From positions 1 to 43,265 of the forward strand of contig JAYVCD010000014.1 of assembly GCA_043750125.1 (NCBI GenBank): a stretch of 43,265 nt of DNA, written 5' to 3'. Positions within the stretch are counted from its first letter, which is position 1. Each line of letters opens with the position of its first letter. This document shows, in pieces, positions 1-43,265 of this stretch. Made by a program: the position numbers and the translations under genes. The stretch is from Archangiaceae bacterium. GTDB taxonomy: Bacteria; Myxococcota; Myxococcia; Myxococcales; Myxococcaceae. The notes beneath the pieces were generated by a model. That model ran no database searches. It was not told where the DNA came from and was given only the letters and a program-made list of their open reading frames with translations.

Positions 1-305
1 TTGTCGCCCAGGTCCTCGACGTGGCGAAGAATGGTGCTGAAGTCAGCGCGCTTCATCGGGTCGGGCGCAAAGCTCCCAATCCACACTTTGCCTTTGAGCT
101 GCTCGGCGCCGAAGGTGCCGCCGTCGGCCAACTGCAGTTGCCACGCTCCCAGCGAAGGGCCGGGCGGAGGAGCCTTGAGAAAGCGCCGCTGCATGAACGG
201 CAGGACGGTGAGAAAAAACGCGCCGACCACGAACGCAATCACGAACGGATTTCGCCACAGCGGCATCTTCGCCGCGGGCACCCCTTCGGGCGTGGGCTCG
301 TTCAC
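1..305 (-). CDS. SCO/thioredoxin-fold-like membrane-anchored protein, 3' end outside the window; CxxxC motif not seen
   Basis: Manual translation from GTG 305 (GTGA overlap with the upstream stop): MNEPTPEG...WRNPFVIAFVVGAFFLTVLPFMQRR...GGTFGAEQLKGKVWIGSF. N-terminal TM helix plus the 'LKGKVW' segment typical of SCO proteins, downstream in a cox operon. Not in the ORF track. Confidence 0.55.
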   Translation of the reverse strand, partial: MNEPTPEGVPAAKMPLWRNPFVIAFVVGAFFLTVLPFMQRRFLKAPPPGPSLGAWQLQLADGGTFGAEQLKGKVWIGSFAPDPMKRADFSTILRHVEDLGD

Positions 306-526
306 TTCGCCGAAGGCAGGGTCAAGGGCACGCGCTGACGCTCGGCCCGGCGCACCCGAACGACGATGAAGCCGACAATGCTGCCCATCGTCGCCAGGGG
401 CAGCAGCGACATCACGATCGTCATCGCCTGGTAGGTGCCCTTGGTATCGGTCGCGGCCCCACAGACGGGGCACGCCAACGCGGCAGCAGAAATGAACAGT
501 ACGGCCAGGAACGCCAGAGCACGCAT
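302..526 (-). CDS. Small oxidase-operon protein (74 aa): signal peptide, CxxC, one TM helix
   Basis: C-terminal part of ORF 302..889 from ATG 526: MRALAFLAVLFISAAALACPVCG...TM. The start overlaps the upstream stop (TGATG) and the stop overlaps the next start. Confidence 0.75.
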   Translation of the reverse strand: MRALAFLAVLFISAAALACPVCGAATDTKGTYQAMTIVMSLLPLATMGSIVGFIVVRVRRAERQRVPLTLPSAK

Positions 527-1119
527 CAGAAGTACACCCGCGCGTAGATGACCGGCCACATGCCGACCACGAAGTACCAGAACGCCTGAGTCGTATAGAA
601 GACGTTCGGCGACAGCGTCCCTTTGCGCAGCTTGATCAGCGCGTAGGTCAGCAGTCCGATCGCCACCAGCGCGTGCGCGGCATGGGTGCCGATGATCAAA
701 TAGAAGAACGAGCCCAGGGTGCTCGAGGTCATCGTCAACCCCTGGCTCAGCAAGCTCAGCCATTCCATTCCCTGCAGCACCACGAAGGTCAGCCCGAGCG
801 CCAGGCACAGGGTCAGCGCCAGAATTCCGCCCCGGCTCTTGCTCTTCTGGTAACCCCGGTGGGCGAAGAACAAAGCGATTCCACTGCAAACCAGCGCGGC
901 GGTATTCAGCGCGGTCGCCGAGGCGGGCAGCATCGGCTGGCCCGGAGGCGGCCAGGACATCGGAATGTTCGAGGCCCGCACGATGGTGAAGGCGCTCAGC
1001 ATTCCGGCGAAAAACATGATCTCGGCGGTGATGAAGATCAGCATCCCCATCACCCCGTTGGGCAGCAGCTGCTCGCGCCGAAGGTACCGCGGGGGCTCTG
1101 AGGGAATTGTTCCGTCCAT
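526..1119 (-). CDS. Heme-copper oxidase subunit III family protein (second copy)
   Basis: GMLIFITAEIMFF, LNTAALVCSG, FFYLIIGTHAAH and FWYFVVGMW match the 5-TM COX3/CyoC pattern. Confidence 0.9.
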   Translation of the reverse strand: MDGTIPSEPPRYLRREQLLPNGVMGMLIFITAEIMFFAGMLSAFTIVRASNIPMSWPPPGQPMLPASATALNTAALVCSGIALFFAHRGYQKSKSRGGILALTLCLALGLTFVVLQGMEWLSLLSQGLTMTSSTLGSFFYLIIGTHAAHALVAIGLLTYALIKLRKGTLSPNVFYTTQAFWYFVVGMWPVIYARVYF

Positions 1120-1129
1120 CGCGTCTTCC

Positions 1130-1609
1130 TTACGGGTGCATCCCGGCGTTGTGCTCGTCGGTGCCGTGCTCTTCGCCCACGGCCGCTGGGTGCTCGGCGT
1201 GGTGCGCGCCGGGATGCAGCAGCATTCCGCGCTTGATCGATTCTTTGGCCGCGGTGTTTTCCCAGCGTGCGCCCTCGTGCTTCATCACGTCGGGAGACAT
1301 CGCGGCGACCATCAAACACATCAGCGCCAGCATCGTTCCCAACATGTAGGGGACGATCTTCTTCTCGTGGTTCAGGTGCATGAACCGGGTCGCCACCAGG
1401 TACGCCTTGACGAACGCGATTCCGAAAGCGGTGGCCATCGTCAGCGCCCGGATTTCCAGCATCGGGCCCAGCACGCTGATCAACAGCAACCCACAGAGGA
1501 TCGCCCAGATCTTCACGTAGTTGGTGTGGTGATGCGCAGCCGGCGGCGCGCCCGGCCCGGCCGGGTGTGGCAACGGCGGAGGATGTGCCGCAGCGTGTTC
1601 AGCAGCCAT
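1130..1609 (-). CDS. ctaF: Cytochrome c oxidase subunit IV family protein
   Basis: YVKIWAILCGLL...IAFVKAYLVATRFMHL (KA.LV...FMHL motif of prokaryotic subunit IV); His-rich termini. Confidence 0.85.
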   Translation of the reverse strand: MAAEHAAAHPPPLPHPAGPGAPPAAHHHTNYVKIWAILCGLLLISVLGPMLEIRALTMATAFGIAFVKAYLVATRFMHLNHEKKIVPYMLGTMLALMCLMVAAMSPDVMKHEGARWENTAAKESIKRGMLLHPGAHHAEHPAAVGEEHGTDEHNAGMHP

Positions 1610-1618
1610 GGGGCTCCT

Positions 1619-2194
1619 TCACTTCGCGATGTAGAGCAACGGGAACAGGAAAATCCAGACCAGGTCGACGAAGTGCCAGTAGATGCCGATGTTCTCGACC
1701 CGCTGCAGCTCTTTGTTCTTCTTCGCATCGGCGGCGACGAACAGCATGATGATCATCCCGGCGATGACGTGCAGCCCGTGCAGCCCCGCGGCGGTGTAAT
1801 AGAACGACCAGAAGGTATTCGAGGTGATCGTCATCCCGTGCTTGATTTCGGTCGTCCACTCGATCGATTTGACGACCAGAAAAATCAGCCCGCCCAGACA
1901 GGTCAGGTAGAGGAAGTTCGCCGCCTTCTTCCCCTCGCCCTTCTCTGCCGCCTGGTGCCCCATCACAGCCATCAGGCTGGAAGTCAGCAGTACCAGGGTG
2001 TTGAAGGCCCCAGCCCAGGTGTTGGTGTTGGTCGCCTGGTTCGCCCAGTCGGGGTGCCCGAGCCGGTGCATCACGTAGCCCCCGAGCAGGCCTCCGAAGA
2101 TCACGATTTCAGAGGCGATGATCCACCAGACGGCAAGCCTGCCCGTGGGAACTCCGGTCGCGCTGCGCGTCGTTGCGATGGGTCGGGTGCTCAT
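1619..2194 (-). CDS. ctaE: Cytochrome c oxidase subunit III
   Basis: WWIIASEIVIFGG, NTLVLLTSS, YYTAAGLHGLHV, YWHFVDLVWIFLFPLLY. Likely ATG at 2194, right after the subunit I stop. Confidence 0.93.
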   Translation of the reverse strand: MSTRPIATTRSATGVPTGRLAVWWIIASEIVIFGGLLGGYVMHRLGHPDWANQATNTNTWAGAFNTLVLLTSSLMAVMGHQAAEKGEGKKAANFLYLTCLGGLIFLVVKSIEWTTEIKHGMTITSNTFWSFYYTAAGLHGLHVIAGMIIMLFVAADAKKNKELQRVENIGIYWHFVDLVWIFLFPLLYIAK

Positions 2195-2196
2195 AA

Positions 2197-3903
2197 TCAG
2201 CTCGGAAGGTGCTGCGGCCAATGGTCGTCTTCACGGTCCGGAACGCTGTACTCGTACGGCCCGCGGTAGACGGTGGGCAGCACCGGGAAGTTGCCGTGCG
2301 GGGGAGGCGAGGCCGCGTGCCACTCGAGGGTGTTCGCGCGCCACGGGTTGGGGCCGACCTTCGGGCCCCTGAACATCGAGTAGAAGTAATTGACCAGGAA
2401 GACCACCTGGAACGCGAGCATCAGCACCAGCGAGAGCGTGGCCAGGATGCGCAGGTCCTGCATTCCGGACTTCATCAGGTCGGGGAAGTGGGTGTAGTCG
2501 AAGATTCGGCGGTGGTCGCCGCGCGCGCCGGTGATGAACAGCGGAATGAAGATGAAGTTGAAGCTCACCACCGTGCCCCAGAAGTGGACCTTGCCCCAGG
2601 TCTCGTTCATCGAACGGCCGAACATCTTCGGGAACCAGTACGTGACTCCGGCGAACACCGCGATGATCGCGATCGGGACGAACGTGTAGTGGAAGTGGGC
2701 GAGCACGAAGTACGTGTCGTGGAAGTAGATGTCGGCTGCAGACGCGCCGAGGAAGATGCCGGTCACGCCGCCGATCAAGAACTCAGAGATGAACGCCAGC
2801 GCCCACAGCATCGGGACCGCAAGGCGAATCGAGCCGCCGTAGAGCGTCGCGATGTAGACGAACATCATCTCGGCCACCGGAATCGAAATCAGCAGCGTGG
2901 TGACGCCGAAGATGTTCGCCATGCGGGGGTCGATGCCGGCGATGAACTGGTGGTGGGCCCAGACGAAGAAGCTGAGCACTCCGGTGCCGAGCGCGGTGTA
3001 GAGCACCGTCTTGTACGCGAAGAGCTTCTTGCGCGAGAAGACGGTGATGATTTCCGCGACGATTCCGACCGCGGGCAGCATCACCACGTAGACCTCGGGG
3101 TGCCCGAAGAACCAGAACAGGTGCTGCCACAAAATCGGGTCTCCGCCGCGAACCGGGTCGTAGAACCCGGTGCCGATGGTCTGATCGAACAACAGCATCA
3201 CCGCCCCGGCGACCAGTGGGCCCACCGACGCCATGAAGAGGATGCTGGCGATGACGATCATCCAGACCACGATCGGCACGTCGAACATCTTCATTCCCGG
3301 CGCCCGCGAATTCATCATCGTGGTGACGAAGTTGATTCCGCCCAGCAGGAAGGCGACGAATTCCACCGCCACCGCCAGCAACCACAGCGGCGCCCCGTGC
3401 GGAGTCAGGTTGTAGTCGGCGCGCGCGGACAGCGGAGGATACGAAGTCCAGGCTCCCCCAAAGGCGCCACCTTCGACGAAGAACGAGAAGATCAGGATCA
3501 ACGCGCTGAGCAGGAACAGCTGGTACGACAACCGATTGATCCGCGGGAACACCATGTCGTCGCAGCCGATCATCAGCGGAATGAGGTAGTTGCCGAACGC
3601 GGCGATCAACACCGGCATCGCGACCCAGAAGATCATCACCGACCCGTGGGTGGTCACCAACGAGTTGTAGTCGTGGGCGCTGACCCGACCCCAGCCGGGA
3701 ACGCTGAGCCCGGGGAACGCCTGCTGCATCCGAAAGACGTAGACGGTGAAGCCGCCGATCAACGCCATCGCCATTCCGGTGAACAGGTACTGGAAGCCGA
3801 TGATCTTGTGGTCGGTGCTGAAGAGATACTTCTTGAAGAAGCTCTCTTCGACGTGGTGCGCGACTTCGTGCGCGCCCTGCGTCTCGGTGGTAGGTGCTGT
3901 CAT
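2197..3903 (-). CDS. ctaD: Heme-copper oxidase subunit I, A1-type motif
   Basis: TDHKIIG, heme-ligand His (TTHG), DMVFPRIN, WTSYPPL, GHPEVY, WAHH, HDT, AHFHY and an RR pair. ATG 3903 overlaps the subunit II stop. Confidence 0.97.
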   Translation of the reverse strand: MTAPTTETQGAHEVAHHVEESFFKKYLFSTDHKIIGFQYLFTGMAMALIGGFTVYVFRMQQAFPGLSVPGWGRVSAHDYNSLVTTHGSVMIFWVAMPVLIAAFGNYLIPLMIGCDDMVFPRINRLSYQLFLLSALILIFSFFVEGGAFGGAWTSYPPLSARADYNLTPHGAPLWLLAVAVEFVAFLLGGINFVTTMMNSRAPGMKMFDVPIVVWMIVIASILFMASVGPLVAGAVMLLFDQTIGTGFYDPVRGGDPILWQHLFWFFGHPEVYVVMLPAVGIVAEIITVFSRKKLFAYKTVLYTALGTGVLSFFVWAHHQFIAGIDPRMANIFGVTTLLISIPVAEMMFVYIATLYGGSIRLAVPMLWALAFISEFLIGGVTGIFLGASAADIYFHDTYFVLAHFHYTFVPIAIIAVFAGVTYWFPKMFGRSMNETWGKVHFWGTVVSFNFIFIPLFITGARGDHRRIFDYTHFPDLMKSGMQDLRILATLSLVLMLAFQVVFLVNYFYSMFRGPKVGPNPWRANTLEWHAASPPPHGNFPVLPTVYRGPYEYSVPDREDDHWPQHLPS

Positions 3904-4595
3904 GGAGTGACTCCGCTGGGCGCGACGGCGAGCGGCGCGTGGGTCTTGACCCACTCAGCGTGCACGTCAGGGTTCGTGATGATGATGCGGGCGCCCATGA
4001 TCGCGTGGCCGATGCCACAGATCTCAGCGCACTGAATGTCGAAGCCGCCGGTGAGGATCGGTTTGAACCAGCCCTTGATGGTGCGCCCGGGCACGGCGTC
4101 CTGCTTGAGGCGGAACACCGGCACCGAGAAGTCGTGCAAGGTGTCGCGGGACTGCAGCTCGAACTCGTAGGTCTTGTTCACTTCGACGTGAAGCTCGTCG
4201 ACGGTGCGAATGTCGTCGGCGGTGTCGAGCTTCCCGTCGGGCCCGGCGTGCACGAAGGTCCACGCCCACTGCTGCGCGATGATCCGCACAGTCTCGTCCA
4301 CATGCGGCGTGGTCTGCTTGACGTCCACCCACACCCGGATCGCCGCGAAGATGATCAAGATGTCGAAGACCAGCACCGCGTAGTGCGGAATCGAGACCCA
4401 CCGCTTCTCTTTCCAGTCTTCGCCGGCGACGTACTGCGCCTTCACGCCTTCCTTCTCGCTGAACACCAGCACGAACCCGAAGAGCAGGGCCTGCGCGATG
4501 AGGAAGAAGAAGCCGGTGATCACCATGACCAGAAGGATCAGGTTGTCGATGTCCGCTGCGTAACTCGATGCCTGCTCGACGTAGTGCTGGATCAC
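3900..4595 (-). CDS. ctaC: Cytochrome c oxidase subunit II (CuA)
   Basis: Two TM helices, AQQWAW, DTLH and the CuA motif CAEICGIGHAIM. Confidence 0.96.
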   Translation of the reverse strand: MIQHYVEQASSYAADIDNLILLVMVITGFFFLIAQALLFGFVLVFSEKEGVKAQYVAGEDWKEKRWVSIPHYAVLVFDILIIFAAIRVWVDVKQTTPHVDETVRIIAQQWAWTFVHAGPDGKLDTADDIRTVDELHVEVNKTYEFELQSRDTLHDFSVPVFRLKQDAVPGRTIKGWFKPILTGGFDIQCAEICGIGHAIMGARIIITNPDVHAEWVKTHAPLAVAPSGVTP

Positions 4596-4610
4596 GTTCT
4601 TGGCGCCTCG

Positions 4611-4718
4611 CTACCAGACCAGGATGCCGACGGCCGCGATGAACGCGACCGCTCCGGCGACGGTCAGAGAAAAAATTGTCCAGGAAAGGCTTTCAGGGGT
4701 GATGGATTTTTTGGACAT
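4611..4718 (-). CDS. 35-aa single-TM peptide inside the oxidase operon
   Basis: ATG 4718 to TAG 4611: MSKKSITPESLSWTIFSLTVAGAVAFIAAVGILVW. It fills the gap between the cytochrome c gene and subunit II. Below the ORF-track size cutoff. Confidence 0.7.
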   Translation of the reverse strand: MSKKSITPESLSWTIFSLTVAGAVAFIAAVGILVW

Positions 4719-4721
4719 GGC

Positions 4722-5390
4722 TTAGTGGCCCGAGAGGGTGCCGATGTGGGAAATCACGTTCTTCATCGCCTGCTCGTCGACGAGCGTGGCGGCCATCGGG
4801 CGCATCTGCGAGCCGGTAATGTCGCCGGGAGCAGCGCCGCGAACGCCGCTCTTGAACTTCTTCAGCGAGCTCAACAGGTACCAATCGGCCTGGCCGGCAA
4901 TCGGAGGCGCCTTCAGCTGCTCGTTCCCCATTCCGGTCGGGCCATGGCAGGCGGCGCAGACCGCGTAGGAGCCTTGACCGAGGCTTGCGTTTCCACCGGT
5001 GAGCGTGGGCGCCGAGCGGACCGCGGGCATCGCGGCGACATACGCCGACACGGTCTTGACCTCGAAATCACTGGCCATCTGCCGGGACATCGGGCGCATT
5101 CGCAGCCCTTCCGCGTCATCGGGGTGAGCGCCGCGAAGTCCGGTTCGGAACTTTCGCACCGTCGATTCGACGTACCACAGGGGCAGCCCGGCGATGGCCG
5201 GCGCGGCGACGTACGCCTGCCCTTCCCCGTGGTTTCCGTGGCAGGCCTTGCAGGACTCGTAGAGGTCGTGGCCGCCCTGCGGGGTGTGCGCCGCCGCAGA
5301 GGGACAGCCGGTCAACAGCGCGCCGCCGGCCAGCAGAACGACCGGGGCCAGCACTGCGCGCCAGGATGAGAATCGAGATGTGACGTTCAT
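4722..5390 (-). CDS. Diheme cytochrome c (c4-like), probable lipoprotein
   Basis: Two CxxCH motifs (CKACH, CAACH), each followed by P.IAG and a MRPM axial-Met segment; lipobox-like LLTGC. Confidence 0.92.
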   Translation of the reverse strand: MNVTSRFSSWRAVLAPVVLLAGGALLTGCPSAAAHTPQGGHDLYESCKACHGNHGEGQAYVAAPAIAGLPLWYVESTVRKFRTGLRGAHPDDAEGLRMRPMSRQMASDFEVKTVSAYVAAMPAVRSAPTLTGGNASLGQGSYAVCAACHGPTGMGNEQLKAPPIAGQADWYLLSSLKKFKSGVRGAAPGDITGSQMRPMAATLVDEQAMKNVISHIGTLSGH

Positions 5391-5562
5391 TCGGTGCGCT
5401 CCGCTGCTCGCGCGTCGGTCCGGGTGAGCCCCGGCCCATGGAAAAGTTGGCGTCGTTTTACACACCGCTCCGATGGAGCCAAGGAATTTTCTGAAGCCCG
5501 CCCTTCGACTGGGCGTCGAGGAGGTAAGCGTTGCTAATCATCAGCGGCTAAACTTCGCGCCC

Positions 5563-6006
5563 GTGCTTTCCCTGCTCGTCACTTTTGCGTTCGCCCAGCT
5601 GGCTTCTTCCCGGGTGGTGGTGGTCGACGTCTCGGCGCCCGACGCGGTCTACGAAGACATCTCGCGCGCCCTGGCCGAGCAGGTGGTTGCCGAGCTGCGC
5701 GCCGCCGGGCTCGAGGTGATGCGCATCGACGAGAACGAGCTGCCGGAAGACGGCTGCCGGCTGGGCCCTTGCCTCGGCACGGTGGCCAAGGCCCGGCACG
5801 CGAAGGTGGTCGTCATTCTCGATGCGGTCGAGCTCGACAAAAAGGGGAAGACCCAGGTGTCCGTCGCCGCGATGGCCGGCCGCGATGGAATGCCGATCAG
5901 CGCCAAGCGGTACGTGGTCAAAGCACCCGGGAAGCCCGCAGCCGAGCTGAAGGCGTTCGCCAAAGATTTGGCCCGGAGGCTGACGCCCGTCGACGCGGGG
6001 AAGTAG
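5563..6006 (+). CDS. Hypothetical secreted protein
   Basis: Hydrophobic N-terminus (VLSLLVTFAFAQ) and an alpha/beta-like domain with C...C. Start uncertain; the ORF extends to 5473. Confidence 0.65.
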   Translation: MLSLLVTFAFAQLASSRVVVVDVSAPDAVYEDISRALAEQVVAELRAAGLEVMRIDENELPEDGCRLGPCLGTVAKARHAKVVVILDAVELDKKGKTQVSVAAMAGRDGMPISAKRYVVKAPGKPAAELKAFAKDLARRLTPVDAGK

Positions 6007-6059
6007 CCGGCACCGTTCATGCTGTTTGCCTCTTCAAGTCGCAATGCCTGGAGGCAACC

Positions 6060-6329
6060 ATGTTCGAGTCTGCTGATTTCAAGTCCCGTTTCGCCACACC
6101 GTTGCGTTTTGCACCCACACTCAAGACTCTTTCCTTGACCCAAGTGCTCGCCGCGCTGGGCCTGGTCGCGGTGGGCATCGGTCTGGGCGCCGGCCTGGCT
6201 CCCGTCATTCGTCGGTGGAATGAAGAGCGGGGAATGAAGCCTCGCCGCAGCGCCCCGATACAGGAAATTGACCGCTGGGCGAATGAAGGCGGAGCCGTCG
6301 TCGCGCCCGCATTTCAGAAGCTGACCTGA
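6060..6329 (+). CDS. Small hypothetical membrane protein with C-terminal WANEGG motif
   Basis: GGAGG at 6049-6053 before ATG 6060; one TM helix; 89 aa. Confidence 0.65.
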   Translation: MFESADFKSRFATPLRFAPTLKTLSLTQVLAALGLVAVGIGLGAGLAPVIRRWNEERGMKPRRSAPIQEIDRWANEGGAVVAPAFQKLT

Positions 6330-6333
6330 ACCG

Positions 6334-7209
6334 CTATTTGCCCAAGACCAGCGCGAGCAGGATGACCAGCGCGACCGTGATCACCAGGACGATGATTCCC
6401 CCGGTCGCCATCAGCAGGTCCTTCTTTTTCCTTTCATCCACCGGCCCGTCTGCACCCGCGAACATGTGGAGCACATTCCACACCATGTTCCGGCCGAGCA
6501 CCTTGTCCGATCGATCTTTCTTGATCGGCTCTTCGACCTTTCCATGCAGGTCGAGGTTTGGAGGTTGAAGGTGCGGTTGGGCGACCAGCGGCGGCTCTCC
6601 CCGCTTCACCTCATTGGCCAGCATCGCCTCGGGACGTGAAGCCCAGGTCGGCGCGTCGAAGCTCATGTTCTGGGTGAGCGCGACCGCCTGCTCGGGAGTC
6701 GCAGCGCTGAGCAGTTGCTTCGCCACTTCAAGGCCGCTCTTGCCGGTCGTGAGCTCGACGACTTGAGCCAGCCCCGCGTGGCTCATTCGCGCCAGCAGCC
6801 TGGCCTCGAGCTCCACCCGGAGACCAGCAGGCAGTGCTGCTCCCGCGGCAAGCTCAGAGAGCTTGGAGGCGTAGGGGACGAGGAACTCGACCAGCCGGGT
6901 CGCCTTTTGCTGGCGCGTCATCGAGAGCAGGGAAATGAGCTCGGGCAGGTGAATCGCCAGGTCCGCGTTCAAGCGATCGGGCAGCGCGTTCGCGTCGGCG
7001 ACAGGCCCCAGGTCCGAGGACAGCTGACCGGGCGTTCGCACCGCGTCGCGCCCACTGAGCTGAGTCGCAAACTTGCTCGACGCCCCGAAACGATCTGCGG
7101 GCAGCGACGGCGCGGTGCCCGTCGGCCGCGTGGGCTGAAGCGTCGGAGCAGTTCCCGTCGTCCCCGTCGGGCCGATGATCGACGGAGGAAGCTTGATCGG
7201 ACCGGGCAC
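6334..7209 (-). CDS. Hypothetical protein with C-terminal TM anchor
   Basis: Long ORF with a Pro/Thr-rich N-terminus (probable GTG 7209) and a hydrophobic C-terminal helix. Confidence 0.65.
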   Translation of the reverse strand: MPGPIKLPPSIIGPTGTTGTAPTLQPTRPTGTAPSLPADRFGASSKFATQLSGRDAVRTPGQLSSDLGPVADANALPDRLNADLAIHLPELISLLSMTRQQKATRLVEFLVPYASKLSELAAGAALPAGLRVELEARLLARMSHAGLAQVVELTTGKSGLEVAKQLLSAATPEQAVALTQNMSFDAPTWASRPEAMLANEVKRGEPPLVAQPHLQPPNLDLHGKVEEPIKKDRSDKVLGRNMVWNVLHMFAGADGPVDERKKKDLLMATGGIIVLVITVALVILLALVLGK

Positions 7210-7291
7210 GCTTTGATTGTCGCCTGTGTCCCGGAGGTTGTTGCAAGTAACCTCCCGAAGCTCAGAGGCGTATTTGTGTCCTTTGGAGGGA

Positions 7292-8386
7292 TTGCATCTG
7301 GAGCTCACTCTTCAACAGCTCAACCGCGCCACGCTCGCCCGCCAGTTTCTGCTCGCGCGTGAGAAGACGACGGCGTTGAAGGCGATCGAACGGTTGGTTG
7401 CGATGCAGGCGCAGATCCCCCGGCCCCCGTTCATCGGGTTGTGGTCGCGGCTCGTCGGCTTTGAACGACGCCAGCTCGCCCAGCTGCTCGAGCGGCGCGA
7501 AGTGGTGCGCGCAACCACCCTGCGCGGAACCCTTCACCTCTGGAGCGCGAAGGACTTCCTCGCCTTCCGGGCGATCTTTTCTTCGATGCTCGAGAAGAGC
7601 ATCACCCTGGTGCTGCGAGATCGCGCGAAGGGCCTCGACGTCCAGCGGGTGTGCGATCAGGCCCGCAGCTTTCTCGAAGCAGGCCCACGCACCTTCAATC
7701 AGATTCGGGCCCACCTGGTCGTCCTCAACTCCAAAGTCGACGACCGGGCGATGGGGCTGGCGGTGCGCTGCGCTCTGCAGTTGGTGCAGGTGCCGATCGA
7801 TGCGCCCTGGAGCTTTCCCGCCGACGCTCAATTTTCTCTGGCTGCGTCCTGGCTCGGCAAGCCCACCGCGAAAGATCCAGATCCTCGCCCCCTGGTGCTG
7901 CGGTACCTCGCCGCGTTCGGACCCGCGAGCGTCGCCGACATGCAGAGCTGGTCCGGACTCAAGGGCCTCGAGGACGCTTTTGAAGGGTTGCGGCCGAAGT
8001 TGAAGATGTTCTGCGACCCGCGCGGGCGTGAGCTGTTTGATCTTCCCAAAGCCGCGCGCCCCGACGCCGAGACTCCCGCGCCAGTCCGTTTTCTGCCTGA
8101 CTTCGACAACCTCGTGCTCGGCCACGCCGACCGAAGTCGGATCATTGCCGATGCGCACCGCCCGTTGATTGCCACGAAGAACCTGCTCGTCCCGCCCACG
8201 TTTCTCATCGACGGCTTCGTCGCCGGCACCTGGAGAATCGATCGCGCCCGGACTTCTGCGACCTTGACCCTCAAGCCGTTCGAGCCGCCCGCGAAGGCGA
8301 CGCGCGCAGAGCTTTTGATCGAAGCGGCCGCGCTGCTGAAGTTCGTCGAGCCCGAGGCTGCCAGGCAGCTCGTTGCTTTCGGGTAG
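7292..8386 (+). CDS. AlkZ-like (HTH_42 winged-helix) DNA glycosylase family protein
   Basis: LNRATLARQ, catalytic-type QxQ motif (MQAQ, 7403-7414), RATTLRGTLH, YLAAFGPAS, FLPDFDNLVLGH, LIDGFVAGTW. GGAGG at 7285; exact start uncertain. Confidence 0.88.
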   Translation: MHLELTLQQLNRATLARQFLLAREKTTALKAIERLVAMQAQIPRPPFIGLWSRLVGFERRQLAQLLERREVVRATTLRGTLHLWSAKDFLAFRAIFSSMLEKSITLVLRDRAKGLDVQRVCDQARSFLEAGPRTFNQIRAHLVVLNSKVDDRAMGLAVRCALQLVQVPIDAPWSFPADAQFSLAASWLGKPTAKDPDPRPLVLRYLAAFGPASVADMQSWSGLKGLEDAFEGLRPKLKMFCDPRGRELFDLPKAARPDAETPAPVRFLPDFDNLVLGHADRSRIIADAHRPLIATKNLLVPPTFLIDGFVAGTWRIDRARTSATLTLKPFEPPAKATRAELLIEAAALLKFVEPEAARQLVAFG

Positions 8387-8527
8387 GCGCGGGTCTTCGG
8401 TTATCACCGCGATGAGTTTGATTGCTCCGGTCGGGTTCGGCGCTGACGGCGGCTACGCGTCGAAGGGGTGATCGTTGACCGTTGCGGATTCCGCTCCCCG
8501 GCGACCACACCCGCCCCAATCCGCACG

Positions 8528-11500
8528 TCAGACGCTGAGCAACACTCCACGCGCGGGCTGCCCGGTCGCCTTCGCGATCGCCCGAACGTAGACGGACACC
8601 TGGGCTTCGTACTCAGGCAGGCGCCCGGCGAGCTCTACGTCGGTCTTGAAATCGATGACCACCCACCCGTCTTCCCCGAGGAAGGCGAGGTCGATGATCC
8701 CTTCGGCCAGCGTTCCATCGTCCAGCCGCAGCGACACCGGGCTCTCGCGGCGCACCCCGCCACTCTTAGCCGCGGCCTGAAGAAGCGGGTGGCGCAGCGC
8801 GGACGCGACCGCCTCGTTTGCCGAGCGCACTTCATCGTCGGCGCAACCGAGCAAGCGCGCCTTGAGCTTCACCACGTTGGCAATCTGGCCGACCGTCGCG
8901 TCCAGAGGCACCTCGGCCAGCGCGCCGTGCACCAGCGCCCCGAAGCGCCGGCCGCTGGGTCGGCTTCCCCGGTCGAGGTCGCTGGCCTGGTGCTCGAGGG
9001 TCGCAGCCGGCTGCCCTTCGACTTCGCGCGCGGTGATCACCCGCATCGAAGGAACCGAGCCGCACTCGAGGTTCTTCGCCCTTCCCTGGTGCCATGCCTG
9101 GAAGCTCGCGACCCCCGCCGCGGCGTTGGTCCCCTCGGCGTCTTCGCGCAGCACTTCGTCCTGCTGCAGCCCGGTGGTGGGCGCCTTGTCCAGCTCGAGC
9201 ACGGCAGGATCCCACCACACCACTTCGTGTCCGCCCGCTTCGGCGGTGTGGAGCCCGGGCATCACCGACACCCCAAACGCCGCGCGCTCAGGGCGGTCGA
9301 TCACGCTCTGAGGTCCAAACCTGGGACACCCGGCAGCGACTCGTGCCGAGCGCGAATCTTCCGGCCGGGGATAAAGGACGGGGTGAAGGACGTCGACCCA
9401 CCCTTCCTGCCGGGCGTCGCCCACCACAGGAACCACCAGCAGATCTCGCGCGCGCGTCGCGGCGACGTAGACGAGGCGAATCGATTCTTCGCGCTCGCGC
9501 CGCAGCACTTCGGCCGACTGTTCGTTGAGCTCGACCGGGCTGCAGCCCGCCAGCGGCTCGGCCCACAGCTTCAACTCGGGGTCGACCCAGTGCGACGGGT
9601 TTCGGCGGCCCGAGTGCGGAGCGGTCGGGTCGGCGAGGATCACCACCGGAAATTCGAGCCCCTTGGCCCCATGAACGGTCATCACCCGGACGCCTTCACT
9701 GCCTTCTTCGACGATCGGCGCTTCGGCGGCGGTGGCCCCTTCGGCGCCGGCGTGAAGCCGGTCGATGAAGGCGCGAAATGAGCGACCGCCGGAAGCCTCG
9801 AACCGCCGTGACAAATCGGTCAACTGAGCCAGGTTGGCCAGCGCCTGGTCTCCCGCGGTCCAGAACGCGACCCCGGCATGGGCTCGGGTGGCCTCGAGCA
9901 ACTGGGCGATGGTGTCGGCGATCGGGCGCTTGTTGCGACCGTTGTGCAGCGCCTTGAGCACCGCGAGCCCTTCGGACACCTCGAGCGCGGCGGTCGGAAA
10001 CGCTTCGGTCTGCAACGGCCGCAACGGGTGCAGCTTTCCCGCAGCGGCGCGGAAGGTGAGCAGCGCATCGTCCGACAGCGCAAACAGGGGCCCCCGCAGC
10101 GTCGCGTAGACCGACAGCTCGTCGTCGGGCCATTCGACGGCGGTGAGCGCGTTGCGCAGCGCGAGCACTTCTTCGCGGGCATGAAACGAGCGTCCTCCGA
10201 CGAGCACGTGCGAAATGCGGCGGGCCTCGAGCGCGCGGGTGTAGCGCAAGGTCACGTCGGCGCCTTCCCAGCCCTTGAAGCGCTTGAACAAGATGCAGAT
10301 GTGTTGCGGCGCAATCGGCACCGGTTGGGGCGAGCCCGCTTCCATCACCGTCCACCCGCTCTTGCGAACGAGGAAGTCGATGAACGCACCGACGGCATCG
10401 GGGTAGGACTCTTCGATGCTCTGGTTGGTAATTTTCCCGTAGTGCGCGTAGGGCTGGGGCACGGGCAACGCAATCAGCGAAGGCTGGTGCGCGATGGGCG
10501 CGCGGTACTGGGTCAGCGGGACGTAGCGCGCCTGGGTCGCAGTGCCCTCGCCCATCTGGGCCGAGAAGGCGGCGTTGACGGCCTGCTGCACCGCGGGCGC
10601 GGCGCGGAAGCTGGTCGTCAAATCCAGCAGTACCGCCCCCGCGGAAAGGAGGCCGACTTTGATCCGCTGGTACAGCGCCACGTCGGCCCGACGAAATCGG
10701 TAAATCGACTGCTTCGGGTCGCCGACGATGAACAGCTTTCCCGCCACCGGCACCGCGTGCTCGGGGTCGCTGACCGAAGGGTCCGACGCCGCGAGCAGCC
10801 GCAAGATGTCGGCCTGCAGAGGATCGGTGTCCTGGAACTCGTCGACGAACAGGTGGGTGAAGCGCGCCTGCAGCTCGACCCGCACTTCGCGATTCTGCTG
10901 AAGCAGGTTTCGAAGGCGAAACATCAGGTCGAAGAAATCGAGCTTGCCCGAACGGGCCTTCACGTCTTCGTACGCGCCGACCAGGGGCAGCAGCTCGGCA
11001 TGAAGGCAGGCGGCGAGATCTGCATTGGCGCGGGTCAGCAACGCGTCGAGCTGAGCCTTGGTCGCGTCGCGCCGGGTGAGGACGTCGGCGCGAGACAGAC
11101 CGCGCGCGTAGTCGGCGCCCCAGCCCTTGTGCATCCAGCTGCGGTGGCGGGCCAGCTCGCCCAGCGCCGCCTCGAGCCCGTCGTAGTCGCGCTCGGCGAC
11201 GGCTTCGCGGTGATCGAGATCCATCACGAAGCGATGAACTTCGGCCAGGTTGCCTCGCAGGTAGTCGTCGGCGGCGCCCAGGGCGGCGAGCTCCCCGAGC
11301 TCACGCAGCGAAGGAATGAGCAGCTCGAGTTCCATGTCGCGATCGAACGGGTCTCGCCGCCAGGCCCCGGTGAAGTCGCGGTGGTCGACCAGCCGCAGCG
11401 CCGCGTTGCGCAGCAGCTGGCGCGGGCTCAGCTGGTCGCGCCGTCGGGATCTGCGCCGCAACAGCCGACGTACTCCTTCCGAGGGAGCCCGAAGGGTTTG

Positions 11501-11947
11501 AGGAAACCAACCCTCGAAGGCGGCGTCGAGCAGCGCGCCAGAGTCTTCGTCGGCGGCGATCTCGAACAGGGGATCAATGCCGGCCTCGACCGGATGCTCG
11601 CGCAGCAAATCGGCACAGACTTCGTGAATGGTCGCGATCCGTGCGACTTCGAGCTCAGCGAGGGCGCCTTCCAGCCGCGCGTGCTCGGCCGAGCCCACGC
11701 TCGCGGCCAGCCGCGCATCTTCGAGGGCCTGCCGCAGCCGCAGCTTCATTTCGCCGGCCGCCTTCTGGGTGAAAGTGACCGCGATGATCGTCCCCAGCGT
11801 TGCTCCGTGGTGACCCTGCGCGACGACGGCCACGATTCGACCGACGAGCGCGGTGGTCTTCCCAGTGCCGGCGGCGGCCTCGACCACCAGCGTGGCGTCG
11901 AGATCCTCTGCGATGCGCCGGCGCGCTTCGTGGTCGGCGAGGATCAT
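8528..11947 (-). CDS. addA: AddA-like UvrD helicase/nuclease
   Basis: Walker A AAAGTGKT, TFTQKAA, VDEFQD, VGDPKQSIYRFRRAD, MTVHGAKGLEF, YVAATRARD and a C-terminal RecB-type nuclease (GIIDL...IDFKTD...Q..Y). Confidence 0.93.
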   Translation of the reverse strand: MILADHEARRRIAEDLDATLVVEAAAGTGKTTALVGRIVAVVAQGHHGATLGTIIAVTFTQKAAGEMKLRLRQALEDARLAASVGSAEHARLEGALAELEVARIATIHEVCADLLREHPVEAGIDPLFEIAADEDSGALLDAAFEGWFPQTLRAPSEGVRRLLRRRSRRRDQLSPRQLLRNAALRLVDHRDFTGAWRRDPFDRDMELELLIPSLRELGELAALGAADDYLRGNLAEVHRFVMDLDHREAVAERDYDGLEAALGELARHRSWMHKGWGADYARGLSRADVLTRRDATKAQLDALLTRANADLAACLHAELLPLVGAYEDVKARSGKLDFFDLMFRLRNLLQQNREVRVELQARFTHLFVDEFQDTDPLQADILRLLAASDPSVSDPEHAVPVAGKLFIVGDPKQSIYRFRRADVALYQRIKVGLLSAGAVLLDLTTSFRAAPAVQQAVNAAFSAQMGEGTATQARYVPLTQYRAPIAHQPSLIALPVPQPYAHYGKITNQSIEESYPDAVGAFIDFLVRKSGWTVMEAGSPQPVPIAPQHICILFKRFKGWEGADVTLRYTRALEARRISHVLVGGRSFHAREEVLALRNALTAVEWPDDELSVYATLRGPLFALSDDALLTFRAAAGKLHPLRPLQTEAFPTAALEVSEGLAVLKALHNGRNKRPIADTIAQLLEATRAHAGVAFWTAGDQALANLAQLTDLSRRFEASGGRSFRAFIDRLHAGAEGATAAEAPIVEEGSEGVRVMTVHGAKGLEFPVVILADPTAPHSGRRNPSHWVDPELKLWAEPLAGCSPVELNEQSAEVLRREREESIRLVYVAATRARDLLVVPVVGDARQEGWVDVLHPVLYPRPEDSRSARVAAGCPRFGPQSVIDRPERAAFGVSVMPGLHTAEAGGHEVVWWDPAVLELDKAPTTGLQQDEVLREDAEGTNAAAGVASFQAWHQGRAKNLECGSVPSMRVITAREVEGQPAATLEHQASDLDRGSRPSGRRFGALVHGALAEVPLDATVGQIANVVKLKARLLGCADDEVRSANEAVASALRHPLLQAAAKSGGVRRESPVSLRLDDGTLAEGIIDLAFLGEDGWVVIDFKTDVELAGRLPEYEAQVSVYVRAIAKATGQPARGVLLSV

Positions 11948-14900
11948 TTCATTCCCCTCAGCTGATCGAGTGCTTCGAGCTCGACGCGCGATTTGTTTCG
12001 CACCCGGCGTTCTTCGTAAGCGCCGCAAATCGACTTGTAGTCACACCAGGTGCATTCGTCTTTGGCCGGAGCTGCGGGCAGAAATCCGTTTTGCAGCGCG
12101 GTGCCGACGACTTCGATCGCGCGGCGGGCCGAAGAGCGGGTGACCGGGTCGAGCGGAATGAAGACCTCGCTGAAACCGCCGGCCTGGGTGCAGTAGTACA
12201 GCCGGCCCCCCTCGACTTTGACGTCGGGGAAGATTTTCTCGAGCGCGAGGGCGTAGAGGGCGGGCTGAAGGGTCTTGCCTCCGCCGAGCACCATTCCGGC
12301 TTCGGCGCGGGCTTTGCCGGTTTTGTAATCGGTGGCGCGCAGTGCTCCGGACGGGCTGCGCTCGACCAGGTCGATCGAGCCCCGCAGGGTGACTCCGACT
12401 TCGAGCTTCGCGGGCTCGGCCTGACTCTGGGGATCCTGCTGGTCTCGATTCGCGAGCCCGAACGCCAGCTCGTATTTCCACGGTTTCCACTGCGCAGCCG
12501 TGTTCACGGTTCGCCGCAGCCACTCGCGCACGTCGGCGCTGATCGCCACCAGCGCGTCGTCCCAGACGCGATCGATGGCGGGGGCAAAGTTGTCCTTGTG
12601 GTGATCGGCGACCTTTCTCAAGACCGAATCGATCTCGGTGAGCGCTTCGTCGAGGTGCGCCGCGTCCAGCGGGACGCCCTTCTCGCGCAGCGCGGTCAAC
12701 ACTCCATACTGGACCTCGTGGACGATCGACCCCCGCTGCAGTGGGTCGAGATCTTCGATTTCCACCGGCTCTTCGCGCGGCGACAGCCTGACGATCGCGC
12801 TGAGAAAGAATCGATACGGACAGGCGGCGAAGTGTTGCAACGCGGTGGCCGAGAACGAGCGGGCCGACAACTGATGGGGGCCCAGGGCCGCCAGGGCTTC
12901 GGCCGAGGGTTTGACCAGCCCGTCGGCAGAGGTCCACGCCCGCTGCCACCGCTGGTAACGCATGCGAAGAGCGCGGGCCAGGAAGCGGTTTCCAGAAGTG
13001 AGGTAGCGGGCCGCACCGCGCGGGGCAGGCGTGGGGGACCTGAAGAGCCCATCGAGCACCGACAAATCTCGCTCGGCAATGTCGATCGCCGAGGCGGGGT
13101 CCCTCGGAGCTGGCCACCCGATTCGCGCTTCGACCGCGCGCTCGGCCCGACGGCGCAGCTCTTCGTAGCGGGGCAGCGTCCCTTCGGCGGCGCGCAGTGC
13201 CTCGAGGCCGTAGAAGGAAGGCACGCGCGGCCGGCCTTCGTGAACGTCGAGGCGGGGGTACGAGAGAATGACGCGCGAGGTGGCGGCCCCTACGGCCAGC
13301 TGCAGCTGGAGGCGTTCGGCGGCGACCCGGTCGGGGTCGGTCTGCAGCGCAGGGCCGAGCCGGCGACGTTCGGGGTCGGGAGCGATCGGGTCCTCGCGAA
13401 CTTTCTGGGGGAAAATTCTTTCGGCGAGGCCGGGGACGAAGACCGCCTCGAAGCGCATCCCGCGCGCGGCGTCGATCGGGCCGACGAAGACCCGTCCGAA
13501 GCGGCGGGCCGGCGAAGGCTGGGTGAGCTCGAGCAGCCGCTGCGAGAGCACCAGGCGCACTTCGCGAAGGCCGACCGGGCCGACGACTCCCAGCGGAGCG
13601 AGCTCGGCCAACAGCGACAGCACCCGCTGGGGATGACGAAGCGACCGGGTGGAAAGCTCGGTCAATCGGTCGAGCCATTCGTTCCAGGCGGCGGACTTCG
13701 GCAGCGCGGCCAGCAGGTCGAGCAACGGAAGCGCGTACTCGCGAAAGGCCTTCAAGTCGGCGAGCGCTTTGGTGAGCCGCAGCGCGTTGGCTTCGCTCAC
13801 GTCGGGCGCAGCGAGCTCGAGCTTGAACTTTTCTTTGAGCCCATTGAGCCGGCGTTCCCAGCGGGCGCGGCCTCCAATCACCGCGGCATCGACGAGCAGC
13901 TGTTCCCACCGCCGCGGGGCCCGCAGGGTACCGGCGACGACGGGCGCATCGGGCGCGGGCTCTTCGTCTGCGATTTCGGGCTCGAGGGGTTCGGGCGCGC
14001 GCGCCTGCTCGGCGAGGTCGGAATCGACGGGCTCCCAGCGCACGGGCGGCGCAGGAGGAGGCGTGCCGTCGGCCTGGGCGGGCGGCACTTCACCCAACGA
14101 GAGGTACTCGGCAAAGCGACTGGCCGACAAGCCGTCTTCTGCGCACGCGAGCAACGACAGCAAGGCGCGCCCTGCGGGGTCGGGCGCCCGGATTCCATGC
14201 GCGCAGTAGGCGGGCACTCCGGCGCGGCGCAGGGCCTCGTACATCGGGGCGCGGTAGGGGCCGGGGGCGCGCAGCAGTACGGCGATCTGATCAAACGGTA
14301 CGCCCCCTGCCGCCACCTGCTGGATTTTTCGCGCGACCTCGACGCACTCGCGCAGCTCGCCCGGAGCCGAGAGCATCGTTACGTCTTCGCCCGGTGCTCC
14401 GGTCGGCAGTTGCCCGGCGCGAAAGAGGTTCTGTTGAAGGCGGGTCAGCGCGGTGGTGCTGGGAAGATGGGCGGTGGTCGCTTTGATCCCCAGGGCCTTC
14501 TCGAGCAGAGCCACCGAGCGTTCGTCGCCCGCCGGGACGGTCGCGAGCCACTGGGTGGAATGAGACGCAAGCGCGGACACCAGCTCGCGCTCGAGCTCAG
14601 AGGCAAGCGCCACGTCGAGCAGCAAGGTGGGCAATCGGCACAGCGGGTGGGCACCGCGCGAAATTTCAGACACGGCCAGGCGCAGAACGATCGCGCCATC
14701 GGCCAGGCCGGCCTCGAGCAGCGCCGCATCGAAGGCGGTGGCAGCGACGCAGAGATCGGCATCGAGCGCGTCATTCGAAATGCCGCCCTGCCGCGTCTCT
14801 TCGACCGTGCGGGCGAGCGCGCGGGGCAAGCCGGGCTGTCCGGCGACCGGGGCAAAGCGGCCAAGCTTTCCCTTCTGGTTCAGCTGGTAGACGACGCGGA

Positions 14901-15228
14901 TCCAGAGGGCTTCGAGGGACAGGGGCGTGGCGGGAGTGAGGCCCGCTTCGAGCAGCCCACGCTCAGCGAGGCTGAGGCACAGGCGCCGCAGCGACAGCCG
15001 GTTCCAACCGAACGTCGCTCCGCCTTTGCGGGTGAAGGTGCGAACGAGATCCGAGGCCCCCTCGACGCTGCCTCCGACGAGCAGCAGCTCAGAAAAAGCC
15101 GCACGATGAGAAAGCCACTGTTCGGCCTGCTCGACTCGAAGCGCAGCGGACGACGAGATGAAGATGCTGCGAGACACAACAGGGCCTTTATCCCATGTGA
15201 CCCTGACGGAAGCGGTCGGCGGCGGCAT
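11944..15228 (-). CDS. addB: AddB-like PD-(D/E)XK nuclease with Fe-S cysteines
   Basis: SATALQHFAACPY, RGSIDLVE...DYKTG...Q..Y and CTWCDYKSIC; overlaps the addA start. True start may be GTG 15177. Confidence 0.9.
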   Translation of the reverse strand: MPPPTASVRVTWDKGPVVSRSIFISSSAALRVEQAEQWLSHRAAFSELLLVGGSVEGASDLVRTFTRKGGATFGWNRLSLRRLCLSLAERGLLEAGLTPATPLSLEALWIRVVYQLNQKGKLGRFAPVAGQPGLPRALARTVEETRQGGISNDALDADLCVAATAFDAALLEAGLADGAIVLRLAVSEISRGAHPLCRLPTLLLDVALASELERELVSALASHSTQWLATVPAGDERSVALLEKALGIKATTAHLPSTTALTRLQQNLFRAGQLPTGAPGEDVTMLSAPGELRECVEVARKIQQVAAGGVPFDQIAVLLRAPGPYRAPMYEALRRAGVPAYCAHGIRAPDPAGRALLSLLACAEDGLSASRFAEYLSLGEVPPAQADGTPPPAPPVRWEPVDSDLAEQARAPEPLEPEIADEEPAPDAPVVAGTLRAPRRWEQLLVDAAVIGGRARWERRLNGLKEKFKLELAAPDVSEANALRLTKALADLKAFREYALPLLDLLAALPKSAAWNEWLDRLTELSTRSLRHPQRVLSLLAELAPLGVVGPVGLREVRLVLSQRLLELTQPSPARRFGRVFVGPIDAARGMRFEAVFVPGLAERIFPQKVREDPIAPDPERRRLGPALQTDPDRVAAERLQLQLAVGAATSRVILSYPRLDVHEGRPRVPSFYGLEALRAAEGTLPRYEELRRRAERAVEARIGWPAPRDPASAIDIAERDLSVLDGLFRSPTPAPRGAARYLTSGNRFLARALRMRYQRWQRAWTSADGLVKPSAEALAALGPHQLSARSFSATALQHFAACPYRFFLSAIVRLSPREEPVEIEDLDPLQRGSIVHEVQYGVLTALREKGVPLDAAHLDEALTEIDSVLRKVADHHKDNFAPAIDRVWDDALVAISADVREWLRRTVNTAAQWKPWKYELAFGLANRDQQDPQSQAEPAKLEVGVTLRGSIDLVERSPSGALRATDYKTGKARAEAGMVLGGGKTLQPALYALALEKIFPDVKVEGGRLYYCTQAGGFSEVFIPLDPVTRSSARRAIEVVGTALQNGFLPAAPAKDECTWCDYKSICGAYEERRVRNKSRVELEALDQLRGMK

Positions 15229-15332
15229 GGGTACAATTCGGTAACTTTTTTCAAGTTCCCAGCAGCGCTCAGTGCCTTTCCGCCCACTTCGGCGGGGGAA
15301 GTTGTGCCATCTCTTCGGTCCCCAACTGGAGA

Positions 15333-15779
15333 ATGACGATGCGATTGAAGCTGCCCCGAAGGACGATGCCGCTGCTCGCAGGTGTGTCGATTCTGGTGGC
15401 GTCGGCAGCTTTGGGAGAGCCGGGTGCTGCCCCCCTCGCCTGTCAGTTACTGCCCGCGGAAAAGTGGAGCAGCGTCCTGGGCTACCCGGCCACCACGGAG
15501 GCCGGCGATGGGTTTTGCACCTATTCGAGCCCGGACAAGAGCCGGGGCGGGCAGCTGAGAATCATCGCGGTGGTCGGCTCGAGCGCTGAAGCCGAAGCCA
15601 CCGTGAAGCGGATGAGGGAGCACCAGGCCAGAAGCCGTCACACCGCGGGCCTGAGTGAAATCGAGTCGCAGGGCAAGGTGGTGTTTTCGGTTGCGGTCTT
15701 CCAGGCGGCGCCGACGGCCCAGACCGGGGGACAGCTGAAGCAGTTGGCCGCCGCGGTGAAGCAGCAACTGACGAAGTGA
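15333..15779 (+). CDS. Hypothetical secreted protein
   Basis: Signal peptide and a Cys pair (ACQLL...FCTY); GGAG upstream of the ATG. Confidence 0.65.
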   Translation: MTMRLKLPRRTMPLLAGVSILVASAALGEPGAAPLACQLLPAEKWSSVLGYPATTEAGDGFCTYSSPDKSRGGQLRIIAVVGSSAEAEATVKRMREHQARSRHTAGLSEIESQGKVVFSVAVFQAAPTAQTGGQLKQLAAAVKQQLTK

Positions 15780-15812
15780 CGCCCAACCGACGTTCGAGAT
15801 GCCTGTCGTGGA

Positions 15813-16103
15813 TCATCGGGCTGATCGTGGTGTGGAAAGGTGCGATCCGATCGGCGAACGAGTCGACACCCTCCGCGTAGGTGTCGAGAAACAGTCGCTC
15901 AACCAGCGCAGCGCGGCCGCTTCATCGCGTGGGGTGTTGAGAAACCGCACCCAGGCTTGTTGCTCGTGCCAGGCCGGCACCAATTCCCAGACGCAAAATG
16001 TGGCCTTGTGCGATCCATCGCGGGGGAAGAGCTCGAATCCGGCCATCGTCTGGTCCTTGTAAAAGACCGTTTCCCACAGCTCATTCGAGCCGCGCCAGGT
16101 CCG
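15813..16103 (-). pseudogene. 5'-truncated remnant of a conserved hypothetical protein
   Basis: Frame reads TWRGSNELWETVFYKDQTMAGFELFPRDGSHKATFCVWELVPAWHEQQAWVRFL, with an in-frame TAA just upstream and no start before the conserved-looking block. Family resemblance (CVWEL...HE..AW) is from memory only. Confidence 0.5.
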
Positions 16104-16170
16104 TCCAGGCTCGTACGTTGGTTAATTAATCGTAGAGGGGGACGAAGAGAGCGTTGGCGCGGCTCGCCGC

Positions 16171-17640
16171 TCACTGGCTGACGCGCGCGAAGTCGACGAA
16201 CCCGCGCTCGACGCTGGTGCTGACCAGCAAGACGCGAAGGTGATCGCCGACATCGAGCCCTCTCACGTCGCCGACGAGCTTGCCTTCGGCGGCGGGCGCA
16301 GTGATGCGCACCCAGGTGCCTTTGGGCGAGGCGCCGGTGACGATCGCGTCGAACTGCTGGCCCACCCGCGAAGCCAACAGCGCGGCGGCGGCCGACTTGC
16401 GCACCTGTCGCTCGACTTTGGTGGCTGCATCTTCCTGCGCGGTGCAGTGCGCGGCGAGGCTCGCAAGCTCTGGGCCTGAATACGCCGGCGGCGAGCCCGC
16501 CAGCGTGGCCTTCACCTGTCGCTGGGTCAGCAGATCCGGGAAACGTCGATTGGGCGCCGTCGAGTGCGCGTAGTCCTTCACTGCAAGCCCGAAGTGACCC
16601 GACACGGTCTGGCCCGGCAGCTCGACGGCGTATTCGCCGCGGCCGAGGAGCTTGATGACCGAGAGCGAGAGATCGGCAAACCGCGCAGGGTCGGCCACCC
16701 TTCGAAGATCCAGAAACTTCGAGAGCGCCACCGCGTCGGGCGCGGGGGGCAACTTCTCGCCGAGCGCCTGCGCCAGCTCGACGATCCGCGCCCAACGCTC
16801 GGGCGAACGCAGCACCCGCCGCATCGAGGGGACCTTCTGGCGCTCGAGATGGGCGGCCACCACCCCGTTGGCGGCGATCATGAAGTCCTCGATCAGCTCG
16901 GTCGCCCGGTTTTTTCCTTCAGCCCGCAGGTCGGTCAGCACCTCGCCGTCGAACACCGGCCGCGCCTCGAGGCTCTCGAGCCCCAGCGCTCCCTGTTCGT
17001 GCCGTCGGCCCTTCAGCGCTTCGGCAACCGTCAGCTGCAACTTCAGCTGGGCGTCGAGCCCGGGCACTGCGGTCAGGCGGGCCGGAGCGGGGCCTCCTTC
17101 GAACCAGGCCGCGAGGCTGCGGTACGCAAGCTTCGCCTTGTTGTGGACCCACGCCCGGTACACCGAAGAGGCGCCGATGACTCCGTGCGTGTCGACCGCC
17201 ATGTCGACGACCACCGCCAACCGGTCGACCCCCTCGTTCAGCGAAGTGAGATCGGTCGAGAGCCGCTCGGGCAGCATCGGGAAAATCTGAGCCGCGGTGT
17301 AGACCGAGGTGGTGTTCGCTTCGGCGTGAGCGTCGATCGCGGTGCCCCTCTTCACCAGTGCGTCCACATCGGCGATGGCGACGAGAATGCGCACCGAGCC
17401 CGCGCTGCTCTCAGCGACGGTCAGTTGGTCGAGGTCTCGCGAGTCGTCGTTGTCGATTGACGCCCACAACAGCGAACGCAGATCTTTGATCGCGGGGTCG
17501 GGGCTGGGCGCGACGGGGGACAGCGCCTTGAGCTGCGCAATCGCCGCGGGCGAGAAGTCGGGCAGCAACCCGCGCTCGGTCATCGCCCGGCGGGCGATCG
17601 CCTGCAGTTGATTCCTGGTGGATCCGGAAGAGGGGTTCAT
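16171..17640 (-). CDS. RNB-domain exoribonuclease (short RNase II/R family) with C-terminal S1-like domain
   Basis: SIDNDDSRDLDQ, VAIADV, TSVY, LIEDFMIAAN, HFGL, YAHSTAPNRRFPDL. Confidence 0.92.
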   Translation of the reverse strand: MNPSSGSTRNQLQAIARRAMTERGLLPDFSPAAIAQLKALSPVAPSPDPAIKDLRSLLWASIDNDDSRDLDQLTVAESSAGSVRILVAIADVDALVKRGTAIDAHAEANTTSVYTAAQIFPMLPERLSTDLTSLNEGVDRLAVVVDMAVDTHGVIGASSVYRAWVHNKAKLAYRSLAAWFEGGPAPARLTAVPGLDAQLKLQLTVAEALKGRRHEQGALGLESLEARPVFDGEVLTDLRAEGKNRATELIEDFMIAANGVVAAHLERQKVPSMRRVLRSPERWARIVELAQALGEKLPPAPDAVALSKFLDLRRVADPARFADLSLSVIKLLGRGEYAVELPGQTVSGHFGLAVKDYAHSTAPNRRFPDLLTQRQVKATLAGSPPAYSGPELASLAAHCTAQEDAATKVERQVRKSAAAALLASRVGQQFDAIVTGASPKGTWVRITAPAAEGKLVGDVRGLDVGDHLRVLLVSTSVERGFVDFARVSQ

Positions 17641-17696
17641 AGGCGAACGATACCAGCGTGCGCGAAATGCAAGTCCCTTCGCATTGGGGAAAGTCT
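17626..17696 (+). repeat. 71-bp direct repeat, copy 1
   Basis: 64/71 identical to 20193-20263 by manual alignment. Confidence 0.9.
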
Positions 17697-17755
17697 GGCT
17701 TGCGCGCCGTCAACCAGTCGCAAGGGAATTTTTGGGTCGGACTACAGTGCGCACA

Positions 17756-18781
17756 ATGCACAACCTGCTCGGTGTGGGGGCAAGAGCGTTTGTCCTTTGT
17801 AGTCTGGCCTGCGGCTCCGGCCAGGCCGGGAAACCCGGGGTCCTCGACCCGGCGGTGATCGGAGCACAGCCAGCTCCTCGCCTGAAGGACGGAGGCTTCA
17901 GCGCCCCGACCTTCTCGGTCTTCATCGCAGCCCGGGACGGCGCAGGGGTCTATGGCGCGCCGGCCCCGGAAGATTTCGACGTTCAATGCGAGGCTGGCCC
18001 TTGCGCGCTCGTCAGCGCCCGGCGCATCGCAGGCAGCAAAGAAGGCGTGCTGGCGGTGGTCGTCGATGACTCGTTCTCCAACATCGCGATGCCGTCGGTC
18101 TGCACCGGCTGCCCCACTGACCCGCAAGGGAAACGCGTCGTCGCGGTGAAGCGGCTGTTCCGCGTGCTGCTCGACCGCGCCCCGAAGTGGCGAATCGGGT
18201 TGTTCGACTTCGGCCCGGTCTCTACGCCGACCTTCCGTTCAACCCGCTTCATCGCCGGCTACACCTCTCGAATCGAAGACCTCGAGCAGGGCGCCGATCT
18301 GCTCAAGGCGGGCGGGGGTACCTTCCTCTACGACGCGCTGTATGCGGTGCCTGCGACCGCCATCGGCGAGCGGCACTTCAGCTTCCCCGACGCAGGCGGC
18401 CCGGTGCCGGTTCGAGTGCTGGTGGTTTCAGATGGAGAAGACACCCACTCGACCGCGAGCCTCGCGGCCGGCCTCGACGCGGGAATTTCCCAAGGAGTGC
18501 CATTCGACGCCGTCGGGTTTGGCCAGATCGATGGCGGCAGCACCCCGTACCTTGCCCCCAAGGCCTACAACGACTTGCGCACCTGCGCCTCTGCGACGGG
18601 AGGACTGGTGACGCTGGTCTCTTCCGACGCCCTGCCCGCACTGTTCGAGCAATTGGCTGAGATCTACGTTGCTGGGTACGTCGAGCTGGTGGTGCAGATC
18701 CCGGCCGTCGGCACGCCCCTCGTCTCTGGCAGCGTTGGTCTGAAGGGCAGTTCCACCCGCGCCGCATTCAACTTCCAATGA
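17756..18781 (+). CDS. vWA-domain putative lipoprotein
   Basis: Lipobox-like SLAC; MIDAS elements DDSFS, GGGT.LYDA and VSDGED. Confidence 0.82.
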   Translation: MHNLLGVGARAFVLCSLACGSGQAGKPGVLDPAVIGAQPAPRLKDGGFSAPTFSVFIAARDGAGVYGAPAPEDFDVQCEAGPCALVSARRIAGSKEGVLAVVVDDSFSNIAMPSVCTGCPTDPQGKRVVAVKRLFRVLLDRAPKWRIGLFDFGPVSTPTFRSTRFIAGYTSRIEDLEQGADLLKAGGGTFLYDALYAVPATAIGERHFSFPDAGGPVPVRVLVVSDGEDTHSTASLAAGLDAGISQGVPFDAVGFGQIDGGSTPYLAPKAYNDLRTCASATGGLVTLVSSDALPALFEQLAEIYVAGYVELVVQIPAVGTPLVSGSVGLKGSSTRAAFNFQ

Positions 18782-20169
18782 CCCATTCTCTTCGCAATGC
18801 GCTCTTCGCCGTCGTGACCTCTTTGCTCTGGGCCTGCGGCGGCGGGGGCCTTCCCGACGGGGGCGTCATCAACCCAGACACAATCGCGCCCATCGATGTG
18901 AAGCAATGGGAGGGATTGGTCGACGCAGGCACGCTGAGGTACCTGACCGAGTTGGGCAAGGCACAGCGCGGCGAGTCGGCCGATCTCGATGGCGATGGCA
19001 TCCGCGAGATCCTCTCGCTGCGCTCTGCCGACGGGACCCAGACCTGGATCCAGGAAACGAACGGGGGCGCTCCGGACTTCAAGATCGAGAAGTTTGCCGA
19101 TGGGCGGATCCGCTATTGGTACTGGTACGGCAGCTCGGGGCAGCCGGCAATTCTCGACGAGTCATTTGGGTCGGAAAATCGGCGGGTGACGCTCTTCGAC
19201 TCGAACCACGACTCGAAGTTCGAACGACGGGTCGACGAGCTGCGGGTGGGCGACAATGTCGAGGCGACCGAGTACCTCGATGCGGGCTCGACCGACGGAG
19301 GTCCACAGGGGTTCATCGTCGCGCGCAACTGGGTTCGGCCTGCCAGCTCGGATCAAGGAACCGGAACGTGCAATGGCAACTCCAATTTCCCTTCCCAGCG
19401 CATTTTCGGAGAGGGCAGCAGCCCAGGCTTCTCCGACACCCCGGCGGTCAGCTGCAGCCCGGCTCAACGCACCAAACTGGCCGCTGGGCTCGAATGTGCA
19501 CGAAAACGCCTCGAGTGCGTCGGGCGCAGCAACCCCACGATCAAGAAGGAGGTCGAGGCCCACCTGATCACGGACATCTTGAGGTACGGGTGCAACAACC
19601 CGTGCGCTGGAGCGCTCGCCAGCACGCTGGGCGCCTGGGGAATCAACGCAGCCATCACCAACTTCAACGGCCCGCGCCTCGACAGCTGGACCCCAGAGCA
19701 AACATGCACCACCGTGCTGCACGAGCTGATGCACGCGGCGAAAGTCAGCCAGGGTCCCAGCCACGAAGACGGCATCGACCCGATCTATGCGTGTGCAAGG
19801 TACTGCGCCGGCTGCATTCAATTCGGCGGCGCCTTCAGCGCTGGAAGCTTCCCCAGCGCCAACATGGATTGTGTTCGCTGCTCTGAGGACCCGATGGAAA
19901 AGAAGCGCTGCGGGGTGAAGAACGAGCTGATCACCAGCTCCAAGTGCGCCGGCCTGCCGCTGTGCCACGGGGGAATTGGTGTGAACAGCCTTTGCGAGAC
20001 CTGCCAAAATCTGGAAAGCAAAGACTGCGAAGGCACCGCTTTGGGTGTCCCCTTTTTCAATTGCTGCCAGACGTGCCCTGCAAACGCCATTCGACTCAAT
20101 GACAAGCCTTGTCCGGGCCCGATCATGCCCAGCGACACCTGCAGCACAAAGCCCCCAGAATGTCCGTGA
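18778..20169 (+). CDS. Cys-rich putative lipoprotein with HExxH zinc-peptidase-like motif
   Basis: LLWAC lipobox, DLDGDG and DSNHD Ca-binding-like loops, VLHELMH, and a very Cys-rich C-terminal half. ATGA overlap with the vWA gene. Confidence 0.75.
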   Translation: MTHSLRNALFAVVTSLLWACGGGGLPDGGVINPDTIAPIDVKQWEGLVDAGTLRYLTELGKAQRGESADLDGDGIREILSLRSADGTQTWIQETNGGAPDFKIEKFADGRIRYWYWYGSSGQPAILDESFGSENRRVTLFDSNHDSKFERRVDELRVGDNVEATEYLDAGSTDGGPQGFIVARNWVRPASSDQGTGTCNGNSNFPSQRIFGEGSSPGFSDTPAVSCSPAQRTKLAAGLECARKRLECVGRSNPTIKKEVEAHLITDILRYGCNNPCAGALASTLGAWGINAAITNFNGPRLDSWTPEQTCTTVLHELMHAAKVSQGPSHEDGIDPIYACARYCAGCIQFGGAFSAGSFPSANMDCVRCSEDPMEKKRCGVKNELITSSKCAGLPLCHGGIGVNSLCETCQNLESKDCEGTALGVPFFNCCQTCPANAIRLNDKPCPGPIMPSDTCSTKPPECP

Positions 20170-20192
20170 GTCGGTAACACCCGAGGGGACGA

Positions 20193-20263
20193 GGAAGAAG
20201 GGTTCGTGGGCGAACGATACTAGCGTGCGCGAAATGCAACTCACTTCCCATTGGGGAAAGTCT
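20193..20263 (+). repeat. 71-bp direct repeat, copy 2 (contains the LOG gene start)
   Basis: 64/71 identical to 17626-17696. Confidence 0.9.
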
Positions 20264-20986
20264 TCTCGGACCCACGACGAACGGTTGTTCCTGCAGGGTC
20301 CCGCGCGCCGGGGAACCGAGCTTCGCCGCGCACTGCGCATCTTCGTCGAGTGCATCAAGGGGTTCCGCGCGCTGCACTTCGTCGGGCCCTGCGTCACCGT
20401 CTTCGGGTCGGCGCGCTTCGATGAAAACCATCGGTACTACGCGCTTGCCCGCGCGGTCGGCCGCGGTCTGGGCGAAGCGGGCTTCACGGTGATGACTGGC
20501 GGAGGACCGGGGGTGATGGAAGCCGCCAACCGCGGGGCGCGAGAGGCGAACGCTCCGTCGATTGGCTGCAACATCACGCTCCCGACCGAGCAACAGCCCA
20601 ACCCGTACCTCGATCAGATGATCGAGTTTCGCTACTTCTTCATCCGCAAGCTGATGCTGGTGAAGTACTCGTACGCGTTCGTGGTGATGCCCGGAGGTTT
20701 CGGGACCCTCGACGAGCTGTTCGAGACCGCCACGCTGATCCAGACCGGGAAGATCCTCGGCTTCCCCGTGGTGCTGGTGGGCCGCGATTTCTGGCAGCCG
20801 ATCCTCGATCAGTTGCGCACCAGCCTGGTCGGCCAGCGGACGATTTCGCCCACCGATCTCGACCACCTGCGGATCACGGACTCAGCCGAGGAAGCGGTGG
20901 GCTGGATTCGCGAGAAGGCGCTCAATGACTACAAGCTGACCTATGGGCCCCGCGCTCGCCGGCGATGGTTCTTCGGCGAGGGGTGA
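20234..20986 (+). CDS. LOG family (TIGR00730-type) nucleotide phosphoribohydrolase
   Basis: VTVFGSAR, TGGGPGVMEAANRGA, EQQPNPY, FFIRK, PGGFGTLDE. Confidence 0.93.
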   Translation: MQLTSHWGKSSRTHDERLFLQGPARRGTELRRALRIFVECIKGFRALHFVGPCVTVFGSARFDENHRYYALARAVGRGLGEAGFTVMTGGGPGVMEAANRGAREANAPSIGCNITLPTEQQPNPYLDQMIEFRYFFIRKLMLVKYSYAFVVMPGGFGTLDELFETATLIQTGKILGFPVVLVGRDFWQPILDQLRTSLVGQRTISPTDLDHLRITDSAEEAVGWIREKALNDYKLTYGPRARRRWFFGEG

Positions 20987-21473
20987 TTTCACCCTTGGCA
21001 GCCCAGCCCATGCCACGCCTGCCCGCACCCGCCACCTTGAATGATACAGCGGCATTCATCGCGCGCGGCGCAGTCGAAGAGCTTCCCGGCGGCCGCTGGT
21101 CGATGCGCCTGGAGTTTTCCCACCCGGGGGGCACCGGCCAACGCCAGCTCGAGGGCGATAGCTGTGAAGAGTTGGTCGACGCCGCTGCGTTGATGCTTTC
21201 GCTCGCCCCACGCAGCGCGTTCTGGCTGCAGCGTCCTTCCGGGTGAAGCTCGACGCCGCGTGGGTGCTGCGGCCGGTGAGACTCGAAGCCCGCCTCGCCT
21301 ATGGCTTTTCGCAGACGGTGCTGGGCAACCCCAGGCCCGGCGCGGGGGTCGAGCTGTCGGTGGGGGTCTTGGCCAGCCGCCCGTCGTTTGTCGTCGACGA
21401 CCTGGGGCAGGTATACCAACCGCGCTGGGTGTTCGGCCGAGGCTCGCTCGGTTTGTCCGTTCAACTTTGGTGA
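20983..21473 (+). pseudogene. Fragmented myxobacterial envelope protein remnant (two pieces)
   Basis: RQLEGDSCEELVDAAALMLSLA in one frame and a beta-strand-like end (RPSFVVDDLGQVYQP...GLSVQLW) in the next; no signal peptide. Family recognised from memory. Confidence 0.4.
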
Positions 21474-21509
21474 CGGATTTAGACAGCAGTGGCCATTCAA
21501 CACCTGAAC

Positions 21510-21986
21510 ATGACCCCGGCCTCGGCCGACACCGCGTTGCCCCTGCCCGACTTGCGAAGCGGCGAGCACCCGCTGGCGGCAGACTAGCTGCGCATCGCCG
21601 AAGCATTTCAGCGGCGCCTCGCGGCGGCCGACGCAGTCCCTGGCCCTGGGCCTCATCCTCCTGCGGTTGGCGGCTGGGCGATTCGAGCCAAGGTGCTGCT
21701 GAGTGGAATCGGGCTGGCGTCCCTGGTGGCGGCTGTGTTGTGGCAGCCGGCGCCCCCGGTCGCGGCAGTGCACGACGACCCGGTGGTCGACCCGAAAACG
21801 CCCGCGGTGTTCGAGAAGACCCTCGTTCGAGCCAAAGTCCACCCCCGCACTCTGATCGTCACCCCGACGGGACCGCGCTCGCCCACGGCCACGCGCAGGG
21901 ATCCTCGGTGCAGTTGTCCGCGCTGTTGGGACAGGTTCGTCTCGCGCTGGCCATCCCTGAAGCCCCCGCGCCCGATCCTGCGGTGA
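21510..21986 (+). pseudogene. Membrane-anchored (anti-sigma-like) remnant with in-frame stop
   Basis: ATG 21510 is in frame with the TM-containing ORF 21693..21986 but is interrupted by TAG at 21585-21587. Confidence 0.35.
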
Positions 21987-22005
21987 GCTCTGCGCGAGGT
22001 GCGCG

Positions 22006-22455
22006 ATGAACCGCACGTTGCTGCTTGGCGCGGCGGTAGCGGCGGTGGCTTCGTGCACTCCGATTGTTTCGATTGGCAGTGACGGGCAGGCCCTGAAAGC
22101 AAAAGTGAACCAATTCTGCGAAGGCTCACTTTCGTATCAGCGAACGCATACTCCGAAGAACGACCATTGCCTTCGTTGGGCCGCGCCGAGCGTCCTCGCC
22201 TACCAGGTCGATGCGCGCGGCAGCCAGAAGACGCCGGGCGATGAAGAGCTCGCTGCCATCGATCGCGCATTCGCTTCCTGGCAGACGGCTTCGGACTTTT
22301 GTTCCGATTGGAAGTTCGTGCCCGGAGAGCGCGTCCAATCCGCCCAGGTCCTTCAGGACGGGAAAACCCAGATTGTTTTTCGCGAATCGCTTTGCGACGA
22401 CGTGGTCGCGAAGACCGAATCGTGTTGGGCCGACCTCCGCTGCGGAAACAAGTGA
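22006..22455 (+). pseudogene. Truncated myxobacterial matrixin-like metalloprotease lipoprotein (MXAN_2677/2678-like N-terminal part)
   Basis: Lipobox VASC, then YQRT...CLRW...DARGS...AIDRAFASW...IVFRE..C; the ORF stops before any HExxH. Confidence 0.55.
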
Positions 22456-22624
22456 ACGACGAGGCCCGTGCTCTTCATCGCCTTGGCAAAGATCATTTGG
22501 ATGCACGCGCCCAATCCGTCACTTCGAGGTCGAAAAAAGAGCAGTCACAACCATCTGACCTCGACCTACTTCTGCATCGCGCGTGCAGCCGGTCGAGCCA
22601 CGAAGCTCCTGCTAATCTGATCGA

Positions 22625-23785
22625 ATGGGCTTTGGGCGACTCCTCGTGGCGGCGACTTGCGGATTTGCGATCGTCAGCTGCATCGGCGGAACGGATTTCG
22701 AGAATCTCGAATTTGGTTGCACCTCGAATGAGCAGTGCGCCAGTGCCCATCACTGTGATCTTTCGAAGGGCTCCTGTGTCCGCGACGGCACCGGCGGCGG
22801 AGTAGGCACCGGCGGCGGAGTAGGCACCGGCGGTGGAGTCAGCACCGGCGGCGGCGGAGTCGGCACCGGCGGCGGAGTCGGCACCGGCGGCGGCTTGGGA
22901 GGTGGAACCGCGGCAGCTGACAGCGGAACGGACGCCGGAGCGGCACTGGGCGCTCTTTGCGGCCTGCCCAGCGACTGTCAAAACGGCCGATGCGTGGACG
23001 GCCGTTGCTGCGACAGCGTCTGCGCGGGGTCGTGCGACTTCTGTGACCTTGCAGGTGCGGAAGGACAATGTTTGCCCGGTCCGCTCGGGCGGGGTCCGAA
23101 GAGCTCTTGCGCAGGCGGCTACGCGTGTGACGGCCAAAGCGCAGCGTGTCCGTCTTCCTGCAGCGGTGATGCGGGATGTTTGGCCGCCCGATGCGGCGCA
23201 GGGGGCGTGTGCATTCCGAAGGTGAGCACCCTGACCGAGGACTACAACTCGGGTGGGTTCGACGCTTCGGTCTGGAACCCACCGCCGTCGGCCTGCACCG
23301 TGGTCAACCAGCAGTACCAAATCGTCACCGCGCCCAACGCGTCGAGCTTCGCGACCGTGAGGACGAAACGCCGCTTCGACCTGCTCGAATCAGAATTCCG
23401 GATTGATCTGGTGAACCCGGGAAATCAGTCGATCTTGACGATGCAGGCCATTGCTCAGGTGTGCACCTATCCGGGCAGCAGCCGCTGCCTTTCGCTCATC
23501 GTCGGCAACAACAAGGTCTACGTTCAGCTGGCAAACAACGCCGTCTACACCGCCCTGATCGCGGCTACGCCCTTGGGTACGGCGGTCCGGTTCCGGGTGC
23601 GAGAACAGAACGGCGTGGTGTCTCTGGCGAAGGTGACCGACGCAGGGACCTGGCTTCAGGTCGGCTCGGGGGTCACCCCTTTCAGCTCCGAATTTTCCGA
23701 CGTGCTCTTTTCCCAGGGAGCCGGCACCTACGCGTTGGAAGCCAGCTCGACCACAGTGGTCTTCGACAACCTCAATTCTCCTTGA
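22625..23785 (+). CDS. Cys-rich lipoprotein with Gly-rich linker and C-terminal beta-rich domain
   Basis: IVSC lipobox, (GTGGGV)n linker, CVDGRCCDSVC Cys repeat, beta-rich tail. Confidence 0.8.
   Translation: MGFGRLLVAATCGFAIVSCIGGTDFENLEFGCTSNEQCASAHHCDLSKGSCVRDGTGGGVGTGGGVGTGGGVSTGGGGVGTGGGVGTGGGLGGGTAAADSGTDAGAALGALCGLPSDCQNGRCVDGRCCDSVCAGSCDFCDLAGAEGQCLPGPLGRGPKSSCAGGYACDGQSAACPSSCSGDAGCLAARCGAGGVCIPKVSTLTEDYNSGGFDASVWNPPPSACTVVNQQYQIVTAPNASSFATVRTKRRFDLLESEFRIDLVNPGNQSILTMQAIAQVCTYPGSSRCLSLIVGNNKVYVQLANNAVYTALIAATPLGTAVRFRVREQNGVVSLAKVTDAGTWLQVGSGVTPFSSEFSDVLFSQGAGTYALEASSTTVVFDNLNSP
22787..22894 (+). repeat. About six copies of an 18-bp coding tandem repeat (GGCACCGGCGGCGGAGT[AC])
   Basis: Directly visible; encodes GTGGGV. 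One unit is 21 bp and the last is partial. Confidence 0.95.
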
Positions 23786-23795
23786 AGGTTCAACT

Positions 23796-24241
23796 TCAGG
23801 AACAGGTGTGCGCGGTGAGGTTGCAGCTCTTGCCCAGCGGACAGTCTTCCTTCTCGTGACATCCAGCGGCGCACTTGAAGATGTTGTTGTCGCAAACGCG
23901 GCCCGAATATCCTCCGCCGCACTCGATGTCGCTTTGGCAGGTGGCATCGAGCGCAGTGCGATGGAAGGTGCTGACCTTCAATGAGCCGTTGATGCCACAG
24001 CGGTAATTGCCCGGGTACACCTGGTCTTTGCCGATCGACGTCGTAGGACTTCACGGTCACAGTGCCATGAACTCCCCCAGTGACGCCGTTGTCGAACTGG
24101 CTGTAGGTGGTTGACGTCTTCGTCCCGGTGTCACCCTCATCGATGATGAAAATCATCTTCAATTTTTTCCCGGCCGCCGCCGACACCGCCGGTTCCCGAG
24201 CCCACGCCGCAGCCACACAGCAGGCCCACAGCGATCATCAT
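23796..24241 (-). pseudogene. Frameshifted, internally deleted Cys-rich lipoprotein
   Basis: RBS plus MMIAVGLLCGCG in one frame, KKLKMIFIIDEG...VKSYDV in a second and GKDQVYPGNYRC...CNLTAHTCS in a third. Confidence 0.55.
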
Positions 24242-24468
24242 TCCTGTCCTTTCATGAAATTCCCGTCCTGGTCTTGCCGTGTGAGAGCCTGACACCGGGG
24301 TGTTTGCTGTGAAAAAATAGCTCACTGTTTGATCCCCTGCGCAAGCAACTGGGCACTTGCGCCAGGGCAAGCGTTACCTCAACGGAACGCAGCCGATGTT
24401 CGACGTTCTTTCGTTGTGGGTGCGAACGGTGAGGACGCCCGTTGTTCCTTGAGACAAGGTCCGTGTTC

Positions 24469-24792
24469 ATGACGACCGACGCGGGCTTCGCAGTCTCTCC
24501 AGAAACGATTCGACTCGGGGACCTCGAGGTGTGCCGCCTCGGTTTCGGCGCGATGCAGCTGCCGGGCAAGGACGTCTGGGGAGAGCCCGAAGATCCGGCC
24601 CGCGCGCGCGAAGTGCTCAAGCGCGTGGTCTCGCTCGGAATGAACTTCATCGATTCGTCCTGGTACTACGGCCCTCACGTTTCGAACCGGCTGATCGCTG
24701 AAACCCTTTATCCGTACCCGAAGGACCTCGTGATCGCCTCGAAGCTCGGAGGCAAGCGAACCCCCGACAAGGGCTGGGCGGTCCATTCATGA
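24469..24792 (+). pseudogene. Aldo/keto reductase, N-terminal third only
   Basis: RLGFGAMQL, GMNFIDSSWYYG, LVIASKLG; stops after about 107 aa. Confidence 0.8.
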
Positions 24793-24802
24793 AGAAAAGC
24801 GG

Positions 24803-24890
24803 GTGAGTGAAGACGTGCTGCGCGCGTTTCTGAACCAACACCTGAAGCAACTTCCGCGCACGGCACTGCGTTACGCGATCGAGCGTTCTC
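24803..24890 (+). pseudogene. C-terminal remnant of an AlkD-like DNA alkylation repair protein
   Basis: LRAFLNQHLKQLPRTALRYAIER resembles the FL..H...MPRTALRYAIE end of that family. Confidence 0.6.
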
Positions 24891-24903
24891 TCGCGCTGAA
24901 CGC

Positions 24904-25773
24904 TCAGCCCTTGCGACGGCGAAGCAGCAACGCGGTCGAGAGCAGCCACAGGCCCCCGCCGGAAGCATCGCAGCTGCAGCCGGCTCCGGGCTGGGGGTCG
25001 ACGCCAGGTTTGGTGATCCGCCCTCCATCGGGCAACCCAGGGCCGGCATCGGCAACGACTTCGCCCGCGTCGACCGTCAGGCCTGCGTCCTCAACCCGGA
25101 CGCCCGAGTCGATTTCAGTTCCCGCATCGGGCCCCCCCGGGCCGGCATCGACGACTTTTCCGGCGTCAGGCCGGCCCGCATCGACGACCATTCCAGAATC
25201 GGGGCGCCCGGCATCCGCGGTTCCGCCGTCCGTCACCGTCGCAGGAGGAGGCACGTAGGTACCTCCGGGTGAGACCAGCGTGACGGTAACGCGAAGGTCG
25301 GTGGGCATGTAGAGCGCAGACACGGCCGCTCCGACGTTCTCGGGCGACGGCTTCACGTTGTTCGTGTCCTTGAGGATCATCGCGATCATGTTCGTGCCCT
25401 TGGTCCAGTCGACCAACGCGAATTGGTAGAAGTTCGGGAAGGCAGTGGTCCAAGTGTAGATGCCCGTCGTGGTGTAGGCCATCAACTGGTCCGTGCACGC
25501 GTAGTTGGGCGTGCCTTCGAAGCAAATCTGAAATTTGGTGGGCGTCGCGGTGGGCTTGGTGAAGACTTCGAGCCGAACCACCGCCGTGCCACTGGCGTAG
25601 TCGATGGGAGAACGCCAATTGAGCGGACTTCCCGGCAGCGGCAAGGCCTTCTTGTGCGAGTCGAACGTGGTCGTGCCCGAGTGGGTGTACGTCAGCTCGG
25701 TAATCACCACCTGAGAGGCCAGGGCGCGGGTTGCCAAGAGCAGCAGGACGAGCATCGACGGACGAAATCCCAT
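24904..25773 (-). CDS. MYXO-CTERM sorted surface protein
   Basis: Signal peptide, beta-rich domain, DAG/DSG repeats and the tail GCSCDASGGGLWLLSTALLLRRRKG. Confidence 0.85.
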   Translation of the reverse strand: MGFRPSMLVLLLLATRALASQVVITELTYTHSGTTTFDSHKKALPLPGSPLNWRSPIDYASGTAVVRLEVFTKPTATPTKFQICFEGTPNYACTDQLMAYTTTGIYTWTTAFPNFYQFALVDWTKGTNMIAMILKDTNNVKPSPENVGAAVSALYMPTDLRVTVTLVSPGGTYVPPPATVTDGGTADAGRPDSGMVVDAGRPDAGKVVDAGPGGPDAGTEIDSGVRVEDAGLTVDAGEVVADAGPGLPDGGRITKPGVDPQPGAGCSCDASGGGLWLLSTALLLRRRKG

Positions 25774-25986
25774 AGGGAGCAAGCTTACCGCCGCAAGCAG
25801 TGCGCTCGGCAATTCACGTGCGCAGAAGTAGCGCGTGATCTCCTACCCGGTACGGCCGAGGAAGGATCCAGCAGATCACCGAGTTCACCAGCTGGTACTA
25901 CACCCCGATGGCGATCGCGTTCACCCGCCATCTGAAAGCGCAGAGCCTCGTCTACGACTGCACGGTACAGCGCGCTGTTCAAACGA

Positions 25987-26178
25987 ATGCTGGACCACGA
26001 GACCATCTCGGTCGAACTCGACTCGGACTACACCGACGTGGCGCGCCGGGTCAGCTTCGTCAACCCCGCTCTTCCCTCGCCGTGTAGATCGAAGATGCCT
26101 CTGGGCGGGCCGCCTCTGACCACCAATGAGGTCGACTTGATCGAGTCGTGGGTCGCAGCCGGGGCTTTGAACAACTGA
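25987..26178 (+). pseudogene. C-terminal remnant of a cytochrome-c-like lipoprotein
   Basis: MPLGGPPLTTNEVDLIESWVAAGALNN end motif; no intact CxxCH or signal peptide upstream in frame. Confidence 0.45.
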
Positions 26179-26218
26179 ACCCTCATTGAGTGCAGGGGCA
26201 GCCATCGAGCCCGCGCTT

Positions 26219-26989
26219 TCAAAGAGGCGGGGTCGATGTGCCGTTTGTTCCTGCGCTCGCTTCTTTGAGTAAGTCTGTTCCCCCCAACAGGCCACGCCAA
26301 CGCCCCAGCGCACCCTCGTAAAAGCCCGCCTCGGCGTCCCAGGTTTTTGGATTTTGAAACGTTCCGAACACCAGGTCCCACAGCGGCAGCTCTGAGAAGT
26401 TGTGGTCGTGCACGCCCCGCTGGTGATGCAGACCGTGCTGCTCCGGCCGCTGGATGAAGTAGCCCACCCACTGCGGGGTCCGGATGTTGGAATGCTCGAA
26501 CAGCCCCGAGACGATGAAGAAGATTCCCGCCAGCGAGGCCGCTTCGGACGTAAGGCCCAGCAAGAAGCCGTAGAAGCCAGTGCTCACCACCGCGAGCAAA
26601 GCGATTTCATTCGGGTGGAAGAAGCACATCCCCGCGGGATCCATGCGCTCGGGCGCGTGGTGCATCTGGTGCACCCAGCGCCACAGAAACGGAAACCGGT
26701 GATGGGCGCGATGCAACCCGTAGACGATCAACTCATAGAGGACGAAGCCGACGACCGCTCCGCCCCAGTCTCCGAAGACCCTTCCGTTGAACAGATGATG
26801 GGCCTCGATGACCGGCCGCAGCGCCCACGGCAGCGCTCCGTTCACTGCGATGGTCAACACGAAGAAAAACAGCCCCCAGGCGCGCCACGGCCCTTCGATT
26901 TCGGGCATCTGCCGTGCCGGTCGATGGCGGTCCAGCCACAGCATCGACAGAAAAGCGACCAGCGACAGGCCAGCAAGGACGAGGCTCAT
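26219..26989 (-). CDS. Sterol desaturase / fatty acid hydroxylase family protein
   Basis: His boxes HRAHH, HQMHH, FEHSN and HGLHH, plus WDLVFGTF and TM helices. Confidence 0.92.
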   Translation of the reverse strand: MSLVLAGLSLVAFLSMLWLDRHRPARQMPEIEGPWRAWGLFFFVLTIAVNGALPWALRPVIEAHHLFNGRVFGDWGGAVVGFVLYELIVYGLHRAHHRFPFLWRWVHQMHHAPERMDPAGMCFFHPNEIALLAVVSTGFYGFLLGLTSEAASLAGIFFIVSGLFEHSNIRTPQWVGYFIQRPEQHGLHHQRGVHDHNFSELPLWDLVFGTFQNPKTWDAEAGFYEGALGRWRGLLGGTDLLKEASAGTNGTSTPPL

Positions 26990-27185
26990 CCCCCTCTGTT
27001 GCTGCTGCGAACCAAAGTGATCCAGCCCCCTTACGTCCGGTAACCCCGCGGAATGCGACCGGTGGTGCGCGCGTGTCGCATCAGGCGAAACCTCGCTGTG
27101 ACTTGCGAATGCTGTTTTCGAATTCTGTTCTCGACTCCGGCGCTAGCCTACCGTCAATCCACCGGGGGAATGGTTGAGGAGCGTG

Positions 27186-27542
27186 ATGCGCATCAGTTGG
27201 GTTCATCTGGGCTTTTGGGTCACTCTTGGCGGCTGCTCCGCCTGGATTGATGACCCGCCCACGTCCCATCTGAAGGGCCGCCCCGGAGCTCCCTCGGTGC
27301 AGGCCCCCGAGCCGCTGATCGTGGTTGCCGAGCCGCTGCACAGCCTCAACCGCGCCGAATACGACAACACGGTCCGCGATCTGCTGGGGACCTCGCTCGC
27401 CCCCGCTCGGGCATTTCCGGCCGACACCTCGGTCGGCGGCTTCGACAACGCTGCCGACGCACTCACCCTGCCCGCTTCGCTTTTCAGCCTTGGTTTGACC
27501 CGTGCCCCCATGAACTTTTGTTGCGCCCCCAAGGCCCTGTGA
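27186..27542 (+). pseudogene. N-terminal fragment of a DUF1587/DUF1592-type lipoprotein
   Basis: LGGC lipobox and LNRAEYDNTVRDLLG...P.D...GFDN, then abrupt loss of the pattern and a stop overlapping the next gene. Confidence 0.75.
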
Positions 27543-28588
27543 AGACCCGAAGCTACGCCGCCACTGCCTTCGACAAGGGCCTCGCGCCCTACACGCTCGA
27601 GCGCCGTGAGCCCGGAGCTCTCGACGTGGTGATCGACGTGCTCTTTTCCGGCGTTTGCCACTCAGACATTCACCAGGTGCGGGGCGACTGGAACAACTCG
27701 ACCTTTCCGATGGTGCCGGGACACGAGGTCATCGGCCGGGTTTCCCGGGTCGGGGCCAAAGTCACCCGCCACAAGGTGGGCGATCGGGTGGGCGTCGGCT
27801 GCATGGTCGACGCATGCAGAACCTGTGCTGCCTGCAAGCGCGGCCACGAGCAGTTCTGCGAGCAGTGGACGTCCTGGACGTACAACGGCACCGAGCAAGA
27901 TCGAACCACCCGCACCTTCGGCGGCTACGCGTCGCAGATCGTGGTCACCGAGCACTTCGTGCTCAAGGTTCCCGAGTCGCTCGATGCCGCGGGGGCCGCG
28001 CCGCTGCTGTGCGCCGGAATCACGACCTATTCCCCTCTCAAGGAATGGAACTGCAAGAAGGGAGACCGGGTGGGGGTGATGGGCCTGGGCGGCCTGGGCC
28101 ACATGGCGGTGAAGTTGGCCCGCGCGATGGGCGCCGAAGTCACGATGCTCAGCACTTCCCCGAGCAAGCAGGCCGACGCGGGCCGGCTGGGCGCGTCGGC
28201 GTTCGGGCTCACGTCCGACCCTGAGACGTTCACCCGGCTGGCGGGAAAGTTCGACCTGCTGATCGACACCATCTCGGCGCAGCACGACTACAACGCCTAC
28301 CTGCGGCTGTTGCGCCCGTTCGGGGCGATGGTGCTGGTCGGAGTTCCTGCCCACCCGACCGAGGTCGCCGCGTTCTCGTTGATCAACGGCAATCGGCGGC
28401 TTGCCGGCTCGAGCATCGGGGGCATTGCGCAGACTCAGGAAATGCTCACGTTCTGCGCCGAGCACAACATCGTTTCCGACGTCGAAGTGATTCCGATTCA
28501 ACAGATCAATGAAGCATACGAACGGGTGCTGCGCGGCGACGTGCGCTACCGCTTCGTGATCGACGCGAAGAGCCTGGGCAAGGACTGA
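27539..28588 (+). CDS. Zn-dependent NAD(P)H alcohol dehydrogenase (CAD/YahK-like)
   Basis: GVCHSD, GHE, structural Zn CxxCxxC...C, LLCAGITTYSPL, GLGGLG, YRFVID. Confidence 0.95.
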   Translation: MKTRSYAATAFDKGLAPYTLERREPGALDVVIDVLFSGVCHSDIHQVRGDWNNSTFPMVPGHEVIGRVSRVGAKVTRHKVGDRVGVGCMVDACRTCAACKRGHEQFCEQWTSWTYNGTEQDRTTRTFGGYASQIVVTEHFVLKVPESLDAAGAAPLLCAGITTYSPLKEWNCKKGDRVGVMGLGGLGHMAVKLARAMGAEVTMLSTSPSKQADAGRLGASAFGLTSDPETFTRLAGKFDLLIDTISAQHDYNAYLRLLRPFGAMVLVGVPAHPTEVAAFSLINGNRRLAGSSIGGIAQTQEMLTFCAEHNIVSDVEVIPIQQINEAYERVLRGDVRYRFVIDAKSLGKD

Positions 28589-28693
28589 CATGCAGCGCGT
28601 CGACAACAGCGGGGTTGGCAATTGCCCGCTGCAGGGCCGGATTTCTCAGAATTGTCGCAGCGACAGTTCGATTTCAACACGACAGGTTTCGAC

Positions 28694-29722
28694 ATGACGG
28701 CTGTTCAACCCAGAACTGCCCGAACCTCCGGGTCTTTCCCTCGCACGAGGATTCCAGACGAGGCGCTGATCAAGAAAGTCCGGGCGCTGGGCAAAATTTT
28801 TCGACCGACGCCGATCGTGGCGACGTCCATTCCAGGTCTGAAGCTGTTTGCGAAGCTCGAGTGCCAGAATCCCTTTGGGAGCATCAAGGATCGCGCGGCC
28901 TACGGAATGCTCAGCGCGGCGGTCGACCGGGGAGACGTTCGTCAGGGGACGACGCTGATCGAGTCGTCTTCCGGCAACTTCGCCGCAGCACTCGCCGGGC
29001 TCTGTCACATGTTGGAGCTGAACTTCATTCCGGTGATCGACCCGAACATCAATACCTCGCGGGAATCGTTCCTGCGGGGCATCTGCCCCGCCGTGGTCAA
29101 AGTGGTCGAGCGGGACGACACCGGCGGATTTCTAAAAACGCGCCTCGCGAAGGTCAAAGAGCTCTGCGCGAAGGACCGCGAGACCTACTGGCCCAACCAG
29201 TACGGGAACCTCGATGGGGTGAACGCGCATTACCGGCTCACGGCTGGCGAAATCTGCGACCAGTTCTCGGCCCTCGACGTGGTCTTCATCGGGGTCAGCA
29301 CCGGAGGCACCATCTCGGGAGTCTCACGCCGACTCAAAGAACACTTTCCCAAAATCAAAGTCGTGGCAGTGGACGCCGTCGGCTCGATCATCTTTGGCGG
29401 CGCTCCCGGCAAACGCCACATTCCGGGCATCGGAGCGAGCATCAACCTGACGTTGATCGACCACTCGTTGATCGACGACGTGATCCACGTGCCCGAGCAC
29501 GAGACGGTGCAGGCCTGTTACGAGCTGCGCGATGAGCACGGCCTGTTTCTGGGCGGCTCTTCGGGCAGCGTCTTCGCAGCCGCCAAACAGTACGCGGCGA
29601 AGCTGCGCGATTCGCAGAAAGAGCCGACCGCGTTGCTGCTGTGCGCGGACGGCGGGGCCGCCTACCTCGAGACCGTCTACAACCCGGTCTGGGCCAGCCG
29701 GTTGGGCAGCTCGAAGGCTTGA
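28694..29722 (+). CDS. sbnA: SbnA-like PLP enzyme (2,3-diaminopropionate biosynthesis)
   Basis: KLECQNPFGSIKDR, ESSSGNF, DDTGGFLKTRL, WPNQYGN, STGGT, YLETVYN; adjacent to an SbnB homologue. Confidence 0.9.
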   Translation: MTAVQPRTARTSGSFPRTRIPDEALIKKVRALGKIFRPTPIVATSIPGLKLFAKLECQNPFGSIKDRAAYGMLSAAVDRGDVRQGTTLIESSSGNFAAALAGLCHMLELNFIPVIDPNINTSRESFLRGICPAVVKVVERDDTGGFLKTRLAKVKELCAKDRETYWPNQYGNLDGVNAHYRLTAGEICDQFSALDVVFIGVSTGGTISGVSRRLKEHFPKIKVVAVDAVGSIIFGGAPGKRHIPGIGASINLTLIDHSLIDDVIHVPEHETVQACYELRDEHGLFLGGSSGSVFAAAKQYAAKLRDSQKEPTALLLCADGGAAYLETVYNPVWASRLGSSKA

Positions 29723-29729
29723 GCCTTCT

Positions 29730-30743
29730 TCAGCGCGACAACTCGTAGAAGAAATCTCCGAGCCGAAGACCTTTTCCCGCGGCCCGCGCCTCGTCGTAGA
29801 CCCACTTTCCGACCGCGAGGTCCAACACCCCCAGGCCGAAGGGCGAGAACACCGTCGCGCGCGAAGGGTCGAGCGTGCACTTGCCTTCCATCAGCTCGCT
29901 CAGCGTGCCGTTGACGAAGCGCCGGTGGCCGACCTTCTGCTCGGCCAGGTGCACCGAGGTGCTGGCCTTCATCACGTGCTCTACGTCATCGACCACGTTG
30001 TTCGAATTCAAGATCAGCTCGGGCGACAGGTCTCGCAACGACAGGTGCAGCACCAGCGGGCGGTGGGCGAGCAGCTGTGGATCCTCGAGGTGCGCAGTCG
30101 CGGCGATGGTCGCCAGGCCCACCACGTCGCTCGCGGCAAACAGCTCGGCGGCCGACTTCGAGACGAGGATCTTCTGGTGGCGCGTAGGGGAACACACCGT
30201 CGCGGCGAACCGGGCGGACTCGGCGGGGTTCAAGTCGAACAGCCGGACCTCGTCGAACTGCCACCCCGAGTTGATGAAGAAATTGTACAGATAACGCGAA
30301 ATCAAACCATTCCCGACCAAACCCAGACACTTTGCTTTGCGGCTTCCTTTGTTGAGCCATTCTGCCGCGAGCACCGCCGACGCCGCGGTTCGCGCCGCCG
30401 AGATGATGGAAGCCTCGAGGATCGCGAAGGGGTAGCCGGTCTCGCAGTCGTTGAGGATCAGCACCGCCGACGCCCGGGGGAAGCCCTTCTTGACGTTGTC
30501 CGGGTAGCTGGCGATCCACTTCAGGCCCGACACATCGAAGCCTCCGCCGAGGTAGGCCGGCAGGGCGATGATTCGGGCGTTCGTCTTCTTCGGGAAGTTG
30601 AGAAAGTAGCTGGGAGGATTCACCGAATCGCGGGCCCCATGCGCGAGGTAGGCGCGCCGAACGACATCGACGCAGGTCGTCAGCTTCGCGTTGATGATGT
30701 CCGCGACGACCTGCCCTTTGATGATTTCAATTTCGAAGTTCAT
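29730..30743 (-). CDS. sbnB: SbnB-like ornithine cyclodeaminase family dehydrogenase (2,3-diaminopropionate biosynthesis)
   Basis: VNPPSYFL, RIIALPA, KWIASYPDN, ISAARTAASA, LHLSLRD, FSPFGLGVLDLAVG. Confidence 0.93.
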   Translation of the reverse strand: MNFEIEIIKGQVVADIINAKLTTCVDVVRRAYLAHGARDSVNPPSYFLNFPKKTNARIIALPAYLGGGFDVSGLKWIASYPDNVKKGFPRASAVLILNDCETGYPFAILEASIISAARTAASAVLAAEWLNKGSRKAKCLGLVGNGLISRYLYNFFINSGWQFDEVRLFDLNPAESARFAATVCSPTRHQKILVSKSAAELFAASDVVGLATIAATAHLEDPQLLAHRPLVLHLSLRDLSPELILNSNNVVDDVEHVMKASTSVHLAEQKVGHRRFVNGTLSELMEGKCTLDPSRATVFSPFGLGVLDLAVGKWVYDEARAAGKGLRLGDFFYELSR

Positions 30744-30797
30744 GCCGTCCCCTCTACAACAAAGGCCGGCTTGAATCGTCTGCCCCCTGCCGTAGCG

Positions 30798-31874
30798 TCA
30801 GGCCGCTTCGCTTTCAGGCCCGGCGTACAGATTGCGCGCCATCACTTCGACCCGGCGAGCGACCCCTTCGAACTCGCCCAGGAACGACCGCCGGTATTGA
30901 CCATGCGGGTTCTGGGGGTTGAAGGGAGGAGCCAGGCGCTCGAACACCTTCGACATCTGGTCTGCCTTTTCGAACGGGCTGTCGCAGGGCTTGGCGTACT
31001 CGAGCTCGATTTCCTTGAAGGCGGCGAGCGCCGCGGGCGAGACGTTGTATTCGTTCACCAGGTGCCAGGCGATCGACTGCAGGTTCTGGTCGGAATGAAA
31101 CGACTCGGCGAGGAAGTGAAGGTACTTGTTTCGACGCCAGCGCATCGTCACCGACATGCTGGTGTCCAGATACTCGAAGTAGTGCCACATCAAGGTGGGC
31201 ATGAAGATGGTCTCGCCGGTGCGAAGGACCGCTTGATGGCCATTGATGTATTTGACGAACTCCTCGTTGCCCGCGTCGGTCAACCCTTCCGGGCTCAACG
31301 TGGCGTTGTTGCGCACCGAGAGAAGTTTCTTCGCAGCCGACGGCGGAGCGAGCACCACCCGCTTGCTCCCCCACACCTGGTATTGCAGCAGTTGACGGTA
31401 GTCGCCATCGAAGTGAAGGTGACTGTAATTGCCGGCATTTCCGAGCCAAAGCATCGACTCTTGCGCGGTGTCTTCGTCCGCATCGGGGTTGCAGTAGTCG
31501 GGCAGCTTGAAGGTGTCCATCAGCTTGCCCATCACCGACGAGGGCACGTCCGAGCAGAGCAGCCGGGTGTCGGGGTCCTTGGCGACGAGGTCGAGGTAGC
31601 CATTGACGGTGCTCTCGTTGAGATCGAGCCCGGGGTACACCTGTTCTCCGTTGATCAGCCCGCGCACCATCCGGCTGAACGCTTCCTCGTGGCCCTCGTG
31701 AATCTGGACCCCCATGTCGCCCAGAATCTGACGGCCCTTCTCGAGGCTCGAGATCTCGCGAACCGGTTGACCGTCGAACAAGTCGGTCAGAATCACCGGC
31801 TTCTGCGGAAAGACATATTCCTTGTAGAAGACTTCGCGCGACGGCGATTTGATCCGCTCAATGTTTTCGAACAT
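30798..31874 (-). CDS. JmjC/Cupin_8 Fe(II)/2-oxoglutarate oxygenase
   Basis: KPVILTD, LWLGNAG...HFD (HxD), QVWGSKRVVL, GETIFMP..MWH; GGAGG before ATG 31874. Confidence 0.88.
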   Translation of the reverse strand: MFENIERIKSPSREVFYKEYVFPQKPVILTDLFDGQPVREISSLEKGRQILGDMGVQIHEGHEEAFSRMVRGLINGEQVYPGLDLNESTVNGYLDLVAKDPDTRLLCSDVPSSVMGKLMDTFKLPDYCNPDADEDTAQESMLWLGNAGNYSHLHFDGDYRQLLQYQVWGSKRVVLAPPSAAKKLLSVRNNATLSPEGLTDAGNEEFVKYINGHQAVLRTGETIFMPTLMWHYFEYLDTSMSVTMRWRRNKYLHFLAESFHSDQNLQSIAWHLVNEYNVSPAALAAFKEIELEYAKPCDSPFEKADQMSKVFERLAPPFNPQNPHGQYRRSFLGEFEGVARRVEVMARNLYAGPESEAA

Positions 31875-32000
31875 CCGTGCCTCCAGGCAGGTGTGGCCCC
31901 AAAACTGGCGATCTGGCCATAGCCCAACCCGCGCAGCCCAACTAGAGCCCACGTTGCTGCTTTCTTGGATTCCCCGGCAAGGTTAAAGCGAACCCGACGA

Positions 32001-33773
32001 ATGCCGACCCCCACGCCCGCCCCGGCGCCGATTCGCCGACTTTTGCGGTTGGCCCCGCCGTCGTGGGGCCTGCTCGCGTTGGCCATCTTCGGCCTGCTCG
32101 TCAGCAACGCCGCCGGCCTGGCCTTGCCGCTTGGAGTGCGCGTGATTCTGGACGACGCCACCCTCGATTGGACGAGGAACAAGCTGGCGCTCGCGCTGGG
32201 AGTGTTGGCGGTGTTCGGGGGCGCGACCTTCTTGCGCTACAGCCTGTTCCACATCGCCAGCGAGCAGGTGGTGATGAAGATCAAGAACCGGCTGTACCGA
32301 AACCTGCTGCGGCAGGAAATCGGCTTCTTTGATCGGGTGAAGACCGGGCAGTTGATCAGCTGCCTGAGCGTGGACACGGTGGTGCTCCAGGATGCGCTGA
32401 GCTCCAACCTGGCGATGGGGCTTCAGAGCTTGCTGGGGGTGGTCGGCAGCGCAGTGATGCTCTTCGTGCTGTCGGCGCGGTTGTCCGTGGTGGTGCTGGC
32501 GATGGTGCCCGTGCTCGGCCTGGGAGCGTTGATCTTCGGGCGGCTGATTCAGAAGACCTCGCGTGCCGTTCAAGACTCGCTGGCCGACGCGAACCAGATC
32601 GCGGACGAGGCGCTGGCCGGAATTCGCACCGTGCGCACGCTGGCGGCCGAAGAGGAAGAGGCGGGGCGGTACGAGAAATCGACGCAGCTCACCTTCGACC
32701 GGGCACGCCGGCGGGCCGTGGTGGTAGCCGTCTGGGGCGGGTTGACCTCGGTGGTCGGGTACGGCGCGTTGCTCGGGGTTCTGGGTTACGGCGGGATGCT
32801 GGTGTCGACGGGGCAAATCACGGTCGGCGCGCTGGGCTCGTTCATCCTCTACGGGTTGTTTCTCTCGAGCTCATTGGCAGATTTGTCAGATCGCTGGGCG
32901 GCGCTGAAGAAGGCCTCGGGGTCAGCGGCGCGGGTGATCGAGCTGCTCGAACGTTCGGCAGGCGCGGCCGAGCGGGGAACCCGACAGTTGGGGGTGGTGA
33001 ACGGGGGCATCGAGTTCAAGGACGTCCACTTTTCCTACCCCACCCGGTTGGGGGCCCAGGTGCTCACGGGTCTGAACCTGAGCGTCGCCGCCGGAGAAGT
33101 GGTGGCCCTGGTCGGAGCGTCCGGCGCTGGAAAGTCGACCGTCGCGGCGCTGCTGGCGAGGCTCTATGAGCCCACCCGGGGGGCAGTGTATCTCGACGGC
33201 TGCGATCTCGCCGAGCTTGATCCCCACTGGTTGCGACAGCGAATCAGCTCGGTGTCGCAAGAGCCGATTCTGTTCTCGGGGACCCTGACCGACAACATTC
33301 GCTACGGGCAGGAAGACGTGAATTTCGATCGGGTCGAGGCGGCGGCCCGCGCTGCGAACGCCCACGAATTCATCCAGCTCTTTCCAGACGGGTACAACAC
33401 CCGCGTCGGCGAACGGGGGCTGCAGCTGTCCGGCGGACAAAAGCAGCGGGTGGCGATCGCCCGCGCGCTGCTGCGAGCGCCCCGCGTCCTGATTTTGGAT
33501 GAAGCGACCAGCGCGCTCGACAGTGAGAACGAATTTCTGGTTCAGGAAGCGCTCGGCCGCTTGATGCAGGGCCGCACCACACTGCTGATTGCCCACCGAC
33601 TCTCGACGGTAAAAGGAGCCAATCGCGTCTTCGTGCTCGAGGAAGGTCGGGTGGTTCAAAGTGGAAATCACGCGTCACTGATGCGCGAAGGCGGCCTGTA
33701 CCGCCGGTTGGTCGAACGGCAGTTCATGAGTGAAGAGCATCAGGCTCCCCTGCTGGAAGTCGCCAAGCCCTGA
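32001..33773 (+). CDS. ABCB-type exporter (fused permease and ATPase)
   Basis: TM domain, GASGAGKST, LSGGQKQR, ILDEATSALD, IAHRLST. Confidence 0.95.
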   Translation: MPTPTPAPAPIRRLLRLAPPSWGLLALAIFGLLVSNAAGLALPLGVRVILDDATLDWTRNKLALALGVLAVFGGATFLRYSLFHIASEQVVMKIKNRLYRNLLRQEIGFFDRVKTGQLISCLSVDTVVLQDALSSNLAMGLQSLLGVVGSAVMLFVLSARLSVVVLAMVPVLGLGALIFGRLIQKTSRAVQDSLADANQIADEALAGIRTVRTLAAEEEEAGRYEKSTQLTFDRARRRAVVVAVWGGLTSVVGYGALLGVLGYGGMLVSTGQITVGALGSFILYGLFLSSSLADLSDRWAALKKASGSAARVIELLERSAGAAERGTRQLGVVNGGIEFKDVHFSYPTRLGAQVLTGLNLSVAAGEVVALVGASGAGKSTVAALLARLYEPTRGAVYLDGCDLAELDPHWLRQRISSVSQEPILFSGTLTDNIRYGQEDVNFDRVEAAARAANAHEFIQLFPDGYNTRVGERGLQLSGGQKQRVAIARALLRAPRVLILDEATSALDSENEFLVQEALGRLMQGRTTLLIAHRLSTVKGANRVFVLEEGRVVQSGNHASLMREGGLYRRLVERQFMSEEHQAPLLEVAKP

Positions 33774-33777
33774 AGGG

Positions 33778-34770
33778 TCAGGTCGACCGGACGGCGAAAG
33801 CCGCCGCGCGCTCGACCGCGGCCCGGGCCTCGGTGAGCAGCTCTGGATAGAACTGCCAGCCGTGAATCAGGCCGGACCATTCGTCCAGCTCGACCGAAAC
33901 GCCCGCCGAGACAAGTGCCGCCGCCAGGCGCCGTGAGTCGTCGAGAAGAATTTCAGCCGAGCCGACTTGCACGAAGAAGGGCGGCAGGTCCCGAAGATCC
34001 GCGCGAAGAGGAGCCACTCGAACGTCTTCGGCGTCGAGCCCGGCCAGGTAGCACCCCGCCTGAGCCCGCAGGCAATCTACCGGGTACCAGTCCAGCCGGG
34101 CGTTGAGCACGACCGAAGCTCCGCTCACTGACAGATCGACCCACGGGGAAAACAACAGGCTCGCGCGAGGAAGGGCCAGCCCGCGATCGCGCAGCGCGAG
34201 CAGGGACGAGACGGCCAGCCCCCCCCCGGCCGAATCTCCACAGAGGATGCAGCTGCGCGGATCCGTGCCGTCACTCAACAGCGCCTTCCACGCCGCCAAG
34301 ACGTCGTCGAGCGCCGCCGGAAAGGGGTGCTCGGGTGCGAGGCGGTAATGAAACATCACCAGCCGTGCCCGTGCCTTCACCGCCAGACGGGAAGCGAGCT
34401 CGCCGTGGCTGGCCCAGGACCCCTGGGTATAACCGCCTCCGGGCAAGTAGATCAGCGTTCGCTCGACCGGCTGGGCGAGGGGAATCACTTCCGAACAACG
34501 CACCGAGCCGAGCTCGAAAGTGCGGGTTCGAACTTCATTCTTTTCTGGGCCCACCGAGGGGCGAGCCTCCGCGTCCTCTCGCGCGCGAACCCAGTTGGCC
34601 TGTTCCCACCCACCGACGCCGAGCGCATTCATCTGGACTCGAAGCGACTGGGCCAAAGCTTCCAGCCGGAAACTCCAGCCCGGAAATCGAGGGCCCCGAA
34701 CGAGCCGCCGACTGACGACGAAGAGCCACGCCTCAAGGAAAGCGGTCACTTCGCCCAGTGAGGCGCTCAC
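33778..34770 (-). CDS. Alpha/beta hydrolase (HSL-like esterase)
   Basis: GGGY oxyanion loop (PGGG instead of HGGG), YRLAPEHPFPA, GDSAGG, EILLDD, IHG; start uncertain. Confidence 0.88.
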   Translation of the reverse strand: MSASLGEVTAFLEAWLFVVSRRLVRGPRFPGWSFRLEALAQSLRVQMNALGVGGWEQANWVRAREDAEARPSVGPEKNEVRTRTFELGSVRCSEVIPLAQPVERTLIYLPGGGYTQGSWASHGELASRLAVKARARLVMFHYRLAPEHPFPAALDDVLAAWKALLSDGTDPRSCILCGDSAGGGLAVSSLLALRDRGLALPRASLLFSPWVDLSVSGASVVLNARLDWYPVDCLRAQAGCYLAGLDAEDVRVAPLRADLRDLPPFFVQVGSAEILLDDSRRLAAALVSAGVSVELDEWSGLIHGWQFYPELLTEARAAVERAAAFAVRST

Positions 34771-34866
34771 GTGACGGGCCTGCAATGGTCGAGCGCCGCG
34801 GGTGATCGACAGGGCGCTGCGCGTGATAGGTTGCCGCCCCCTAAACCCTCAGTGACGGTTGATCTC

Positions 34867-36009
34867 ATGCCTAGTCCCGCTCTCAGTTTGTCGCCGCCCG
34901 CCGGTCCACAACCCTTGCTGCGGATCGTGCCGCCGCCACAAAAAGCGTTTCTATCCCGGCCCGTTCCGCTCGCGTTCATCTTTGGGGCCTTCCTGTTGAT
35001 GACCGTGCCCCTGCTCTACCTGATGATTTACAAGAAGGACGTCTCGGAACCCTTTTTTGACGTGTACTTCGTTGCGACGTCGCTGACGCATTTCTTCATC
35101 ACCTTCGCGCTCTACGCCGACGCTAAACACAGTCAGTTTTTCAAATCGACCCCGCGGAATCGCTTCCTCTTTTTTGTCGTGCCTATTGCGATTTTCGGGT
35201 TCGTCTTTTTGATCGGCAGCCTCCGGGTGGATCCCGCGCACGGCTACGAGCCCCGGGGGGACAACCTGGGAGCGATGTTCTGGGCCTTCTGGTGGCTGGC
35301 CGCGGTGACTGCAATCGATTTCTCGCACAGCACCCGGCAGACGTTTGGCGTGCTGCAGATGATCAAGGCTCAGCCCGGCCTCAAGTTCCCCTCGTGGATG
35401 AAACACGCCGATCGTTTTTTCTTCCTCTCGGTCGCCGTCACCCAGCTCGCGACTTTTCTCACCGCCGGCCGCTTTGACCCTACCAACCGATGGACCCAGT
35501 TGCTGCTGGCGTTCAATGCCACGCTTGGAGCGGCAGTGTTGTTTGGTTTCGTCCGCGCCTGGAGCCTGTCCACCCAGCGGCGCGGAATGCTGATCCCCTT
35601 CACCTATTTTCTATTTCAAACCATCTCAGCGGCGTTCGTCGTCTGGCGCTTTGAGTTGTATTTCATTGCGCTCGCGATGCACAACGTCGAGTACCACGTG
35701 CTGATGGTGCCCCGGCTGATGACCCGTCGCGCCGAAAAGACCGGAGCCAAGCGCTGGGCGGGGTGGAAGTACGTCGCGGTGACGTACGGCCTCGTCCTCG
35801 TCGGCTCGCTCTACTACTGCGTTCAGTCCCTATTGCCGCCCAATCTCTCTCAACAGCAGTGGGTGTGGACGGCCGCCTGTCTCTTCAACGGGGTGTTCCT
35901 CACCCACTACTTCCTCGAGCGGATGTTGTGGAAGTTCAGCGATCCGTCTCTGCGCGCGATTCTGGGGCCGCTTTACTTCCCCCCTCCGCCCGCGAAAGAC
36001 GCCGCCTAA
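34867..36009 (+). CDS. Multi-pass membrane protein with His-containing motifs, function unknown
   Basis: About 9-10 hydrophobic segments; THFFITF, HSTRQTFG, MHNVEYH, THYFLE...WK. Confidence 0.75.
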   Translation: MPSPALSLSPPAGPQPLLRIVPPPQKAFLSRPVPLAFIFGAFLLMTVPLLYLMIYKKDVSEPFFDVYFVATSLTHFFITFALYADAKHSQFFKSTPRNRFLFFVVPIAIFGFVFLIGSLRVDPAHGYEPRGDNLGAMFWAFWWLAAVTAIDFSHSTRQTFGVLQMIKAQPGLKFPSWMKHADRFFFLSVAVTQLATFLTAGRFDPTNRWTQLLLAFNATLGAAVLFGFVRAWSLSTQRRGMLIPFTYFLFQTISAAFVVWRFELYFIALAMHNVEYHVLMVPRLMTRRAEKTGAKRWAGWKYVAVTYGLVLVGSLYYCVQSLLPPNLSQQQWVWTAACLFNGVFLTHYFLERMLWKFSDPSLRAILGPLYFPPPPAKDAA

Positions 36010-37193
36010 CCGAACAGCGCTCGGGCCCGGGTTTGCCGCTCGGACACAGAGCCCGGGCCGGCCAGGGCGCCGAGCCCCTTCGCAATCGGAACGGCGCCGG
36101 CGCGAAACGGAACAGTGACGACCGCGCCGCCCGACTTCTCACTGCGCCGCAGGTTGCAGATTCCCCAGTCGATTCGCAGCGCCTGGGCGCGAAGGAACTC
36201 GGGGTCTACGTCCGGGCCGCCGAAGGTGATGACGCCCTCGATGGAAATGGAGTCCACGGTGAACAGCAAATCGTAGGCGGGCGCGGTGTTGCCCAGCGGG
36301 GTGCGAATCCGTTCGAGGAAGTCGACGTTCCGCCATTGGGGCCAGAGCGCGATGATCTGGCAGACCCCACCGGGTTCCAGCCTTTGTTCCAGCCCCGCGA
36401 GAATGCCCAGGGTCAACGCGTCGCCCCGCTCGCCTCCCGAGAAAAAGTTGTCGCCCGCCGCGGTGGCTGCGTTCGAAGGCAGGTAGGGCGGGTTGGCGAC
36501 AATCAGGTCGAACTTTTTTCCCGCAGGAATCGGCTGGAAGAGACTGCCTTCCATGAAGGTCACGTTGTCCCGGCCATTGAGCGCCTGATTGAACCGCGCG
36601 AACTGAATCGCCCGGGGACTGATGTCGACCCCCACCACTTCGTCGGCCGTCCGGCTGGCGAGCAGCGCGTGCACTCCTGACCCGGTGCAAAGGTCCAACA
36701 CGTGTCGACCCGGCACCCGCGCGGCGGCCAGCTCGAAGCATTCCGGCAGCAGCCACATCACCGGGTTCACCTCGGGGTCCTCGACCTGCAGCGCGTCGGT
36801 TGCGATGAACAGCCCGTCGATTTCCCACAGCGCCGCCTGCGCCTGAATCTCTCCGTCTGCGAGCACCTTCAGAATGCGCATCTCGAGCAGCGCGTCGAAG
36901 GCCGCCGTACCAAGCGCGTCGGCGGCCTCTTTCTTCTTCATCGGCACGCTGAGCAGCAGCAGCCGAATCACCGTGTCGAGCGCATCCACCGGGTCGGCGC
37001 CGAGAAAATTCGAGATCGGGGGAAGGTACCGGTCGAGGGCTGTGCTCACCCCTGCGTCCGCGGCGTCCCACTGTCGATAGTCCGGAAGTCCGAGCCGCTG
37101 GCGGATTTTGGAAAACTCGTAGCCCAGCGAGCGAAGCCGGGAACTCACCAATTCCATTCGCGGACGTGCAACGGGTTCGGGGCAAAGGGTCAT
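36006..37193 (-). CDS. Class I SAM methyltransferase, HemK/MTS-like (NPPY)
   Basis: LDLCTGSG, VDISPRA, GSLF, DLIVANPPY; extra N-terminal domain. Confidence 0.9.
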   Translation of the reverse strand: MTLCPEPVARPRMELVSSRLRSLGYEFSKIRQRLGLPDYRQWDAADAGVSTALDRYLPPISNFLGADPVDALDTVIRLLLLSVPMKKKEAADALGTAAFDALLEMRILKVLADGEIQAQAALWEIDGLFIATDALQVEDPEVNPVMWLLPECFELAAARVPGRHVLDLCTGSGVHALLASRTADEVVGVDISPRAIQFARFNQALNGRDNVTFMEGSLFQPIPAGKKFDLIVANPPYLPSNAATAAGDNFFSGGERGDALTLGILAGLEQRLEPGGVCQIIALWPQWRNVDFLERIRTPLGNTAPAYDLLFTVDSISIEGVITFGGPDVDPEFLRAQALRIDWGICNLRRSEKSGGAVVTVPFRAGAVPIAKGLGALAGPGSVSERQTRARALFG

Positions 37194-37277
37194 TGGCGCG
37201 CCGGGCTTACTTGTCGCCTTCGGGTGCTGTCAAACACCCTCCCCAAGGGGAGCAGTTTTTCGGTTAGCTTTCTGAGA

Positions 37278-40200
37278 ATGAAGGGCATTCGGGATCGCAT
37301 TGCTGCATTGAGCCCCGCGCGGCGGGACGAGCTCAAACTTCGCCTCGGCGTGCCCCCCGGCGGAACCTCGGAAGGAACGGTGCGGCTGGTGGCCTTCGTC
37401 TCGCCCACGTTGGGCGCGACGCTCAAACCCGAAGACGTCCGCGCTCACCTCGAAGAGCACCTGCCGGTCCACCTCATTCCTCACAGCATCATCGTGCTGC
37501 CCGAGCTTCCCCGAACCCCCTCGGGCAAGGTCGACCGCCGCGCGTTGCCGACGGCGCCGCTGCACACTTCAGTGACGGCTGCGGCGTTCGTCGCTCCGGT
37601 GGGGGTGACAGAACAGACACTCGCGGACATCTGGGCCGAGCTGCTCGAAGTTCCCCTCGGGCGGGTGTCGGCGCGGTCTCACTTCTTCGAGCTGGGAGGC
37701 CATTCGCTGCTGGCCACCCGGGTGCAGTCGCGCATTCGGCAGCGGCTGAGCGTCGAGATCCCCATTCGCGCGCTGTTCGAGAACCCGGTGCTGCGCTTGC
37801 TCGCCGCGCGACTCGATGCGCTCGCCGGAAGCTCCTCGAGCGCGCCTGCGTCCGCGGCGATCGTCCGTCGTCCCACCGGGCCCGGGGTGCTCTCTTTCTC
37901 GCAGCAACGGCTGTGGATCCTCGACCAGCTGGAACCCGGCAGCAGCGCGTACAACGTGCCCTGCGCGGTGCGAATGGAAGGAACGCTCGATGTCCCCCGC
38001 CTCGAGCAGGCGCTGCGCACGGTGGTGGAACGCCACGAGGTCTTGCGCGCAACCTTCCCGGCCGACGACGGCGAAGCCCGGCTGCGAATCCTGAAGCACG
38101 TTCCAATTCATCTCGTCGCGCGGCAGTTGCTCGTTTTCCCCGGAGCCCCCGACCCGGAAGTCACTCAGGCCCTGCTTGGCGCGCTCCAGGAAGAAGCCCA
38201 GGCCCCGTTCGATTTGAGTGTCGGCCCGCTGGTGCGCGTGGCGCTGTGCCGGCTGACGCCCGACGACCACCTGTTGGTGCTCACCCTTCACCACGTCATC
38301 TCGGACGGCTGGTCGATTGGAGTGCTCGTCCGCGAGCTCGCCGAGCTGTATTCGGCCGCGGTCGCCGGTCGCCCCGCGCAGCTCGCCACGCTGACCGTGC
38401 AATACAGCGACTACGCCGCGTGGCAGCGCGAACAACTTCAAGGGGACGCCTACCAGGCCCAGGTGGCGTTCTGGAAAAAACAGCTCGAGGGCGCTCCAGC
38501 GGCGATTCAGCTCACGACCGATCGCCCACGGCCCGCGACCCAGACTTACCGGGGCGCCCGAGCAGCCGTGCACGTGTCCGAGTCGTTGACCCGGAAGGTG
38601 GAAGCCCTGGCCCGTCAGCAGGGCGTCACCCCCTTCACCGTGCTGCTCGCCGGGTTCGCGACTTTGCTTTCGCGCTACTCGGGACAAACCGAAGTCGTGA
38701 TTGGCTCGTCCTTCGCCAATCGCCCCCAGTTGGAGCTCGAGCCGTTGATTGGCTTCTTCGTCAACACGCTCCCGCTGCGGGTCGACCTTGCCGGAGATCC
38801 CACTTTCATCGAGCTGCTTCAGCGCGTGCACGACCGGCTGCTCGGCGTCACCGCCCACCAGGAAATGCCGTTTGATCAAATCGTGGCCGAGCTGCGGCCT
38901 GATCGCGACCTGGGGCGATCGCCCTTGTTCCAGGTGCTGTTCGAGCTGCACAACGAGCCGCGGGTGGCGCTCGACTGCCCGGGCTTGCGGATGACCCCGC
39001 TGGACGCGGATTTCGGCCAGGCGAAATTCGACCTCTCGCTCGAGCTGATTCGCACCGCGCAGGGTCTGGAAGGTCTGCTCGAGTTCAGCACCGATCTCTT
39101 CGACGCCCGCACCGCTGACCGGATGGTCAAACACTTTGGAAACCTGCTGGGCCGCCTGGTGGCCGAGCCGCGGGTCAAAGTGTCCGACGCACCGCTGTTG
39201 TCGACCCCCGAACGTGCCGAGCTGTTGGCTTCGTGGGCGCGCGCTCCTCACAGCGCCCAGCGCGATGTGCAGGAACAGGCCACCGCCCACGCGACCTGGG
39301 CCGAGCTGTTCGAAGCGCAGGTCGATGCGCACCCCGACGCTCGCGCCGCGACCGACGAGCAGAGCTCGGTCACCTACGCCGAATTGGACGCGCGCGCGAA
39401 TCGGGTCGCCCAGGCGCTGGCGGCCCAGGGCGTGGGCCCCGAGCACACGGTGGGAATGCTGCTCAATCGAAGCATCGACTTCTTGACCGCCGTGCTGGGC
39501 GTTTTCAAAGCCGGCGCCGCCTACGTCCCGCTGGACCCCACGTTTCCCTCGAGCCGGCTGAGCAACCTCGTCTCGCAGGCCCGCTGCACCGTCATCCTCA
39601 CCTCGCCCCGCCATCTGGAACTGGCGAGTTCTCTCGGAGTGAAGCAGGTCTTGAAAGTGGCCGAGCTCGTCGCGGCGAATGCGCCCTCGGGCCGGCTGCA
39701 CGTTCAGCGTTCTGGGCGGAATCTCGCCTACGTCTTCTTCACCTCAGGCTCTACCGGCGTTCCGAAGGGAGCGATGGTCGAGCAAGAGGGAATGCTCAAC
39801 CACCTCTTCGGCAAAGTGCATGACCTGTCGCTGACCCGCAGCGACGTGGTGATTCAAAATGCGTCCTCGAGCTTCGACATTTCTGTGTGGCAGTTCCTGG
39901 TCGCGCTGTGTGTCGGGGGCAAGGTCTGCATCGCTTCCGATGAGCTGGCCCTCGACCCCTTTCGGTTGCTCGAGTGGGTCCAGCAAGAAGCCGCGACGGT
40001 GCTGGAAATCGTTCCTTCGCTGCTGCGCAGCCTGCTCGAAGGAATTGACGCCAAGCCTCCTTTGCTGCCGAGCCTTCGGTGGTTGGTCGTCACCGGAGAA
40101 GCGCTGCCTCCCGAGCTGTGCAACCAGTGGCTCGCGCTCTACCCGAACATTCCAATCGTCAACGCCTACGGGCCCACCGAGTGCTCGGACGATGTGACCC

Positions 40201-43200
40201 ACCATGTCGTTCGGGCGCCGCTGGCGCAGGGGTTGATTCGCACCCCCATCGGGCGGCCCGTGCCCAACCTCTTTGTCTGTGTGCTCGATGGAAAGCTGTC
40301 CCCCGTGCCGGCGGGCGTGCCGGGCGAAGTGTACGTCGGCGGAGTGGGCGTGGGCCGAGGGTACCTGGGCTCGCCCGAGCGAACCGCGGCGTCTTTCCTA
40401 CCGGACCCCTTCGGCGGAATCGGAGCGCGGCTCTACCGCACCGGAGACCTGGCGCGTTTCCAGGATGACGGGACCATCGACTTCCTCGGACGCGTCGACC
40501 ACCAGGTCAAGCTGCGCGGTTTTCGAATCGAGCTGGGCGAGATTGAAGCCACGCTCAGCCGTCAGCCCGGCGTGCGCCACGCGCGGGTGGTCAGTCAGGA
40601 AGCAACCTCGGGCCAGAAGAAGTTGGTGGCGTACGTGGTCGCGCACGCGCCGGGGTTGGAAGCCGAGGCGCTGCTGCAGGCGCTGCGAGACCAACTTCCG
40701 GAATACATGGTTCCTTCGAACCTCATCTTCCTGGACGCGTTTCCACTGTTGACCAGCGGAAAGGTGAACCTCGCGGCATTCCCACGCGCAGGCGACGCGG
40801 AAGCCAAAGGTTCGGTCCTCGCGCCGCGCACTCCGACCGAGCGGGCGATTACCGAGATCTGGCAAGAGCTGCTCGAGACCGAACGGGTCGGCGTCACCGA
40901 CAACTTCTTCGACATCGGCGGCCACTCGCTGCTGGCCATCCACACCGTCTCGAAGGTCCGCCGGAAGTTGGGAGTCGAGCTGCCGGTGCGCGCGATCTTC
41001 GAAGCGTCCACCGTCGAAGCAGTCGCCCGTCGCGTCGATGCGCTGCTGCTCGCCGGTGGCGCGAAGGTCGAGACCGACAAGTTCTTCGTGCACGGCGTCG
41101 AGCTGCGCGCGCTCGAACCCAAACCCACCTACGCCTTGAGCCCGTACCAGCTGCCTGAGCTGTACATGAAGCAACTGGACCCCGAGAACCCCTACTACAA
41201 CGTCTCGAACAGCGACATTTTGCTCACCGGTGAGCTGAACCTCGACGCGTTCACCCACGCATGGAATGTCCTCGAAGAACGGCACGCGGCTTTCCGCACC
41301 ACCTACGGCCACGTCGACGGCAAGCCGGTGCAGCGGATCCACCCGAAGCGGACCTTGAAGGTCTCGGACCTGTACCTCGATCGGACCGCAGTCCCCGAAA
41401 ATCAGCTGGCCGCCGAATTCAGCGCGCTCGCGGGTCGCTACAGCGGCACCAACTTCGACTTCGAGAACGGGCCCGTCCACGTCGCGAAGATCGCCGAGTT
41501 CTCGGGCAAGCGGTTCATGGTGGTCTTCGTCACCCACCACATCATGTGGGACGAGCGCTCGACCATCGTGCTCGCCGAAGAGCTCACCGAGCTCTACAAC
41601 TCTTTCGTTCAGCACCGCGAACCCCGGCTGAAGCCGCTCCCGTTTCAATACGTGGATTACGCCGACTGGGTGCAGCGCGCGCTGTCCACCGGCCACCTCG
41701 AAGATCAGCGGCAGTACTGGCTCGGTCAGATGACGCCGTTGCCGCCGGTGCTCGAGCTGCCCACCGACTTCGAACGACCGGCGCTGCAGACGTTCAACGG
41801 CGCGACCGTCATTCAGTCAATCGAAGTGGCGACCTTCCGGCGAATGCAACGCTTCCTCGAGCAGCACAACGTCACGCTCTACATGTTCTTGCTGGCCGCG
41901 CTCGACGCGCACCTGCATCGACTGACCGGGCAGGAAGACTTCGTGGTGGGGACTCCGATCGCCAATCGCGCCGAGCCCGAGCTCGACTGCATCATCGGCT
42001 GTTTCGCCACTGCGATGCCGATGCGCGCGCGGGTTCACTCGCAGATGACCTTCGAGCAGCTGTTGGCGAACGTGCGCGAGACGTGCGTCGCGGCGTACGA
42101 AAATCACGCCTACCCCAGCATCCTCGCAATTCAGGAACTGAACCCGACCCAGGACCTCTCGCGCAGCCGGTTGTTCTCGGTGATGTACGGACTGCAGAAC
42201 AACAAGACCGGCCTGATGGAACGCATGGCCTTCGATGGAATGAAGCTCGACTTCCTGCGAGTCCCCACGCCCGAGTTCGATCGCGCGAAGTTCGACTTCA
42301 CCCTCGTCGCGGACCAATTCGGCGAAGAGGTGGTGCTGCAGTGGAATTACAACACCGACCTCTTCCTCAAGAGCACCGCCGAACGAATGCTGCGGCAGTT
42401 GGTGTCGCTGGTGGATCAGGTGATCGCGGATCCCAAGCAGCCGCTCCACACCTATCAATTCCTCACCCGCGCCGAGCGGCAGCGGGTGTTGGTGGACTTC
42501 AACCAGACCCACGCCGACTTCGAGCTCGACCGCGGAATCTCGCAGCGCTTCGAAGCGCAGGTGGACCGCGCTCCCGACGCCATCGCGTTGGTCTGGGACA
42601 CGGGGACGACGAGCTATCGCCAGCTGGATGAAGAGGCCAACCGGTGGGCCCACGTTCTGCGCGAGAACGGAGTCAGGCCGGGGGACAAAGTGGCCGTCGT
42701 GCTCTCGCGCTCGCCTTCGCTGGTGAGCTCGATTCTGGCGGTGCTCAAGGCCGGGGCCGCGTACGTGCCGGTCAGCCCGGACAACCCGTGGGAACGGCAA
42801 CAGGACATCTTCCGCGAGGCGGGGGTGCGGTGCATTTTGACCGACGCTCCGCTTCCTGCCGAGACAGGAATTCTCACCCTGCGCGTCGACGTTCTCGTAC
42901 AGGGCCACCCGTCGACACGCCCGGGTTTGCCGAACGCGCCGCGCAGTCTGGCCTACGTGTTGTTCACCTCGGGGACGACCGGCACTCCGCGCGGAATCGA
43001 GATCGAGCACGCGGGGGTATGCAACCTGCTCGAGTCGACCCAGCGCGACTACCAACTGCAGTCTTCGGACGCAGTCTTGTTCTTGAGCTCGTACGCGTTC
43101 GATGCGTCCCTGCTCGAGCTCTTCTGGCCGCTGGTCTTTGGCGGTCGAATCGTGATTCCGGCCGGCGACGACGCCAGGCTTCCCGAGCGCCTCGTCGCCG

Positions 43201-43265
43201 CGATCTTGCGCCACGGGGTGACGGTGCTGCAGTGCGCTCCGCTGATGCTCGATGCGATCGTCAAG
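37278..43265 (+). CDS. Non-ribosomal peptide synthetase, 3' end outside the window: docking-Asub-T-C-A-T-C-A(partial)
   Basis: One frame from ATG 37278, checked at several anchors: PSGKVDRRALP, T GGHS (Ser 37704), C HHVISDG (38289), A TSGSTG/FDIS (39873)/YGPTE/YRTGD, T GGHS (Ser 40926), C HHIMWDE (41535), A TSGTTG/FDAS (43098). Absent from the ORF track because it has no stop in the window. Confidence 0.95.
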   Translation, partial: MKGIRDRIAALSPARRDELKLRLGVPPGGTSEGTVRLVAFVSPTLGATLKPEDVRAHLEEHLPVHLIPHSIIVLPELPRTPSGKVDRRALPTAPLHTSVTAAAFVAPVGVTEQTLADIWAELLEVPLGRVSARSHFFELGGHSLLATRVQSRIRQRLSVEIPIRALFENPVLRLLAARLDALAGSSSSAPASAAIVRRPTGPGVLSFSQQRLWILDQLEPGSSAYNVPCAVRMEGTLDVPRLEQALRTVVERHEVLRATFPADDGEARLRILKHVPIHLVARQLLVFPGAPDPEVTQALLGALQEEAQAPFDLSVGPLVRVALCRLTPDDHLLVLTLHHVISDGWSIGVLVRELAELYSAAVAGRPAQLATLTVQYSDYAAWQREQLQGDAYQAQVAFWKKQLEGAPAAIQLTTDRPRPATQTYRGARAAVHVSESLTRKVEALARQQGVTPFTVLLAGFATLLSRYSGQTEVVIGSSFANRPQLELEPLIGFFVNTLPLRVDLAGDPTFIELLQRVHDRLLGVTAHQEMPFDQIVAELRPDRDLGRSPLFQVLFELHNEPRVALDCPGLRMTPLDADFGQAKFDLSLELIRTAQGLEGLLEFSTDLFDARTADRMVKHFGNLLGRLVAEPRVKVSDAPLLSTPERAELLASWARAPHSAQRDVQEQATAHATWAELFEAQVDAHPDARAATDEQSSVTYAELDARANRVAQALAAQGVGPEHTVGMLLNRSIDFLTAVLGVFKAGAAYVPLDPTFPSSRLSNLVSQARCTVILTSPRHLELASSLGVKQVLKVAELVAANAPSGRLHVQRSGRNLAYVFFTSGSTGVPKGAMVEQEGMLNHLFGKVHDLSLTRSDVVIQNASSSFDISVWQFLVALCVGGKVCIASDELALDPFRLLEWVQQEAATVLEIVPSLLRSLLEGIDAKPPLLPSLRWLVVTGEALPPELCNQWLALYPNIPIVNAYGPTECSDDVTHHVVRAPLAQGLIRTPIGRPVPNLFVCVLDGKLSPVPAGVPGEVYVGGVGVGRGYLGSPERTAASFLPDPFGGIGARLYRTGDLARFQDDGTIDFLGRVDHQVKLRGFRIELGEIEATLSRQPGVRHARVVSQEATSGQKKLVAYVVAHAPGLEAEALLQALRDQLPEYMVPSNLIFLDAFPLLTSGKVNLAAFPRAGDAEAKGSVLAPRTPTERAITEIWQELLETERVGVTDNFFDIGGHSLLAIHTVSKVRRKLGVELPVRAIFEASTVEAVARRVDALLLAGGAKVETDKFFVHGVELRALEPKPTYALSPYQLPELYMKQLDPENPYYNVSNSDILLTGELNLDAFTHAWNVLEERHAAFRTTYGHVDGKPVQRIHPKRTLKVSDLYLDRTAVPENQLAAEFSALAGRYSGTNFDFENGPVHVAKIAEFSGKRFMVVFVTHHIMWDERSTIVLAEELTELYNSFVQHREPRLKPLPFQYVDYADWVQRALSTGHLEDQRQYWLGQMTPLPPVLELPTDFERPALQTFNGATVIQSIEVATFRRMQRFLEQHNVTLYMFLLAALDAHLHRLTGQEDFVVGTPIANRAEPELDCIIGCFATAMPMRARVHSQMTFEQLLANVRETCVAAYENHAYPSILAIQELNPTQDLSRSRLFSVMYGLQNNKTGLMERMAFDGMKLDFLRVPTPEFDRAKFDFTLVADQFGEEVVLQWNYNTDLFLKSTAERMLRQLVSLVDQVIADPKQPLHTYQFLTRAERQRVLVDFNQTHADFELDRGISQRFEAQVDRAPDAIALVWDTGTTSYRQLDEEANRWAHVLRENGVRPGDKVAVVLSRSPSLVSSILAVLKAGAAYVPVSPDNPWERQQDIFREAGVRCILTDAPLPAETGILTLRVDVLVQGHPSTRPGLPNAPRSLAYVLFTSGTTGTPRGIEIEHAGVCNLLESTQRDYQLQSSDAVLFLSSYAFDASLLELFWPLVFGGRIVIPAGDDARLPERLVAAILRHGVTVLQCAPLMLDAIVK

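Follow-up and report, generated by a model that had tools for sequence, protein, structure and literature searches.

A multi-phylum clade of A-family cytochrome oxidases that has lost the canonical K pathway, seen in an Archangiaceae bacterium

The A1-type aa3 oxidases are recognised by the motif XGHPEVY in subunit I (an excerpt of PMC8361435) and by defined sets of channel residues. In P. denitrificans numbering, the D-channel of this type consists of Asp124, Asn199, Asn113, Asn131, Tyr35, Ser134, Ser193 and Glu278, and the K-channel of Lys354, Thr351, Ser291 and Tyr280 (both sets from an excerpt of PMC3084760; part of PMC9687966 also defines the channels). It has long been asked why A-family oxidases need a separate K pathway and whether all protons could instead arrive through the D pathway, and the work has relied almost wholly on dead mutants such as K362M. 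Lys-less members of the A family were tabulated by Degli Esposti et al. 2021 (portions of PMC8239418, Tables S1 and the Fig. S7 table), with entries from Acidithiobacillus/Thioclava, CyoCAB, Elusimicrobia, Methylacidiphilum, Bacteriovorax and bacterium HR19. Lys loss also features in an excerpt of bioRxiv 10.1101/2020.03.01.968255, and part of bioRxiv 10.64898/2026.01.22.701106 reports it and calls its physiological meaning unclear. The excerpts of three further sources deal with cbb3 only (PMC11841059, on M. xanthus NmpR), contain nothing on K-channel loss (PMC6431628) or leave the A family undivided (PMC11214002). Lys loss in the A family is already known and recurrent, and the clade described here is only moderately surprising because of this; a literature search from whose reach most subscription journals lay outside returned no description of its residue signature.

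We analysed a window of 43,265 nucleotides, the whole of the stretch of DNA under study, from an uncultured Archangiaceae bacterium. Positions 2197..3903 of the minus strand encode subunit I (coxA), a COX1 protein of 568 amino acids counted from the ATG at 3903, which alignment, homologues, AlphaFold2 and Foldseek identify as an A1-type HPEVY oxidase without K362, T359, S299 or S365. Its phmmer alignment to R. sphaeroides subunit I (1m56) is free of gaps from about residue 237 to 471, spanning helices VI-XI, at an offset of +16. The K-channel residues S299, T359, K362 and S365 correspond to A283 (codon 3055-3057), V343 (2875-2877), M346 (2866-2868) and V349, while I361 corresponds to Glu345 (2869-2871) and A356 to Ser340 (2884-2886). 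Ser340, Val343, Glu345, Met346 and Val349 all belong to helix VIII (2857..2886), and all of these codons are on the minus strand. Hydrophobic residues now occupy the old K-channel. An earlier note, made from the letters of this DNA, had proposed the gap-free register with R. sphaeroides aa3, the three non-polar replacements at S299, T359 and K362, the new Glu345 and an intact HPEVY Glu/Tyr, set of His ligands and Arg pair, and the alignment to 1m56 confirmed each of these. The same note had asked whether a Lys might sit at a shifted position; helix VIII contains no Lys at all, which rules this out.

Much of the enzyme is otherwise typical. Subunit I retains H86, H268, E270, Y272, H317/H318, H403/H405, R465/R466, D116, N105, N123 and N191, and its FGHPEVY motif includes the Glu expected of the A1 type. 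The AlphaFold2 model had a mean pLDDT of 92.4, and Foldseek aligned it with a TM of 0.87 to both 1m56 and 7ate, which are A1 oxidases; among the titles of the listed matches (titles, not each sequence), we noticed no naturally Lys-less enzyme. Subunit I scored 569.6 against TIGR02891, below the cut-off of 670.75. The defining K-channel set is reduced to its Tyr alone, and we therefore class the enzyme as a variant rather than a canonical A1 member.

Since Met346 is the exact inactivating change K362M, the gene could be a decaying or catalytically dead allele, which conservation renders hardly credible. None of the 120 best subunit I homologues (75-100% identity, query included) has the Lys: position 346 is Met in 117 and Leu in 3, position 343 is Val or Ile, and E345 and S340 are invariant. 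With 120 of 120 homologues lacking the Lys and carrying E345, the pattern is not attributable to chance or sequencing error. The six His ligands (H86, H268, H317, H318, H403 and H405) and Y272 are invariant in the same 120 sequences, as the A1 type requires. So is R58, which we take to be the equivalent of R52, the ligand of the haem a formyl group. Conservation among the homologues extends to W152 and the Mg-site residues. The metal ligands of subunit II were equally invariant in its own 120 homologues, the operon is conserved in several phyla, and dN/dS against members was 0.08-0.30 in 8 of 8 pairs (dS is probably underestimated; GC3 is 91%). Conservation in 120 of 120 homologues of both subunits together with the dN/dS values excludes an isolated or decaying allele.

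Records that hold members at 71-76% identity carry the titles Polyangiales, Bradymonadia, Myxococcota, Gemmatimonadales, Longimicrobiales, Bdellovibrionaceae, Eisenbacteria and Puniceicoccaceae. In a FastTree tree of 72 rows, the core clade (18 rows, support 100) was nested in a wider Lys-less clade (21 rows, support 100) that takes in Bacteroidota. Homologue, tree and paired-locus data support the earlier proposal of a distinct subfamily, and on sequence grounds they confirm a conserved, multi-phylum clade that has lost the canonical K pathway and is not in decay. A myxobacterial-type operon at 71% identity also occurs in a record titled Klebsiella pneumoniae MAG (L039), probably a mislabelled assembly.

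Subunit II (coxB; 3900..4595, minus strand; PF00116) has its CuA ligands intact. H154, C189, E191, C193, H197 and M200 are each present in 120 of 120 homologues, giving the CuA subunit II of the A1 type, and the same holds for His71 (codon 4383-4385, minus strand) and Asp78 (4362-4364, minus strand). These two residues are seven positions apart in TM2, which alignment shows to be longer, by a 4-residue insertion, than in Lys-bearing relatives. Searching the phylum with subunit II at E<=1e-45 gave matches in 62 of 356 genomes, the unpublished G204 included.

We tallied residues of both subunits at 80 paired loci, drawn from L033-L063, L113-L132 and L141-L186, leaving out loci without helix VIII or TM2 and frameshifted ones (e.g., L049 and L164). 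Acidic 181 (Glu or Asp), S340 and D78(II) were present in all 54 Lys-less loci. Among the 26 Lys-bearing loci, acidic 181, D78(II) and H71(II) were never found and S340 was found once. The full combination of Lys loss, E345, acidic 181, S340, D78(II) and H71(II) occurred in 44 of the 80 loci, and 8 more were Lys-less with acidic 181, S340 and D78(II) while having neither E345 nor H71(II). Two Lys-less loci (L042, from a record titled Puniceicoccaceae bacterium K14 with no MAG label, and L150) keep H71(II) and D78(II) with Ile at 345, which makes them natural controls for Glu345, and H71(II) accompanied E345 in 44 of 44 cases. On this distribution, D78(II), S340 and E181 arose first, and E345 came later, paired with H71(II). 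Because the 54 Lys-less loci constitute one clade, their co-occurrence amounts to essentially one evolutionary event rather than 54 tests.

More distant enzymes offered a view of Lys loss outside this clade. We retained 137 of 150 distant representatives having intact anchors; the 13 without anchor residues were dropped. The Lys is missing in 48 of the 137, corresponding to about 9 changes on the tree, though some of these representatives are fragments, fusions or frameshifted. Ser340 was found in 27 of the 48 Lys-less representatives versus 1 of the 89 bearing Lys. On phylogenetically independent pairs the association was not significant (about 3 same, 0 opposite and 2 uninformative; median p 0.25). 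Such pairs are too few for significance, so A356S is a candidate general suppressor of Lys loss and not an established one. The same order contains at least three further Lys-less clades of the A family (L022, L026, L032 and L003); the G360 position is Glu in L032, and in L003 Asp replaces the HPEVY Glu.

Modelling placed Glu345 and Ser340 away from the old channel. The complex of subunits I and II scored 0.89 versus 0.00 for the best control, with at least 96% of contacts agreeing between runs and a partner pLDDT of at least 87; of 157 solved complexes, 116 reach the mark applied, as do 2 of 215 mismatched pairs, and since subunits I and II are a textbook pair with similar complexes solved, the pass may reflect memory of structures and shows likeness only. 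The modelled interface comprises residues 337-338, 340-341, 344-345 and 347-349 of subunit I and 63-64, 66-67, 70-71, 74-75 and 78 of subunit II. According to this list, Glu345 and Ser340 are predicted to face subunit II rather than the old channel; positions 283, 343 and 346 are not named in it, and absence from the list is itself uncertain. Judging from antiparallel helix register and not from listed pairs, H71(II) would lie opposite E345, and D78(II) opposite 337-341 and about one turn beyond S340. The register also separates R327 from D78(II), considered as a salt bridge, by two to three turns in the model. Presumably S340 (A356) is near the haem a3 farnesyl hydroxyl and the Tyr, as in solved structures. 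The earlier suggestion that Glu345 stands in for the Lys within the channel found no support: Glu345 is modelled on the subunit II face, travels with His71(II) and is missing from 10 of the 54 Lys-less paired loci, which excludes it as a universal substitute.

Our leading reading, to which we give about an even chance, is a working aa3-type cytochrome c oxidase that serves as the usual A-family terminal oxidase of its host and receives protons via the interface of helix VIII and subunit II TM2. Electrons taken from quinol by alternative complex III would reach CuA via the di-haem cytochrome c of the operon and continue over haem a to the haem a3-CuB-Tyr site for the reduction of O2, a path for which ligands and gene order are observed and the flow itself is deduced. 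The protons of active-site reduction, normally delivered via the K-channel, would come along the interface. Asp78(II) would serve as the buried protonatable group, with the hydroxyl of Ser340 as the link toward Tyr272 and the farnesyl OH of haem a3. In the core clade, the conserved Glu345-His71(II) pair, modelled one to two turns nearer the cytoplasm, might also transfer protons, and Glu181 may retune the pumping path in the D-channel. The entrance to such a route is not obvious because the canonical entry Glu in subunit II, kept by 25 of 26 Lys-bearing and 19 of 20 family loci, occurs in only 6 of 34 other Lys-less loci.

The D-channel is largely preserved and partly rebuilt. Equivalents of D132, N121, N139, N207 and E286 are invariant among homologues, and 7 of the 8 defining residues are present. 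The eighth, Ser193, is Phe185 here, with the new Glu181 one turn away. The rebuilt upper segment (3349..3363, minus strand) has Glu181, Ala184 and Phe185 in place of S197, S200 and S201. The earlier note had described the D-channel as intact, which is correct for its Asp, Asn and Glu residues and incorrect for these three serines. E181 and F185 are invariant in all 120 homologues and were found in 47 of 47 core loci, while Ser at 201 was found in 77 of 81 Lys-bearing loci. An S197D mutant study reportedly exists; our literature search found no paper on S197 mutants.

These changes bear on a second reading, in which the enzyme reduces O2 with all protons arriving through the D-channel, Glu181 near its top supplying or storing extra ones, and Asp/His(II) and Glu345 being structural or electrostatic only. 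R. sphaeroides S201 is P. denitrificans Ser193, listed as a defining D-channel residue (PMC3084760), and the E181 change falls in the serine zone formed by S200 and S201, which the proton traverses (an excerpt of bioRxiv 10.1101/040717). The restriction of acidic 181 to Lys-less loci (54/54 versus 0/26 paired loci) and the invariance of the five D-channel equivalents agree with such a supply, as does a helix X that is rebuilt too (T407 and P410), changes at 423-425 being reported to propagate to the D pathway (an excerpt of PMC4550891). However, it leaves unexplained why a buried Asp(II) and a helix VIII Ser are fixed beside the lost channel, and an intact D-channel fails to rescue R. sphaeroides K362M (part of PMC7601700). 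We consider this second reading possible, if on balance doubtful.

Additional clade-specific residues are found on the periplasmic side and in helix X, namely Q319 (M335), R327, T407, P410 and H464 (P480), of which Q319 is invariant among the 120 best homologues. Q319, R327 and H464 near the periplasmic side, along with the variable subunit II entry Glu outside the family, could fit a slow or partly uncoupled O2 reductase having no replacement for the K path, in which some chemical protons are periplasmic or pumping is reduced. We regard such an enzyme as improbable given that E270, W152, R465/R466 and the Mg-site residues are conserved and that an inefficient enzyme is unlikely as the sole A-family oxidase of most of its host genomes (see below).

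The oxidase genes form an operon on the minus strand in the order cytochrome c, small ORF, coxB, coxA, coxC1, coxD, coxC2, small ORF and membrane-anchored gene. Its first gene (4722..5390; PF00034 in two stretches) encodes a di-haem c-type cytochrome with two CxxCH motifs, probably membrane-anchored and likely the electron donor to CuA. This gene was upstream of coxB in core-clade loci (L033-L045, L049 and L113-L132) and was not seen in the sister loci L046/L047. An ORF of 35 amino acids with a single helix follows (4611..4718; translation and tblastn), a probable small subunit with tblastn matches in L113, L114, L117 and L125 only. Beyond coxA lie a subunit III-like protein of the short 5-helix type (1619..2194; PF00510), a caa3-type subunit IV (1130..1609; TIGR02229 over cut-off, PF03626) and a second subunit III-like protein (526..1119; PF00510). 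Next is a 74-aa membrane ORF with a CPVC motif (302..526), conserved in the operon with tblastn matches in most member loci and without a Pfam or NCBIfam match. The contig end cuts the last gene, whose 5' part (1..305) encodes a membrane-anchored protein identified by tblastn with G008 orthologues; it has no Pfam match and is SCO-like by appearance only.

The operon is conserved across several phyla, and its surroundings link it to alternative complex III. In the genome of the window, the gene cut at position 1 continues on contig C421, followed by actA-actB, and actB-actF are on C267. The full actA-F cluster is downstream on the same strand in G008, G205, G137, G252 and G012, with ActD confirmed by PF11821 and ActC by PF03916. 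Within the fetched flank, actA was within about 6 kb downstream of the oxidase operon in 14 of 20 family loci. In other lineages, the 7 kb downstream contained no act genes at any of 13 loci (L033-L044 and L049), and in L045 they are upstream. In two genomes (G012 and G016), the Lys-less oxidase coexists with a Lys-bearing A2 enzyme, and a separate ActC gene lies near each of them.

Elsewhere, the window encodes an AlkZ-like glycosylase (7217-8386, plus strand), an AddAB-like helicase-nuclease pair (8528-15228, minus strand) and a possibly truncated aldo/keto reductase match limited to profile positions 1-76 of 291 (24442-24792, plus strand). A cluster at 28622-37193, possibly a pathway for a small amino-acid-derived metabolite, comprises a PLP-dependent enzyme, an ornithine cyclodeaminase-like protein, a cupin-8 protein, an ABC transporter, an alpha/beta hydrolase and a methyltransferase.

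We found the enzyme (at least 74% identity) in 48 of 267 genomes of the order, and 37 of the 48 had no other A-family match at E<=1e-40 (the unpublished G204 included). In this count the split gene of G003 was counted once and at most 5 candidates were scored per genome, such that G129, G131, G197 and G257 among the 37 each had one unscored candidate; G187 was missed, its subunit II having been found by the subunit II search. The only COX1 matches in G000, a genome 89% complete, are the Lys-less enzyme and a cbb3. In the one-contig, 99% complete G008, NrfD is matched once, cytochrome b not at all and COX1 twice, the second COX1 match being taken as cbb3 from its length and score. Genes for haem A synthase and haem O synthase were present in 5 of 5 carriers each, including G000 and G008; cbb3 and bd oxidases need neither. 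A bd oxidase was also present in all 5 carriers examined, and together with the cbb3-length COX1 match it implies that O2 respiration does not strictly depend on the Lys-less enzyme. In G000 the cbb3 cluster (G000:C120:1332-5901) has a fused ccoN-ccoO, ccoP, a ccoG-like gene and an adjoining P-type ATPase.

The earlier note had also raised NO or peroxide as the substrate, which would make the enzyme a cytochrome c peroxidase or NO reductase on an A1 fold. K362M does lose oxidase activity and keep peroxidase activity (part of PMC7601700). Moreover, nirK was over cut-off in 3 of 5 carriers (nirS in 0 of 5), including the 89% complete G000, which has no recognised NO reductase given that its COX1 matches are only the Lys-less enzyme and a cbb3. 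Yet the cross-link Tyr, the absence of which marks NO reductases (an excerpt of PMC3084760), is invariant and the three CuB His are kept. Two carriers, G008 and G252, had neither nirK nor nirS over cut-off. The operon also sits beside alternative complex III, as Lys-bearing A2 oxidases do in G015, G018 and G024. We therefore consider NO or peroxide unlikely as substrate and an enzyme of either kind very improbable. The enzyme very probably reduces O2. Being the sole A-family match in most carriers with alternative complex III downstream, it is most likely a housekeeping O2 reductase, with a proton route that appears to have shifted.

More tentatively, and with somewhat less than an even chance, the clade could represent a third natural A-family design that combines input of chemical protons over a carboxylate/His relay, largely from subunit II, with a two-glutamate D-channel. 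If so, A356S, the subunit II Asp and S197E would be natural suppressors of the lethal K362M that could be transplanted to a model enzyme. The clade carries a K362M-type substitution in the apparent housekeeping oxidase of many myxobacteria, accompanied by a short ranked list of co-occurring changes, so that a handful of point mutations in R. sphaeroides or P. denitrificans could address the question of the K pathway. If K362 is used to annotate A-family oxidases, a sizeable share of environmental enzymes will be misjudged.

Comparison with known systems delimits the clade. B- and C-family oxidases lack the D-channel and have an alternative Thr/Ser/Tyr K-channel, whereas the present enzyme has a D-channel and non-polar residues at 283, 343 and 346, and so does not belong with them. 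With the subunit I query, PDB ba3 chains scored about 40 bits versus about 400 for the A family, and the name 'cbb3-type subunit I' on database homologues is an automatic label. The NO reductases cNOR and qNOR have no cross-link Tyr and carry H-X-arom-X-E and HH-X-arom-arom-X17-E motifs (an excerpt of PMC3084760); in contrast, Y272 is invariant here, H268 is followed by PEVY and position 339 is Ile, placing the enzyme outside that group.

The tabulated Lys-less oxidases and the Ferrigenium straubiae COX are likewise A-family enzymes that retain the D-channel and have a non-ionisable residue for K354, so far as the excerpts of their sources show. In the two PMC8239418 tables, no row has the A/M/V/V pattern of the present clade, positions 197, 356 and 361 and the subunit II His/Asp are not scored, and myxobacteria are represented by a single row, an A2 enzyme with the Lys. 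The A2 oxidases linked to alternative complex III in other Myxococcaceae (subtype a-I +/- Act) share the actA-F genomic partnership. They differ in having YSHPAVY and the Lys, in being only about 33% identical to the present enzyme and in having act upstream of cox, rather than downstream as here. The A1-type aa3 oxidases (R. sphaeroides 1m56, P. denitrificans 1ar1/7ate and the K362M structure 3om3) share its fold (TM 0.87), HPEVY, six His ligands, cross-link Tyr, D132/N121/N139/N207/E286, Arg pair and CuA site. Unlike them, the present enzyme has non-polar residues at K362, T359, S299 and S365, Glu at S197, Phe at S201, Ser at A356 and Glu at I361, a subunit II TM2 that is one turn longer with His and Asp, and two short subunit III genes.
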